64,000 nucleotides of DNA from Bacillota bacterium (GTDB lineage Bacteria; Bacillota; Clostridia; Ch29), in the NCBI GenBank assembly GCA_040766775.1, contig JAXGPT010000002.1, positions 34,607-98,606 of the forward strand, given 5' to 3'. Within the stretch, counting starts at the first letter, position 1. The number at the start of each line of letters is the position of its first letter. This document shows positions 1 to 64,000 of the stretch, in pieces. Below the pieces are notes generated by a model that was given only the letters and a program-made list of their open reading frames with translations, made no database searches and was not told the origin of the DNA. A program made the translations under genes and the position numbers.

Positions 1-1059
1 TATGACTTAAGCGAAGGTGGGGCCGATGAAAACAAAACCTTGGCTGGTATATTAAGCGACATAAACAAAAACACTGGCGCTGGAGTGCTAGCCTATTACG
101 ATTCGGTGACCGACAAGATAGTAATTAAGTCAAAGGACTACGGTGTGGGAGCTGAAGTTTCGATAGAAAACCTCGAGGGAAATCTTTTCGGAGCCGGCGG
201 TGCGCTGCAAATTGACGACGGCATAAGCTTTGGCAAGAACTCGCAGATAGAGCTGAACGGGGTTGTAATAAACAAGAACAGCAACAGATTCACAATAGAG
301 GGCTTAAGCTTTTATCTCAAGGAGACCTCCGACGAAACGGTAGTTATTAACGTGGCAAGGGATACCCAGGGGGCCTTCGATGCCATAAAGAACTTCGTGG
401 ATGAGTATAATAAAGTAATAGAAACTATAAACAGCAAGCTGTACGAGGAAAGGTTCAGGGACTATCCACCGCTGACCGATGAGCAGAAGGAAACCATGAG
501 TGACAGGGAAGTGGAATTGTGGGAGCAAAAGGCAAGGAGCGGGCTTTTGAGAAACGACCCCGTGCTGAGCTCGATAGTGAGCCAAATGAGGACCCTTATG
601 TATCAAAAGGTGGAGGGTACCGGTTCGGTTTACAATACTTTAAGCTCCATAGGTATAAAGACAAGGGACTACAAGGAATTTGGCAAGCTCCACATTGACG
701 AGAACAGGCTGAGGGAAGCCCTCAATAACGACCTGGAGGGTGTTGTGAGCCTGTTTAGCCAAAGCGGCGAGGTGGACAGTCAAAGGGGCCTTGCCGTCAG
801 ACTCTACGATGCTGTAAACAGCGGCATTACCCGGCTGTCCGACAAGGCGGGAAGCTCCACCAGCCTCATTACCTATGACAACAGCTATATAGGTAAAAGA
901 ATTAGGGACATGGACAAGAGAATTGAAAGCATGGAGGAATACCTATTCCAGCTTGAGGATAAGTACTGGAGACAATTCACTGCCATGGAGAAGGCATTGA
1001 ACGAGATGTACTCTCAAAGCATGTGGCTTTCACAGCAGCTTATGTTTTGGGGTAATTGA
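1..1059 (+). CDS. fliD: Flagellar filament capping protein FliD (hook-associated protein 2), C-terminal part; 5' end lies outside the window
   Basis: 339-aa ORF with typical FliD C-terminal coiled-coil; followed by fliS and a fliT-like gene as in B. subtilis. Confidence 0.75.
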   Translation, partial: YDLSEGGADENKTLAGILSDINKNTGAGVLAYYDSVTDKIVIKSKDYGVGAEVSIENLEGNLFGAGGALQIDDGISFGKNSQIELNGVVINKNSNRFTIEGLSFYLKETSDETVVINVARDTQGAFDAIKNFVDEYNKVIETINSKLYEERFRDYPPLTDEQKETMSDREVELWEQKARSGLLRNDPVLSSIVSQMRTLMYQKVEGTGSVYNTLSSIGIKTRDYKEFGKLHIDENRLREALNNDLEGVVSLFSQSGEVDSQRGLAVRLYDAVNSGITRLSDKAGSSTSLITYDNSYIGKRIRDMDKRIESMEEYLFQLEDKYWRQFTAMEKALNEMYSQSMWLSQQLMFWGN

Positions 1060-1469
1060 TAAACGGGGGGAGAAGCAAATTGGGAATTCCAAATGCGTAT
1101 AAAAGCTATAAGGAAAACTCGGTGACCACTGCCTGTCCTGAGGAATTGGTGGTGCTGATGTACAGGGGATTGGAAAAGTATATTAAACAGGGACAAATAT
1201 ACATAAAGGAAGGGAATTTCGAAAAAACCAACGAGGTACTGTTGAAGGCCCAGGACATTGTATGCGAACTGATGTTTTCGCTGGACATGGATGTCGAAAT
1301 GTCCGGGCCGTTGTATGCCCTTTATGACTTCTTGCTGAACTGCCTAATAGAAGGCAACATCAAGAAAGAAATCTCCATACTGCAGCAGGCCCTTGGCATA
1401 GTGTCCGGGCTTAGGGAAGCCTGGGAAGACGCTCTTATAAGCGTTAGACAGATAAAATACGGGAAATAG
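1056..1469 (+). CDS. fliS: Flagellar export chaperone FliS
   Basis: 137-aa ORF with FliS-like motifs (NAYKSY...TASPEEL); alternative TTG start near 1080 has a GGGGGAG RBS. Confidence 0.8.
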   Translation: MINGGRSKLGIPNAYKSYKENSVTTACPEELVVLMYRGLEKYIKQGQIYIKEGNFEKTNEVLLKAQDIVCELMFSLDMDVEMSGPLYALYDFLLNCLIEGNIKKEISILQQALGIVSGLREAWEDALISVRQIKYGK

Positions 1470-1483
1470 GGGGATACCTGGGG

Positions 1484-1957
1484 ATGGCCTACCTAAAAAA
1501 ATTAATTAGGTACAGCGAGGAAAAGCTGGATAAGCTGAAACAGATTGAAGAGATTACCATGCAGCAGAAGGCTGCTATTGACAGCCAAGACTATGCGGCG
1601 CTTAGTTCACTTGTTGAGGAAAAACAAAAAGTAATAGACTACATAGACTGGTGTGACAGCGCCTTTCAGGAGGAGCTCGAGAAGGTCAAAAGAAGACTGG
1701 GGGTAAAATCCATTAAGGACATAGGGGAAGCGGAGGACAAGGAAGAAAAGAAGGCCCTTGTTGACATTATTGGAATGGTCATTGAGACAATAGAGAAAAT
1801 ACAAGTCTTGGAAAGGGAGAACCAAAAGAAACTTCTCGAGTCCATGGACCAGGTAAAGGAAAAGTTAAGAAAAATAAGGAACGGGCAAAAAAGCGTTGCG
1901 GTATATGACAGCGGTATGGGCCTGGCATCCGGCAGTTTTTTGGATAAGAAAAAATAG
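1484..1957 (+). CDS. Coiled-coil flagellar protein, FliT/FlgN-like
   Basis: 157-aa charged helical protein in the position after fliS. Confidence 0.5.
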   Translation: MAYLKKLIRYSEEKLDKLKQIEEITMQQKAAIDSQDYAALSSLVEEKQKVIDYIDWCDSAFQEELEKVKRRLGVKSIKDIGEAEDKEEKKALVDIIGMVIETIEKIQVLERENQKKLLESMDQVKEKLRKIRNGQKSVAVYDSGMGLASGSFLDKKK

Positions 1958-1995
1958 GAGAGATTGATGAGAAACGCTGCCGATGGTATAATGAA

Positions 1996-2222
1996 ATTAA
2001 AGTTGAATAAAGCTTATTCGGGTCTGTGGTTGAAAGTCGATGCTAACCGCAGGCGAAGCGACCCACGTAAGCCGGTAAAAGTGCCGGTGAGCATGGTGCG
2101 GTTTAGGTGTAAGTCCTGCCTGCCGGGGATGGTCCCGGTGGAGACGGGGGGTAGTGAGGGCGTAATGCCGGAGCGAGACCTGCAGCAGGCGAGTGTGGGG
2201 TCAAAGACCAGGTCAGCCGAAT
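1996..2222 (+). ncRNA. Candidate structured ncRNA (raiA-motif-like) between fliT and hpf
   Basis: ~227-nt GC-rich block (~60% GC) in an AT-rich intergenic region; ends form a perfect 12-bp closing helix (aagcttattcgg...ccgaataagctt); the raiA motif is known to sit next to raiA/hpf in Firmicutes; the 86-aa ORF 1964..2224 over it looks spurious. Confidence 0.4.
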
Positions 2223-2330
2223 AAGCTTTATTTTTTATTTTACACTATTCGTTTTATTACTTCATATTTTTCCTTTTTGGGGTTAAAGTTGACATTAAAG
2301 TAATGATAATAAGCATAATTCGACATGGAT

Positions 2331-2427
2331 TTATCCACAGGTTTTGGACGCATTATTCACATCTATTAATGCAGAAACATGGGTTATTCACATAGTTATG
2401 CACATTATCCACATTTTTTGTTTCCAC
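2331..2427 (+). promoter_or_regulatory. DnaA-box cluster upstream of hpf
   Basis: TTATCCACA at 2331-2339 and 2405-2413 (perfect); TTATTCACA at 2354-2362 and 2385-2393 (8/9); weaker tTTCCACA at 2419-2427; all same orientation, ~25-30 bp spacing. Confidence 0.55.
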
Positions 2428-2643
2428 AAAACTGAACAATCGACTATCAAAATACTTAACTTTAACAATTCGGTGGTGGTAATATTTTTGTATTTTCCTG
2501 CGAATAGTTTTAATTGGACACAATTGGATATAAATATAATAAAAGATTATAATAAAATCAACACCTCAATACGAATAAACAACACTGCAATCTGGCATGT
2601 CAATTCTTAAAAACCATTACGATTATGATAGCATCTGGATTTT

Positions 2644-3171
2644 ATGCGTATTATTACGAGTGGGAAAAACATGGAAATAACCGATGCCTTTAGGGACACC
2701 ATTGAACGGAAGCTGGGAAAGCTGGGAAAGTTTTTTCATAAGGACACCGAGGCCCAGGTAACGCTCAACGTTGAAAAAAACCGGCACATAATAGAGGTCA
2801 CCATCCCCTTTGACGGAGTACTGATAAGGGCGGAAGAATGCACCGACGATATGTATACGTCCATAGACAAGGCAGTGGATAAACTGGAGCGCCAGATTAG
2901 CAAACATAAAACCAAGCTGGAAAAGAGATTTCGCGGAAGCAAGATGCTCTTTGAAAACATAGAGGCTACAGGGAAAGAGGACCTGGATAGGCCGAAGGTG
3001 GTAAGGACCAAAAGATTCGCCATGAAACCCATGCCCGTAGAAGAGGCTATTCTACAAATGGAACTTTTAGGCCATAACTTCTTTGTTTTTTCAAACGGTG
3101 ATACCGAAGAGGTAAACGTTGTATATAAAAGAAAGGACGGAAATTACGGTTTGATTGAGCCCATGTTCTAA
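2644..3171 (+). CDS. hpf: Ribosome hibernation promoting factor (long HPF/YvyD/RaiA family)
   Basis: 175 aa; N-terminus MRIITSGKNMEITDAFRD matches the YvyD N-terminus; position between fliT and secA as in B. subtilis. Confidence 0.85.
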   Translation: MRIITSGKNMEITDAFRDTIERKLGKLGKFFHKDTEAQVTLNVEKNRHIIEVTIPFDGVLIRAEECTDDMYTSIDKAVDKLERQISKHKTKLEKRFRGSKMLFENIEATGKEDLDRPKVVRTKRFAMKPMPVEEAILQMELLGHNFFVFSNGDTEEVNVVYKRKDGNYGLIEPMF

Positions 3172-3189
3172 ATGTAGTGAGAGAAATGT

Positions 3190-3220
3190 GGCAGTGGAAT
3201 TTATATTCCACTGCCTTTTT
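3190..3220 (+). terminator. Intrinsic terminator of hpf (also the insertion target of intron copy 1)
   Basis: 11-bp stem ggcagtggaat/attccactgcc, 4-nt loop, then TTTTT. Confidence 0.75.
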
Positions 3221-5149
3221 ATGTTCGCCCGACATGGGCAGTAACTAGGCGGTGAAAGTCCGCTATGGGCTTGGTAGTGGGAACCATTAGCTAAACAGCA
3301 AGGGTGTTCACCGTGAGGTGAAATTGAGGAAGCTGCAGGCAAAGTCCTGCACTGACGGACAGGAACTGTGACATAAGGTATACGTGGAACGGACGAGTTT
3401 GCCACCAAAACGAAGTCCAACACTACCCGAATTCCACGGTGTAAATGCAGCGGTGACATGGGATGAAAGTTACTGTTCTTAATCGGGAGGTCTGGGTTGG
3501 CAGGGGTACGTCAGGCAGGGAATGAATTTTCCTCATGATAACCCATGCAGCGATGTATGGCCGAGCCTGTCAGAAGTCAAGAAGAGGTCATAGTACCATA
3601 CCGGATATATACGGAATGGGAAGGACCGAACGGAAGGATGTTTTGGTATTGTGAAGCACACTACGAAATGCGATGAGCGCAGCCAACTTCATACTGAAGA
3701 CTTACCTGTGTGAGGATAGGTGGAACCTGAAAGAAGTATGGAGCGTAGAGCATTTCGTTTACGTCTTCCAAAGACCAAAACGATGGCAAATGAGTATGCT
3801 GGAAGCTTGCTTGATAAAATACTTCTGACCGAGACAACATGAACAAGGCATACAAGAGGGTTAAGTCAAACAAAGGCAGCCATGGAATTGATGGAATGAC
3901 AGTAGATGAACTTCTACAGTTTCTGAAAGAAAAAATGGTGAGCAAATCAGGCAGTGTATCCGAGGGTACTTACGCAAGCCAAAACCTGTGCGGCGGATAG
4001 AGATAACAAAGCTGGCGGGAAAAAGACTACTTGCATACCAACAGTAGTGGACAGAGTAAGTGCAACAGGCAATAGCCCAGGTATTAAGCCCAATCTTGGA
4101 GAAGCGTGTTCTCGGAATTGAGCTTGCGGTTCAGGCCGGGCGACGCAAAACAGGCGGTATTGAAATGCATGAATACATAGAAGCAGGCTACGACTGGGGC
4201 TGTGGATATACGGACTTTGCGAAATACTTTGATACCGTAAACCACGACAAATTGATGGGCCTAATCCATAAAACCGTTAAGGATAGGGAGTAATATCACT
4301 TATCCGCAAATTCTTCAATCAGGAGTAATGATAAATGGAGTAGTGGTGGAAACGGAAGAGGGCTGTCCGCAGGTGGCCCCTTGGCGCCCGCTGCTATCCA
4401 ATATCATGCTGAATGAACTGGATAAGGAACTAGAAAGAAGGGGGCTTAAATTTCTGCCGGTACGATGATGTAAACATATACGTCAGAAGCAGGAAGGCAG
4501 CAGAAAGGGTAATGGCCAGTGTTACACGGTTTATCGAAGACGATTTAAAACTTCTCTAAGGTAAACCGTGAAAAGAGTACTGTTGATACAGGCTATGGCG
4601 GCTGAAATTTTTAGGTTTTCCTTTTACCGTAAAGATAGTGGTATAGGGATAAGGGTGCACCCAAGGTCACTACGAAGCTTAAATCCAAGCACAAAGGAGA
4701 TAACCTCAAGGAGTAATGCTATGAGCATGGAATACAGGATATTTAAACTGAACCAGAGCATTACCGGCTGTAAACTACTTTAGCCTGGCGGACATGAAAG
4801 CAATAGCTGCTAAACTTGACGGGTGGATAAGGCGCAGGATAAGAATGTGCTATTGAAACAGTGGAAGAAAGTTAGTACAAAGCACAGAAACCTTGTAAGG
4901 TTAGGTATAGATAACTACAAGCAAGTGGCTTTAGCAGTATACAACACGAGAAAAGCTACTGGTATACAGCCATTAAAGGCTTTATCCTTATTAAATCCAT
5001 CACCAATGAATACCTAAAAAGTTTGGGTCTAAAAGTCAGTATCCGAAAGATATTCATTAGTCCATTAAATATCTCGCTGAACTGCCGTATGCCGGACGGC
5101 ACGTACTATATGGTGAGAGGACGGGGGTTAATCATCCCTCCTACTCGAT
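3221..5149 (+). mobile_element. Group II intron copy 1 (class-C-like; inserted right after a terminator); reverse-transcriptase/maturase ORF decayed
   Basis: ~1.93 kb, >90% identical to 25371-27298; group II RT motifs (MNKAYKRVKSNKGSHGIDG.., PTVVDRVVQQAIAQVLSPI..) split by many stops/frameshifts; YADD motif deleted in this copy; domain V/VI-like 3' end ...gccgtatgccggacggcacgtac...ctactcgAT. Confidence 0.8.
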
Positions 5150-5309
5150 TTTTGTTGGTAAAATAAAGGAATTCATGAATTTAAGTAGAATTATATAAAT
5201 ATCCGTTTGGAATAGGAACCGGTGTAGTTAACAGTAGACTGATGGGAAGGAAAAGTATACCGGCTTACCATAACTGCTGAAGAGAGGGAAACAATGTGGT
5301 AAAAGCAGA

Positions 5310-5681
5310 ATGTCACAGAGACTGCCTTACAAGAACTTATTAATGATATTGAGGGTAATAGTTTCTTCCAAGGTCAAGCTGGATGATACAGGTAACCTAG
5401 TAGAAATACATGCACTGGCCGACAAGTCTAGGAATGCCAAGCAGATAGTGAGGGATATCCAGTCGGCTGTTACAGCCAAATTTGACCTGGAGATTGACCA
5501 TAGGATAATAAGCATTGCCCAGCTGAGTTGTGACAGTGTAATGCAAAAGGACCTGCGTATTGTATTCAAGGGAATGGAGGTTGCAAGCAAGGGGCTGGAG
5601 CTTGATGTTAAGGTTATGCTTTTCACAGAGAGAAGGATTACTGCGGCAGTCAAAAGGGTATTAACACGACTACCAGCATAA
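5310..5681 (+). CDS. Hypothetical protein
   Basis: 123-aa ORF; no family recognised. Confidence 0.35.
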   Translation: MSQRLPYKNLLMILRVIVSSKVKLDDTGNLVEIHALADKSRNAKQIVRDIQSAVTAKFDLEIDHRIISIAQLSCDSVMQKDLRIVFKGMEVASKGLELDVKVMLFTERRITAAVKRVLTRLPA

Positions 5682-5713
5682 ACAGAACCATAGCCCAGGC
5701 GACACTGAAAGCC

Positions 5714-5938
5714 TTGTCAGATTTTTTAAATATCGGGGAAATCTTTGTGGTGGAGGATGTGGGGACTCTCAACATAGCCAAAACAAATGTGGTGGTGGTA
5801 GCTGTTACGTGTGTCGATAAAAACGGGGAGCAGCTCCTTATAGGTTCTTCTATGAATTTGGGGGATATAAAGGAAGCAGTGGTCAAAGCAACTTTAGACG
5901 CGGTAAACAGAAGGATAACCAAATTAACGGGCAGATAA
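5714..5938 (+). CDS. Hypothetical protein
   Basis: 74-aa ORF directly downstream of 5310..5681; no family recognised. Confidence 0.35.
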   Translation: MSDFLNIGEIFVVEDVGTLNIAKTNVVVVAVTCVDKNGEQLLIGSSMNLGDIKEAVVKATLDAVNRRITKLTGR

Positions 5939-6149
5939 CTCTATAATTCAGGCCGGCACAGATAGCTTAAGCGGAGATGGTATATTATTTAGTTAGGCGT
6001 GAAAGCAGACAAATGAGTAAAGGAGGCTATATCCATGGCAAAGGTAATAAGCGTTCTGTTGTCGTTGATGACTTCTGTACTTAGCTGGCGGCGCCGGCTG
6101 GAGTTGGAAATAAAACCTATTATGCCGGCCTGAATTGGAGTTATGTCAG

Positions 6150-7420
6150 CCTAATGAGAATAAACAATGGACAGACTTCCTGTGAAAGCGTGAAAATTGA
6201 TAATTGGAGCAACTGTTATTATTGCAATAATATTAGGGATATTCTTTTAACGTATGGGGACTGGAAAAAGATATTGGAGAAGTAGTGTTTTTTGTTGTTT
6301 TGGCTACAATAGGCGAGTCATTAAGCATCGCTTTACCTAACCAAATCAGCGTTTCTGTGGTGTTCTCGTACATTTTGTTTGCATTGTAATGCTGTTCAAT
6401 CCTCTGACGGCAGGTTTACTAGTCGGGGGCTGGCCATTTAATGTTTGGTGTATAAGAGAGAAGGAAAATCGGGCAGTCTATTCAATACCCTTTATAAAAC
6501 AGTCTTTAATGTATGCACTGCTTTCGTTTCATCGGTTGTATCCGGTATAGTATACAGCTACCTATATGTGCCCGGGGGATATATAAACCTGGCAAGTGTT
6601 ATACTGCCGATTTCAATAGCATCTCTTGTTTACCTGGCGGTAAATTCTTCCACTGTTGTGCTATTGATTTCAAATCTGTTGAACAAGACCATCAGGTCTA
6701 TTTGGAAACAGAATGTTAATTGCAGGCAAAACTACCTAATAATGTCACCCCTTGGAGTAATACTGGCTATTGCATATCAAAACTACGGGTACTTTGGAAT
6801 ACTTTTATTTTTGGCCCGCTGCTTATGGCAAGATACCTTTAAACTGTATATCGAATTGAAGAGCAGCTACTCCGAAAACCATACAGGCCCTGTCCAGTGG
6901 ACACACTGAGGCCAAGGACCCGGTGACCAGCGGTCATGCCGAGCTGCAAGCTTATATCTTCGACAGTTATAGCCTGGGGGATGGGACTTTCGGAAGCCAG
7001 GATAGACAATATAATGTATGCGGGAATTCTCCACGATATCGGTAAAATAGGTATATCCGACAATGTTTTGCAAAAACCGCAGGCTTACCGGATGAATATG
7101 ATAAGATAAAGGAGCATTCCGCCATTGGTGCAGATATATTAAGGGACATTGACTTCTTAAGGGATGCTTCCAGAATAATCCGGCATCACCATGAGCGCTA
7201 TGACGGTAAAGGATATCCTGACGGTATAGGCGGAGAAGGGGTGCTCATTGAATCATATATCCTTGGAGGGGCCGATGCCTTTGATGCCATGACCAACGAC
7301 AGGCCGTACAGAAAAGCGTTGACAGCGGAAGGTCTTCCGGGATGATTATGAACAGGCGGGAAAGCAGTTCCATCCCCGGGTGGCGGATACTTTTGTTAAA
7401 CTATTTGATAAGGGTTGTTG
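6150..7420 (+). pseudogene. Membrane-anchored HD-GYP phosphodiesterase, multiply frameshifted
   Basis: TM-rich N-terminal pieces (6150-6909) then HD-GYP motifs in shifting frames: LHDIGKIGI, HHERYDGKGYPDG, GADAFDAMTNDRPYRKA. Confidence 0.6.
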
Positions 7421-8013
7421 AAACGTGCTGATTGAAGGCGCCTTGTTTTCGCTAATAATAGGCAAATTACGCGGGGGAAAGTTTAAGAGCTTGTGTAGGT
7501 GACAATACACCACCCATGGATGTTTATACTTCACTTTGTAATAGAATTCGAACCCTGTTTGCGGTAGCGGCCGGTATAATAGAGGTTGGTGCCAGTGACT
7601 GTATATACCTTCATTCCTTGTCATACTTATTCTGTTTATAGCGATAATATCCAACAGGAGCATCCGGCCATGTGGATCTTTTCTTGTGTGCTGTTAAATT
7701 TCATTGTGATATTCATAAACGGAGGGGCAAATGCCCATATCCTTATAAGGCCTGCAGAGGGCGGGACTGAAAAAGAAGCACAGATTATTTCCGCCGGCGG
7801 TATCATTACGCACCAGGCCCCTTACCCCTGGATACCAAGCTCTTTCTTGCGGATGTAATAGTTCTTCCTCCGCCATATCCTTTCCTGCTCGATGAGCATA
7901 GGCGACTTCATTATTTGCCCTAGTAATACTGTTTGTCCAAAAGGCAATGCTGCAAGAAAAATAGCGAGGCAGAGCCGGATGATATGTTTAAATATAAAGC
8001 AGAATCTAAATAT

Positions 8014-8037
8014 CGCCCCGTTAAGGGGTTTTTTTAA
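8014..8037 (+). terminator. Intrinsic terminator inside the ~700-bp non-coding gap upstream of secA
   Basis: cccc-gttaa-gggg hairpin followed by T7. Confidence 0.5.
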
Positions 8038-8144
8038 TGTGCCGCCTCACCTTAATTTTAAAGAGGTATGCCACATTTCTCTTAATTGCCTATTGGTTTA
8101 TTTCATGATAGAATTTACTTTGAATTAAAGACGAGGTGTTGGAT

Positions 8145-10639
8145 ATGGCAAATTTTTTATCAAAAATCCTGGGCAATACTAAATGAGAGGGAAATTAAAA
8201 AGCAACAAAACGGTGGAAGCGATAGAGGCACTGGAGGGGCAGATGAAGGCCCTCAGCGATGAACAGCTTAGGCAAAAGACCGATGAGTTTAAAAAAAGGC
8301 TTGCTGCGGGAGAAACCCTTGACGACCTGCTGGTGGAAGCCTTCGCGGTGGTAAGGGAGGCGTCGGTCAGGGTTCTAAATATGAGGCATTTCCCGGTGCA
8401 GCTTGCGGGAGGCATTGTGCTGCACCAGGCAGGATTGCCGAAATGAAAAACTGGCGGCTGCAAACCCGGTAGCGACACTGCCGGGTTACCTTAACGCCCT
8501 CTCCGGAAAGCGGGTTCATATAGTCACCGTTAACGATTACTTCCGGGAAGCAACAGGGACAGCCAGTGATGGGCGAAGTGTACAAGTTTCTGGGGCTGGA
8601 GGTCGGGTTTACGTCGGCCCGGACTTTGAACAGCGTAAAAAAGTCCTACAACGCTGACATAACCTTCGGTACCAACAACGAGTTTGGTTTTGACTACCTG
8701 AGGGATAACATGGTTATATACAAGGAGCAGATGGTGCAAAGGGGACTTAACTATGCCATAATAGACGAGGTGGACAGCATACTGATAGACGAGGCCAGGA
8801 CCCCGTTGATAATTTCCGGTGTCGGCGAGAAGTCCACCAAGCTTTATTCGGTGGTGGACACCTTTGTAAGGGGTCTAAGACCGGAGGAACACTTCACGGT
8901 GGACGAAAAGGCCAACACCGTAACGCTGACCGAAGAGGGAGTAAGGAAGGCGGAACAATATTTCAACCTGGAAAACCTGGCGGACCCGGAGAACATGGAG
9001 ATATCCCACCATATAAACCAGGCCCTCAAGGCTCACCGGCTTATGTCCCGTGATATTGACTACGTGGTGAAGGACAACCAGGTTATAATAGTTGACGAGT
9101 TTACCGGAAGACTAATGTTCGGCAGGCGGTACAGCGACGGGCTGCACCAGGCCATAGAAGCCAAGGAGAGGGTTAAGGTTGAAAGGGAATCCAAAACCCT
9201 GGCCACCATAACCTTCCAGAATTATTTCAGGATGTACAGCAAATTGGCAGGAATGACGGGTACCGCCAAGACCGAGGAGGAGGAATTCCGGGCTATCTAT
9301 GGCATGGACGTTGTGGAGATACCCACTAACATGCCCATGATAAGGGACGACCTGCCGGATATTGTATACCGGACCACCGAGGGAAAGTTTAAGGCGGTGC
9401 TAGAGGACATTATACAAAGGCATGCGGCTGGGCAGCCTATACTTGTGGGAACCATTAGCATAGAAAAATCAGAACTTTTGAGCAGGATGCTGCAAAGAAG
9501 GGGTGTGCCCCACGAGGTTCTAAACGCCAAGTACCATGAGAAGGAAGCCCAGATTATAGCACAGGCGGGTCAACGGGGTGCGGTGACCATATCCACCAAC
9601 ATGGCGGGCAGGGGTACCGACATAGTTCTCGGTGAAGGCGTTAAGGAACTGGGCGGACTGCATGTAATAGGCACCGAGCGGCATGAGAGCAGGAGGATTG
9701 ACAACCAGCTTCGAGGCCGGTCGGGAAGGCAGGGGGACCCCGGTTCTTCGCAGTTTTACATTTCCATGGAAGATGAACTGATGAGGCTTTTCGGGTCGGA
9801 GCGGATAATGGGCATGATAGACAAACTGGGCTTTGATGACACACAGCCCATTGAACACCCCATCCTGAGCAAGTCGATAGAGAATGCCCAGAAAAAGGTG
9901 GAGGCTCGAAACTTTGATATAAGGAAGCATGTGCTGCAGTATGACGATGTAATGAACAAGCAGAGGGAAGTAATTTATGCCCAGCGCAGAATGGTGCTGG
10001 AGGGGGAGAACCTGAAAGAACAGGTCCTCGAGATGATAAGCGACGTCATAGATTCAATGCTGGATATTTATACCTCCCACAGCCAGTACCCCGAGGAATG
10101 GGACTTAAAGGGCCTTGAAACCTACGCGAGAAAGGTGTTTGTAATTAAAGACCCTCTGCCCTTTGGAAACCCCGAGGACCTAACCCGGGATATTCTTAAG
10201 GATATGCTTATGGAAAAGGCCATTGGAATTTATAACGAGAAGGAAGAAAAGATTGGCTCCGAACAGATGAGGGAACTGGAAAGGGTAATACTGCTCCGGG
10301 TTGTGGACATGAAGTGGATGGAAAACATAGACAACATGGACCAGCTGAGGCAGGGTATTGGCCTTAGGGCGTACGGGCAGGAGGACCCGGTTATAGCGTA
10401 CCAGAAGGAAGGCTACGAGATGTTCCAGGAAATGATAAATTCAATAAAGGAAGACACGGTAAGCTACCTGTTCGGGGTTAGGATAGAGCAGGTGCCAAAA
10501 AGGAAAGGGTGGCCCAGCCGGTGGAGGCAAGCCAGGGGGAAGGAGCCAAGAAACCGGTCAAAAAAGAGGGCAAGGTGGGCAGGAACGACCCCTGTCCCTG
10601 CGGAAGCGGCAAGAAATTCAAAAAGTGCTGTGGTAGGTA
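8145..10639 (+). CDS. secA: Preprotein translocase ATPase SecA (at least 5 frameshifts in this assembly)
   Basis: [10 protein letters not shown].., [62 protein letters not shown] and the Zn-finger tail [18 protein letters not shown] all present but in different frames; RBS before ATG 8145. Confidence 0.85.
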
Positions 10640-10651
10640 AGGAGTGAAATG

Positions 10652-11769
10652 TATGTTGGAATTGGAACAATACAGCCAGCAGATGGAAAGCATTGAGGAA
10701 GATATGCAGGAAATGAGGGTTTCCCTTTGACGTGGACAATGCCGTTCAAAGGATTGCGGAGCTGGAAAAGGAAATGGCGGACCCCGGCTTTTGGAACGAC
10801 AGCGATAGGGCTGCTGCCACGATAGACAGTTTAAAGGGTTTGAAGTCGAGAGTGGACAAATACAACGCCGTTAATAAGGAATTTGAAGATTTAAAGGTGC
10901 TGCTTGAGCTGGCGGTGGAGGAAGAGGACGATGGTGCACTGGCATCCGAGATACAGGATAGTTTTGCCGGGTTTGTTGAACGCTTGGAGCGGCTTAAGAT
11001 TGAAACGCTGCTTAATGGCAAATATGACGATAAAAACGCAATTCTTTCGCTGCACTCGGGTGCCGGCGGGCTGGAGGCCCAGGACTGGGCGGAAATGCTG
11101 ATGAGGATGTATACCCGGTGGGCGGAGGACAAGGGATATAGGGTTAAGGTGCTGGACCTTTTGGCGGACGACGAGGGAGGAATTAAAAGTGCCACTCTGC
11201 TGGTGGAGGGAGAAAACGCCTACGGCTACCTGAAGGCGGAGAAGGGCGTGCACCGGCTGGTTCGGATTTCCCCCTTCGATTCCTCCGGCAGGAGGCATAC
11301 TTCCTTTGCTTCGTTGGATGTAATGCCGGAACTGGACGACACGGTGGAGGTGGATATAGACCCGGACGACCTGAGGATTGACACCTATAGGTCCAGCGGC
11401 GCCGGTGGGCAGCACGTGAACAAAACCGATTCCGCCGTCAGGATAACCCATATTCCCACCGGTATAGTGGTGCAGTGCCAGAACGAAAGGTCCCAGCACA
11501 GCAACCGGGAAACCGCCATGAGAATGCTTAAGTCAAAACTTTTAGAGCTTAAGGAGCGGGAACAAAAAGAAAAGATAGAGGACCTGCAGGGCGAGTACAA
11601 CCAGATTGCCTGGGGCAGCCAGATAAGGTCCTATGTATTTCACCCCTACAGTATGGTCAAGGACCACAGGACCAACGTGGAGGTGGGGAATGTAAACAGG
11701 GTAATGGACGGGGACTTGGACCCGTTTATATTTGCTTATCTTAGGGCGCAAAAGGACAGCGTGGATTAA
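10652..11769 (+). CDS. prfB: Peptide chain release factor 2, with programmed +1 frameshift
   Basis: Frame-0 leader ends at CTT TGA C (10725-10731) preceded by a GAGGG SD-like motif; +1 frame continues DVDNAVQRIAELEKEM...GGQHVNKTDSAVRITH (GGQ motif); one extra indel in the leader near 10680. Confidence 0.85.
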
Positions 11770-11781
11770 GGAGGAGAGTTT

Positions 11782-13146
11782 TTGAAGTATAATTCGAGAT
11801 TGCCTATGGGGTATGGGTACAGGTGGTTGGTATGGGGCACCATGTGCCTGGCCTATGTCATAGTGTTTTTCCACAGGATTGCCACCGGGGTGGTGGCGGA
11901 TAACCTGATGTCCGAGTTCGGGGTCACAGGGGCTGCCCTAGGCAGCTTGGGAGCGGTATACTTTTATGTCTATACCTTTATGCAGATACCCTCGGGCGTT
12001 CTTGCGGATACGCTGGGGGCAAGGATAACGGTTTCCACCGGTGCACTGGTGGCGGGTATTGGCTCAATTGTATTTGGCAGGGCGGCGGGTATAGGAATGG
12101 GCTATGCCGGCCGGTTCCTGGTGGGCCTTGGCGTGTCGGTGGTGTTTGTGGCCATACTTAAGGTGCAGTCCCAGTGGTTCAAGGAGAGCGAGTTTGCCAC
12201 CATATCCGGCCTTACCGCATTCATTGGCAACGGCGGGGCGCTGCTTGCAGGTACACCCCTTGCCCTGGCGGTGGCAAATTTCAGTTGGAGAACGGTGTTT
12301 GCAGGTATGGGCGTAATTTCGATAATGATTGCGGTGCTGTGTTACATGGTGGTAAGAAATAAGCCGGAAGACAGGGGCCTGCCGGGCATGGCCGAAGTTG
12401 AAGGAAATAAGCTCGAGGCTTCCCCGGACAGGCCGCGGATATTAAGCAGCATCGGGACGGTCATTACCAACAGGCACACCTGGCCGGGGTTTATTGCCTT
12501 CGCCGGGCTTTCTGGGTCAATACTGTCCTTCAGCGGCATGTGGGGCGTGCCCTATATAATGACTGTCTACGGCTTGGACAAGGCAGCGGCCTCCTCCTAT
12601 GTAATGGCCGCAACGGCGGGGGTAATGGTTGGAAGCCTCGCTTCCGGCCTTATTTCCGATAAGACGGGGAAAAGGAAGGGCCCCCTTTTGGCGTTTTGCC
12701 TGGCAAACCTTGCCGTATGGTCGGTACTGGTGCTGTGGAATAATGGAAAGCCGCCGGTTGAATTCCTATACCCGCTGCTTTTTATGCTGGGTTTTACAGC
12801 CACCGGGTATGTTATCACCTGGGCTTATGCAAAGGAAGTCAACCCGCCGCATATTGCCGGGATAACGCTGGGCACCTTTAATATAGCCGGTTTTTTGGGG
12901 CCGTCCATACTGCAGCCCCTTATGGGGTTTGTGCTTGACATGAACTGGGCAGGCCAGGTGATGGGCGGAACCAGGGTGTATTCCCAGGCTGCCTATGCAA
13001 AGGCGCTGTCGCTTTGCGCCGCGGCGGTACTTGTATCGGCGGTGGGGGCCGCTTTTGTCAGCGAAACCAATGGTCGGAATGTTTATAACGCAGAGGGGCG
13101 GCGGTCCCTGGACAAAACGGGGGTGTTATCCAATGATGCTAATTAA
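11782..13146 (+). CDS. MFS transporter
   Basis: 454 aa, ~12 predicted TM segments; TTG start with AAGGAGGAG RBS. Confidence 0.7.
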   Translation: MKYNSRLPMGYGYRWLVWGTMCLAYVIVFFHRIATGVVADNLMSEFGVTGAALGSLGAVYFYVYTFMQIPSGVLADTLGARITVSTGALVAGIGSIVFGRAAGIGMGYAGRFLVGLGVSVVFVAILKVQSQWFKESEFATISGLTAFIGNGGALLAGTPLALAVANFSWRTVFAGMGVISIMIAVLCYMVVRNKPEDRGLPGMAEVEGNKLEASPDRPRILSSIGTVITNRHTWPGFIAFAGLSGSILSFSGMWGVPYIMTVYGLDKAAASSYVMAATAGVMVGSLASGLISDKTGKRKGPLLAFCLANLAVWSVLVLWNNGKPPVEFLYPLLFMLGFTATGYVITWAYAKEVNPPHIAGITLGTFNIAGFLGPSILQPLMGFVLDMNWAGQVMGGTRVYSQAAYAKALSLCAAAVLVSAVGAAFVSETNGRNVYNAEGRRSLDKTGVLSNDAN

Positions 13147-14293
13147 GGGTGGAAAGGTTTTTACAATGGAGGGAGAAGTCCTCGACGGGGGATTTGTACT
13201 TATAGAAAAGGGCAGGATATCCAAAGTAGGGCAGGGGGAACCGCCGGGGCGTTACCTTGATATGGCACAGCTAATTGACGCCGAAGGAATGTTCATAATG
13301 CCGGGGTTTGTGGATGCCCACTGCCATATTGGTCTTTTTGAGGACGGCATAGGCTTTGAAGGGGAGGACGGTAACGAGGCGACCGACCCGGTAACGCCCC
13401 ATTTGAGGGCCATAGATGCTATAAACCCCATGGACAGAGCCTTTGAGGAAGCGGTCCGGGGCGGTGTAACCACGGCGGTGACCGGGCCTGGCAGCGCAAA
13501 CGTGCTGGGCGGAGAGTTTGTGGCGATAAAAACGGTGGGCGGCAGCGTTGAGGACATGGTTATAAAAAACCCCGTCGCCATTAAGTGCGCCTTCGGGGAA
13601 AACCCAAAAAGGGTGTACTATGAGAAAAAGACCGCTCCGATGACCCGGATGGCAACGGCGGCCCTGCTGCGGGAAGCCCTTATGAAGGCAAAGAGGTACA
13701 TGGAAAGAAAGGAACGGGCCAAGGAGGACAAGCAGCCGGAACTGGATGTGAAAATGGAATCGCTTGTAAGGGTGCTTAGGAAGGAGCTGCCGCTCAAGGC
13801 CCATGCCCACAGGGCGGATGATATAATGACCGCCCTTAGGATAGCCCGGGAGTTTGACATAGACATGACCATAGAGCACTGCACCGAGGGGCACAGGATA
13901 ACCGAGACGCTGGTGCGCGAGGGACGAGGCCTTGTGGTGGGTCCCGGTCTTAGCTCCCGGTCCAAGTATGAGCTTAGGGACCTAACTTTCAAGACTCCGA
14001 GCATCCTGTCGGCTGCCGGCCTGGATATAGCCATTATGACCGACCATCCGGTGATACCCATACAATACCTGCCGGTGTGCGCGGCCCTTGCGGTGAAGGA
14101 AGGTATGGACGAGTACAAGGCCCTGGAGGCCATTACAATAAATCCAGCCAGGATTACCGGCATAGCCGACAGGGTAGGGAGCCTGTTGCCGGGGAAGGAT
14201 GCGGATATAGCCATTTTTGACGGGCACCCCTTCAACTATACCACCAAGGCCCGGTATGTAATAGTAAACGGCAACCTAGTGTATAGTAATTAG
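13133..14293 (+). CDS. Amidohydrolase-family metal-dependent hydrolase
   Basis: MMLIKGGKVF...FVDAHCHIG, typical amidohydrolase N-terminus; ORF track extends upstream but overlaps the MFS gene. Confidence 0.65.
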   Translation: MMLIKGGKVFTMEGEVLDGGFVLIEKGRISKVGQGEPPGRYLDMAQLIDAEGMFIMPGFVDAHCHIGLFEDGIGFEGEDGNEATDPVTPHLRAIDAINPMDRAFEEAVRGGVTTAVTGPGSANVLGGEFVAIKTVGGSVEDMVIKNPVAIKCAFGENPKRVYYEKKTAPMTRMATAALLREALMKAKRYMERKERAKEDKQPELDVKMESLVRVLRKELPLKAHAHRADDIMTALRIAREFDIDMTIEHCTEGHRITETLVREGRGLVVGPGLSSRSKYELRDLTFKTPSILSAAGLDIAIMTDHPVIPIQYLPVCAALAVKEGMDEYKALEAITINPARITGIADRVGSLLPGKDADIAIFDGHPFNYTTKARYVIVNGNLVYSN

Positions 14294-14341
14294 TGAACTG
14301 TTTCCGGCTGAAGAATATGAACATGGACTGGAAGTGGGTGT

Positions 14342-14821
14342 ATGAAATATTCCTTTGTAAGCAAAAGCCCTGGGGATACCTTGAAGTTTGGCATACGCCT
14401 GGGAAAGCATTTGAAGCCCGGGGACGTGGTATGCCTTGAAGGGGAGCTTGGAGCCGGCAAAACGGTATTAACCGGTGGTATAGCCAAGGGATTGGGTATA
14501 ATAACCGGTGTGACCAGCCCTACCTATACAATTATTAACGAGTACCCGGGCGAGATACCCCTTTACCACATTGACCTTTACCGGCTGGAGGACGGGGATG
14601 AGTTCTACTATATAGGCGGGGAGGACCTTTTGTACGGACAGGGGGTATCGGTGATTGAATGGGCATCCCGGGCGGAGGGGATTCTGCCGGAGGACTGCCT
14701 GTGGATCAGCCTCAAGAGACTTGACGAATCCAAAGATTTTAGGCTTATAGAACTTACGGTTGCCGAAAAACACAGGGACTTTTTGGAGAGGGTGTCAAAG
14801 AGTGAAAATACTGGCCATTGA
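14342..14821 (+). CDS. tsaE: tRNA t6A biosynthesis ATPase TsaE (YdiB/YjeE)
   Basis: P-loop GELGAGKT; size and synteny with tsaB-rimI-tsaD. Confidence 0.85.
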   Translation: MKYSFVSKSPGDTLKFGIRLGKHLKPGDVVCLEGELGAGKTVLTGGIAKGLGIITGVTSPTYTIINEYPGEIPLYHIDLYRLEDGDEFYYIGGEDLLYGQGVSVIEWASRAEGILPEDCLWISLKRLDESKDFRLIELTVAEKHRDFLERVSKSENTGH

Positions 14822-15518
14822 TACTTCCTCAATGGTGGCTTCTGCCGCCGTGATGGATGGGCAAAAACTTTTAGCTGAGTACATAGTAAACCATAAAAGG
14901 ACCCATTCGGAGCAGCTTATGCCCATTATTGAGAAAGTGCTTGAAAGCAGCGGCACCGGCATCCGGGAGATTGACGCAATAGCGGTGGCCAGCGGGCCGG
15001 GGTCCTTCACCGGTCTTAGGATAGGGGCTGCCACCGCAAAGGGGCTGGCCCACGCCCGGGGCATCAAGATTGTGGGAGTTCCCACCCTTGACGGCTTGGC
15101 CTTTAATTTGCCCCACTGCCAGGGTATTATCTGCCCGATAATGGACGCAAGAAGGAACCAGGTATATACCGCCCTTTATAAATGGGATAGGGGGGGCTTT
15201 TACAAGCTAATGACCCACTGCGCAATCGCCCTTTCGGAACTATTAGAGGAAATAAAAAGAAGAGAGGAGAGGGTTGTGTTCCTGGGGGATGGCGTTCCTG
15301 TACACCGGGAAACCATCAAGAAGGAATTGGGGGAAAGGGCCGATTTTGCACCCAAAAACGCCGACAGGCAGAGGGCGTCCTCCATCGCCGAACTAGCCCT
15401 CCAGGCACTGGAGCGGGGGGAAGGCCAGGACCCGGAATCCTTTGTACCATTCTATTTGAGGAAATCCCAAGCCGAAAGGGAATACGACAGAAAAACCAGG
15501 CCGGAGGGCTGCCTATGA
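14802..15518 (+). CDS. tsaB: tRNA t6A biosynthesis protein TsaB (YdiC/YeaZ)
   Basis: KILAIDTSS...GPGSFTGLRIG motif; GTG start at 14802. Confidence 0.8.
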   Translation: MKILAIDTSSMVASAAVMDGQKLLAEYIVNHKRTHSEQLMPIIEKVLESSGTGIREIDAIAVASGPGSFTGLRIGAATAKGLAHARGIKIVGVPTLDGLAFNLPHCQGIICPIMDARRNQVYTALYKWDRGGFYKLMTHCAIALSELLEEIKRREERVVFLGDGVPVHRETIKKELGERADFAPKNADRQRASSIAELALQALERGEGQDPESFVPFYLRKSQAEREYDRKTRPEGCL

Positions 15519-15967
15519 ACAACCCGGCCATTTCACCCATGCGCATAGAGGACCTGGATGATATTGAGACCATTGAGAATTTGAGCTTCCAGGCACCCTG
15601 GCCCAGGCAGGCCTTTGTACGGGAACTCTGCGAAAACACCCTCGCCCGTGATTTTACCGTAAGGGATAACGGCAGGGCGGTGGCCTATGGCGGGATGTGG
15701 CTAATACTGGACGAGGCCCATATAACCAACATCGCGGTGCATCCCCGGTACCGGGGAGAGGGAATAGGCAAGGCACTGCTTAAGGGCATGATTGATTATG
15801 GTATCTCAAAGGGAATAAAAAGCTTTACCCTAGAGGTAAGGGAAAGCAATCATGTGGCCATAGCGCTGTACAGCCGGCTGGGTTTTAAAAGGGTAGGCGC
15901 CAGGAAGGATTATTATTCCGATACGAGGGAAGATGCGATAATAATGTGGCTGCGTATTCCGGATTAA
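15515..15967 (+). CDS. rimI: Ribosomal-protein-alanine N-acetyltransferase RimI (GNAT)
   Basis: GNAT acetyl-CoA motif RGEGIGKALL; between tsaB and tsaD. Confidence 0.8.
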   Translation: MNNPAISPMRIEDLDDIETIENLSFQAPWPRQAFVRELCENTLARDFTVRDNGRAVAYGGMWLILDEAHITNIAVHPRYRGEGIGKALLKGMIDYGISKGIKSFTLEVRESNHVAIALYSRLGFKRVGARKDYYSDTREDAIIMWLRIPD

Positions 15968-16164
15968 GTGGATTCCTTCTTGTTCTCCCGGTCCGGGGAA
16001 TCCTTATCCTTACCGGGGCCCGACAAACTTTTTAGCTGTTCAAAGTCGGTGTTTTGCGGCATGAGGTTTGTACCATCAAGGCTTTCTATCCTGGAAAAGG
16101 CCGCGTCGGTAAACACGTTTGCCCTATACGCCCTCTCGACAAGGGTCTTTTTTCGTTTTCCCAT
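15964..16164 (-). CDS. Small hypothetical protein (66 aa)
   Basis: Strong RBS AAGGAGGG 7 nt before the ATG on the minus strand. Confidence 0.4.
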
Positions 16165-16245
16165 AATATTTCCCTCCTTATATTATTATCTTTTCTCCCG
16201 GTGGTGTATAATATATGTGTGATTTTTTGGAGAAGGGGAAAGGAT

Positions 16246-17313
16246 ATGTCGTATTTGAAAGCAGCGGCAAAAAAATTGGAAAAGTTCAAGAACGGACAGG
16301 ATACAATTATCCTTGCGGTGGAGACTTCCTGTGACGAGACCTCCTGCGCGGTTTTGAAAAACGGCCGGGAGGCCCTTTCAAACGTGATATCCACACAGGT
16401 AGATATTCACAGGAAATACGGCGGTGTGGTTCCCGAGATTGCCTCCCGGAAGCACATAGAGCTTATTGACTACGTGATTGACCAAGCGCTGCGGGAGGCG
16501 GGAGTATCGCTGCGGGATTTGGATGCGGTAGCGGTCACCAACGGCCCGGGGCTTGTGGGGGCGCTGCTGGTGGGTGTTTCCCATGCCAAGGCGATGGCCT
16601 TTGCACTGGGGGTGCCGCTGGTGGGGGTGCATCATATAGAGGGACATATTTGTGCCAATTACGTGCAGCACAAGGACCTGGAGCCCCCCTTCGTCTGCCT
16701 GGTGGTCTCCGGGGGGCACAGCCACCTTGTACATGTCAAGGACTATGGGCGGTATGAGATACTGGGCAGGACAAGGGACGATGCCGCCGGGGAAGCCTTT
16801 GACAAGGTGGCCCGGGCACTGGGACTGGGGTATCCCGGCGGGCCGCTGATTGAAAGGGAAGCCCGAAAGGGCGACCCCGAAGCGGTGGACTTCCCAAGGA
16901 CTTACCTTGAGGCGGGAAGCCTGGACTTCAGTTTCAGCGGCTTAAAGACCGCGGTGTTGAACCATTTGAATCAGTGCAGGCAAACAGGCCGGCCGGTTAA
17001 CACCGCCGATATTGCGGCGAGTTTTCAGAGCGCGGTAGTAGAGGTGCTTGTGAACAAAACCATGGCGGCGGCCAAAAAATGCGGTACCGGTGTTGTGGCC
17101 CTTGCCGGGGGCGTTGCGTCAAACGGAAGGCTGCGCATGGAGTTTGAAAACCGGTGTGCCGACGAAGGACTGCAGCTTAGATACCCTTCCAGGGTCCTGT
17201 GTACCGACAATGCAGCCATGATTGGTGCGGCGGGCTATTACAGGCTTTGCAAGGGGCTGGCAAGCCCTATGACTCTTAATGCGGTAGCTTCAATGGAAAT
17301 TGATTCTTATTAA
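16246..17313 (+). CDS. tsaD: tRNA N6-adenosine threonylcarbamoyltransferase TsaD (Gcp/YgjD)
   Basis: [14 protein letters not shown]...HIEGH motifs; ATG 16246 with GGAGAAGGGGAAAGG RBS; TATAAT at ~16208. Confidence 0.85.
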
Positions 17314-17373
17314 GCAAAAATCTTATGTTTACCTTCCCGGGGAAGTTTTTGTTGGTAACCGGGGTGGGGAATT

Positions 17374-17484
17374 TGTGGATATTGTGGACATGCCCGGCCG
17401 TGACAGCGAAAAACCCTTTTAATTGTTGTGGATAAACTTGTGGACGGTGTGGACAGTTTGCGGAAATATAAATAATTATCCACA
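17374..17484. promoter_or_regulatory. DnaA-box cluster downstream of tsaD/gcp
   Basis: TTATCCACA perfect at 17476-17484 (+) and 17427-17435 (-); near boxes at 17374-82, 17384-92, 17439-47, 17448-56; sits between convergent tsaD and bioY. Confidence 0.6.
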
Positions 17485-17599
17485 AGCTGTGTTGGTTCCA
17501 TAATCTTTATGCAACTATTATATGACGCAAAATGTAAGACCGGCTGTTCTAAACAGCCGGTAGCAATGGTCATTTAGCAGAAGCTTATGAGCCGGAAAT

Positions 17600-18138
17600 A
17601 TTCAAAAGATTTTGCTTTATAAGGATTGTGCGCACGGAGCAGGCAACGGCGGCGCCCAGGGCAATCTTTATGATGGCTATGCCAATAAAGGGGAACACCC
17701 CGGCCATAAAAGCGGCCTTAAGCGTTATATCCAGCACCAGCGAAAGCTGCAGCATACCTGAGTATAGATTACACACAGCCCGCACAGCATGGCAAGAAAT
17801 GTACCGGTCAGCGTGGGAAGGGGCCTTTGTTCCACAATCTTTCCAATAACAAAGGAAGACAGCAAAAAACCCGTTATATAGCCCCCGGTAGGACCCATCA
17901 GCCGGGCAAGTCCGGCGGTACCCCCGGAGAAAACGGGCATTCCGATTATTCCGACGGCTATGTATATTAACTGGGAAAGCGTTGCCAGTCGGCTTCCGAG
18001 TATTGCCGCAGCAAGGCATACCGCCAGTTCCTGCATTGTTATTGGTACAGGACTTATGGGCAGTGGAATTGTAACCTGGGCGAAAATTGCTGTTAGTGCT
18101 GCAAACATTGATACAAGTATCATATCTTTTGTTTTCAC
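17600..18138 (-). CDS. bioY: Biotin transporter BioY (frameshifted near the 3' end)
   Basis: N-terminal 137 aa match BioY (PITMQELAV...GGTAGLARLMGPTGGYITGF); C-terminal part continues in another frame. Confidence 0.65.
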
Positions 18139-18245
18139 TTATTTCATCCTTTCTAACCGGGAAAACGGCTGTTTTGCATTCCTCGCCTAAATATCAGGAG
18201 CGGAGGCGTCGGAAGTCTATTTAATTATAAATGCAGCGGTTGCAA

Positions 18246-18321
18246 TTGTCAACCATAACCCGATGTAAGGTTAACAATAATAATGGTTGATTGACTATAC
18301 ACCGGGGATTGTATACAATAG
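18246..18321 (+). promoter_or_regulatory. Candidate GntR-type operators upstream of the GntR gene
   Basis: ATTGTATACAAT 12-nt perfect palindrome at 18310-18321; inverted repeat TTGTCAACCAT (18246-56) / ATGGTTGATTGAC (18283-95). Confidence 0.45.
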
Positions 18322-18349
18322 AGTCAATAAAGGAGGTTTCGGATGTGCC

Positions 18350-19009
18350 ATGAAAAGAGGGGTCGGCCAGGGAGGGTATTCTCTGAGGGAGAAGATTTTT
18401 CTCAAGCTTCGCCAGGATATTCTTGATGGCAAGTACAAGGCCGGGGACAGCCTGGTTGAGTTGAAACTGGCTGAAGAGATGGGTGTAAGCAGGACGCCGG
18501 TACGAGAAGCCATAAGGCAGTTGGAACTGGAGGGGCTGGTCTACAGCATTCCCAACAAGGGTGTTTTCGTGGAAGGAATCACCGGCCAGGACATTGAGGA
18601 TATATACGCAATACGGGAATGCATGGAAGGCTTGGCAGCCCGGTGGGCAATTGAAAGGATGGACGAACAATCCCTCAAGGAGTTGGAAAATTTATGCGAG
18701 CTGATGGAGTTCTATACCGGTAAGGGCGACCTGGACCGGGTGGGGGAACTAAATTCAAAGTTCCACGACTTGATATTCGAATCAACCAAAAGCAAGCCCC
18801 TGAAGCAGATACTCATCGATTTCCAGTATTACATAGGCAATATCCGGCTTGCTTCATTGAAGTCCCCCGGCAGGGCTGAACAGTCCCTTAAAGAGCACAA
18901 GGCCATAGTAGAGGCTTTTAAGGACAGGGATGTCGAAAGGGGAGAAAGGGTTTTGGTGGAACATATCAGGAATACAAGGCTCAACTATGAGAAAATGCGC
19001 AAGGACTAG
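18350..19009 (+). CDS. GntR/FadR-family transcriptional regulator (HTH + FCD domain)
   Basis: N-terminal winged-HTH ...LAEEMGVSRTPVREAIRQLELEGLV..., C-terminal FCD-like helices. Confidence 0.75.
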   Translation: MKRGVGQGGYSLREKIFLKLRQDILDGKYKAGDSLVELKLAEEMGVSRTPVREAIRQLELEGLVYSIPNKGVFVEGITGQDIEDIYAIRECMEGLAARWAIERMDEQSLKELENLCELMEFYTGKGDLDRVGELNSKFHDLIFESTKSKPLKQILIDFQYYIGNIRLASLKSPGRAEQSLKEHKAIVEAFKDRDVERGERVLVEHIRNTRLNYEKMRKD

Positions 19010-19096
19010 AACCGCTGCTTCCGGCCCGGGAAGATGTAAGCGCTACGGAATAAAGGATGCATAATCAAGGATATTCGGACCCGGCTTCAACCGGGT

Positions 19097-20131
19097 TTGT
19101 TTAATGGGAATTACCAAGCCAATATCAATTTGCAAGGAGTGATTATTATCAAAAGGATAGCTGTAGTTACCACCGGGGGAACCATTGCCATGAAGGCGGA
19201 CCATACCGGTCTTGCCAGTCCCTCCTTAAGCGGCGATGACTTAATAGCTGCCATACCTTCGCTGAAGAAAAGGGCGGCCGTTGACGTGTTTGCTTTCTGT
19301 AATGTTCCCAGTTCATACATTACCATGGACCACCTTGTCCGGTTAAGAAATTATATTGATCAGTTGGGAGAGCAGGGTTATGCAGGAGTAGTTGTAACCC
19401 ATGGCACCGATACAATGGAGGAGACGGCATATTTCCTGGATTTAACGATGCAAAGCAGTATTCCGGTTGTGTTAACCGGTGCCCAGAGGAACCCGTCTCT
19501 GGTTAGTTCCGACGGTCCGGCAAACCTGCTGGATTCAATCCTGGTGGCGGCGGATGACAGGGCGCACGAAATGGGGGTGCTCATTGTTTTTGCTTCCGAA
19601 ATTGTTGCGGCAAGAGAGGCTACCAAGTTTCACAGGACCAGGGTGGACACCTTCAAGAGCTTGGAGTTCGGACCCATGGGGGCAGTAAACAACGACAGGG
19701 TTATATGGTGTAGGAAGCCGCAGCGGGAGCCAAGGTACATAATTGAGAAGGCTGACAAAAGGGTGGACATAGTGAACTGTTATATCGGAGCCGATTCTGC
19801 CATGATATACAGCAGCCTGGAAAAGGGTACCGAGGGTATAGTGATAGAAGCCCTGGGCGCCGGTCACGTGGCACCGGCAATGCTGGAAGGAATAAAAAGC
19901 GCCCTTGAAAAGGGCGTACCGGTGGTGCTGACCTCAAGGGTTCCCGTGGGCAGGCTGCTCACCGATACCTACGGGTACGAAGGGGGCGAGAAGCATGCCT
20001 GCAGCCTGGGGGTAATACTGGGCGAAGACCTTTCGGCATGGAAAGCGAGGATAAAGCTTATTGTACTATTATCCGCAGGCCTATCGCCCACCCAGATAAG
20101 GCGTGAATTCGAGCATAGGTTTTACGACTAG
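19097..20131 (+). CDS. ansA: L-asparaginase
   Basis: IAVVTTGGTIAM...VVTHGTDTMEETAYFL motifs; true start likely internal near 19139. Confidence 0.8.
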   Translation: MFNGNYQANINLQGVIIIKRIAVVTTGGTIAMKADHTGLASPSLSGDDLIAAIPSLKKRAAVDVFAFCNVPSSYITMDHLVRLRNYIDQLGEQGYAGVVVTHGTDTMEETAYFLDLTMQSSIPVVLTGAQRNPSLVSSDGPANLLDSILVAADDRAHEMGVLIVFASEIVAAREATKFHRTRVDTFKSLEFGPMGAVNNDRVIWCRKPQREPRYIIEKADKRVDIVNCYIGADSAMIYSSLEKGTEGIVIEALGAGHVAPAMLEGIKSALEKGVPVVLTSRVPVGRLLTDTYGYEGGEKHACSLGVILGEDLSAWKARIKLIVLLSAGLSPTQIRREFEHRFYD

Positions 20132-22036
20132 AAAGGAAGATTTTTCGATGACTTCTTCCCACTCCGTGTACAGTGAATCCAGTTTATCACGGAGGCCTTT
20201 CAGCTTTTCGTTAAGCTCTTTTATTTTACCAGGGTCAGAATACGCCTCCGGCTGGCACAGGAGATGTTCCAGCCGGGTTATTTCTTCTTCTAACTCGTCA
20301 ATCTCCTTTTCCAGCCTGTCCAGTTTAAGTTTTTCCTGTTTCCTTTTTTCCCGCTCTTCCCTTTCCTTTTTTCTTTGATGTTTCATAGCCGTTTTTGTCG
20401 GGGAGGCTGTTTCGCTGATGCTTGCTTCTTCTTCCTGCTGCTGTTTTTTCATCCGGTAATAGCTGTAGCCTCCGTGGAAAAGGTTTATACCTTCCGGGGT
20501 AAGCTCGGCTGTCTTGCTGGTAACCCGGTCAAGAAAATACCGGTCGTGGGATATTACAAGGACCGTGCCGGTATAATTGCAAAGGGCGTCCTCCAGGGCA
20601 TGCCTTGACTTAATATCAAGGTGATTTGTGGGCTCGTCCAGCAGCAGCAGGTTTGACCGGGACAGCATGAGTTTCGCCAGGGCCACCCTGCTTCTTTCGC
20701 CTCCGCTTAGGCAGTCAATTGTCTTGTACACGTCATCGCCGCTGAACAAAAAGGCTGCAAGTACATTTCTTACCTGGGTGACCGGAAGGTCCGGGCTTTG
20801 GTCCCATACCTCGTCAAGCACCGAATTGGAAAGGTTAAGGTTCTCTTGCTGCTGGTGGTAGTACTCAATATTTGTATTATGGCCCTTTATGATGCTGCCC
20901 GAATCTGGCTGCAATAAGCCGGATATTATGTTAAAAAGGGTGGTTTCCCGATCCGTTGGGGCCAATTATTCCTATCCTTTCGCCCCGATAGACCTTTAAG
21001 TTTACGCCGTAAAACAATTGGCTGCCGGGGAAGGACTTGCAAACGTTCTCCAGCGACAGTACATTCCTTCCGCTTTAGCAAGCGGCTCAAGCTTTATCGA
21101 AATTCCTTCTGTTTCATGCAGGTTGATCCGGCATCTCAATACGGGACAGCAATTTTTCCCGGCTTTTAGCCCTTTTTATTGTTTTTTCCCTGTTATATGA
21201 CTTCAGCTTTTGTATAATTTCCCGCTGTCGGTCCATTTCACTTTGCCTGTTTTTAAAGTCCCTCAGCTGCAGTTCCATCATTACCTGTTTTTGCTTAAGG
21301 AAATCGGTGTAATTGCCCCTGGAACTGGTACAGGGCTGTATCGTCCAGTTCGAATATCCCGGTGCATACCTGTCCAGGAAATACCTGTCGTGGGAAATAA
21401 CCATCACCGCGCCCTCATAGCCGACGAGAAAGTTCTCCAGCCATTCCACCGCATTTAAATCCAGGTAGTTGGTGGGCTCGTCCAGCAGCAGCAGGTGATA
21501 TTTTTTGAGCAATAGTTCCGCCAGCGCGACCCGGGTTTTTTGACCGCCGCTTAGAAGTTCAACCGGCATTTTAAACTGGGCTTCTTCAATACCTAGCCCT
21601 AAGGGCACCCCATCTGGCTTTTGTATTCATAGCCCCCTCTTTCCGCGAACTCCTCGGTAAGGTCCCCGTATTCCTTCATAAGCTGTTCCAGGTCCCTGCC
21701 GGACGCCCTGGCCATGCGGGATTCCAGTTGGGATATTCGGATTTCCATTTCCAGAAGAAATGCGAAGTTTTTAACAAGATGCTCCCACACCGTTACCCCA
21801 GGGTTAAAATGGGGATGCTGGGGCAAAAGCCCTATGGTAGTATCCGCAGCGGTGTATATGCTTCCCGAATCCGGCTGCTCCAGACCGGAGATTATCTTGA
21901 AGAGGGTTGACTTGCCTGCCCCGTTGGCCCCTACCACGCCAATCCTGTCCCCGGGATGTATTCTAAAATTAATATTATTTAATATTGATTCTACACCAAA
22001 ACTTTTTGCTGATATTATTACATGACAGCAGTGCAA
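20081..22036 (-). CDS. ABC-F family ATPase (YdiF/Uup/EttA-like), two ABC domains + C-terminal coiled coil; frameshifted in this assembly
   Basis: Three consecutive minus-strand ORFs: 21599-22045 (domain 1: GANGAGKST), 21114-21608 (LSGGQKTRVALA...LLLDEPTNYLD), 20081-20965 (domain 2: LSGGERSRVALA..LLLDEPTNHLD..ISHDRYFLD + KE-rich coiled coil); TTG start with AAGGAG RBS. Confidence 0.75.
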
Positions 22037-22162
22037 TTCTTTCACTCCTTTTACAGGGGCAGTTGTTTAGCAACTATCGACTACCAACTAAAATGATATA
22101 TATCATTTTAACAAAATGGCAACTGATAATAAAGAAAACTGGGGTAAATGACCAGATTCTTA

Positions 22163-22192
22163 TTGGTAATTATTTAACAAACTGATATAATT
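22163..22192 (+). promoter_or_regulatory. Rex operator overlapping the rex promoter
   Basis: TTGGTAATTATTTAACAA (22163-22180) matches the Rex box TTGTTAA-N4-TTAACAA in 17/18 positions; followed by extended -10 TGATATAAT (22184-22192). Confidence 0.55.
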
Positions 22193-22254
22193 TAATTGAA
22201 GACTGGAAATAGATATTCATAGCAGCGGAATACTATGGGACGAGGAGGGGTAGA

Positions 22255-22890
22255 ATGGAGAAAATGAGAAGCAATATATCCATGGCTGTAATCAGGAGAT
22301 TGCCGAAATACTATAGATACCTCAATGAGCTGATGGAAAAGGGAGTGACAAGAATATCCTCTATGGAATTCGGGAGATCCTGGGATTACCGCTTCGCAGA
22401 TAAGACAGGACCTGAACTGTTTCGGCGGTTTCGGACAGCAGGGCTATGGGTACAACGTAAAGGAGCTTGTGGATGAAATTGCCAATATACTGGGCCTTAA
22501 CAAAACCAATAACGCGATAATAGTGGGTGCGGGCAACCTAGGCCAGGCTATTGCCAACTACAGCGGGTTCCGTGGCTCCGGTTTTATATTAAAAGGCATG
22601 TTCGATATAAACCCAAGACTGGTGGGTATAAGCATCAGGGACATTAAGATAATGGATATTGACGAAATGAGCGAGTTTATTAAAAAAGCCGGATATAAAT
22701 GTTGGCATAATATGCACTCTACGAGGCGCAGGAAGCCGCCGACAGGTTGACCGGCGAAGGGATTAAAGCAATATGGAACTTTGCACCCAGCGACCTGGAC
22801 GTGCCCGAGGATGTAATAGTGGAAAACGTTCACTTAAGCGAGAGCCTCATGGTCTTGGCGTACCTTATGAATCAGAGGGAGAACATGTGA
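22255..22890 (+). CDS. rex: Redox-sensing transcriptional repressor Rex (at least 3 frameshifts)
   Basis: IRRLPKYYRYLNELMEKGVTRISS; ...ITASQIRQDLNCFGGFGQQGYGYNVKELVDEI..IVGAGNLGQAIANY (Rossmann); C-terminal ..IKAIWNFAP..VENVHLSESL in a third frame. Confidence 0.8.
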
Positions 22891-22976
22891 GATAATAAAT
22901 AACATTAACAAGCAAATCGCGGCTGCCCGGAAACGGATTCAAGGCTGCGATTCGGTTTTTCATGGAAGTGAGGTAA

Positions 22977-23795
22977 GTGCCTATGCAGGTGGTATCCTTG
23001 GTTGGGTCCAGTGGGACCGGAAAGAGCTACAGGGCATTGATAGTAGCATATGAAAACGACATCGATTACCTGATTGACGACGGGTTGTTGATAAAGGGGA
23101 ACAAGATTGTTGCCGGGACCTCCGCGAAGAAGGAGAATACCAAAATAGCCGCGGTAAGAAGGGCTCTTTTCATGGAGCCTGCGCACAGGGAAGAGGTAGT
23201 GAAAGCCATTAAGGCCCTTGACCCCGATAGGATGTTAATACTGGGCACATCCGACGAAATGGTTGATAAAATAACCAGGGTCCTAGGCCTTAGCCCGCCC
23301 CAAAAAAGGCTGTACATTGAGGATATAGCCTCAGAGGAGGAGATAGAGCTTGCCCGGCACCAGCGGCGTTCAAAGGGCAAACACGTCATACCGGTTCCTA
23401 CTTTGGAAGTCAAAAAGGACTTTTCCGGGTATTTCCTGGATACCCTTAGAATATTCACCAGGAAGAGGGACGATTCCGTTACCGTTGACGAAAAAACTGT
23501 TGTGCGGCCGACGTACAGCTATCTCGGCAAGTATACCATATACGGCAGGGCTATTATTCAAATAGCCCGGGCGGCGGGCGAGAGGATTGAGGGGATAAAA
23601 AGGATTTTCAATACCGAAGTCGCCATCCATCCCAACGGAATAGTGATAAATACCGACGTGGCGGTGGTCTACGGTACCGCTATTATGGAGAAGATACCCG
23701 CCATGAAAAATGTCATCAAATCTGAGATTGAGCACATGACATCGCTCAACGTGCTGGCCATCAACGTTACGGTAAAGAGTTTGGTTATGGAATAG
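22977..23795 (+). CDS. Two-domain protein: N-terminal P-loop NTPase (GSSGTGKS) fused to C-terminal Asp23/Gls24-like domain
   Basis: Walker A at residues 9-16; C-terminal ~90 aa (TIYGRAIIQIARAAG..VAVVYGTAIMEKIPAMKNVIKSEIEHMTSLNVLAINVTVKSL) resembles the Asp23 family. Confidence 0.55.
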   Translation: MPMQVVSLVGSSGTGKSYRALIVAYENDIDYLIDDGLLIKGNKIVAGTSAKKENTKIAAVRRALFMEPAHREEVVKAIKALDPDRMLILGTSDEMVDKITRVLGLSPPQKRLYIEDIASEEEIELARHQRRSKGKHVIPVPTLEVKKDFSGYFLDTLRIFTRKRDDSVTVDEKTVVRPTYSYLGKYTIYGRAIIQIARAAGERIEGIKRIFNTEVAIHPNGIVINTDVAVVYGTAIMEKIPAMKNVIKSEIEHMTSLNVLAINVTVKSLVME

Positions 23796-24019
23796 AAAGA
23801 ACGGGACCTGTACCGCGGGTCTTTTTTTTTAACCTACATAAAACCTACAGAGATATACTGTTTACAACTATTTTTTAAGGTTTACAATTATTTTTAATAT
23901 GTTATAATTCAAATTGGAGGACTGCCTGTTGTATAATATGGTAGTTTCCCTGAAAACTATAATAGTCAAGCGCTTTTGTTTAGTACTTATCAAAATATAA
24001 TAAGAGGAGGTCATGTGTA

Positions 24020-25271
24020 ATGGCAGAAAAAACTATGAACCCCTTTGAAATTGCCCAGAAGCAAATAAAAGCTGCATGCGACAAACTGGGCGCCGAGCCG
24101 GCTGTATACGAGATTTTGAAACAGCCCATGAAGGTTGTGGAAGTGAGCATCCCTGTGAAGATGGACAACGGCGAGGTAAAAACCTTCATAGGCTACAGGT
24201 CACAGCATAACGACGCCATTGGTCCGGCAAAGGGCGGAATAAGGTATCATCAGGACGTTAACATGGACGAAGTAAAGGCCCTGTCAATGTGGATGACATT
24301 CAAGTGCGGTGTAACGGGTCTTCCTTACGGTGGAGGCAAAGGCGGAATTGTTGTTGACCCGACCCAGCTGTCCCAAGGCGAACTCGAAAGGCTGTCCAGG
24401 GGTTACATAAGGGCCATAGCAAATTTCATCGGTGACAATAAAGATATTCCAGCCCCCGATATGGGCACCAACGCCCAAGTCATGTCCTGGATGATTGACG
24501 AACTCGTGCCGTTATAAGGGGATACAAACGAGTTTGGCGCTATAACCGGAAACCGGTGGGCTTTGGCGGCTCGCTTGCAAGGACCGAAGCGACAGGCTAT
24601 GGTATTGCCAATATGGCAAAAATGGCCGCCGACAAAGTAGGGGTGAAATTTGAAGGCGCAAGAGTAGCGGTACAGGGCTTCGGTAACGGTAGAAGCTTTA
24701 CCTGCAAATACTTAAGCGAACTTGGAGCAAGTGGTTGTATTTCGGACGTCTCCTGTGCGCTGTATAATGAGGACGGTATAGACGTAAAAGCATTGATGGA
24801 ATATGCAAAGGGCAATAAATTCCTAATAACCGGTTTCCCGGGCGCCATGAGCTTCCAGGGAAGATATACTGGGCATGGAAGTGGACATCCTGCTCCCTGC
24901 GCTATGGAAAACCAACTGACCGCCGAAACCGCAGGCAATGTCAAGGCTAAACTGGTGAAGCTGGAGAGCCAAACGGCCCGACCACACCCGAAGGGGACGA
25001 GGTCTTTAAACAAAGAGGAATACCGGTGTTCCCGGATATACTGTGCAATTCCGGAGGAGTTGTAGTATCCTACTTCGAATGGGTACAGAACCTGCAGAAC
25101 TACTACTGGACCTTCGAAGAGGTACAGGAAAAACAGATCATAAAGATGAAAGAGGCCTTCGACGCCATATGGGCGCTTAGGGAAGAGAAAAACGTCGATA
25201 TGCGAACCGCAGCTTACATGATTGCCATCAAGAGGGTTGCGTATGCAATGAAGCTGCGCGGCTGGATCTAG
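24020..25271 (+). CDS. gdhA: NAD(P)-dependent glutamate dehydrogenase (at least 3 frameshifts)
   Basis: [25 protein letters not shown], ..[14 protein letters not shown].., ..VAVQGFGN.., C-terminal [20 protein letters not shown] spread over three frames. Confidence 0.8.
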
Positions 25272-25342
25272 AGAAGGACAGTTAAGGGACAAGGGGACAA
25301 GGGACGGTTCTTTGTCCCAAAAAGCAGCGTAAAAACGGGGCG

Positions 25343-25370
25343 GGGCAGACCGATCGGTCTGCCCTATTTT
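25343..25370 (+). terminator. Intrinsic terminator of gdh (insertion target of intron copy 2)
   Basis: gggcagaccgatcggtctgccc hairpin followed by TATTTT. Confidence 0.7.
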
Positions 25371-27298
25371 ATGTTCGCCTGACATGGGCAGTAACTAGGC
25401 GGTGAAAGTCCGCTATGGGCTTGGTAGTGGGAACCATTAGCTAAACAGCAAGGGTGTTCACCGTGAGGTGAAATCTGGAGGAAGCTGCGGCAGGCAAAAA
25501 AAGTCCCGGCACCCCTGACGACAGGAACTGCATACAAGGCATACGTGGAACGGACGAGTTTGCATAACAAAACGAAGTCCAACACTACCCGAATTCCACG
25601 GTGTAAATGCAGCGGTGACATGGGATGAAAGTTACTGTTCTTAATCGGGAGGTCTGGCAGGTACGTCAGGCAGGGAATGAATTTTCCCCATGATAACCAT
25701 GCAGCGATGTATGGCTGATTGTCAGAAGTCAGCAGAGGTCATAGTACCATACCGGATATATACGGAATGGGAAGGACCGAACGGAAGGATGTTTTGCATT
25801 GTGAAGCACACTACGAAATGCGATGAGCGCAGCCAACTTCATACTGAAGACTACCTGTGTGAGGATAGGGTGGAACCCGAAAGAAGCATGGGATAAAGAG
25901 AGTATTTCGTTTACGTCTTCCAAAGACCAAAACGATGGCAATGAGTATGCCGGAAGCTTGCCGATAAAATACTTGACCGAGACAACATGAACAAGGCATA
26001 CAAGAGGGTTAAGTCAAACAAAGGCAGCCATGGAATTGATGGAACGACAGTAGATGAACTTCTACAGTTTCTGAAAGAAAAATGGTGAGCAAATCAGCAG
26101 CAGCAGGTATCCGGGAGAGGGTACTTACAAGCCAAAACCCGTGCGGCGGATAGAGATACCAAAGCCGGGCGGCGGCAAAAGACTACTTGGCATACCAACA
26201 GTAGTGGACAGAGAGTGCAACAGGCAATAGCCCAGGTATTAAGCCCAATCTTTGAGAAGCAGTTCTCGGAATTGAGCTAGTGGGTTCAGGCCGGGAAGGG
26301 ACGCAAAACAGGCGGTATTGAAATGCAAGGAATACAGAAGCAGGCTACGACTAAGGATATTGACCTTGCGAAATACTTTTGATACCGTAAACCACGACAA
26401 ATTGATGGGCCTAATCCATAAAACCGTTAAGGATAGGGGGAGTAATATCACTTATCCGCAAATTCCTTCAATCAGGAGTAATGATAAATGAGTAGTGGTG
26501 GAAACGGAAGAGGGCTGTCCGCAGGGCATTCCCTTAAGCCCGCTGCTATCCAATATCATGCTGAATGAACTGGATAAGGAACTAGAAAGAAGGGGGCTTA
26601 AATTCTGCCGGTACGCCGATGATGTAAACATATACGTCAGAAGCAGGAAGGCAGCAGAAAGGGTAATGGGCCAGTGTTACACGGTTTATCGAAGACGATT
26701 TAAAAACTTAAGGTAAACCGTGAAAAGAGCAATTGCTGATAGGCCATGGCGGCTGAAATTTTTAGGTTTCTCCTTTTACCGTAAAGATAGTGGTATAGGG
26801 ATAAGGGTGCACCCAAGGTCACTAGCGAAGTTTAAATCCAAGCTAAAGGAGATAACCTCAAGGAGGCAATGCTATGAGCATGGAATACAGGATATTTAAA
26901 CTGAACCAGAGCATTACCGGCTGGGTAAAGTCACTTTAGCCTGGCGGACATGAAAGCAATAGCTGCTAAACTTGACGGGTGGATAAGGCGCAGGATAAGA
27001 ATGTGCTACTGGAAACAGTGGAAGAAAGTTAGTACAAAGCAACAGAAACCTTGTAAGGTTAGGTATAGACAACTACAAGGCATGGCAGTATGCCAACACG
27101 AGGAAAAGCTTACTGGCACACACAATAGCTTTATCCTGATAAATCCATCACCAATGAATACCTAAAAAGTTTGGGTCTAAAGTCAGTATCCGAAAGATAT
27201 TCATTAGTCCATTAATATCTTTTCGAACCGCCGTATGCCGGACGGCACGTACGGTGGTGTGAGAGTGACGGTGGGGTTAATCATCCCTCCTACTCGAT
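25371..27298 (+). mobile_element. Group II intron copy 2 (class-C-like; inserted right after a terminator); RT ORF decayed but keeps YADD
   Basis: Same 5' end as copy 1 directly after the T-tract; RT pieces include ..EGCPQGIPLSPLLSNIMLNELDKELERRGLKFCRYADDVNIYV..; multiple frameshifts; 3' end ...ctactcgAT. Confidence 0.8.
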
Positions 27299-28312
27299 TT
27301 CCTCAACCTTTACTTCGTATGTTTTACCGTTTATTTTAAACCTTAATAGTCTTGTGGAAACCACCTCGCTGGACACACAGGTCTTTTTGATTGCGGATAT
27401 TTTATCCTCCATCTCGCGTATCAGCTGCTGTGCCTCGGGTACCGTCACCTTTACAAACCTTATTTTGTCCCCGGGTTTTGCCTGGGCAATCCTGGGCAGG
27501 TCCGCCCAAATGACGTTTTGCAATCTTGGTATAACCCCCGGTGGTTTGCCGATCGGCCAGCATAATTATTGGCTGCCCGTGGCCCGGCACCTGGACAGCA
27601 CCCATTGCTATTCCGTCCGAAATGATATCCCCGCCCTTGACGTGCTCGATATTTTGCCCTTTAACCTATATCCCATCCTGTCACATTCATTGGTTACCCT
27701 CGTAATAATCAGAGAGGAAGGTATTTATACCATCAATGGTAAAACAGTCCTCCTGGGGGCCTAAAGTAACCCTTAGTTCCAGTGTGGTGGAATATTCGGG
27801 AACAAATTCCGCAGGCGCCTACCCCCAGCCTGGCTGGACTTCGATAGATGCCAACCTCAAGTATGTCCCCCGCTTTTAAAGGTCTGCCCTTAAAACCGCC
27901 GATTTTTCCCCTGGTATAAGTGGATTTGCTTCCCATAACCTCGGGAACTTTTATGCCGCCGGAAAAGGCTATATAGCTCCTGCACCCCGACCAGACCCCT
28001 GAAAGGAAAGTTTGATCCCTTATTTACAATAATGCTTTCCCACATGGGTACCGCTCCGTCGTTTATTACCGGGGACAGGTTGCCGCCGGTGATGGCTATG
28101 GCCATCTGGTCCATAAATTCAATTTGGGGGCCCATCATGGTGGCTTCCAAAACTGCTTCCAGTTCGTCATTCCCCACCAGTATGTTGCTTACCCTGTGGG
28201 AGAAGGTATCCATTACACCGGAAACGGGAACACCATACTGCTGATACCCGTATCTTCCGCTGTCCTCAATCAGCGTTAAAAGGCCCGGGTTTATTATTTT
28301 TACGTTTCCCAT
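27290..28312 (-). CDS. pxpC: 5-oxoprolinase subunit C (PxpC/KipA family), frameshifted
   Basis: N-terminus MGNVKIINPGLLTLIEDSGRYGYQQYGVPVSG..; GQPIIMLADRQTTGGYTKIA and VIWADLPRIAQAKPGDKIRFVKV in other frames; stop codon lies inside the intron 3' end. Confidence 0.7.
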
Positions 28313-28314
28313 TA

Positions 28315-29100
28315 TTGGCCGCCCCCTTTCCCGGTATGGATGGTATACTTATAGGTCCCCTTTTCCACTTCTTCCTTTATCCCGTCATATTCCTCCCGGT
28401 CAATCCTTTTAAACCGGATGTAGTTTCCTGCTTTCAGCAGTATTGATCTTTCCATTGGGCTTCAGAAAAGCTTCAGCGGCGTTCACCAATAATCTGCCAC
28501 CCCCCGGGGCTTTCTATCGGATAAACCCCTTGTCTGGGTCGCGGCAATTCCTACCGACCCCGCGATTATTTTGGTTCTCGGGGGTGCTGGCTCTGGGCGT
28601 AGCAATCCTTTCATCCATGCCGCCCAGGTAGGGGAATCCCGGCGTGAATCCCAGCATATAAATCCATGAAGTCCCTTTGAGGTGTGGATTTCTACCACCT
28701 GCTCAACCGTTAGTCCATTGTGTTTTGCAACGTTTTCTATGTCCGGCCCGAATTCACCGCCGTAGATTGTTGGTATCTCGTAGGTGCAGGGTGATGGCAG
28801 GTCTATGTTTTCCAGCTGTTCTTCCAGCGACTTAAGCCTGTCCAGCTTTTTTTTTTTGCATCGTACCCGATTTTCATTGGGTCGCGCACCATCAGTGACC
28901 TGTGGTAGGTACCGTTTCGGTTATGCCTTCAATTTTGCTGTTTTCTATGGCAATTCCCATGGACCGTATCTTTTTATTGATTTCCTCCGAGATGGAATTT
29001 CCAAACTCCATTACCAGCGCCCTATCCCCGGCTGCCAGGTATTTAGCCTGCTTATACAATTTGCTCCCCCTGACTTATCCCTTATATGTTGGTAAGGCAT
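28315..29100 (-). CDS. pxpB: 5-oxoprolinase subunit B (PxpB/KipI family), frameshifted; 5' limit approximate
   Basis: C-terminus ..LLKAGNYIRFKRIDREEYDGIKEEV..GGQ* ends 3 nt before the pxpC ATG; upstream part broken over frames. Confidence 0.45.
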
Positions 29101-29173
29101 CCGGCCGTATCCATCCTGCCGGTGCTTCCGGATGCCTTACCAGTACGAGAAATCCGGCAGATGTATACCGGGC

Positions 29174-30391
29174 TTACCTTGGTATAAGTTGTGCCATATT
29201 CCGAAGGGACAGTATTCCCGAATACCCGGCCACCAGCACTATTATTACTCCAAATACCAGCAGCCATGTCGGATGATGGTAGTCCCCGACAATATCCTTT
29301 CTCCTGGAAGCCAGCAGCATGGTCCCCAGGGTTACCGGCAGGATAAGCCCGTTAAGGGAACCCGCCAGGATAAGCAGCTTGGCCGGGCTGCCCACCAGCA
29401 CCATTATAAGCGTGGAGGCTATAATAAAGCCGCAAATAACGTATTTTTGATTTTTTTCTATAAATGTGTTCAACGTTTTAAGGAAGGAGACTGATGTAAA
29501 AGCCGCTCCTACCACCGAGGTGATACCCGCCGCCCAAAGGACTATGCCGAAGAACCTGTATCCTAAGTTCCCGGCACCGTGCTGGAAAGCCGAAGCTGCC
29601 GGGTTGGACGGGTCAAGGGCCGCTCCCTTGGAGACAACCCCCAATATGGCCAGGAACAACAGGATACGCATGATGGTCGCAATAAGGATGCCCGTTATTG
29701 AACTCCTGGTGATCTGGTCCAAGTTTTCCTTTCCGGATATGCCGGCGTCAAGCAACCTGTGGCCGCCGGAAAAGGTTATGTAACCTCCCACAGTTCCACC
29801 CAACAGCGTGATGATAGGGAAAAGCAGCGCACCCGGGTTTTCGGGGGCGACGCTTCTTAAAAGGGCTTCCCCTGCCGGGGGTTTGGTTGTGATTGTAACA
29901 TAGCCCACTATTACAATCATAAGCACACCGAGTATCTTGGTGAACTTATCCATAACTGGGCCTGCATCCTTGGACAGGAAAATCAGGATACCTATTACAC
30001 CACAAGCCAGGGCTGCGAAATCCGTATTTATCCCCAAAAGCGCATTCAGACCAAGGGAAGCTCCGCCGATGTTTCCTATGTTAAATGCCAGTCCGCCCAA
30101 GGCCACAAGAATTGCCACAAAATATCCAAGGCCGGGCAGCACTTTGTTTGCAATATCCTGGCCTCTTAATCCTGAAATGCCTATAACTCTCCATACGTTC
30201 ATCTGAGCGCCCAGGGCGAGAAGGATGGAAAACAGTATTACAAAGGCAAAATCTGCCCTATACTGCTCGGTGAAAGCTGCGGTCTGGGTTAAAAAACCCG
30301 GTCCTATCGCGGAAGTGGCCATCAGAAAGGCTGCTCCAAGCAGCGCGCTGGCCTTTTTCTTAAGGTCCGATTCCTTTTTGTTAGAACCCAT
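29174..30391 (-). CDS. NRAMP-like membrane transporter (YcsG-like) in the pxp operon
   Basis: 405 aa, ~11 TM segments; position matches B. subtilis ycsF-ycsG-kipI-kipA. Confidence 0.65.
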   Translation of the reverse strand: MGSNKKESDLKKKASALLGAAFLMATSAIGPGFLTQTAAFTEQYRADFAFVILFSILLALGAQMNVWRVIGISGLRGQDIANKVLPGLGYFVAILVALGGLAFNIGNIGGASLGLNALLGINTDFAALACGVIGILIFLSKDAGPVMDKFTKILGVLMIVIVGYVTITTKPPAGEALLRSVAPENPGALLFPIITLLGGTVGGYITFSGGHRLLDAGISGKENLDQITRSSITGILIATIMRILLFLAILGVVSKGAALDPSNPAASAFQHGAGNLGYRFFGIVLWAAGITSVVGAAFTSVSFLKTLNTFIEKNQKYVICGFIIASTLIMVLVGSPAKLLILAGSLNGLILPVTLGTMLLASRRKDIVGDYHHPTWLLVFGVIIVLVAGYSGILSLRNMAQLIPR

Positions 30392-30407
30392 TTACTATCC
30401 CTCCATT

Positions 30408-31187
30408 CTACTTAATAAAATTTGAAACGGCGGTTACTTCTACACCTTCCTGTTCCAGCCTGGCTCTTATTCTTTTTGTGAACTCCACCGCTTCCGGATT
30501 ATCGCCGTGAACACAGATTGAATCTGCCTTGATTTCGATATCCTCGCCGTTCACGGCCTGTACCTTTCCTTCCTTTACCATGCGTACCACCCTGGAGATG
30601 GCAAGGTCTGCATCGTGAATCACCGCCCCTGGGAGCTTCCTGGATACCAGCGTCCCGTCGGGGTTGTAGGCCCGGTCGGCAAACACTTCGTTGGCTGTCT
30701 TAAGCCCCATTTCCTTCCCGGCATTGATCATTTCGCTGTTGGCCAACCCCATCAGAATGATGTTTCGGTCCACTTCACGGATTGCCTCGGCTATGGCCGC
30801 CGCCAGCTTGGCATCCTTTGCCGCCATGTTGTACAATGCACCGTGGGCCTTAACGTGCTGAATGGCGGCTCCGCTTGCCTTTGCGAAGGCCATTAGGGCT
30901 CCCAACTGGTATTTGACGTATGCCTTTACCTCCTCCGGTGTGGCGGCCAGATTCCTCCTGCCAAAACCCAAAAGGTCCGGGAATCCGGGATGGGCTCCTA
31001 TGGCCGTTCCTTCACGGAGTGCAGCTTTTACCGTCCTGTCCATTACCAGCGGGTCCCCTGCATGCCATCCGCAGGCGATGTTTACCGATGTAACGTGTTT
31101 TATAACCTGGTCGTCCATTCCCAAAGTGTAACTGCCAAAACTCTCTCCAAGGTCGCTGTTTAGGTCCACTCTAAAAATGCTTATCAC
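30408..31187 (-). CDS. pxpA: 5-oxoprolinase subunit A (PxpA, LamB/YcsF family)
   Basis: [11 protein letters not shown]...[11 protein letters not shown]...[15 protein letters not shown] motifs. Confidence 0.85.
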
Positions 31188-31512
31188 CTCCTTTTAGAAA
31201 ATTTTGAAAGCCCGGTTTCTATGAGTATTGAGTATTATGAAGGGAGAACAAAATACCGGGAACTCTCCTTGTCTATAATATGCGCAAAAGAAATGTTAAT
31301 ATATTCAATTCTAGAATTATTTATGATAATTTTGACATTAATTATCTAATTTGTTAAATATACTCACCCCTTGACAATTCCCAACGTGATGGTATTATAT
31401 GTATCCAAGGATTGGTTGCGGGCAGGGCCGGGCAAGGGACGGTCACTTGGGCGAGAGACGGTCATCTGGCCGGCGGATAAATCAGTTGCATTTTTCAAAG
31501 GAGGATTGAAAA

Positions 31513-32344
31513 ATGAATGTGGCTGTGCTGCAGTTGAGGTAAATGCTGAAGAGACGAAGGATGAGCGTATAACCTATGTTGTAGACATTTTGAGGGCATG
31601 TACCGGGGATACAGGTGTCCCCACTGTATTAAGCGTTCCTGAAATATGGGGCACGGGTTTCTTTAATTTTGACAGTCATCAAAAAAGAGGCTGAAGAGAT
31701 ACAGGGACAGACATATTCAGCCTTTGCTCCCATGGCGGAAAAACTGTGGGTGTTAGCATCCTGACCAGAAGCCCGTGGAGCGGGAGGGCAGCACCTTACA
31801 ACACCTCCCTTCTTATTGACCCGGAAGGAAATATAGCGGCCCGGTACAGGAAAATTCACCTGTTCGGCTATAAGTCCAGGGAGACCCCGAAATACTTACA
31901 CCGGGTAAGGACATAACTGTGGTTGATACAGAGCTGGGCGTATGGGCGGAACCCACCTGCTACGACCCAGGTTCCCCGAACTGTTCCGAGCCATGGATAA
32001 AGGCGCCTAGGTTTTCTTGGTGGTAGCGGCATGGGTTGCTACCAGGTTGACCACTGGTCCTTACTCAATAAGGCAAGGGCGATTGAAAACCAGTGTTACC
32101 TTATATCCTGCAACTGTGCCGGTATCCACGGTGGAGTGACCTTCGGAGGACGCAGCATGGTTGTGGACCCCTGGGGTGTTGCCGTGGCCTCGGGGGGAGA
32201 CAGGGAAACGGTGGTCTGGGCAAGTATTGACCTTGAAGAGGTGGAAAAACCGCAGCGCCTTTCCGGCGCTTGTGGACCGGGTTCTTTAACCCGGATTACT
32301 TCCCGCTTGACATTTGGAGCAGCGGTGGTATTATATATGTGACA
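31513..32344 (+). pseudogene. Carbon-nitrogen hydrolase (nitrilase/omega-amidase family), about 6 frameshifts
   Basis: MNVAVLQL.., ..VLSVPEIWGTGF.., ..IHLFGYKSRE.., ..RFPELFRAMDKGA.VFLVVAAW.., ..LLNKARAIENQCYLISCNCAG..GGRSMVVDPWG in different frames; strong TTGACA-16-TATTAT promoter at 31371-31398. Confidence 0.6.
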
Positions 32345-32486
32345 AGACAGGTGTATATACATTATACTGCCATGAATCTTATACATTAATTAGCGGGGAG
32401 AGGTTGAATTGGAAAAAATAGCAGGTTTTTTAAAAAGAAAACATCGAAATTTCACTGCATAGGACGGTATTCAAGCCCTTGGGGCT

Positions 32487-33415
32487 ATGGCCCAGGGGCT
32501 GTTTGCAACCCTTATTATAGGACTTATACTGAAGGTTATTGGAGAAAACTTAAATATTCCTTTTCTTTACGAAGTGGTATATCCCGCGGCACAGCAAATG
32601 ACCGGCCCGGCAATAGCGGTGGCGGTGGCCTACGGACTGCAGGCCCCGCCCCTTGTACTGTTCGCCTCCACCGTCACCGGAATGGTGGAACCATTTGGAG
32701 GCCCGGTGGGGGCCTTGTGGCGGCGGTAATAGGTGCGGAATTTGCAAATGGTATCAAAGGAGACCAAGGTGGATATACCGGTGACGACGGCGGTCACCAT
32801 AGTAACGGGAGTACTGGCGGGCATGCTGGTGGTCCCGGTATCATCCCTTATGACCGGTCTAGGGCGGTGGATAATGTGGGCTACCGAGCTGCACCGATAC
32901 CAATGGGTATTTTCGTCTCGGTGCTGATGGGAATGGTTCTTACGCCGCCCAAGCAAGGTGCGGCTCTTGCAATAATGCTGGAGTTGGGCGGGCTTGCCGC
33001 CGGGGCGGCTACCGTTGGCTGTAGCACCCAGATGGTAGGTTTCGCGGTGGCCAGCTACAGGGGAAATGGGTGGGGAGGGCTGATTTCATTACAGGGTCTC
33101 GGAACGTCTATGCTGCAGGGTGCCCAATATTGTGAAAAATCCCCGGATATGGATTCCCCCACTCTGGCCTCGGCGATTATAGGTCCCTTTGCCACCACGC
33201 TGTTTAGGATGGAAAACATACCCATGGAGCGGGATGGGTACCAGCGGCCTGGTGGGTCAGTTCGGGACGGTGGCGGCTATGGGGACAAGCGCTGCCGTTT
33301 TTGGAAAGATGCTGCTTTTGCATATCGCCGCACCGGCGGTATTGACCCCGTTATTTCCGAATACATGAGAAAAATTGGCTGGATAAAAGCCGGCGATATG
33401 AAGTTACCCGAGTGA
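32487..33415 (+). CDS. Integral membrane protein, unidentified family, frameshifted
   Basis: Hydrophobic ORFs in two frames (32487-32729, 32717-33415). Confidence 0.35.
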
Positions 33416-33503
33416 AGTGGGATGTGGGAAGTGGGATGTGGAAAATATGATGTGAGATGCGATAGTATATGTCCTGTCACCTGAACTCAAGGAGGGCCGT
33501 CAT

Positions 33504-34391
33504 TGGACTATAGAATTACAGAAAACGGAATACTTGTCAAGAACGCAAGGGACTTTGAGCCGGAGCATATATTCGAGTTGTGGTCATGCTTCCGCTGGAA
33601 CAAAATGCCAGACGGAAGCTACAGGGTAAATGCCGGCGGAAGAATCCTATGCGGAAAAAAGGGGCGGCGATATACTCCTTGACGGGACCGATGAGAAAGA
33701 GTTCACTAGGAGTACTGGGGCCCGGTACTTTGACCTGGAGAGGGACTACGGTCAAATCAAACAGGCATTATCCCGCGACCCGGTGCTTAAAAGGGCGGTG
33801 AAATTGGAAGCGGAATACGCATCCTCAATCAGGATACCTGGGAGACGCTTATTTCTTATAATCTCTGCCAACAACAGGATCCCGAGGATAAAGACAACCA
33901 TAGAAAGGTTGTGCCGCTGTTTTGGCAGTCAAGGAGAAGCAAAGGGGGAAACCTTTTTCGACTTTCCCACCCCGCAGCGCCTGTCGAGGCTGGACGAGCA
34001 GGATATACGCTCCTGCGGCTGCGGTTTTAGGGCAAGGTACGTGCTCCAAGCTGCAAGAATGGTGGAGGAAGGAAGGGTGAACCTTGCATCACTGGAGCGT
34101 ATGTCCACCTCGGAGGCGAGGTCGGTGCTCTTAAGTTTCCCCGGTGTAGGGCCCAAGGTTGCGGACTGCATCCTGCTCTTTTCCATGGCCCGGTTCGAAG
34201 TTTTCCCGGTGGACGTATGGGTAAAAAGGGTGATGGAGCATTATTATTTGAAAGGGGATGCTCCCCTGGCGGAGGTCAGGCGGTATGCCGAGGAAAGGTT
34301 CGGCTCCCTTGCCGGGGCGGCGCAGCAGTACCTGTTCTATTATGCGAGGAGCACCATGGGCAGGGGACCCCGGATAGTAATGGAATGTTGA
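33504..34391 (+). CDS. ogg: 8-oxoguanine DNA glycosylase (HhH-GPD family), frameshifted at the 5' end
   Basis: N-terminal ..CGQCFRWNKMPDGSYRV.. in one frame; HhH-GPD ..LLSFPGVGPKVADCILLFSMARFEVFPVDVWVKRVM.. in the 253-aa ORF. Confidence 0.7.
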
Positions 34392-34490
34392 AAAGTCGCA
34401 TAATTAATGGATAGAAAGAGAAATAGCGGCACATTCTGCTGTCACTTGGTATTTTAACCGTTTTTGGCTCAATTTTAGCCGGAACAGGGT

Positions 34491-34558
34491 TTGATTACTC
34501 TGCCGGCTTTTAATATTATATAAACTGTAATTAGCACTCGCCAATGGCGAGTGCTAAC
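34491..34558 (+). promoter_or_regulatory. groESL promoter plus CIRCE (HrcA operator)
   Basis: TTGATT-17-TATTAT, then perfect CIRCE TTAGCACTC-gccaatggc-GAGTGCTAA at 34532-34558. Confidence 0.9.
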
Positions 34559-34601
34559 AAACGCCAAACCAAACCATACATATAGGATAGGAGGGTAAAA
34601 T

Positions 34602-34886
34602 ATGAACATCAAACCACTTGGAGACAGGGTAGTAGTAAGGGTGCTGGAAAAAGAGGAAACCACCAAGAGTGGGATTGTGCTGCCCGAAGCCGCGAAGGAA
34701 AAACCCCAGGAAGGTGAAGTGCTGGCGGTGGGAAGCGGAGAATTGATAGAGGGCAAGAGGATTCCCCTGGAAGTCAAGGTTGGGGACAGGGTTATTTATT
34801 CAAAGTATGCGGGCACCGAAGTCAAAATGGACGACCAGGAATACCTTATCCTAAGGCAGAGCGATATACTTGCCATTATTGAATAG
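34602..34886 (+). CDS. groES: Co-chaperonin GroES
   Basis: 94 aa, canonical GroES. Confidence 0.95.
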
Positions 34887-34908
34887 GCAAAACCAATAAA
34901 AGGAGTGA

Positions 34909-36537
<1,629 letters not shown>

Positions 36538-36546
36538 TAGAAAAAA

Positions 36547-36572
36547 GAAGCCGTTTTCACGGCTTCTTTTTT
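36547..36572. terminator. Bidirectional intrinsic terminator (groEL and convergent cotF-like gene)
   Basis: gaagccg-ttttca-cggcttc followed by TTTTTT. Confidence 0.75.
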
Positions 36573-36838
36573 CAGCTTATGGGGGTGGCAAACCTTCGCT
36601 TCAGCATCTCAATATCCTGGCTGCTGGCGTTTCTTGTTTTATGCCATCCCCTTTTTTGTATGGCCTTTAGTATGTCAAGACGCATCCTGTGGGTTTCATT
36701 CAAAATATTCTCCAATATATGGCTAAAAGCTTCCCCCGTGCTCTCGTTTATGCACCCGTTATACGAGCTTGAAAGCTGTTTTTCCGAAAGCAAAAGGTCT
36801 ATCAGGATTTCCCTGTCTCCAAAATAGCCGGTATCCAT
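36572..36838 (-). CDS. Spore coat protein, Coat F domain family
   Basis: ..DLLLSEKQLSSSYNGCINES..RMRLDILKAIQKRGWH.. matches the Coat_F pattern. Confidence 0.65.
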   Translation of the reverse strand: MDTGYFGDREILIDLLLSEKQLSSSYNGCINESTGEAFSHILENILNETHRMRLDILKAIQKRGWHKTRNASSQDIEMLKRRFATPIS

Positions 36839-36853
36839 CGTAGGGAAACCTCC

Positions 36854-37084
36854 TTAATTGTTGTCGCTGTGGGATACTACGTAACTTAATAGGGTTTCAT
36901 AATGCCTCTTGTGCTTCTCGGCCAGGCTGCTGCATAGGTTTTTAAGCTCGGAATCGCTGCACTGCCTGGAATACTGCCTAAGCTTTGATATCATCAGTGA
37001 TTCCTGGGATAATTGTTCCTCCAGTATGGACAAGTTTTTGGATGACAGCGGTTCAAAGGCTTCCTCTGGATAGGGATTTTCCAT
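36854..37084 (-). CDS. Small spore-coat-associated protein (partner of the Coat-F protein)
   Basis: 76 aa from MENPYPEE.. with GGAGG RBS; the longer track ORF (to 37195) has no RBS. Confidence 0.45.
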   Translation of the reverse strand: MENPYPEEAFEPLSSKNLSILEEQLSQESLMISKLRQYSRQCSDSELKNLCSSLAEKHKRHYETLLSYVVSHSDNN

Positions 37085-37276
37085 CCGGTGACCTCCCCTT
37101 ATATTTTTTTTCTTTTGTATATTATTGTCTTCCGTTGTTTTTTTATTTGGGTAAAATGTTTCCCATATAGATATAATACTCCTTAATTGGGACATTTCGC
37201 ACTTTTTTGGTATAATATTAATATTAAACCCGCTGCCGGGTGAAGCACCCGCCCGGGTTAAAGACCAATAAAGTAT

Positions 37277-37305
37277 TTGACAAGGTATTCTAATTTGACT
37301 ATAAT
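37277..37305 (+). promoter_or_regulatory. Sigma-A promoter of guaB
   Basis: TTGACA-17-TATAAT perfect consensus. Confidence 0.7.
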
Positions 37306-37321
37306 ACTCAAAAATACCTGA

Positions 37322-38842
<1,521 letters not shown>

Positions 38843-38857
38843 GAAAGGGGTATAAAG

Positions 38858-39856
38858 ATGCCACAGCCTTATGACAGCGGGCTTAGTGAACAACACCGCA
38901 GGCAGGATATTGACGTGGAAAAATTTATTGAGGACCAGGTTAGGACCATACGGGAGACGGTCGGGGACAAAAGGGCCCTGTGTGCCCTAAGCGGCGGCGT
39001 GGATTCATCGGTGGCGGCGGTGCTGGTGCACAAGGCTATTGGCGACCGGCTAAGCTGCATTTTTGTAAACCACGGTCTTCTTAGGAAGGACGAAGAGGCA
39101 GAGGTGGAAAGGGTATTCGGGGACATGTTCAACATGAACCTAGTAACGGTGGATGCAGCCGACAGGTTTTTGAGCCGGCTTGAGGGTGTAACCGACCCGG
39201 AAGCAAAGAGAAAGATAATCGGCGAGGAATTCATAAGGGTGTTCGAGGAAGAGGCCGACAAGCTGGGCAGGGTGGACTTCCTGGTACAGGGCACCATATA
39301 CCCCGATGTGGTTGAAAGCGGCAGCAAGGGAGCGACTGTAATAAAGAGCCACCACAACGTGGGTGGGCTGCCGGAGAACATGACCCTTTCACTCATAGAG
39401 CCCCTAAGGTCGCTTTACAAGTACCAGGTAAGGGAGGTAGGCTTAGGCCTTGGGCTTCCGGAGCATCAAGTATGGCGCCAGCCCTTCCCCGGGCCCGGCC
39501 TTGCCGTAAGGACAATAGGGAAGGTCACCAGGGAAAGGCTCCAGCTGCTTAAGGAGGCGGATGCGATAGTCAGGGAGGAAATAGCGAAGGCCGGCCTTGA
39601 AAGGGACATATGGCAGTACTTCGCAGTGCTTTTGGACATAAAATCCGTCGGTGTAAAAAAGGACGAGCGCACCTATGACCACGTGGTGGCAATAAGGGCC
39701 GTGAACAGTTCCGATGGAATGACGGCGGACTGGGTGAAGATACCCCATGATGTACTGGGAAGGATTTCGTCAAGGATCGTAAACAATGTAAAGGGCATCA
39801 ACAGGGTTGTTTATGATATTACGACCAAACCGCCGGGAACCATAGAGTGGGAATAG
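38858..39856 (+). CDS. guaA: GMP synthase ATP-pyrophosphatase domain only (GuaA subunit-B-like); no GATase domain
   Basis: Starts at the PP-loop region ([10 protein letters not shown] at residues ~44-53) and runs to the canonical C-terminus ..TIEWE. Confidence 0.8.
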
Positions 39857-39957
39857 AAAGCAAAAGAACCCGGAAACCTGGGCAAATAAAGGGTTATCGC
39901 CCACAGGGATAGCAAATGAACCGGGGGGTAACCGGTACGGGGCAGCAAGGAAATCAA

Positions 39958-39995
39958 AAAGCCAGTCACGCTTAAATTGTGTGACTGGCTTTTTA
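39958..39995. terminator. Bidirectional terminator between guaA and the SLH-protein gene
   Basis: agccagtcac...gtgactggct hairpin with T-tracts on both strands. Confidence 0.7.
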
Positions 39996-40025
39996 ATTCT
40001 AATGGTCTGCTTTAATTGTTACGGA

Positions 40026-43000
40026 TTACTTACCCAGCAGGTTATACAGCACCTGTGCCATTTCGGCACGGGTGGTTGTGCCCTGTGGTGTGAGCTTCCC
40101 ATCGCTGCCGCCCAAGGTGCCGGCCTCGACCAGCAGCTTCATGGCACCTTTTGCCCAGGGAGCGATGGCATCCGAGTCGGCGAAGTCGGCAAGAGTCTTG
40201 CCGGAACTGCCTTCGGGTAACTGCCCGATCACCTTGAGGGCATTATGCAGCAGGGTGAACATCTCCTGGCGGGTGATTTCCTTCTCAGGAGCGAACAGGT
40301 TGTTGCCTATGCCTGCGGATATGCCAAGCCTCTTGGCTGCGGCCAGGTAGCCGGTGTACCAGGTGCTGCCCGCATCGGAGAAGTTATCCTTCGGATTAGC
40401 GTCGGGAGCCATGCCGTACGCCTTCATCAGCATGACGATGAACTGCCCCCTGGTCAGCTTTGCTTCCGGGCTGAAATTGCCGCTCCCCGTACCGGTGGTG
40501 ATCTCCCTTGCGGCGATAAAGGAAACCGCTCTTTCATACCACGCATCCGCCGCTACATCGCTGAAGCTTACCTGCTTGTAGCTTACGGCATAGTAACTGA
40601 AGTGTGTGGTGGTGAAGGTCACGTTTCCGGTAGCCGGGTCATAGTGCCCGTTGGGTATGGTAACAACATTACCGGAACCGTCGATGTACCATACGACAAT
40701 GCTTTCAGGATTGGCAAGCTCCTCACCGTGGGGGTATAAGGTATGCTCACAGTAACGGGCGCGTCCGGATTGTTCCATTCGGTCTGCCTGCCGTCAATGG
40801 ACAGCGTGAGCTGAATGAGGGGCTTATCGCCTATGGCGGACTTCACATCGTCGGGCAGATTGTCTTTATCCCCATGCGGTGCTGATCTCTGCCTGGCTTC
40901 CGTTTATACCCGAAATGCCGGTCAGGATATTGGACGGAACAATGATAGTGCCCTGAGCCGTTTCGACAGTCAGGCCTTCCTGGCCCGCGGTGGCAAGATT
41001 CTGAACCGGTATTCCGACAGAATAAGTGTCCACATCGGGGATCGAAGGTATTGTAATAACAGTCCCTTCTGATGTGAGTTTATGAGAGCCTATGTCTATA
41101 TGGGCGGTTCCGCTTTTTGTGTCAACGGTCACCGGAAGAGTTGCCGCAGGGCCGCTTCCTGCCTGAATAACGGCGTTAAAGGCCGGAGTAGTCGGCGTTG
41201 ACTTAGTAGTGCTTCCGCCACCGCCACCGCCGCCACCGCCGCTATATGTCCATTTAGCGTAGACGGTCATCGCGGCGTTCACAGGCGTTTCAGAGGTAAA
41301 CTGGGTGCCGGTGCCGTTTTCTCCCGTGAACCAGCCCCCGAAGGTATAATTGTTTCTCGCGGGATTAGCCGGCCAGGCAGCGTTTCCTATACTCTCGCCC
41401 GCATTGACGGTTTTGGTGGCATAAACTGAGCCGTTGCTTTCAAAAGTGACGGTATAGGTTGCGACTGGTACGGCATCCACTGTGAAGCTTGCCGTAAAGG
41501 TCTGCGCTGTTATATTGCCGCCGCCGGACACCGTGACCGTCGCCGTATATGTCCCGGCCGCCAGGCCCATTTTCGGAACCACGGTGAAAGTGTCGCTGCC
41601 GCCCACGGCTATGCTGTCGACGGCGGTATTGGACAGGGTGTAGCTGTTGGGGTCAGTTCCGCCCAGGGTACAAGTCAGGTCTCCCGTCGCCTGATTGCCT
41701 ACGTTGGTGATTGTTACGGTCAGCGGAGTAACGGAATCGTAGCCGGCGGTCTTGCCGGTGAAGGTGTGTATGCCGGTCTTATCCAGATCTATACCGTAGG
41801 TCGCCGGGTTTACCGTAAAGGACAGGCCGGCTGTCAGGGAAATGCCATTGTCGCCTGTGATGGTGAGCGTGTCTGTGTAGGTCCCGGCCGCAAGTCCCGT
41901 TTTGGGCCGGACGCTCACTGTAGCCGTACCGCCTGCGTTGAGGCTACTGGCAGATAAAGCCGCACTGATCTCAAAGTTCTCTCCGGATAGAACAGCCGAA
42001 AGGCCGGTGATCGTCCCCGTTCCGGTATTAGTGATGGTAAACTCCTGTGCGGCCTGCTGGGAGTAGTTCACCACCGCCGCCGTGAATGTTTTGCTTGCCG
42101 GGTCGATGTTGGCAATATATGTAGTGTCCGGGATATCCTCCCAGATGGCATACAGCGTCAGGTTATTTGCGGGCATGGCCACTGTCGTGTTGGCGGAATA
42201 AGCTGTCCCGGTACCGTCCGCCGCCGTGTTCCACTCCTTGAACTGCTTGCCGGGCGGTGGAGTGAAGGTGTTCCACGGCGCTGTGGTAAAGGTTTCAGCT
42301 GCATCCAGATATTCCTTGGCAGGGGCGGTACCGGTTCCACCGTTGGCGTCATAAGTAAGGCTGTAAACCACCTCTACCGGAATAGTTAGTTTAAGAAAAG
42401 CATCTTCGCCTGATTTTCTGCCGGATAAAACAAGAACATAGTCTCCGGCTGCTGTAGGGGCTATGGGGAAAGTCGTTGAGTTCTCCTTGCTGGCGTTTAA
42501 TTCGGCAGAAGTATTTTCAGTGTCAACTGTGTAATCAAATTCACTTGTGTCATATCCCATCACTCTTACATATTTCGTTTCCCCCACAGCCAATTTTTGA
42601 GGTCCGGGCAGGCTGTCAAAACAGCTTGAACCCTTATAAAACAAAGGCGCATGAGCGGATATTACCAGGTCTTCCGTTGAGGTGATTTCGTTATTGGTCG
42701 GACCCTCTTGGATATATATGCCGTAATTCTCGCTTTCATTTGTCGTGTTCATTATGGTGCCCCCGGTCAGCGTCAGAGCGCCGCCGTTAATAAAGATGCT
42801 GCCGTAAGAATTGCCGGTGATGGTTCCCCCGCTGACAGTAACCGTACAGCCGCCGGCCACATACAGCCCGTATTCTCCTGATATCGCTACATCTTTGCCG
42901 GAAATGATAATGGCACTACTAGAACCATAAACGCCATACAATGTTCCCATTATTTCAGCATCACCGCTGATCGAGACGCTTTACCGAGTCGATGCTATGA

Positions 43001-44035
43001 CGTTTATGCCGACAGAGCCGCTGAACGTTCCACCGCTGATGGCAGTATCACCGCAACCACCGAGGCCAATTACATCATTGGAGCTTGTAAAAGTACCGCC
43101 GCTGATTTCAACTGTACCTGGTTATTCAGGATGATATTATTAAAAGTTCCTCCGGTAATGGTGACTGTATTGGTATCAGAAATATCGATATAGCCGTTAA
43201 CCGTTCCGCCGCTGATCACAGTTGGGCAAGTATCCAGACTGAGGTTGCCGTTAATCGTTCCGTCGCTGATATCCATGGAACCGACATCTACGGCAACCGG
43301 AAACAGGGCGTTGATTTCCGCATCTCCGTCAATCTTCACATTCCCTTTTTCAACCCTAACTCCATACGTCTGTGCCGCTGTTTCAGGAACGGTGGTTGTA
43401 ATGGTACCACCGCTGACGGTTACTGTGCTTCTGCTGTCTGTTGAATCGTAATGGAAAAGTTTAATGCCGTGTGAATAGCCTGTGATTACTCCGCCGCTGA
43501 CATTCACCGTAACGATGCCCCCATTTGCATAGATGGCCCCTTCAGAAAATTTGTTGTACAGATCCAGGACGGCCCCGCCGTTAATGTTAACCGTGCCGCC
43601 GTCCTCTATATATATCGCGGAATGCCAGTCTTACTCAGAGATTCGATGGTACCGTTCTCAAGGGTAAATATGCCGTTGTCCTTCACTCTTATTGTCTGTT
43701 CTCCGCTGCCCGTTATGGTGAGAGCGCCGTCGACGGTCAGATTGCCGCGCGAGGCAACTATAAGGGAATAACCGGCTGTATCCAGGGTGATGGCATCCCC
43801 CCCGGAGAGGGTAACCGCTCTGCTTACAGTTATGTTTTTAGTTAAGGTAATATCGCCGGTAAGCGTGATGACATCATCAGTACCGCCTAGAGCGGCTTCC
43901 AATCCGGCTTGGTCAGAAACTTCCGCCGCCCGGGCGCTGCCTCCAGCAGAAGAATACAGCCAAGGCCAGGATTGTCCCAGAAAGCAGTTTCAACAATGTT
44001 TTTGCCTGATTATGCCTAATCATTGTTTCACTCAT
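40026..44035 (-). CDS. Large secreted surface protein: signal peptide, parallel beta-helix repeats, Flg_new (Listeria-Bacteroides) repeats, poly-Gly linker, Ig-like region, three C-terminal SLH domains; frameshifted
   Basis: Minus-strand ORFs 43913-44107 (signal), 43606-43902, 43070-43507, 40866-42950, 40026-40778 are contiguous pieces; ...GGTITG../..GGTVNG.. repeats; YSLTYDANGGTG.. and YTVTFESNGSVY.. repeats; G11 tract (41221-41250); SLH x3 at the C-terminus. Confidence 0.7.
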
Positions 44036-44653
44036 TTTTTTCCTCACTTTCTGTTCTTGGTTTTTTCTTTTATGGTTTTTGCTATCGCGCCGTCGCGCAT
44101 CGCACATGCAAATACCGATGGGGTCATAGGGCGTCCGCTCCCGGTAAAACCAGCCGCAACCGCCGCAGCCGCCGGGCGGCGGCTTCCCCGCTGACTTTGG
44201 CTTGCAGTTAGGGCAGCTCTCCTGCTCCGCCGTGGCAAAGGGCCTGCCTTCATCGGTATACTCCGGGTGCTCCCAAAGTCGGGATAGGCCGGATAGCTCT
44301 CGCCAAGCTGCTCGTCGTATTCAAGGTAAACGGGAAACTCCCGGCCTCCCGCCCGGAACACCTTGTATGGTTTCTTTTGCCCGGGGCACATTCACTACGC
44401 TCCTTTCGGGTAAGGAAAACAAAAACCCCTACGATAGTTTTTTTATTTACTATCATAGGGGCAAATGCATGTTTCCGGTAGTGACTTTTTGCCCTCAAAA
44501 AGTCACGTTTTTTTGGCGGATTAGATACTTGTTTCGCTGTTATTTGCAGGGCTATATAGGAAAACTTTACCGAAAAACCGCATACTGGGGCCCTTTTTAG
44601 CATGTATGGCGGCGGCTTAATAGTCGTTTGAACGACTATTTTTTAATCGCGGT

Positions 44654-45130
44654 TTACGCTGCGTTACACATGCCGGCATAAAGCACCGCGCAGGTCGCAA
44701 AAGCGCCCAGCATTGCGGAAAACACGCTTTTAAGCACGATATAGAGGTAAAACGGGACCGAGGTCATACCCAGCAGTGCAAATAACAAAGCCGTCAGAGA
44801 GGATAGAATGAGCGCAGCACCCAGGCCGAGTGATACAATAAGCAGCACGGGGCGGCGGAAAAGCCGCGCCAGCAGGCGTGCCGGAGGTGCCTTTGCAGCG
44901 AGAACGCCCCCGGTTTTGTCTCTGTGCAGGCTTGTTCTGCAGAAGGGCGCGGTGATGGCGAAGGTCAGCAGGCAGGTGATGGTTATATCGATGGTAGTGC
45001 TGACTGCGTCTGCAGGCACGAAATCCGCCTTATGGTAGATAAGGGCCGCGGCCATGCCGCCAATAAAGAAACTGAAGGCGGCGGAGACCGATGCCTGAAT
45101 GCGCAGATAAACGGCAAGCTCCCTGTTCAT
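44654..45130 (-). CDS. Small integral membrane protein (4 TM)
   Basis: 158 aa; GC-rich; overlaps the next gene by 4 nt. Confidence 0.5.
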   Translation of the reverse strand: MNRELAVYLRIQASVSAAFSFFIGGMAAALIYHKADFVPADAVSTTIDITITCLLTFAITAPFCRTSLHRDKTGGVLAAKAPPARLLARLFRRPVLLIVSLGLGAALILSSLTALLFALLGMTSVPFYLYIVLKSVFSAMLGAFATCAVLYAGMCNAA

Positions 45131-46296
45131 GACCCGTCTCCTTTATTCGTCATTAAAACGTACTGCGCAAGCTCATCCCGGCTGGATATATACAGCTTTT
45201 CGTAGATTTCCAGCATGATATTCTTTAGCCTTCCGACGGAAATATTATTCTGCTTTGCGATTTTTGCATAAGGAACGCGGCGCGCCACCAGCTGTGCCAG
45301 ATGTGCTTCCCGCAGGGAAAGAATCAATGTGATGTTATCCTTGGTGAAATGGTTGTGAAAGGTGACCCAATTTTTAACCGTGCGCTTCCACTGCTCTATG
45401 ACGGCATCGAAGCAGGCGGGGAACGCCTCCTCCAGGCACTGCTCCATAAGGCCGCCGAAATCGGAAACAAGTTCCGCAAAGGGTGTGATAAAGCCGTGGG
45501 GCAGGGCAATACCCATGGTTCCCAGCAGCCGGCGCCTGGCCTCATCCTTGCGTCCAAGGCAATGACAGGCAAGAGCGCATACTACCCGCAGATAAAGCTC
45601 CGGGAACGTGATACCCCGCTCCGGGGGGCTAAAGGCCAGCGCTGACTGCGCCACGGCCAGCGCGATTTCATATTTCCCGATGCACATAAAATATTTTGCT
45701 CGCAAATAGAGCATGTACGGCGGTTTCACCTGCGGCGGCAAAGTGCTGAAATCTCCCGCCGACAGCCACCCGGGAACCATGTTCGGGGCGGCCACGCTAA
45801 CAGCGACGCTGGCCAGCGCAAGCTCCGCGATAGCGGAAATGTCACTGCCGCGGCTCGCGTCCAAAAAGCTTTTGAGATAAGCCTCGATCTTTAGATACGC
45901 AGGGTAGTCTCCCAGGCTGATAGCCGCTGCGACTGCTGCCAGGGACGCACGCAGCCTTGCCGCTTCGTCCCCTTCGGTCATATCGTAGCAGCGCATTGTG
46001 CGTGCGAAATCGCCCCGCAGGTAGGCAAGCTCGCCCTCGTATTGAAGCCGCAGCTTTTCCTCCTTCACGGTTTTCAAAACCGCATCAGGGTCATGGGCAG
46101 GCATGGGTAAGGAAGTTGCTTCAATCACACGGGCAAGCTCGGAGGACAGCGATTGTCCCGGCGGCTTTTTCCCTTTGCGCGGATCGGCGGGTTTTTCCGC
46201 GTCGTCAGGAATCATCCACGACCTTCCGTATTTTTTGGCACGGGGTATCCGGTTATCGGATAAAAGCCGCTGCACCTGCCTGAGGATACGCCCCAT
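45127..46296 (-). CDS. Transcriptional regulator with N-terminal excisionase-like HTH and C-terminal LuxR-type HTH
   Basis: N-terminus ..IPRAKKYGRSWMIPDDAE.. (HTH_17-like); C-terminus ..LSLREAHLAQLVARRVPYAKIAKQNNISVGRLKNIMLEIYEKL.. (LuxR/GerE); helical middle. Confidence 0.6.
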   Translation of the reverse strand: MGRILRQVQRLLSDNRIPRAKKYGRSWMIPDDAEKPADPRKGKKPPGQSLSSELARVIEATSLPMPAHDPDAVLKTVKEEKLRLQYEGELAYLRGDFARTMRCYDMTEGDEAARLRASLAAVAAAISLGDYPAYLKIEAYLKSFLDASRGSDISAIAELALASVAVSVAAPNMVPGWLSAGDFSTLPPQVKPPYMLYLRAKYFMCIGKYEIALAVAQSALAFSPPERGITFPELYLRVVCALACHCLGRKDEARRRLLGTMGIALPHGFITPFAELVSDFGGLMEQCLEEAFPACFDAVIEQWKRTVKNWVTFHNHFTKDNITLILSLREAHLAQLVARRVPYAKIAKQNNISVGRLKNIMLEIYEKLYISSRDELAQYVLMTNKGDGS

Positions 46297-46689
46297 TTTT
46301 CGGAAGCCTCTGCAGCCGATATGTATTCCATCCTCAAACGGACCTTTCTATTGGAAAATTATAGATTTATTATAGTCGTTTGAACGGCGTTTTGCAACTG
46401 CATTGGAACAGCTTTTCCATATCGCCTTGTTTTTCCGAGCCTTGCGTACGGCTGTTTAACTTTGGGTGAGCATGTTCCTTCCTGTGGCGTTGCCCGGGCC
46501 GTATAAGGCCAAACAAAAAACAATTTATGGCCGGAAGCTCTCTCCGGGCGGAAGAAATATTGAATCCTGCTATTACATATGCTACACTCATTTTGCGGTG
46601 TTAAACAAACGGCACGGTGTAAATAATATACTAAAGGGATTACTGTTTAAATAACAGGCGGCTATTGAAAGGGACAAAAAGAAAAGGAA

Positions 46690-47937
46690 ATGACAGAAAT
46701 TAAACCAAGGTGGGAGGATGCGGGTATGGATACGGACGGAATCATGGAAGGCTTAATAAAGGAGAATAATTCAAAGATCGTGATGGTGGTGATGGACGGC
46801 CTGGGGGATATCCCCTGCCCGGAGTTTGATAACAAAACGCCGCTGGAGTACGCAAAAACCCCCAACATGGACGCGCTGGCAAGGGAATCGGTATGTGGAA
46901 GGCACATCCCGGTTATGCCGGGAATAACCCCCGGCAGCGGTCCCGGTCACCTGGGCATTTTCGGGTATGACCCCAAAAAAGTCGTGATTGGCAGGGGCGT
47001 GCTGGAGGCGGTGGGGCTTGGGCTGGAACTCAAGCACGGAGACGTTGCCGCCAGGGCGAACTTTGCCACGCTGGATGACAGCGGGCGCATAACCGACCGA
47101 AGGGCGGGAAGGATACCCACTGAGAAGAATAAAGAACTTTGCGGCATACTGGGTGAAATAAGGGAAATAGACGGCGTGGAGATAATAGTCCGGCCGGGCA
47201 AGGGGCACCGGTTTGTGGTAATACTTAGGGGTGACAACCTGAACCCCGCCGTGGACGATACCGACCCGCAGCACGAGGGACATGCCCCCCTTCAGGCAAA
47301 GCCTCAGAAGGAAGAGGCGGCCTTTACAGCGGGCATAATAAACAAGTTTGTTGAAAGGGCTGAGAGGCTTTTACATAACCATCATCCGGCCAACGGGATA
47401 CTGCTTCGGGGCATATCCTCAAGGCCGAAGATTCCCGGGTTTAAGGAGAAATACAAGCTGGAAGCCGCGGCCATTGCTTCCTACCCGATGTACCGGGGCA
47501 TAGCCGACCTTTTGGGAATGACGCTGCTTCCCGCGCCGGATTCGATAGAGGGATTGTTTAAGACCTACCTGGAGTTTCACAACAAGTACGACTTTTTCTT
47601 CATACACGTAAAGGGCACCGACCAGGCGGGGGAAGACGGGGAGTTCCTTACAAAGGTGAACGTTATTGAAAAGGTGGACAGGGCCCTGCCCATACTGCTT
47701 GAAAAGAAGCCCAACGTGCTGGCCATAACCGGCGACCATTCATCGCCCTGCCCTATGCGGTCCCACAGCTGGCACCCGGTGCCGGTGCTTGTGAACTCGC
47801 AGTTCTGCGGCAGCGACGACGCGGTCCGTTTTACCGAGAACCAGTGCAACATCGGTGGCCTTGGCTTCTTTGAAAGCAGGCACCTTATGCCGCTTCTCAT
47901 GGCAAACGCGCTTCGCCTTGACAAGTACGGCGCTTAA
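46690..47937 (+). CDS. apgM: Cofactor-independent phosphoglycerate mutase, archaeal type (ApgM family)
   Basis: ..MVVMDGLGD...HSWHPVPVLV.. motifs; intact. Confidence 0.8.
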   Translation: MTEIKPRWEDAGMDTDGIMEGLIKENNSKIVMVVMDGLGDIPCPEFDNKTPLEYAKTPNMDALARESVCGRHIPVMPGITPGSGPGHLGIFGYDPKKVVIGRGVLEAVGLGLELKHGDVAARANFATLDDSGRITDRRAGRIPTEKNKELCGILGEIREIDGVEIIVRPGKGHRFVVILRGDNLNPAVDDTDPQHEGHAPLQAKPQKEEAAFTAGIINKFVERAERLLHNHHPANGILLRGISSRPKIPGFKEKYKLEAAAIASYPMYRGIADLLGMTLLPAPDSIEGLFKTYLEFHNKYDFFFIHVKGTDQAGEDGEFLTKVNVIEKVDRALPILLEKKPNVLAITGDHSSPCPMRSHSWHPVPVLVNSQFCGSDDAVRFTENQCNIGGLGFFESRHLMPLLMANALRLDKYGA

Positions 47938-47987
47938 AGCATTTTCAGATAAGCGGGTATTCATGAAGCCTAAATATACTTTATCTA

Positions 47988-48030
47988 TAAGCCGAATCTC
48001 TGCTGTATGCAGTACCTAGTATATGGCAGA
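47988..48030. terminator. Terminator between apgM and the convergent leuB-like gene
   Basis: ctctgc...gcagag hairpin followed by TTTTTA. Confidence 0.5.
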
Positions 48031-48046
48031 GTTTTTATTTACACTG

Positions 48047-49120
48047 CTACCGCAGGGCAGCGGCAAGGGCGCTGCATATCATATCCCCCACGCCTGAGGT
48101 GGTTCCCTTTCCGCCCAGGTCGGGGGTCAGCTTTTCTTTATACTTGAGTACCTCTGTGACTGCGTCCATTATAGCTGTGCCTTCCCGTTCGTGGCCTAAA
48201 AAGTCCAGCATCAGCTTAACCGTCCATATCATGGCTATCGGGTTGGATATCCCCCTGCCCGCAATGTTCGGGGCGGAGCCGTGGACCGGTTCGAACATTG
48301 ACGGGTACTTACTCTCGGGGTTTAGGTTTGCCCCCGCGGCAAATCCCAGCCCTCCCTGGAGTGCCGCCCCAAGGTCGGTGAGTATATCGCCGAAGAGATT
48401 GGAAGCCACCACCACGTCAAAGTCCTCCGGATTCTGGACCATGTACATTGCCGCCGCATCCACGTGGAAGGATTGGGTTTCTATATCGGGATACCTTTCG
48501 GAAAGTTCCCTAAACACCCTGTCCCAGAACACCATGCTGTAGTTCATCGCGTTGGATTTGGTAATGCTGGTAAGTTTTTTGCCCCTATTTCGGGCCAGCC
48601 TGAAGGCGTAGTCCATAACCCTTTCGGTGTTTTTCCTGGTGAAAACGCTGGTCTGAAGCGCCGTTTCCTCGGCGGTGCCCTGCCTTATAAAGCCGCCGAT
48701 GCCGGCGTACTCCCCTTCGGTGTTTTCCCTGACAAAAACCATGTCAATGTCCGCCGGTCCCTTGTTTTTTACCGGGCACTCAATACCGGGCAAAAGTTTT
48801 ACAGGCCTTAGGTTTATGTACTGGTCAAATCCCTGCCTTATTTTAAGGAGAAGGTCCCTTAAAGATATGTGGTCGGGGACTCCGGGAAAGCCTACCGCCC
48901 CCAAAAGGATAGCGTCGTATCCTCTTAGAATGTCCAGCCCGTCCTCCGCCATCATTCTGCCGTGTTTCAGGTAATATTCGCATCCCCAGTCGTAATGGTC
49001 GGTTTCAAAGTAAAGGCCGCCGTGCAGCCGCGCGATTTCATTCAAGACCTTTATTCCTTCCCGCATTACCTCTTTTCCCGCGCCGTCCCCGGGAATGACC
49101 GCTATTTTATATTTTTTCAT
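48047..49120 (-). CDS. Isopropylmalate/tartrate dehydrogenase family oxidoreductase (LeuB/TtuC-like)
   Basis: KIAVIPGDGAGKEV N-terminus, 357 aa; cannot tell LeuB from tartrate/D-malate dehydrogenase. Confidence 0.75.
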   Translation of the reverse strand: MKKYKIAVIPGDGAGKEVMREGIKVLNEIARLHGGLYFETDHYDWGCEYYLKHGRMMAEDGLDILRGYDAILLGAVGFPGVPDHISLRDLLLKIRQGFDQYINLRPVKLLPGIECPVKNKGPADIDMVFVRENTEGEYAGIGGFIRQGTAEETALQTSVFTRKNTERVMDYAFRLARNRGKKLTSITKSNAMNYSMVFWDRVFRELSERYPDIETQSFHVDAAAMYMVQNPEDFDVVVASNLFGDILTDLGAALQGGLGFAAGANLNPESKYPSMFEPVHGSAPNIAGRGISNPIAMIWTVKLMLDFLGHEREGTAIMDAVTEVLKYKEKLTPDLGGKGTTSGVGDMICSALAAALR

Positions 49121-49376
49121 ATTAAAACCCCCTCAAAACGCTGTCAAAAGAATTCTACCAGAAATGCCGCCGGTTTACCAGCAGGCCGCGCTTAGATTAT
49201 TTCCGCGGATTCCAGTTGACAAAACACGAACATTAGAATTCAAAAATTAATAAATATACGTTATATAATATACAAACCGGCGATTCTAAAGAGATTTATT
49301 CGTTATTCCTATTGACACTGACAAGCCCCTTTGTTAATATTTAAAATAAAGGAAAGAATATAGCTGAATAAGTGTT

Positions 49377-49552
49377 TCGCTCATATAATGGCGGGAATTG
49401 GCCCGCGAGTTTCTACCAGGCGACCGTAAATCGCCTGACTATGGGTGAAAGCGGGTTTCTTACGTTTTAAACCCGTGTACGTTTTGTACCCCCCGTAAGA
49501 TAAACCCTGCGGAGGTTTCACCTGTATACACCGCAGGGTTTGTACATTTTTC
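49377..49552 (+). ncRNA. Guanine riboswitch (aptamer 49377-49447) with terminator-type expression platform, leader of the pur operon
   Basis: cucAUAUAAUggcGGGAAUUGGCCCGCgAGUUUCUACCaGGCgACCGUAAAUcGCCuGACUAUGggug matches the xpt/purE guanine aptamer with C in GACUAUG; then accctgcgg...ccgcagggt hairpin plus U-tract. Confidence 0.9.
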
Positions 49553-49569
49553 GAAAGGAGTTTTGATGT

Positions 49570-50067
49570 ATGCCAAAGGTTGCGGTTGTAATGGGAAGCG
49601 ATTCCGACCTTCCGGTGCTGGAAAAGGCTATCGACCTGCTGGCGGATTTTGGTATCCAGAGGGAGCTAAGGGTTATATCCGCCCACAGGACCCCGGATGC
49701 GGCGGTGAAGTTTGCCAAGGGAGCGCAGCGGTCGGGAGTGGAGCTAATAATTGCGGCCGCCGGAAAGGCCGCTCATCTTCCCGGGGTGCTGGCATCAATG
49801 ACAACCATTCCTGTTATTGGAGTGCCGGTTAAGTCGTCCTTCATGGACGGGCTGGATTCGCTTCTTTCCATGGTGCAGATGCCCAGCGGCGTACCGGTGG
49901 CTACGGTGGGCATAAACGCCGCCGAGAACGCCGCGCTGCTGGCGGTGCAAATGCTTGCGCTGAAGCACCCCGAGCTGGAAGAAAAACTGGCAAAACATAG
50001 GGCTGAAATGGCGGATGCGGTAAAGGAAAAGGATGCAAAAATCAGCGGTCAAATGGGAGGTAGATAA
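49570..50067 (+). CDS. purE: N5-carboxyaminoimidazole ribonucleotide mutase
   Basis: Canonical PurE (..GSDSDLPV..AHRTPD..). Confidence 0.9.
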   Translation: MPKVAVVMGSDSDLPVLEKAIDLLADFGIQRELRVISAHRTPDAAVKFAKGAQRSGVELIIAAAGKAAHLPGVLASMTTIPVIGVPVKSSFMDGLDSLLSMVQMPSGVPVATVGINAAENAALLAVQMLALKHPELEEKLAKHRAEMADAVKEKDAKISGQMGGR

Positions 50068-50068
50068 C

Positions 50069-50323
50069 ATGTTTTACGCAAAGGTGTTTGTAACACTAAA
50101 GAAAAGCATAGCCGACCCCCAGGGAAACGCGATAAAAGGGGCACTTCTGTTCATGGGATACGACGGCGTGAAGGACGTCCGCATGGGAAAACTGATAGAG
50201 ATTAAGCTGGAGGACTGCTGCAGCGCGAAGGCACGGGAGAAGGTGGAGAAAATGTGCAATACACTGCTGGCAAACGCGGTGATTGAGGATTACTCATACG
50301 AAATAACGGAGGTACAGCCATGA
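50069..50323 (+). CDS. purS: FGAM synthase subunit PurS
   Basis: 84 aa from [14 protein letters not shown].. Confidence 0.8.
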
Positions 50324-51039
50324 GGTTCGGAGTGGTGGTTTTCCCGGGTTCCAATTGTGATGTTGACTGCTACCATGCCCTAAGGGACGTTATGGGACAG
50401 GACGCCGAATACATCTGGCATAAGGCCGACAGCCTGGATTCCTTTGACTGCATAGTGCTGCCGGGGGGGTCCACTTACGGCGGCTACCTCCGGAGCGGCG
50501 CCATTGCAAGGTTTTCCCCGGTAATGGAAAGGGTTGTAGAGTTTGCCCTAAGCGGCAAACCGGTTATAGGGATTTCCGACGGGTTTCATGTGCTGACCGA
50601 GGCCGGCCTGCTGCCGGGGGCCATGCTCCGTAACAAGAGCATGAAGTTCATATGTGACAATGTGTATATAAAGGTGGAAAGCTCCGGCACTCCCTTTACA
50701 AACCTATGCAGGGACGGGCAGGTGCTGAAAATGCCTATAGCCCACTGGGACGGGAACTATTACGCGGACAGTGATACGCTGAGGGAAATGGAACAAAACA
50801 AGCAGGTGGTATTCAGGTACTGCAGCCCGAAAGGGCATATAAGCGGCGAATCCAATCCCAACGGCTCACTGCAAAATATTGCCGGTGTCTGCAACCGGGA
50901 AGGGAATGTTTTGGGGATGATGCCTCACCCTGAAAGGTGCGTGGAAGAGATACTTGGCGGCAGGGACGGAATAGTGATTTTCCAATCGATAATCAACTAC
51001 TTGAAGGGAGGCATGGCCGGTGGAAAAGAAACCCTATGA
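50320..51039 (+). CDS. purQ: FGAM synthase glutaminase subunit PurQ (nucleophile motif reads SDGFH, not CNGFQ)
   Basis: VVFPGSNCD.., ..[14 protein letters not shown].., ..MMPHPER.. present. Confidence 0.8.
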
Positions 51040-53220
51040 AAAGGTGGGGCTCACCAGAGAGGAGTACCAAAGAATCCTGGACATACTGGGAAGGGAGCCC
51101 AACGAGCTGGAACTGAACATGTACGGTGTTATGTGGTCGGAGCACTGCAGCTACAAGAACTCAAAGCCGGTTCTTAAAATGTTTCCCACCTCCGGCGAAA
51201 GGGTACTGCAGGGGCCGGGGGAGAATGCGGGCATAGTGGACATCGGCGACGGCCTTGCGGTGGTAATGAAGATTGAAAGCCACAACCACCCATCGGCGGT
51301 GGAGCCTTACCAGGGCGCAGCCACCGGGGTGGGCGGCATTGTAAGGGATATTTTCACAATGGGGGCAAGGCCGGTGGCGCTGCTAGGTTCGCTGCGGTTT
51401 GGCGAACTGGACAATGAAAGGACAAAGTACCTTTTCGAAAAGGTTATAGAGGGTATTGCAGGGTACGGCAACTCATTAGGAATACCCACCGTGGGCGGAG
51501 AGGTGTATTTCAACGACTGTTACCGGGGCAATCCGCTGGTAAACGCCATGGGTGTAGGCCTTATCCGTCACGATGATATAAAGCGTGGTACCGCCGCCGG
51601 GGCGGGGAACGCGGTAATGATTGTAGGGGCTTTTACCGGCAGGGACGGAATAGGGGTGCCAGCTTTGCATCGACGGAATTAAACGAAGAATCCGAGGAAA
51701 AACGTTCGCCGATGCAGGTGGGGGACCCCTTCATGGAAAAGCTTCTGCTGGAGGCGTGCCTTGAGCTGTTTAAAACCGGGTACGTAGTGGGAATGCAGGA
51801 CCTGGGAGCGGCGGGGCTTACGTCGGCCTCCAGCGAGACCGCAAGCCGCGGCGACAGTGGAATTGAAATTGACGTCGCATTGGTACCCAGGAGGGAAACC
51901 GGCATGATACCGGTGGAGGTTATGATTTCGGAATCCCAGGAGCGCATGCTGGTAATAGTGGAAAAGGGAAAGGAACAAGAAGTAACAGACATATTTGAAA
52001 AATGGGGCCTTCACTCGGCGGTTATCGGAAGAGTGACCACTGATGGGATGCTTACCATAAGGGAAAACGGCGAAGTGGTGGGAAGGGTCCCGGCAAAGTC
52101 ATTGGCGGAGGATGCTCCGGTCTATCATAGGGAGTATAAGGAACCGGCTTACTATAAGCAGCTTAAAGACCTGGATATGGAAAGCCTTGAAATGCCGGAC
52201 GACTTTAACGATGTGCTTGTTAGACTATTAAGAAGTCCCAATATCGCCAGCAGGGAATGGGCATACCGCCAGTTCGACCACATGGTGGGGACCTGTACCG
52301 CCGTAGGCCCCGGGTCCGACGCGGCGGTGATAAGGATAAGGGGAACCGAAAAGGCCATAGCCTTAACCACCGACTGCAACAGCAGGTACTGCTACCTTGA
52401 CCCGGGGACGGGCGGCGCCCTTGCGGTGGCGGAGGCTGCCCGGAACCTGGTGTGCAGCGGGGCAAGGCCGCTGGCGGCGACCGACTGCCTGAACTTTGGC
52501 AACCCGGAAAAGCCGGAGGTGTTCTGGCAGTTCCGCCTAGCGGTGTCCGGGATGAGCGAAGCGTGCCGGGCGCTGGATACGCCGATTATAAGTGGCAATG
52601 TAAGTTTCTACAACGAAACGGATACCGACGCGGTGTTCCCCACGCCGGTGGTGGGCATGGTGGGGCTTATAGAGGACACGGCCCATATCACCACCCAGGC
52701 CTTCAAAGACCGGGGGGATGTTATAGTGCTGCTGGGCGAAAACGGCGAAGAGGCCGGGGGCAGCGAGTACCTGAAGGTTATTCACGGCCTGGAGAAGGGC
52801 AGCGTGCCGGTCCTTGACCTTGGGCGGGAAAAGAAAGTGCAGGACTGCTGCCTTGAACTCATAAGGAACGGGCTTGTAAAATCCGCCCATGACTGCAGCG
52901 AGGGCGGTATTGCGGTAGCCCTTGCCGAAAGCTGCATATCCGGGGGCAAAGGGGCCCGGGTGGCCTTTGAAGGCTGCGGCCGCAGCGATTTGCTGCTGTT
53001 CGGTGAAACCCAGTCCAGGATACTGGTCACGGTGGAGGAGGACCGCCTGGAGGACCTTTTGGAAACCGCCGGCCGGCTTGGAGTGTCCGCCGCGGTGCTG
53101 GGACGGGTTGAGGATGAAGGCTTGGAAATATCGGTAGATGGTCAAAAATTGATAGGGCTTTCTGTTAAGGAATTGGAAACCAACTGGCGGGAGGCTTTGC
53201 AATGTATTATGGCAAAGTAG
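51020..53220 (+). CDS. purL: FGAM synthase large subunit PurL (one frameshift near 51655)
   Basis: Two ORFs (51020-51682, 51712-53220) joining at ..GVPAlhrr|[25 protein letters not shown].. Confidence 0.85.
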
Positions 53221-54581
53221 CGGACAATAAGCTGCATGAGGAATGCGGCGTTTTCGGGATATATGGAGTAGAAGGCATGGACATTTCCAGGACAACCTAT
53301 TACGGGTTGTACGCGCTGCAGCACCGGGGCCAGGAAAGCGCCGGCATAGCGGTGGCGGCAGCAGGTAAAATCAAGTATTACAAGCAGATGGGCCTTGTGT
53401 CGGAGGTGTTCGACGATCTGATACTGGAGAGCCTGGAGGGATGTATTTCCTGCGGCCATGTGAGGTATTCCACCATCGGGGACAGCCACGTCATAAACTC
53501 CCAGCCGCTGGTGGTAAAATACAGGAACGGCAGCCTTGCGGTGGCCCATAACGGTAGCCTGGTTAATGCGGATAAGCTGCGGGGGGAGCTGGAGCAGGAG
53601 GGGGTAATTTTCCAGACCACGGTGGACAGCGAGGTGATTACAAACCTGGTGGCGCGAAAGGACCGCGGTGACATCCTGGAGGCTGTCCTGGAGACCATGG
53701 ACTGCATAAGAGGAGCCTATGCCCTGATAATAATGACCGGCGACAAGCTGATAGGGGTAAGGGACCCCAACGGGATACGTCCCCTAAGCATAGGCAGGAA
53801 GAACGATTTTTACATGCTATCCTCAGAAAGCTGTGCCTTTGACACGGTAGGGGCAAAGCTTTTAAGGGACGTTGAGCCGGGGGAAATTGTGGTTATTGAC
53901 CGGGAGGGGCTTCGCAGCTTTCACTACGGCGGGCCCAGGGCAAGCAACCTGTGCGTGTTTGAGTTCATATACTTCGGCAGGCCGGACAGCGTAATAGCAG
54001 GCAAAAATATTTATATGGCCCGCCGCAGGGCGGGAGCCAGCCTTTACAGGGAATGCCCGGCGGATGCCGATATAGTGATTTCGGTACCGGACTCCGGTAC
54101 CGCCGCGGCCATAGGTTATTCGGAGGCTTCCGGGATCCCCTTTATGGAGGGGCTGGTAAAAAACCGGTACGTGGGCAGGACCTTCATTCAGCCGAGGCAG
54201 AGGCAGCGGGAGATAGGCGTGGCGTTAAAGTTGAACGTCCTGGGGGACATGGTAAAGGGCAAGAGGGTTGTAATGGTAGATGATTCGATAGTAAGGGGTA
54301 CCACCAGTCGCAACCTGGTCAGGATGCTGAAGAACGCCGGCGCGGTGGAGGTGCATTTCCGGGTGAGTTCCCCGCCGGTGCAGCACCCTTGCTACTATGG
54401 GATAGATACTCCGACCAGGGAAAACCTGGTGGGCGCAAACCTCAGCGTTGAGGAGATAAGGGACAGAATAGAGGCGGACAGCCTGGGGTACTTGAGCCTG
54501 GAAGGGCTGCTGGAGGCGGTAGGGGAAAGTACCGGGTACTGCCACGCGTGCTTCAGCGGCAACTACCCGATTGAGAAGTGA
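53202..54581 (+). CDS. purF: Amidophosphoribosyltransferase
   Basis: N-terminal ..CGVFGIYG.. (Ntn Cys), PRTase motif; intact. Confidence 0.9.
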   Translation: MYYGKVADNKLHEECGVFGIYGVEGMDISRTTYYGLYALQHRGQESAGIAVAAAGKIKYYKQMGLVSEVFDDLILESLEGCISCGHVRYSTIGDSHVINSQPLVVKYRNGSLAVAHNGSLVNADKLRGELEQEGVIFQTTVDSEVITNLVARKDRGDILEAVLETMDCIRGAYALIIMTGDKLIGVRDPNGIRPLSIGRKNDFYMLSSESCAFDTVGAKLLRDVEPGEIVVIDREGLRSFHYGGPRASNLCVFEFIYFGRPDSVIAGKNIYMARRRAGASLYRECPADADIVISVPDSGTAAAIGYSEASGIPFMEGLVKNRYVGRTFIQPRQRQREIGVALKLNVLGDMVKGKRVVMVDDSIVRGTTSRNLVRMLKNAGAVEVHFRVSSPPVQHPCYYGIDTPTRENLVGANLSVEEIRDRIEADSLGYLSLEGLLEAVGESTGYCHACFSGNYPIEK

Positions 54582-54613
54582 GAAGTGAGAAGTGAGAGGT
54601 GAGAGGTGAGAGG
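54572..54613 (+). repeat. Six tandem copies of heptamer GAGARGT spanning the purF stop codon
   Basis: gagaagt gagaagt gagaagt gagaggt gagaggt gagagg. Confidence 0.8.
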
Positions 54614-54638
54614 CGGTAAGAAGAATGGGAGGGTTATT

Positions 54639-55655
54639 ATGGAGAGGATGACCTACAGGGATTCCGGGGTGGACATCGACGCCGGCGCCAAGGCGGTGGA
54701 GCTTATGAAGGGGTACGTTGCGAAAACTCGTACTCCGGGGGTTATAAGCGGCATAGGGGGGTTTGGCGCAGCCTTCCGGCCGGACCTTACCGGCTACAGG
54801 GAACCGGTTCTGGTGTCGGGTACCGACGGTGTGGGTACCAAGCTGAAGATTGCCTTTATGATGGACAGGCACGATACCATAGGTATAGACTGTGTGGCCA
54901 TGTGCGTGAATGATATCGCCTGCATGGGTGCAAGGACGTTATTTTTCCTGGACTATATAGCCACCGGGAAACTGGAGCCGCAAAAGGTTGCGGACATTGT
55001 AAAGGGTATATCCGAGGGCTGTTGCGAGGCGGGGTGCGCCCTTATAGGCGGTGAAACGGCGGAAATGCCCGGCTTTTACAGCCCCGGCGAGTACGACCTG
55101 GCGGGCTTTGCGGTGGGCATCGTAGACCGGGAAAGTATAATAGACGGCAGCAGTATTAAGGAGGGGGACCTATTGGTGGGCCTGCCCTCCTCGGGACTTC
55201 ACAGCAACGGCTATTCGCTGGTCAGGAAAGTATTGTTCGAAAAGGAGGGTATGTCTGTCCAAACCTATGTGGAGGACTTCGGCTGCTCCCTCGGCGAGGA
55301 ACTCTTAAAGCCCACCAGGATTTATGTTAAACAGGTATTGAAGGCGGTGAAAACTGCCGATGTAAAGGGTATAGCCCATATTACCGGCGGCGGGTTCTTT
55401 GAGAACATTCCCAGGATAATACCCGACGGATTAAGGGCGGATATTTACCCGGACCGCTGGAAGGTACCGGAGGTATTTAAGTTCATCCAGCACCGGGGCG
55501 GTATCGGGCAGCAGGAAATGTTCAGAACCTTCAACATGGGAATAGGCCTCGTCCTGGCGGCGGACCCGGGGCAGGCGGAAAAACTGCTTGAAAGTCTGCA
55601 AAGCGACGGCGCCGTGGTGATAGGGCGTATATCCCCGGGAACCGGAGGAATAAAA
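54639..55655 (+). CDS. purM: Phosphoribosylformylglycinamidine cyclo-ligase (AIR synthetase)
   Basis: ..DSGVDIDAG..GIGGFG..GTDGVGTK.. ; reads through into purN in the track ORF because of an indel. Confidence 0.8.
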
Positions 55656-55658
55656 CTA

Positions 55659-56291
55659 TGGCGCATAAAAAGGATAGCAGTGCTGGCGTCCGGCAGGGGT
55701 ACCAACCTGCAAGCGGTAATGGACGGAATAAAATCCGGCAGCGTCAGGAATGCGGACGCTAGGGTGGTGGTTTCGGACAACCCGAAGGCCTATGCGCTGG
55801 AGAGGGCAAGGGCAAGCGGCATAGAGGCGCTGTGGATAAACCCTGCGGCCTTCCCGGGCCGGGAGGAGTATAACCTGGAGTTAATAGAACGAGCTAGAAA
55901 AGGCAAGTAGACCTGGTGGTGCTGGCGGGGTATATGAGGATTTTGACAGCGGAATTTGTCAGGTCCTTTAAAGATGCCATAATAAATGTCCATCCATCGC
56001 TTATACCCTCCTTCTGCGGAAAGGGATATTACGGCGAGAGAGTGCACAGAGAAGCGCTGGAATACGGCGTGAAGGTCACCGGCGCCACGGTGCGACTTCG
56101 TGGACGAAGGGACCGATACCGGGCCGATAATAATGCAGCAGGCGGTGGAAGTGCTGCCGGAGGATACGGTGGAAAGCCTTGCCAAAAGGGTGCTGGAGGT
56201 TGAACACCTTTTGCTTCCCCGGGCGGTGGACCTGTACTGCAGGGACTGCCTTAAAATAGAAGGAAGAAGGGTATGGATTAAGGCGGATTGA
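55659..56291 (+). CDS. purN: Phosphoribosylglycinamide formyltransferase PurN (frameshifted)
   Basis: ATG 55659 with GGAGG RBS gives [19 protein letters not shown] once one extra g is removed; continues ..[20 protein letters not shown].. and ..[12 protein letters not shown].. in other frames. Confidence 0.7.
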
Positions 56292-56347
56292 AGGTTGGTA
56301 CCGAGCGGTCGGCCCCATTACCCGGCAAAAAAACACGGAGGTGCATT

Positions 56348-57888
56348 ATGCGAAAGAGAGCGTTGATCAGCGTTTCAAACAAGGAAGGCATAGTGGAACT
56401 GGCAAAGGGACTGGAACAGTTGGGCTTTGAAGTAATTTCAACCGGCGGCACCGCCAGGGTATTGGAGGAAGCCGGAATAACCGTTACCGCAATTTCGGAG
56501 GTCACGGGTTTCCCGAATGCCTGGACGGAAGGGTGAAAACGCTTCATCCCAACATTCATGCCGGGCTGCTTGCCAAGAGGGATAACTGCCAGCACATGAA
56601 GCAGCTTGAAGAGCTTAACATAAAGCCCATTGACCTGGTGGTTATAAACCTGTACCCCTTTAAAGAAACCATACAAAAACCGGGCGTCAGCCTGGAGGAG
56701 GCCATTGAGAACATAGACATAGGCGGGCCCACCATGCTGAGGGCCGCGGCCAAAAACTACCAGGATGTGGCGGTGGTGGTGGACCCGGCGGATTACGGCA
56801 GCATCCTGAAGGAGCTAAGGGAAAAGGGCGAGGTATCGCTGGAGACCAAGTTTGAACTCTGTGCCAAGGTGTTCATGCACACCGCCCATTACGACGCGCT
56901 TATTACCGATTACTTCAGCCGCAAAAAAGGCGTAGATTTCCCAAATTACCTAACCTTGACCTATGAAAAGGTCCAGGACCTCCGTTACGGGGAAAACCCG
57001 CACCAGAGGGCTGCCTTCTACAGGGAAATAGGAAAAAGGGAAGGGTCCCTTGTGGAAGCGCAGCAGTTGCACGGCAAGGAGCTTTCGTTCAATAATATTA
57101 ATGATACCAATGGTGCCCTGGACCTTTTGAAGGAGTTCGAACCGACGAAACCGGTGGTTATAGGGGTTAAGCATACAAACCCCTGCGGCGTGGGAATGGG
57201 AGACACCGTGTATGAGGCCTGGCAGAAGGCCTACCAGGCGGACCCGGTTTCCATATTTGGCGGTATCGTCGCGGCCAACTGCCAAGTGGATGAAAAAACG
57301 GCAAAGGAAATTAACGAGATATTCATAGAGATAGTTGTGGCCCCGTCCTATACCGAAGGAGCGCTGGAAATACTAAAGAGCAAGAAGAACATAAGGATAC
57401 TTAAGCTGGACAACATAGCGGGCGTAAGGAGCAGCTCGATGATGGACCTTAAGAAGGTGAACGGCGGCCTCCTGGTCCAGGACAGCGACCTGCTGCTGCT
57501 CGACGACCTGAAGGTTGTCACCCGGGAAAAACCCGATGCGGAAACACTGGGTGACCTGCTGTTCGCGTGGAGGGTGGTAAAACACATCAAGTCCAACGGC
57601 ATAGTGCTGGCAAAGGACGGGCAGACGCTGGGAATAGGTCCCGGCCAGGTAAACAGGATTTGGGCGGTGGAAAACGCCATCAGGCAGTCAAGGAAGGACC
57701 TTAAGGGGGCTGTAATGGCATCGGATGCATTCTTCCCCTTCCCCGACTGCGTGGAAGCGGCGGCAAAGGCCGGCATCAAGGCTATAATACAGCCGGGGGG
57801 CTCGCTGAAGGATGAAGAATCCATACAGGCGGCGGACAGGCTGGGAATAGCCATGGTGTTCACCGGCATGAGGCACTTCAAACACTAA
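56348..57888 (+). CDS. purH: Bifunctional AICAR transformylase/IMP cyclohydrolase PurH (frameshift near 56520)
   Basis: [20 protein letters not shown].. then ..[13 protein letters not shown].. in a second frame. Confidence 0.85.
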
Positions 57889-57986
57889 TCATGGGGACGG
57901 TTCTTTTGATTTGATATGCGCTTAGAGGACATTCAATTGTGAAGTGGGATAAGTGTCCCCATTCCATAATAGAAAGGAGTGCGGAT

Positions 57987-59236
57987 ATGAAAGTACTTAT
58001 TGTGGGCAGCGGGGGTAGAGAGCACACCCTCGCGTGGAAGATTGCCCAAAGCCCCCTCGTGGAAAAAATCTACGCTGCCCCCGGCAACGGCGGCATCGCG
58101 GAAATAGCGGAGTGCGTGGACATAAAGGACACCGACATAAAGGCCCTTGCCGGGTTTGCCAAAAAAGAGAGTATTGACCTGACGGTGGTGGGCCCGGAGG
58201 CACCCCTTGTGGCGGGGATTGCCGACGAGTTTGAAAAACAAGGGTCCAGGGTCTTTGGACCCAAGGACGGGGCCGCCCGCTTGGAAGGGAGCAAGGTTTT
58301 TGCAAAGGAGTTCATGAGAAGGCACGGTATTCCCACCGGAGACTTTAGGGTGTTCACCGATTACGACCGGGCGGTGGAGCAGGTGGATGTGTTCGGTTTC
58401 CCGGTGGTGATAAAGGCGGACGGTTTAGCGGCAGGAAAAGGCGTTATTATAGCCGAGGATAGGGCGGAAGCCGAGGCGGCCCTTAGGGAGATTATGCTGG
58501 ATAAAAAGTTCGGCAGTGCCGGCGACAGGGTGCTGGTGGAGGAATTCCTGGAAGGCACCGAGATGACCATGCTGTGTTTTGTGGACGGGAAAACCATTGT
58601 TCCGATGGAAAGCGCCAGGGACTACAAGAGAATTTTCGACGGCGACAGGGGACCCAATACCGGCGGTATGGGAACCTTCTCCCCCAACGACGTTTATACT
58701 CCCGACATAGAGCGCCGGTCTAAAAACGATATAATGCTCCCCGTTCTTGAGGCCTTGAACCGTGAAGGCATTGAGTACAAAGGCGTCCTGTACTTCGGGG
58801 CTTATGGTAACCCGGGACGGCATAAAGATTTTGGAATTAACTGCCGCTTCGGGGACCCCGAAACCAGGTAATACTGCCGCGGCTTGACTATGACCTTGTG
58901 GAAGTTATGAATTCGGTGGTGGACGGAAGATTGTCCAGTCAGCAAATCCGGCTGGTCGGACAAGTCCTGTGTATGCGTGGTGCTGGCCTCCGGCGGTTAC
59001 CCTGGCAGCGACAAAAAGGAGTTCACGAGGGCCTTGACACCGTTGACCGGGACGGGGTTTTGGTTTTCCGCAAAGTGGGGACCGTTCTTAAGGACGGCAG
59101 GCACTATACCAACGGGGGCAGGGTACTGGGAATAGCCGCCCTGGGCTCCGACAGGGAAGAGGCCCGAAAAGGCGTATCGCCCGCGGCCAGGGTAATTTTT
59201 ACGGGCGTTCAGTACAGAAAGGACATAGCAAAATGA
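57987..59236 (+). CDS. purD: Phosphoribosylamine-glycine ligase PurD (frameshifts near 58800-58990)
   Basis: MKVLIVGSGGREHTLAWKI.., ATP-grasp core; C-terminal ..TNGGRVLGIAALG..QYRKDIA in another frame. Confidence 0.85.
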
Positions 59237-59906
59237 CGGCAAAAAGAAAGCGGAATCGGGACAGAACCCGATCTCTGTCCGATTCATCGACGTTTTGCCT
59301 GACAAACAGGTAATAGGCGTTATAGGCCAGTACCACCAGGCCGACTATAGAATTAAAAAATGCCCTGCTAGTCTCATCCATAAGGCCCCAGAAGTTTACG
59401 GCCGCAAGTACAGCACCAACAACTACGTGTATCAGATGAAAAGTGGTCAACATTTCACCTCCCGTTGTGGCAGTATTCTCGTCCGGTAATAGGATGTCGT
59501 ATTCCTCGTGGAAATTATTCCCCGTGTATGTTATCAGTCTTGAATTTCACCGGACAAATCGTCTCCCCTCAGCACTTCTTCGTCGTCGATAAGCTTTAGC
59601 GGAAAAACCAGTGCATTTGTGGTCCTATAGATTGTGGGGTGTTTTTCGGGATTGTAGCCTTCAAATACTTCGCTGGTCCGGCAAGCGGCCGTAATCGCCG
59701 TAGTCCTTATGCCAGCCTTTTTCGTCAACGGTCATTTTGCTCATCCTTTCATGTAATAATCATTATTTTTTGCAGCCCGGACAATCCTATTCCAGTGATT
59801 GTGCGGGAAATTATGGAGATTTCAAAATTTTACTGATAAAAGTATTAAAGTATTAAAGTTTTTAGGGTTATAATTACTGTATAAAAGAATAAGGGGGAGA
59901 TGGAGA

Positions 59907-60200
59907 ATGGCCGTTAACCCGAAACTTAAGGATGAAGAGACCGACCACCTTTTCAGAGCCATACTGCAGCTTGTGAACACAGACGAGGTTAAGCATGTTC
60001 TTCGAGGATATCTGCACCATAACCGAGCTGAAGGCCCTGGCCCAGAGGTTTACCGTGGCGTATATGCTAAAGAACGGCAAGACCTATAACGAAATAGTGG
60101 AGGCCACCGGTGCCAGTTCGGCCACCATAAGCAGGGTAAACCGGTTCATAAAGTACGGGGCGGACGGGTATAATTGCAGGCGAGCAAGCTGGCGCAGACG
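59907..60200 (+). CDS. yerC: YerC/YecD family (TrpR-like) protein, frameshifted; 3' limit approximate
   Basis: MAVNPKLKDEETDHLFRAILQL.. then ..FFEDICTITELKALAQRFTVAYML..GASSATISRVNR.. in a second frame; located after purD as in B. subtilis. Confidence 0.6.
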
Positions 60201-60309
60201 CCCGGGAATGAAAGGGAGTACAAGCCTGAATGAAAAAATCGGCGGCCGCCGTTTACCGAGCGGGGATGTAAAGGTGTAACTATAAAATAGAAAACATTGA
60301 GGTAGAGAT

Positions 60310-61230
60310 ATGGTAAAGGTTGTATGTACTTATACGCTGACGGAGGAACAGTTGGGCAGGATTAAAAGCCGGCTTGGTGACAGGGCAGAGCTGGTGAAGG
60401 TGAAGGACTTTGATGAAGCCGGCGACGTGCTGTCGGAGGCCCGGGTACTTCTTACAAACCAGTTTACCATCGACCAAAAGGACCTGAAAAAAATGAATAA
60501 CCTGGAATGGATACAGTGTGTTTTTCGTATAAAACCATTTTCCCCTCGGCTACCTAAAGGACAAAGGGGTTATACTTACCAACGCAAGGGGAAGCGTACA
60601 GGATACAGATGTCGGAGTTTATAGTCAGCCTTTTGCTCTCCATAGTAAGAAGGTCCTATCACTATACGAAGGCCCATCTTAACAGGAAATGGGACCCGAT
60701 TAAGATTGATGAGCTGTACGGTAAAACCATCGGGTTTATCGGTGTGGGCGCGGTAGCTCGGGAGACCGCAAGGAAGTTGCGGCCCTTGACGTGCGGATAC
60801 CGGTGTTAAAAATAATGTTGAGCCGGTTGAATACTTTGACGAAATATACAGCGGCGATGGACTGGACAAATTACTGGAAGAGAGCGATTTCGTGATCACC
60901 CTTGTGCCGCTTACCGATGAAACTAAGGGAATGATCGGCGAAGACCAGTTCAGAAGGATGAAAAAAACCTCCTGGTTTATTAACGTGGCCCGGGGTCCCA
61001 TAGTGGACGAGGGAGCGCTGGTAAAGGCCCTCAAGGAAGGCTGGATAGCGGGGGCGGGACTGGACGTGTTCGAGAAGCGGAACTGCTGCCGGAGGAAAGC
61101 CCGCTGTGGGACTTGGACAACGTGATAATCACCCCGCATATAGCCGGGCCGACGCCGCACTACATGGACCGGCTGATGGATTTGTTCATAGACAACCTGG
61201 AGGCCTTTGTTGAGGGCCGCACCGACAAAA
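60310..61230 (+). CDS. D-isomer-specific 2-hydroxyacid dehydrogenase family protein, multiply frameshifted
   Basis: ..[13 protein letters not shown].. (NAD-binding), ..[58 protein letters not shown].. in several frames. Confidence 0.6.
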
Positions 61231-61461
61231 TGGTAAATGTAATCGATTATGATAAACGTATTAGGAAGAATGGCAAGTGTGATAGACTATGATAAACGGT
61301 ATAAGAAGCAGGGGAAGCAAGAAAACCGTTCCCTGCTTCTTTTTCTTTTGTTGAAAACACTGCTTGTTTCTTATAATATATACTTACTAATATGTGGTGA
61401 CGCGGGAATATACTGGATGGGCCTTAAACAAACCACATGGATAGAGTATTAGGTTGAACAG

Positions 61462-62902
61462 GGGGGTATGGTTCGGTTAACAGCTTCAACGAGCTAAAAG
61501 ACTTCTATGACGAGCGGGGCATCAAGTTTGTGGACTTTTTAAGGTGGTTGACCAAGGAAGATGGCATCATCTTACAATGCCAATACGAAGCTTTACCGAG
61601 GAGGTATTAACCGACGGGGTTGGTTTTGACGGGTCAAGTTACGGGTTCCTGACGGTGGAAAAGTCGGATATGGTATTCATACCCGATATCAAGAGCGCCT
61701 TTGTGGACCCCTTTTCCCGGGAGTCTATCCTTACCATGATAGGGGATATCCACACCCTCGACGGCGGACGGGAAAGGTACGAGGGGGACCCGCGGTACGT
61801 AGCGGAAAAGGCGGAAGAGTATTTACAAAAAAGCGGCATAGCCGATACCTGCCTTCTGGGCCCGGAGCTTGAATTTTATATCCTGGACCACGTTTCCTAC
61901 AGGAATTCCCCGAACCACATGGAAGTGTTCCTGGATTCGGTCCAGGCGGAATGGAACTCCGCCGACAGGGAGGCCAAAAACCTAGGGTACAAGGTTCCGG
62001 CCCATGGCGGTTACCATGTAGACCTGCCCATGGACATAACTTTCGACCTGAGGAATGAAATGGTGGCAAATATGGAAAAACTGGGCGTACCGGTAAAATA
62101 CCACCACAGCGAAAACGGCGGCCCGGGGCAGGTTGAAATAGAACTGGGCTTTGGCCCCGTCAGGACAAGCGCCGACTGGACCATGCTTTTAAAGTACGTG
62201 GTGAAAAACACTGCCATAGCCAACAACAAGACGGTAACCTTCATGCCCAAGCCCTTTTTCGGCGAAGCGGGAAGCGGCATGCACGTACATATTCAACTTT
62301 TCAAGGAAGGAAAGCCCGTATTTTACGACCCCGACGGGTATTCGGCCCTGAGCGATACCGCTCTATACGCCATAGGGGGTATCCTAAAACATTCCCCGGC
62401 CATAATGGCCTTTACCAATCCCAGCACCAACTCGTACAAGCGCCTGGTGCCCGGGTACGAAGCGCCGGTCAGCCTGTGCTTTGGCACCGCAAACAGGAGT
62501 TCCGTAATAAGGATACCGGGATATGCCACCGAACCGGGCGAAAAAAGGTTTGAGTTCCGGCCGCTGGACGCGACTTCCAACCCCTACACCGCTTACGCGG
62601 CACTGCTGATGGCGGCAATTGACGGTATCAAGAACAAAATAGACCCCACCGCCGAAGGTTTCGGTCCCTATGATATTAACGTGTACGCTTTAAGCGAAGA
62701 AGAACGGTCCAAGATTAAAAGCCTTCCCAAGTCGCTGGATGAGGCCGCCGACTGCCTGCAGAAAGACCACGGCTTCCTGCTGGAGGGCGGAGTTTTCACC
62801 GAGGGCATAATAAGGGACCAGCTAAAGGGTATAAGGGAGGACGCGTTAAGGGTGGGCATAACCCCGCATCCCCTGGAATACCAGCTGTACTACGACCTGT
62901 AA
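61462..62902 (+). CDS. glnA: Glutamine synthetase type I (frameshifts in the first ~150 nt)
   Basis: 452-aa ORF with GS motifs (GFDGSSYGF.., ..KPFFGEAGSGMHVH.., ..NPYTAYAALLMAA..); N-terminal ..FNELKDFYDERGIKFVDF.. in another frame. Confidence 0.85.
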
Positions 62903-63117
62903 CAAAAAGCCCCATGCAAGGATTTAAGTATATCAAAAAAATGATGTTGGGTTTTACATTGGCAAAATAAAGCGTAACATCAATAAAAAGGTAAAAAGTT
63001 CTTTATTTTACCTTGGAAAAATATTAATATATAGGGTAGTACAACCATAAAATGGGGGTGATATGGGGGAAAACGGCATAAATGAGTTCGAAGAAGATTA
63101 AAAAGGAGGGTCTTAAA

Positions 63118-64000
63118 GTGAAAAAAAGAGTTGCACTGTTAATAGGCTGTGCGATGATAACTCTAAGCCTGGTCTTGACCGGATGTACTCCTGCAGCGCC
63201 CACCGAGACTCCGGCCGAAGAAGAGCCGGAAGTGGTCAAGGTCGGGTGGATAGGTTCACTTACCGGAGACCAAGCAGTGTGGGGCACCTGTGAACTCAAT
63301 ACTGTGAAGATGCTGTTTGAAGACATAAATGAAAAGGGAGGCCTTTTGGGCAAACAGGTCGAGGTTATAGGGTACGACACCCGCGGCGACGCAACCGAGG
63401 CCGTTAACGCGGTAAGAAGGCTCACGGCCCAGGATAAGGTTATTGCGGTTTTGGGTCCCAATGCCAGCGGTCAGGCTTTATCAATCTCGTCGGTGCTGGA
63501 AGAGATGCAGGTACCGGATATAGCGACCGTTGCTACAAACCCGAAGGTAACGGTGAACGATGACGGCAGCGTAAAACCCTTCAACTTCAGGGTATGCTTC
63601 ATTGACCCCTACCAGGGTGCGGTGGCTGCCGGGTACGCCTACGATATACTTGGTTTCAGGAAGGCAGCCCTTTTGTATGACGTGGCGGATGACTACTCCC
63701 AGGGGCTTACCGAGTTCTTTGAGAAGCACTTTGTTGAAAAAGGCGGCGAAATCGTAGCAAAGGAAGCCTTCAAGTACGGGGACGTAGACTTCAGGCCGCA
63801 GCTTAGCAAAATAAAAGAAGCGGGGCCCGAGATAATATTCATGCCCTATTATTACAAGGAGGTTGCCCTAAGCGCCAACCAGGCCAGGGAGCTTGGCATA
63901 GACGCGGTGCTCATGGGCGGGGACGGGTGGCCCTCGGAGGTACTGCTTGAGATGGCCAAGGACGCCGTGGAAGGATGCTACTTTGTCAACCACCTGGACT
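63118..64000 (+). CDS. ABC transporter substrate-binding lipoprotein, branched-chain amino-acid (LivJ/LivK) family; 3' end outside the window
   Basis: Lipoprotein signal MKKRVALLIGCAMITLSLVLTGC; periplasmic binding protein type I pattern; GTG start with AAGGAGGG RBS. Confidence 0.75.
   Translation, partial: MKKRVALLIGCAMITLSLVLTGCTPAAPTETPAEEEPEVVKVGWIGSLTGDQAVWGTCELNTVKMLFEDINEKGGLLGKQVEVIGYDTRGDATEAVNAVRRLTAQDKVIAVLGPNASGQALSISSVLEEMQVPDIATVATNPKVTVNDDGSVKPFNFRVCFIDPYQGAVAAGYAYDILGFRKAALLYDVADDYSQGLTEFFEKHFVEKGGEIVAKEAFKYGDVDFRPQLSKIKEAGPEIIFMPYYYKEVALSANQARELGIDAVLMGGDGWPSEVLLEMAKDAVEGCYFVNHLD

Follow-up and report, generated by a model that had tools for sequence, protein, structure and literature searches.

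Here, we found that a group II intron, which we assign to bacterial class C (IIC), lies directly behind the terminator common to two convergent genes, gdh and a PxpC-family gene, within a 64,000-nucleotide window (the whole stretch of DNA analysed). We consider it highly probable that the intron inserted at this terminator, that it donates the end of pxpC and that the frameshifts in its sequence are assembly errors. The intron is of an ordinary, known kind and the new end of pxpC is a neat side effect; the main value of the analysis lies in correcting the apparent pseudogene status of both intron copies in the window (Table 1). In addition, the site is a clean case of a class C intron at a bidirectional terminator, with empty as well as occupied alleles, and it qualifies the textbook view that class C introns never touch coding sequence, as the last codons of a convergent gene are overlapped and a stop is donated.

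Table 1. Features of the two intron copies and of the gdh/pxpC locus (window coordinates).
Feature	Position	Strand	Details
Terminator hairpin 5' of copy 1	3190..3215	+	11-bp stem, then TTTTTAT; after ORF 2644..3171
Group II intron copy 1, assigned to class C	3223..5149	+	1927 nt in window; noisier than copy 2
gdh (glutamate dehydrogenase), upstream gene	24020..25271	+	ORFs 24020..24517, 24556..25065, 25026..25271
Intrinsic terminator hairpin of convergent gdh (+) and pxpC (-)	25342..25365		10-bp stem, 7 GC pairs, then ATTTTAT
T-rich tail of terminator, end of 5' exon (ATTTTAT)	25366..25372	+	contains short IBS1
Group II intron copy 2, assigned to class C (IIC)	25373..27298	+	Rfam matches, L001 empty site, intact copies L081 and L091, 12 3' junctions
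Ribozyme domain 1-3 segments	25457..25777	+	RF02001 at 25457..25639, 110.5 bits; RF01998 at 25693..25777, 61.9 bits
RT/maturase reading frame in domain 4	25801..27215	+	stitched translation; 22 frame-shifting indels in window
Domain 5	27227..27258	+	RF00029 alignment and clean-copy fold; CGC triad 27229-27231 replaces AGC; distal stem shortened
Domain 6 and intron 3' end (...CCUACUCGAU)	27260..27298	+	RF00029 end at exactly 27298; clean-copy fold
PxpC-family gene (CT_A_B carboxyltransferase domain)	27290..28312	-	ORF fragments in window; intact 343 aa in clean assemblies
Intron-derived pxpC end, ATC GAG TAG (Ile, Glu, stop)	27290..27298	-	direct reading

The identity of the intron is far beyond chance. 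The Rfam models of domains 1 to 4 match at E-values of 9e-22 and 1e-08, and RF02001 and RF01998 score above their gathering scores in both window copies, while RF00029, which describes domains 5 and 6, matches 27226..27298 with 43 bits (gathering score, 40) in a run limited to this region, the match being absent from the whole-window Rfam run at gathering threshold. A clean copy folds into domains 5 and 6 (z = -4.3) with a single bulged A at position -7, which corresponds to a branch-point A at 27292, 7 nt from the 3' splice site. Copy 2 begins 7 nt past the gdh terminator hairpin, as copy 1 also begins 7 nt past a hairpin, and its refined ends run from GTTCG... at 25373 to ...CTACTCGAT at 27298, giving 1926 nt in the window versus 1913 nt in error-free copies. 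A preliminary description of this DNA had already placed a second intron copy after the gdh terminator and the copy is indeed there, in a span (25343-27300) that was slightly too wide on both sides, since 25343 falls in the terminator hairpin and 27300 includes two nucleotides of 3' exon. On sequence grounds, Rfam, the 12 insertion sites and the empty site of a related genome establish 27298 as the 3' boundary; with the intron removed at 25372/27299, the exon junction is predicted to read ...TATTTTAT joined to TTCCTC....

Every class test that could be run pointed to class C. Introns of this class are marked by a CGC triad, a domain 5 distal stem that is 2 bp shorter and a conserved AGGAA bulge in the epsilon-prime region (PMC1702495). 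Here, domain 5 reads ACCGCCGUAUGCC-GGAC-GGCACGUACGGUGGU, its CGC aligning to the consensus AGC, with four distal stem/loop positions deleted compared to RF00029; the AGGAA bulge is found at 25479-25483, where AUCUGGAGGAAG (25473-25484) aligns to UCUGAAGGAA of RF02001, an unpaired stretch. All five distinct 5' exons carry a hairpin followed by a T-rich run, which ends in TAT in four of them, and in each of the five the terminator hairpin stands where IBS2 would be. In class C, one IBS3-EBS3 pairing is expected to recognise the 3' exon, and EBS1 to be a 3-4 nt element of domain 1. The first base of the 3' exon is T at 12 of 12 sites, as expected with a fixed EBS3. By eye, GUAAA near 25603 and AUAA near 25694 are candidates for EBS1, neither of which is preferred.

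The intron-encoded protein agrees with this assignment. Its Pfam domains are RVT_1 and GIIM only, with no endonuclease domain, and it matches TIGR04416 with 441.7 bits. The best relatives of solved structure are the GsI-IIC RT (3.5e-145) and, at 2.2e-139, a group II intron RT/maturase of 427 aa (7uim, PDB 7UIM), which we take to be the E. rectale IIC intron protein, and these matches are about 90-100 orders of magnitude better than those to LtrA or the 6me0 maturase reverse transcriptase. These relatives, together with the domain content, indicate that the protein belongs to class C. The stitched translation of copy 2 is 98% identical to the intact 469-aa protein P0001, and identity to the nearest named entries of the homologue table is 73-78%; we regard the intron sequence as a distinct lineage. 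The YADD motif, described earlier as kept in copy 2, lies at 26612-26623, inside ORF 26495..26716.

What did the site look like before insertion? In L001, a related metagenome-assembled genome (MAG; about 90% nucleotide identity), no break separates pxpC from gdh, and the sequence there is GAA CTA AAA TAG GGCAGGCC (TAG, then GGCAGG), so that the protein ends in ..VEELK*, and none of CTACTCGAT is present. The same site is occupied in the same-strain short-read contigs L083, L084, L085 and L087. Conversely, L001 has an intron after the groEL terminator, a place that is empty in the window, so that related genomes differ in the presence of the intron at two sites, an indirect sign of recent mobility. 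In L084 the interior of the intron at the gdh/pxpC site is N-masked, and its length is 1913 nt if the mask keeps length. An apparent rearrangement after pxpC in L083 (GCA_900198705.1) was rejected: the different genes there reflect a 100-N scaffold gap inside the intron. In the clean sequence of L084, the hairpin stands between an A-tract and a T-tract and thus can work in both directions. Read on the minus strand, the 5'-exon tail was formerly the last two pxpC codons (ATA AAA), and the TAG stop behind them extended into the hairpin. The gdh orthologue of L001 is intact (417 aa) and matches glutamate dehydrogenase models, and the Pfam domain ELFV_dehydrog is recorded on gdh of L084.

The convergent gene matches PF02626 (2.2e-100) and scores above the cut-off of TIGR00724 (327 bits versus 230); the NCBIfam PxpC equivalog NF045499 was not reached (241.6 bits versus a cut-off of 500), and 'pxpC' is therefore used as a family-level name only. 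In L083-L088 the gene order is LamB_YcsF (pxpA), Nramp, CT_C_D (pxpB) and CT_A_B (pxpC). On the minus strand, 27301..27290 reads GAA ATC GAG TAG (E, I, E, stop), as the preliminary description had stated, and with the 3' boundary at 27298 the intron gives the last nine bases of the gene, i.e. two codons and the stop, whose T is the complement of the branch-point A. In L083, L084, L085 and L087 pxpC encodes 343 aa and ends in ...VKVEEIE*, followed by GAGGGG... of the antisense intron. The suggestion that the insertion reshaped the C-terminus is thus borne out by the intron-free orthologue of L001, in which the TAG lies at the foot of the hairpin. The end is now ..VEEIE* versus ..VEEIK* predicted with the intron removed, the same length with one K-to-E change. 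Among about 30 orthologues the tail is VEE[ILV], after which comes either a single variable residue or nothing more. The change is probably neutral, as VEE[I/L] is kept and the altered residue sits at a naturally variable position, and the PxpC protein is very likely unharmed by the insertion. We also considered that the tail ..KINGKTYEVKVEE might be the start of a biotinyl-carrier-like domain, as in urea carboxylase, cut by the intron; this was rejected, since VEE[ILV]x is where the roughly 30 orthologues end as well.

For the observed boundaries, class features, empty and occupied alleles and C-terminal sequences, we propose a route that is taken from the published behaviour of class C introns. 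The intron would have retrotransposed into the DNA stem-loop of the terminator common to gdh and the PxpC-family gene, in the sense orientation of gdh and 7 nt past the hairpin. As the native pxpC stop overlapped the foot of this hairpin, the insertion point came to lie two codons before the end of pxpC. Being antisense to pxpC, the intron cannot be spliced out of the pxpC mRNA; translation enters the antisense intron for 9 nt and halts at a TAG complementary to the branch-site CUA of domain 6. Transcripts of pxpC would presumably now read antisense through the intron before they meet the old terminator.

Two other readings of the pxpC end have to be weighed. It could be that the intron ends upstream of 27290, that ..VEEIE* is native and that the common 3' bases are target site, a reading to which one might be drawn by the identity between the copies, which continues 2 nt past the actual intron end (TT at 27299-27300, 3' exon common to both sites), and by one distant orthologue, L033, which ends in ...VREIE*. 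The preliminary description had raised a shorter boundary itself and named an intron-free pxpC ending in ..VEEIE as decisive for it. The empty site of L001 ends in ..VEELK* instead and refutes this reading; moreover, ...CTACTCGAT stands ahead of 12 unrelated 3' flanks, RF00029 requires these bases for domain 6 and the branch site, and the fold puts the bulged A at -7. We give a shorter intron practically no credence, and of the earlier suggestion only the 2-nt correction (27298 versus 27300) stands, with two codons and the stop staying inside the intron. It also seems improbable, if somewhat less so, that the insertion inactivated pxpC by altering its C-terminus or removing its terminator. About 1.9 kb of antisense intron does separate the gene from its terminator, no convincing minus-strand terminator was found inside the intron (only weak 5-bp stems), and pxpC is fragmented in the window. 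However, this fragmentation is noise: the gene is intact in four independent short-read assemblies carrying the intron, which argues that it is maintained, and the sole change to the protein concerns its last residue.

The remaining alternative is that both copies are dead, their frames lost to real mutations after insertion, and that they decayed independently, as had been described. At first sight the window speaks for it. Aligned over about 1.93 kb, the two copies have a mean column identity of 93% and are separated by numerous short indels; compared to an intact reference copy, copy 2 shows 34 indel events, of which 22 lie in the ORF and all 22 shift the frame, and copy 1 shows 46, with 33 frame-shifting indels in its ORF at positions unlike those of copy 2. 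(The counts come from nucleotide alignment to the intact copy; tblastn with P0001 was of no use for this, as its alignments ran on across the stops.) In the window sequence of copy 1, YADD is without its A. However, in the window 1-2 nt indels at like density break gdh, rex, ABC-F, pxpB, pxpC and groEL; L001 has intact versions of all six, and so do L083-L088 where they cover these genes. Against the same-strain Illumina contig L084 the differences are patchy, a pattern foreign to natural divergence: the window is identical over multi-kb stretches, with zero differences in several 500-nt bins, and other bins hold 6-15 indels per 500 nt and 3-19 mismatches. Homopolymers contain 43 of the 62 single-base indels. 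Clean copies, one at the copy-1 site of a related contig (L091) and one elsewhere (L081), are 1913 nt long, their 469-aa ORF is open, and 18 substitutions but no indels separate the two (99% identity); the P0001 cluster has 147 member sequences. We therefore hold decay to be very unlikely, and the indels of both window copies are best read as assembly error. The copies are multiply frameshifted as they stand in the window, as reported for copy 2, but their indels say nothing on the history of the two copies, and separate decay cannot be read from the pairwise alignment. Most probably, the real copies are intact and have moved recently; for the gdh/pxpC site, intactness is judged from the length in L084 and the clean copies at other sites. 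By extension, pseudogene calls anywhere in the window are suspect, as it contains patches of uncorrected indel error.

Is the rewriting of convergent gene ends a recurrent consequence of such insertions? At three or four of the 12 sites of this lineage a convergent ORF is clipped; besides pxpC this concerns two sites with a ferritin-like gene and one with a LysM-like gene, where the stop straddles the junction. Each of the three frames of the antisense strand meets a stop no later than 8 codons into the intron 3' end (a TAG lies across from the branch site, and a TGA and a TAA follow in domain 6), so that a clipped convergent ORF gains at most a few residues. We nevertheless think it rather unlikely that class C insertion at bidirectional terminators amounts to a recurrent, tolerated rewriting of convergent 3' ends. 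The transcript of a convergent gene would then have to cross the whole intron in antisense, and this could, in turn, throttle the expression of the intron-encoded protein and mobility. If selection shaped either feature, the antisense stops or the antisense transcription, this would constitute a new layer of host-intron accommodation. A literature search for class C introns clipping convergent genes returned nothing relevant, which is a weak negative.

Among known systems, the intron resembles B.h.I1 of Bacillus halodurans and other class C introns found after intrinsic terminators (Toor et al. 2006, PMC1702495; Zimmerly and Semper 2015, PMC4424553). It has in common with them a small ribozyme with the CGC triad, shortened domain 5 and AGGAA bulge, a target made of a short IBS1 with a terminator hairpin replacing IBS2, a sense-oriented position behind the terminator of a gene, an RT and maturase protein without endonuclease domain, and several copies per genome. 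Unlike these introns, it has inserted within the final codons of a convergent ORF, for which its antisense strand gives the new stop, an overlap seen here and at two or three further sites of this lineage. The encoded protein aligns over nearly its full length (residues 52-466) with the GsI-IIC RT (Geobacillus stearothermophilus, PDB 6AR1) and with 7UIM and has the same architecture of RT-finger/palm, thumb (X) and DNA-binding regions, with no HNH domain; in contrast to these, the predicted ORF has about 45 more N-terminal residues (469 versus 427-428 aa), which may come from an upstream GTG start call. With the IIC-attC introns of integrons it shares the class and a target that is a DNA stem-loop rather than a long homing site (PMC4424553), whereas the five readable 5' exons are all terminators, with hairpin and T-run, and not attC sites.

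A group II intron is matched by Rfam on the + strand between gdh (+) and the convergent pxpC (−), and its domains, together with those of the second copy in the window (copy 1, 3223..5149), are listed in the table. The RF00029 match came from a search restricted to the intron region and ends in ...CUACUCGAU. The copy at gdh/pxpC (copy 2) and copy 1 show a mean column identity of 93% with numerous small indels, and the sequence common to both runs from TTTTAT/GTTCGCC up to CTCGAT/TT (slashes mark junctions).

Features of the intron sites and their surroundings (window coordinates unless stated)
Feature	Coordinates	Strand	Score	Remark
D1-D4 Rfam match, copy 2	25457..25639	+	110.5 bits	
D1-D4 Rfam match, copy 2	25693..25777	+	61.9 bits	
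D1-D4 equivalent Rfam matches, copy 1	3307..3626			
RF00029 (D5-D6)	27226..27298		43 bits (gathering score 40)	end-to-end match
Strong hairpin before copy 1	3190-3215			T-run TTTTTAT; intron 7 nt further on
Strong hairpin before copy 2	25342-25365			T-run ATTTTAT; intron 7 nt further on
groEL-terminator intron site, L001	1-863	−		occupied
groEL-terminator intron site, window	36538-36575			empty
raiA RNA motif	2013-2225		182 bits	upstream of 175-aa ORF 2644-3171
Purine riboswitch aptamer RF00167	49361-49461		83.8 bits	upstream of ORF 49570..50067
Nramp-family transporter gene	29174-30391	−		between pxpA and pxpB

Four lines of evidence agree on the boundaries. RF00029 stops at 27298, and the fold of an error-free copy shows D5 followed by D6, whose single bulged A lies 7 nt before the end. 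Together with loci found before, a metagenome scan with a 51-nt D5-D6 word brought the number of different 3' junctions to 12; each reads ...CTACTCGAT/ and continues into unrelated sequence whose first base is always T. The five different 5' junctions all consist of a hairpin, a T-rich run and then /GTTCGCC. Finally, the related genome L001 (MAG SMAG_U9083, ~90% nucleotide identity) has an empty site, GTA GAG GAA CTA AAA TAG GGCAGGCCGATCGGCCTGCCCC, with an unbroken alignment from pxpC to gdh that joins window positions 27299 and 25372-25376. The junction has a 2-nt AT ambiguity, which leaves the result for the pxpC end unaffected; 25373 and 27298 were chosen because of the group II rules (GUNYG-like 5' start, 3' AY end, branch A at −7). 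The preliminary description, which placed an intron at 25343-27300, was thus right about its presence, but 25343 is the hairpin start and the intron spans 25373..27298.

The minus strand at 27301..27290 reads GAA ATC GAG TAG, and the ORF at 27290..27523 (−) ends in ...YEVKVEEIE and stop. This bears out the earlier claim that the 3' end of the intron gives pxpC its last codons: pxpC owes to the intron its final two sense codons, ATC GAG, as well as the TAG stop at 27292-27290, whose T lies opposite the branch-point A (27292). In L001, pxpC is intact (343 aa) and ends in ..VEELK, with a stop codon extending into the hairpin. Deletion of 25373..27298 from the window yields GAA ATA AAA TAG GGCAGACC..., that is ..VEEIK, one synonymous-class change from the L001 end. 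The proposed reshaping of the C-terminus therefore holds in a refined form, IK to IE before the stop; length and conserved motif are unaltered, and only the final K becomes E. About 30 orthologues with such a tail read ...NGxxYxVxVEE[I/L/V], after which comes either one variable residue (K, R, G, Q, M, I, N) or nothing further, and one among them ends in ...VREIE. We infer that the exchange is neutral.

Noise in the window does not account for the ..VEEIE end. Four short-read contigs (L083, L084, L085 and L087), whose encoded PxpA is 100% identical to that of the window, carry the same one: in all four the called pxpC is intact (343 aa), ends in ...VKVEEIE and is followed by the intron in antisense. 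In L084, from the same strain, the whole intron lies between pxpC and gdh with the junctions of the window; Ns mask the interior, and the whole element measures 1913 nt provided that masking has kept the length. L083 (GCA_900198705.1) has a 100-N scaffold gap at 10041-10140, 143 nt into the intron, beyond which lie unrelated genes (a RecA_N gene and, by reading of the sequence, phage-like content); evidently this adjacency is not real and the short-read scaffolder broke at the intron repeat. The gene scores above the cut-offs of CT_A_B and TIGR00724 and forms a cluster with genes of the LamB_YcsF and CT_C_D families; the NCBIfam PxpC equivalog cut-off is not reached by the pxpC of the window lineage, and on these matches the name PxpC-like is valid at the family level. 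The Nramp gene, present in the window and all related contigs, is an unusual insertion within the pxpABC gene order.

Overlap with a convergent ORF is not unique to pxpC. At another intron site (L082), a ferritin-like convergent gene (1869-2102, −; ...EEVEEIIEALK..) reads 19 nt into the antisense 3' end and then stops, and the same kind of gene in L096 (FZPS01000172.1, same assembly as L083) reads 23 nt into the intron before its stop. Both are further convergent ORF tails rewritten by this intron lineage. In L089, the TAA stop of a LysM-like convergent ORF (...QIGQVICVPGSQSEND) straddles the intron-exon junction and survives whether the site is occupied or empty, since T is the last base of the 5' exon as well as of the intron. 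Read in antisense, the 3' end of the intron closes each of the three frames within 8 codons; one of the stops, TAG, is dictated by the conserved branch-site CUA, its complement. A literature search found no paper on class C (IIC) introns clipping convergent genes, which is a weak negative.

Have the two copies decayed separately, as their independent indels had suggested? Frameshifts in the window extend well past the introns: they also split gdh, rex, an ABC-F gene, pxpB, pxpC and groEL, each of which is intact in L001 and, where covered, in L083-L088, contigs with the same gene cluster. Compared with L084, the window shows zero differences in some stretches (e.g. 29500-31000 and 34000-35500) and 6-15 indels plus 3-19 mismatches per 500 nt in others (24500-25400, 27500-29500 and 31000-34000), with 43 of 62 single-base indels located in homopolymers; the comparison with L001 has the same patchiness. 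Across 18500-37200, stretches identical to independent short-read contigs alternate with indel patches, which fragment other genes besides those named. Such interleaving of perfect identity with dense 1-2 nt indels points to uncorrected assembly error and not to evolution. Against an intact copy, copy 2 has 34 indel events and copy 1 has 46, a density as elsewhere in the noisy patches. Short-read intron copies are exactly 1913 nt long, have an open 469-aa ORF and differ mutually by 18 substitutions and 0 indels; the clean copy in L091 occupies, in a related strain, the same site as copy 1. With housekeeping genes broken alike and short-read copies intact, intron decay was rejected as an assembly artefact. 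That the copies differ by independent indels stands as an observation on this sequence file and gives no information on their origin. Likewise, the A missing from the YADD motif of copy 1 is one more assembly error, and all pseudogenes or frameshifts reported from this window should be regarded with suspicion. The intron also occurs elsewhere (L092, 195-1986) as a copy of only 1792 nt, ~121 nt below the 1913-nt form; that copy, too, follows a hairpin, GGGAGCCAGCCC..GGGTTGGCTCCC TTATTAT.

Intron presence is polymorphic between the window and L001 in both directions: the gdh site is occupied in the window and empty in L001, whereas at groEL L001 carries the intron directly after the terminator (CTTCTTTTT/GTTCG) and the window terminator is empty. 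Between sites, error-free copies share 99% identity, and mobility in this lineage looks recent. Going by the published behaviour of class C, the RNP would recognise a DNA hairpin plus a few bases and then reverse-splice into the target; the inserted intron would be copied from a replication-fork primer, because the intron-encoded protein (IEP) has no endonuclease. Copy 1 is hosted by the terminator of ORF 2644-3171, perhaps a ribosome hibernation factor, a guess from the raiA association.

The intron has all testable features that define class C (PMC1702495, PMC4424553): the CGC triad and a shortened D5 (RF00029 alignment and clean-copy fold), an AGGAA bulge (25479-25483), and a terminator stem-loop at the place of IBS2 with a short T-rich IBS1, together with the protein features given below. 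EBS1 and EBS3 were sought in the intron RNA and none was located. The IEP has only the domains RVT_1 and GIIM; stitched together, the window copies translate into a protein 98% identical to the intact P0001 (469 aa), which belongs to a 90% cluster of 147 members. Among solved structures, the best relatives of the IEP are the GsI-IIC RT (3.5e-145) and, at 2.2e-139, 7uim, the group II intron RT/maturase of the E. rectale IIC intron; LtrA and the 6me0 maturase are far behind. The intron belongs to a well-known type: it is an ordinary class C intron that is probably active.

Follow-up and report, generated by a model that had tools for sequence, protein, structure and literature searches.

A repeated promoter palindrome as the putative operator of a regulator encoded beside a giant surface-protein gene in Clostridia

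The window examined here, a 64,000-nucleotide stretch of a Clostridia contig, carries four minus-strand genes between guaA and apgM that code for a regulator, a small membrane protein (TM), a cysteine-rich (Cys-rich) protein and a giant surface protein with SLH domains (Table 1). The start of the TM gene overlaps the regulator stop codon (ATGA). Several of these reading frames, as well as that of purL, are interrupted in the assembled sequence, and the frameshifts of the window are probably assembly errors. The regulator ORF has no true start, because a 1-nt deletion between 46284 and 46285 cuts off the ATG at 46331; the corrected protein has 401 amino acids and aligns end to end with homologues of the same length. 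The Cys-rich gene is frameshifted after ...YPAYPDF, with the assembled frame running into the start of the SLH gene, and the giant surface-protein gene is split into at least four reading-frame segments. The interval 44040-44391, which the initial annotation took for the promoter region of the SLH gene, contains a frameshifted gene for a protein of about 112 amino acids. Neither small protein has an assigned relative: the TM protein belongs to no known family (all 86 of its 86 homologues are annotated as 'hypothetical'), and the Cys-rich protein has no match in Pfam, NCBIfam or PDB and yields a poor AF2 model (pLDDT 53).

Table 1. Positions of genes, promoters and putative regulatory elements in the window
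Feature	Position	Strand	Description or basis
Accessory cassette between guaA and apgM	39857..46689	.	four genes, leader junction, P1, P2
Giant surface-protein gene	40026..44030	-	signal peptide, beta-helix, Flg_new/CARDB repeats, three SLH domains
Cys-rich protein gene, ~112 aa	44040..44391	-	invariant C60, C76, C79, C95; 3' end approximate
H2, intrinsic terminator on the gene strand	44416..44461	-	12-bp hairpin 44461-44426, T-run 44425-44416
TATGAT, -10-like	44457-44452	-	in 5' arm of H2; exactly 23 nt after H1
H1, near-invariant 26-nt palindrome GTGACTTTTT-GAGGGC-AAAAAGTCAC	44481..44506	-	49 of ~60 loci
P2, decayed duplicate of P1	44617..44646	-	comparison with P2 of relatives
P2 -10-like TATTAA	44622-44617	-	read from sequence
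Operator copy 1 (putative), perfect palindrome GTCGTTCAAACGAC	44636-44623, extended 44640-44619	-	15-mer copy 44620-44634
P2 -35-like TTAAAA	44646-44641	-	read from sequence
TM gene, 158-aa membrane protein	44654..45130	-	four hydrophobic segments; ORF, family searches
Regulator gene	45127..46331	-	HTH_17, TPR, LuxR/GerE-like HTH; 1-nt deletion
Regulator domains	residues 1-45; ~60-330; ~337-392		HTH_17 winged helix; MalT-domain-III-like TPR; divergent LuxR/GerE-like HTH
P1, regulator gene promoter	46369..46397	-	promoter scan, 10 of 12 matches
P1 -10 TATAAT	46374-46369	-	downstream of the 17-nt spacer
Operator copy 2 (putative), palindrome GCCGTTCAAACGAC	46388-46375	-	inside P1 spacer; 15-mer copy 46372-46386
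P1 -35 TTGCAA	46397-46392	-	followed by 17-nt spacer, then -10

Some 60 Clostridia loci, set in different genomic neighbourhoods, share the order regulator, (TM), Cys-rich protein and giant surface protein. Isolates with the cassette include Syntrophomonas zehnderi OL-4, Anaerotignum neopropionicum DSM 3847, Lutispora saccharofermentans and Anaerotaenia torta. Of the related loci, only about 10 have the TM gene and about a third lack the Cys-rich gene. Judged by this gene order, the regulator is an uncharacterised protein whose gene belongs to a conserved cassette together with one for a giant cell-surface protein, and the recurrence supports the earlier suggestion that the two are functionally tied. 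In L081 and L086-L089, whose ApgM is 86-97% identical, guaA directly adjoins apgM. Locus L081 (ApgM 97% identical) aligns to 39313-39855 and 46735-47271, and no more than 120 nt separate the two aligned stretches; L082 contains the entire cassette at 90% nucleotide identity. Because the guaA-apgM site is empty in these close relatives, the accessory unit is the whole 6.9-kb cassette. We saw neither a flanking direct repeat nor a recombinase gene for it, and its four genes encode no integrase, recombinase or transposase domain.

Within this cassette, the sequence ATAGTCGTTTGAACG occurs as two exact plus-strand copies (44620-44634 and 46372-46386). Three matches with up to two mismatches are present in the window where 0.11 would be expected, and three or more appeared in 0 of 100 shuffles. 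The repeat described in the initial annotation is therefore real, although that account placed the copies 8 and 5 nt away, at 44612-44626 and 46367-46381; it correctly stated that they bracket the minus-strand ORFs for the membrane protein (44654-45130) and the regulator (45127-46296). It also treated them as the boundaries of an acquired island. Under this explanation, the 15-mers would be att sites or a target-site duplication left by the insertion of a GC-rich, horizontally acquired regulator/TM island of 1.75-2.4 kb, which would fit the two exact 15-nt direct repeats, the accessory status of the region within the lineage and the excisionase-type HTH of the regulator.

Several observations make such an island very improbable. 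First, the composition is not distinctive. The segment had been put at about 60% GC against about 50% for its neighbours, but the values are 54.2% for the segment and 53.2% and 52.3% for the flanking 5 kb, and 18% of windows of this size reach or exceed the GC content of the segment. Likewise, GC3 is 0.64-0.65 in the TM and regulator genes and 0.62-0.68 in housekeeping genes (0.65-0.68 for guaB, apgM, icd and purQ). Second, the boundaries of the empty-site indel are far from the repeats: relatives break at approximately 39857 and 46690-46735, and because the presence/absence unit from about 39857 to about 46690 includes the SLH gene, both 15-mers are internal to it. Third, no haplotype among approximately 75 related loci lacks exactly the segment between the repeats, and the cassette has no recombinase gene. 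Fourth, different genera and insertion contexts show the repeat with its sequence and its place in the promoter conserved, and P2, with the downstream copy, is present even where the TM gene is missing. The idea of an acquired regulatory cassette survives only in that the unit is accessory in close relatives; no GC or codon anomaly accompanies it.

The sequence GTCGYT-N2-AACGAC is a 14-bp palindrome, and the 15-mer forms its core. Across 1.84 Mb of scanned DNA, this palindrome occurs 53 times near a regulator gene and four times elsewhere, and it holds the same promoter position in unrelated genomes. Copy 2 sits within the spacer of P1, a sigma70-type promoter whose 17-nt spacing is the same in the window and in aligned loci, and in 27 loci, which represent different genera and genomic surroundings, the layout TTGnAA-N3-palindrome-TATAAT lies 51-60 nt upstream of the start codon. 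A second palindrome copy lies downstream of the regulator/TM genes in 15 loci. The P2 -35 element is kept as TTGAAA or TTGCAA in L009, L010, L013, L014 and L016, and P2 of L010, L013 and L014 also retains the first transcribed bases of P1, AGCYGTCATTTCAC. These remnants point to P2 as an old, partly decayed duplicate of P1, located after the regulator-TM pair and about 130 nt before the Cys-rich/SLH leader. Such a duplicate ahead of the next genes is seen in the closest clade, and a palindrome of the P2 kind lies upstream of H1 in the divergent loci L033, L036 and L053. Because the hexamers of P2 in the window are weak (TTAAAA-18-TATTAA), P2 may be an operator without promoter activity. Most likely, then, the repeated 15-mer marks a putative regulator-binding site shared by the two promoters and is no trace of an insertion. 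We also considered the spacer between P2 and H1 as a structured small RNA, and rejected this candidate given a length that varies from 95 to 183 nt and poor conservation.

Copy 1 does lie within a hairpin plus T-tract, as first reported: a 9+9 palindrome is followed by T6 on the plus strand, and a terminator scan matches plus-strand positions 44619-44640 with a TTTTTT tail. If copy 1 were a mere intrinsic terminator, its identity with copy 2 would be incidental, yet the chance expectation for the repeat is the 0.11 matches given above. Moreover, there is no co-oriented gene to terminate, since the neighbouring genes are all on the minus strand, where AAGCCG comes after the hairpin. On the opposite strand the T-tract reads as the A-rich -35 region, and it has not been kept in L005, L006 and L022. 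We therefore give this alternative almost no weight.

The architecture of the regulator is informative with respect to which domain might read the palindrome. The excisionase-type HTH proposed earlier is borne out, as HTH_17 (PF12728) matches residues 3-42 of the corrected protein with 28.7 bits against a gathering score of 27. The proposed LuxR/GerE HTH (PF00196) has only a weak counterpart at the C-terminus, which scores 13.3 bits, below the gathering score of 23.5. Among 48 relatives, HTH_17 is matched in all 48, TPR_MalT in 40 (best 2.9e-7) and GerE, counted at E<=0.1, in 25 (best 9.5e-4). The C-terminal 55 residues align over the whole domain with NarL and VraR, with weak E values of 0.1-0.2. 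An AF2 model (pLDDT 88.8) has an N-terminal beta-helix-helix-wing and four predicted helices at the C-terminus, and its top Foldseek match is MalT domain III (1hz4; E 1.7e-3, 292 aligned columns), with Rap proteins also matching. No NTPase family is found in the 401-residue protein at E<=10. The combination of two HTH domains had been called odd, but it characterizes a large uncharacterised family of 174 clusters (50% identity, E<=1e-30), mostly full length. A literature search on HTH_17 with GerE, or on LuxR/TPR/S-layer regulators, returned nothing relevant. One lead from tblastn against plasmids, an N-terminal match to BcrR, was discarded because the true match is a separate 65-amino acid HTH ORF upstream of bcrR; the literature search on BcrR gave no operator sequence.

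This regulator resembles several known systems without conforming to any of them. It shares with MalT/LAL regulators a putative TPR-like sensor domain ahead of a LuxR-type HTH at the C-terminus, but it lacks a STAND/NTPase module and has an additional N-terminal winged HTH with its own putative operator; given a length of only 401 residues and no NTPase family, we do not file it as a LAL. As in the RRNPP receptors (Rap, NprR, PlcR, PrgX), an N-terminal HTH precedes a TPR superhelix in a one-component regulator, but here the HTH is HTH_17 rather than XRE and a second HTH occupies the C-terminus. RRNPP receptors have an adjacent gene for a small secreted signalling pro-peptide; none was recognised beside the regulator, where the neighbours encode the 158-residue membrane protein and the 112-residue Cys-rich protein. 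The N-terminal beta-helix-helix-wing and the above-cut-off HTH_17 match recall MerR-family and excisionase-type proteins, as does the placement of the putative palindromic operator of P1 between -35 and -10 for MerR. However, MerR-type activation needs an over-long spacer of 19-20 nt and DNA distortion, whereas P1 has the optimal 17 nt, and the regulator carries neither a coiled-coil dimerisation domain nor an effector domain. Unlike true excisionases, its N-terminal domain partners no recombinase. Finally, the C-terminal 55 residues, with four helices in the AF2 prediction, align weakly with NarL/GerE-type domains, but the Pfam score is sub-threshold, there is no receiver domain and the recognition helix, ISVGRLKNIMLEIY, is family-specific.

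Natural variation in the palindrome bears on its binding partner. Most of the 32 loci without GTCGYT-N2-AACGAC carry another palindrome at the same P1 position, including GTCGC-N4-GCGAC, ATTTGCA-N3-TGCAAAT and CTTCC-N5-GGAAG. When loci are assigned by eye to operator classes, some of them small (4-6 loci), the identity of the N-terminal recognition helix (residues 14-26) is 0.82 within a class and 0.34 between classes. The corresponding values are 0.63 and 0.60 for the TPR region, 0.79 and 0.76 for the C-terminal HTH, and 0.87 and 0.86 for the recognition helix of the latter. Because operator class tracks the N-terminal helix and neither the TPR nor the C-terminal HTH, the 15-mer is most likely the operator, still putative, of the N-terminal head of the regulator. 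Locus L019 combines a class-B P1 and N-terminal domain with a class-A-like P2, which we read as a relic. Five loci (L001, L010, L011, L052 and L057) have a class-A N-terminal domain yet no P1 palindrome, and so autoregulation at P1 is not universal.

Another protein might instead bind the palindrome, whether the Cys-rich, Zn-type protein, the C-terminal HTH of the regulator or a host factor. Inverted repeats 2 bp apart, such as the 7-2-7 sites of NarL, are bound by LuxR/NarL-type dimers, and the Cys-rich protein is co-encoded and has four invariant cysteines. We judge these candidates unlikely. The operator class changes while the C-terminal HTH does not, with co-variation confined to the N-terminal HTH; the Cys-rich gene is missing from about a third of loci, among them L024, L030 and L050, which keep a P1 palindrome; and the palindrome is found almost exclusively beside the regulator.

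The leader of the Cys-rich and giant surface-protein genes holds a second conserved arrangement, the near-invariant H1-H2 junction, which is always ahead of the Cys-rich gene. The 5' arm of H1 is 99% identical across 46 loci, and in the 1.84 Mb scanned 63 occurrences of H1 lie no more than 1.2 kb from a regulator homologue and a single one lies elsewhere; for H2, 49 occurrences are near a regulator and one is elsewhere. The offset from H1 to H2 is 46 nt at every locus where both are found. In the divergent loci L033, L036 and L053, the palindrome, H1, H2 and structural genes follow one another in order on the strand opposite the regulator. Compensatory changes affect five pairs of H2, a number matched in 0 of 500 shuffles, and 28 G.U cells compare with seven A.C cells. 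Within the 5' arm of H2, TATGAT has four invariant bases (T, A, T and T). A scan of viral contigs for H1 returned a single contig that simply carries the same cassette, with no sign of phage origin. H1 itself has eight G.U cells and no A.C cells, a pattern that suits an RNA hairpin no less than a DNA site bound by protein.

These features admit an explanation in which H1-H2 acts at the RNA level alone, as a leader or attenuator with no promoter inside it. Transcription of the Cys-rich and giant genes would then come entirely from P1 or P2, with a factor or ligand controlling read-through of H2. The covariation, T-run and G.U excess of H2 accord with it, as do the G.U/A.C pattern of H1, the strong folding of the window leader (-46.2 kcal/mol, z = -6.6) and the palindrome-bearing promoter ahead of H1-H2 in divergent loci. 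The attenuator model explains less well why the four invariant bases of TATGAT never change although paired bases vary, why the 23-nt spacing is rigid, and why L020, L036 and L050 retain TAnnnT 23 nt after H1 although they lack the terminator. Moreover, no Rfam family matches: a scan of 43900-46700 gave nothing credible, the best match reaching 23.7 bits where the gathering score is 50, and RF03532 reaching 19.5 bits where it is 100. We regard a pure attenuator as a serious possibility, if not the probable one. It concerns the junction only, and the 15-mer could be an operator under it as well.

Two precedents bear on the junction. The putative target promoter resembles MalT-dependent promoters in lacking a -35 element and in having the candidate site end beside that position. 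The cwpV switch of Clostridioides difficile exerts leader-terminator control over a cell-wall protein gene, and the present cassette similarly has a terminator in the leader of a large surface-protein gene. In contrast to cwpV, however, the cassette has no invertible element or recombinase, its H2 terminator overlaps a -10-like hexamer and an invariant palindrome lies upstream.

Taken together, these observations are probably best explained by a joint model of duplicated operator, N-terminal head, P1/P2 and H1-H2 junction. Most likely, the regulator would bind the operator as a dimer, using the excisionase/MerR-like winged HTH at its N-terminus. Since -35 and -10 elements at optimal spacing flank the site, binding would probably repress P1 and result in autoregulation. 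The central MalT-domain-III-like TPR would serve as the sensor, and the invariant C-terminal LuxR-like HTH is a candidate binder of H1. H2 would stop transcripts arriving from the regulator gene, and expression of the Cys-rich and giant proteins would then come from an H1-dependent promoter starting inside the H2 loop, from regulated read-through, or from both. From sequence comparison, we infer that the regulator binds these sites, in which direction it regulates, that its C-terminal HTH pairs with H1 and that TATGAT acts in a promoter.

A more ambitious form of this model, which we consider rather doubtful, casts the regulator as a two-headed factor that forms a portable Clostridia switch, in which a fast-evolving N-terminal head and P1 are exchanged jointly as one module and the invariant C-terminal head acts at H1. 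If so, a clade-specific palindrome of its own would give each regulator self-recognition and insulate paralogous cassettes from one another, and the C-terminal HTH would fire a promoter with its -10 hidden inside the terminator of the regulator transcript. Anaerobic Clostridia would thereby deploy interchangeable giant surface or S-layer proteins through a switch that has not been described.

Syntrophic and digester Clostridia are rich in giant SLH and adhesin-like proteins. For switching on such a gene, the locus offers a compact, conserved candidate control module, comprising an operator/HTH pairing, a second invariant site and a terminator-promoter junction. The regulator would also be a rare natural example of a single polypeptide whose two DNA-binding domains apparently serve two separate operators. 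For annotation, it illustrates that a short direct repeat around genes can be a duplicated promoter and not an insertion scar. Furthermore, natural co-variation predicts the pairing of operator and DNA-binding domain in at least four specificity classes, which may represent ready-made orthogonal operator/HTH pairs.

The 15-mer ATAGTCGTTTGAACG is present in the window as two exact plus-strand copies, which the initial annotation had recognized at coordinates that fall short by 8 and 5 nt. The repeat is genuine and not a product of chance: a search tolerating up to two mismatches gives three matches in the window against 0.11 expected, and none of 100 shuffles reached three. The same annotation had viewed the region at 44040-46400 as a GC-rich island, a view that its composition does not bear out. 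Its GC content of 54.2% compares with 53.2% and 52.3% in the 5 kb on either side and is equalled or exceeded in 18% of windows of the same size, and the GC3 of the regulator gene and of the adjacent membrane-protein (TM) gene, 0.64-0.65, is the same as that of guaB, apgM, icd and purQ. Rather than an insertion scar, the repeat appears to mark a duplication of the operator-promoter that serves an uncharacterised HTH_17-TPR-LuxR regulator.

Features of the regulator-to-SLH cassette and its surroundings (window positions)
Feature	Position	Strand	Remark
guaA ORF	38858-39856		332 aa; begins 16 nt after guaB
Complete cassette	about 39857-46690		6.9 kb
Long perfect hairpin	39955-40005		A- and T-run flanks
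SLH surface-protein gene	40026-44030	-	at least 4 frame segments
Cys-rich protein gene	44040-44391	-	~112 aa; frameshifted at about 44270
H2	44461-44426	-	after H1
H1	44506-44481	-	about 130 nt after P2
15-mer, copy 1	44620-44634	+	inside a 9+9 palindrome, then T6
TM gene	44654-45130	-	158 aa; between the 15-mer copies
Regulator ORF	45127-46296	-	between the 15-mer copies; truncated at 5' end, real ATG at 46331
15-mer, copy 2	46372-46386	+	
purL, split	51020-51682 and 51712-53220		break at G-run, about 51640-51712

The core of the 15-mer is a palindrome, GTCGYT-N2-AACGAC (class A), that lies 51-60 nt upstream of the regulator start codon in 27 loci. Because the layout TTGnAA-N3-palindrome-TATAAT is invariable among all 27, the palindrome occupies the 17-nt spacer between the -35 and -10 of a sigma70-type promoter, P1. 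Fifteen loci of the closest clade, the window among them, have a second copy downstream of the regulator or TM gene. This copy is bordered by decayed -35 and -10 elements of the P1 type, and in three loci (L010, L013 and L014) the first transcribed bases of P1 come after it. These remnants suggest that the direct repeat is an old promoter-operator duplication, P2, in which the palindrome is better preserved than the hexamers. The plus-strand T-tract beside copy 1, which is not conserved, is complementary to the A-rich -35 region.

Most of the 32 loci that lack the class A palindrome carry a different one at the same promoter position, namely ATTTGCA-N3-TGCAAAT (13 loci), CTTCC-N5-GGAAG (6), GTCGC-N4-GCGAC (5) or others such as CGCAATTGCG, ATGCGT-N4-ACGCAT and AGCCGA-N4-TCGGCT. 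Regulators were aligned by operator class, with classes assigned by eye, and identity was compared within versus between classes. The N-terminal recognition helix (residues 14-26) gave 0.82 within and 0.34 between, and its sequence reads SLRQVQRLL, GTRIVTLYC or SGRSI.YHL depending on the class. The corresponding values were 0.63 and 0.60 for the TPR region (60-330), 0.79 and 0.76 for the C-terminal HTH (336-390), and 0.87 and 0.86 for the C-terminal recognition helix (362-378). Therefore, the operator co-varies only with the N-terminal excisionase-like head, seemingly independent of the phylogeny of the remaining protein. With classes drawn by eye, this comparative result is the best support there is for the 15-mer being, most likely, the operator of the N-terminal head.

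One locus (L019, regulator at 6001-7203) combines a class B head and class B P1, another of the palindrome classes, with a degenerate class A-like P2 site 496 nt past the stop codon, suggesting that P1 and the head might be exchanged as a module. Some genomes carry two cassettes each (L028/L048, L031/L038 and L033/L076 in the JASBZB, CALDNN and CAYXKD assemblies). The first two pairs differ in P1 operator class, which fits insulation between paralogous systems.

The regulator had been described as an odd dual-HTH protein. An HTH_17 domain at residues 3-42 indeed scores above the Pfam cut-off, but the GerE match at 337-391 is weak (E=0.066), and the C-terminal domain formally falls outside Pfam GerE. 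Among 48 relatives, HTH_17 was matched in 48, TPR_MalT in 40, GerE in 25 and Sigma70_r4 in 13. The architecture is not rare: an exhaustive search recovered 174 clusters at 50% identity with E<=1e-30, mostly full length, and a word-indexed search found 588 proteins at E<=1e-3. None of the homologues matched has a described function, some being labelled 'CsgD family regulator' by JGI, and literature searches on HTH_17 with GerE and on LuxR/TPR/S-layer regulators returned nothing on this protein. In a confident AF2 model (pLDDT 88.8), a helix-helix-wing at the N-terminus leads into a long helical repeat and then four helices at the C-terminus. Among PDB folds the model matches MalT domain III best, with STAND-TPR and Rap proteins next, and the family profile aligns weakly with the NarL/VraR DNA-binding domain (E about 0.1-0.2). 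By analogy, the protein would work as TPR-LuxR one-component regulators of the MalT type do, except that it has gained a MerR/Xis-like autoregulatory head; unlike LAL regulators, it has no NTPase and so does not belong to that group.

Two further elements precede the Cys-rich gene and are kept in 45-49 loci: a palindrome, H1 (GTGACTTTTT-N6-AAAAAGTCAC), and a hairpin, H2 (CCCTATGATAG-N9-CTATCATAGGG) followed by a T-run. In all loci that yielded both elements, H2 begins 46 nt after H1. Compact loci have H1-H2 directly after the regulator stop codon. On the gene strand H2 has the marks of an RNA hairpin: five pairs carry compensatory changes (matched by 0 of 500 shuffles), 96.6% of cells are paired versus 38-57% in slid registers, and 28 G.U cells occur versus 7 A.C cells. 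The leader of the window folds at -46.2 kcal/mol (z = -6.6), and H2 with its T-run is a predicted intrinsic terminator just upstream of the ribosome-binding site of the Cys-rich gene. On these features H1-H2 could be a pure attenuator, a reading that we consider possible but somewhat doubtful. On the other side, the invariant H2 columns fall in the 5' arm, on the T, A, T and last T of TATGAT, a -10 hexamer signature, and the 3'-arm bases paired with them are variable. The spacing from H1 to TATGAT is 23 nt in 54 of 58 instances, and three loci (L020, L036 and L050) retain TAnnnT 23 nt after H1 without the terminator. Divergent loci (L033, L036 and L053) keep the palindrome, H1, H2 and structural genes in order on the strand opposite the regulator, and therefore the junction belongs to the structural-gene unit. 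We propose that H1-H2 would combine a terminator insulating the regulator transcript with an overlapping activator-dependent promoter. Both H1 and the C-terminal HTH are invariant, and by exclusion we infer that the two form a putative pair.

A scan of 43900-46700 against Rfam gave no family match for H1-H2, and in 1.84 Mb of DNA examined the palindrome, H1 and H2 occur nearly only beside a regulator homologue. One viral-collection contig (IMGVR_UViG_3300009117_000043; L159, L160), perhaps misclassified or a prophage-adjacent region, carries the regulator, H1, H2 and Cys-rich gene, with a second H1-H2 and Cys-rich gene fragment adjoining an SLH protein gene.

Conserved gene order supports the initial annotation's link between regulator and SLH gene. 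What it took for the SLH promoter region holds the Cys-rich gene. Contigs encoding homologues carry, in this order, the regulator, a membrane protein of 158-160 aa, a Cys-rich protein of ~110 aa and a giant protein (about 1800 aa), in neighbourhoods that include purC/ABC/AMP-ligase and guaBA, among others. Across roughly 60 loci, the Cys-rich gene is downstream in 41, a giant ORF (about 700-1900 aa) in most with sufficient flank, and the membrane-protein gene in no more than about 10, while 3 have remnants of it. The giant proteins vary in domains (SLH, Flg_new, Big_9, He_PIG, SbsC_C, Ig), and thus the regulator and Cys-rich gene are constant and the surface protein variable.

Compared with three homologous loci, the regulator gene lacks 1 nt between 46284 and 46285, which shifts its frame; the corrected 401-aa protein aligns end to end with 401-aa proteins at up to 90% identity. 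Because housekeeping purL is broken as well as the regulator, Cys-rich and SLH genes, the window is probably an unpolished assembly with indel errors, and the frameshifted genes are probably not pseudogenes. In the present assembly, the Cys-rich C-terminal frame runs without a stop through 44030-44110 (minus strand) into the SLH start and signal peptide (ORF 43913-44107), which may reflect translational coupling or another indel error; in L006 the Cys-rich and giant genes share an ATGA overlap.

Metagenome relatives of the window, located via ApgM, indicate that the accessory unit is the complete cassette and not the regulator/TM island drawn at first. The guaA-apgM interval is empty (45-125 nt) in L081 (ApgM 97% identity) and L086-L089 (86%). 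L082 has the full cassette, with 90% nucleotide identity across 39926-47120. Four loci (L008, L079, L080 and L084) have the regulator, TM gene, leader and first 41 Cys-rich codons, followed by a 443-aa membrane-protein ORF that replaces the giant gene. Unrelated cargo occupies the interval in L085 and L092, among it a ~487-aa ORF (N-terminal membrane region, LuxR-like C-terminal tail) and a secreted protein. In L083, additional ORFs (188 and 192 aa; L083:1360-2700), possibly a broken transposase, separate the P1 palindrome (L083:2688) from the regulator, which they would uncouple from its promoter. No flanking repeats, recombinase gene or compositional signal were seen for the cassette. The interval is a variation hot spot in the close relatives compared (L079-L092), and a Christensenellaceae genome (L005/L022) also has the cassette after guaA, in the opposite orientation.

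The guaA ORF of the window starts at the ATP-pyrophosphatase domain and lacks the glutamine-amidotransferase domain, as does GuaA of 95%-identical relatives; the 510-aa GuaA of L005 has it. This may mean a split GMP synthase, or a GATase subunit gene at another place in the genome. The long hairpin AAAAAGCCAGTCACGCTTAAATTGTGTGACTGGCTTTTT, located where guaA and the SLH gene converge, looks like a bidirectional terminator.
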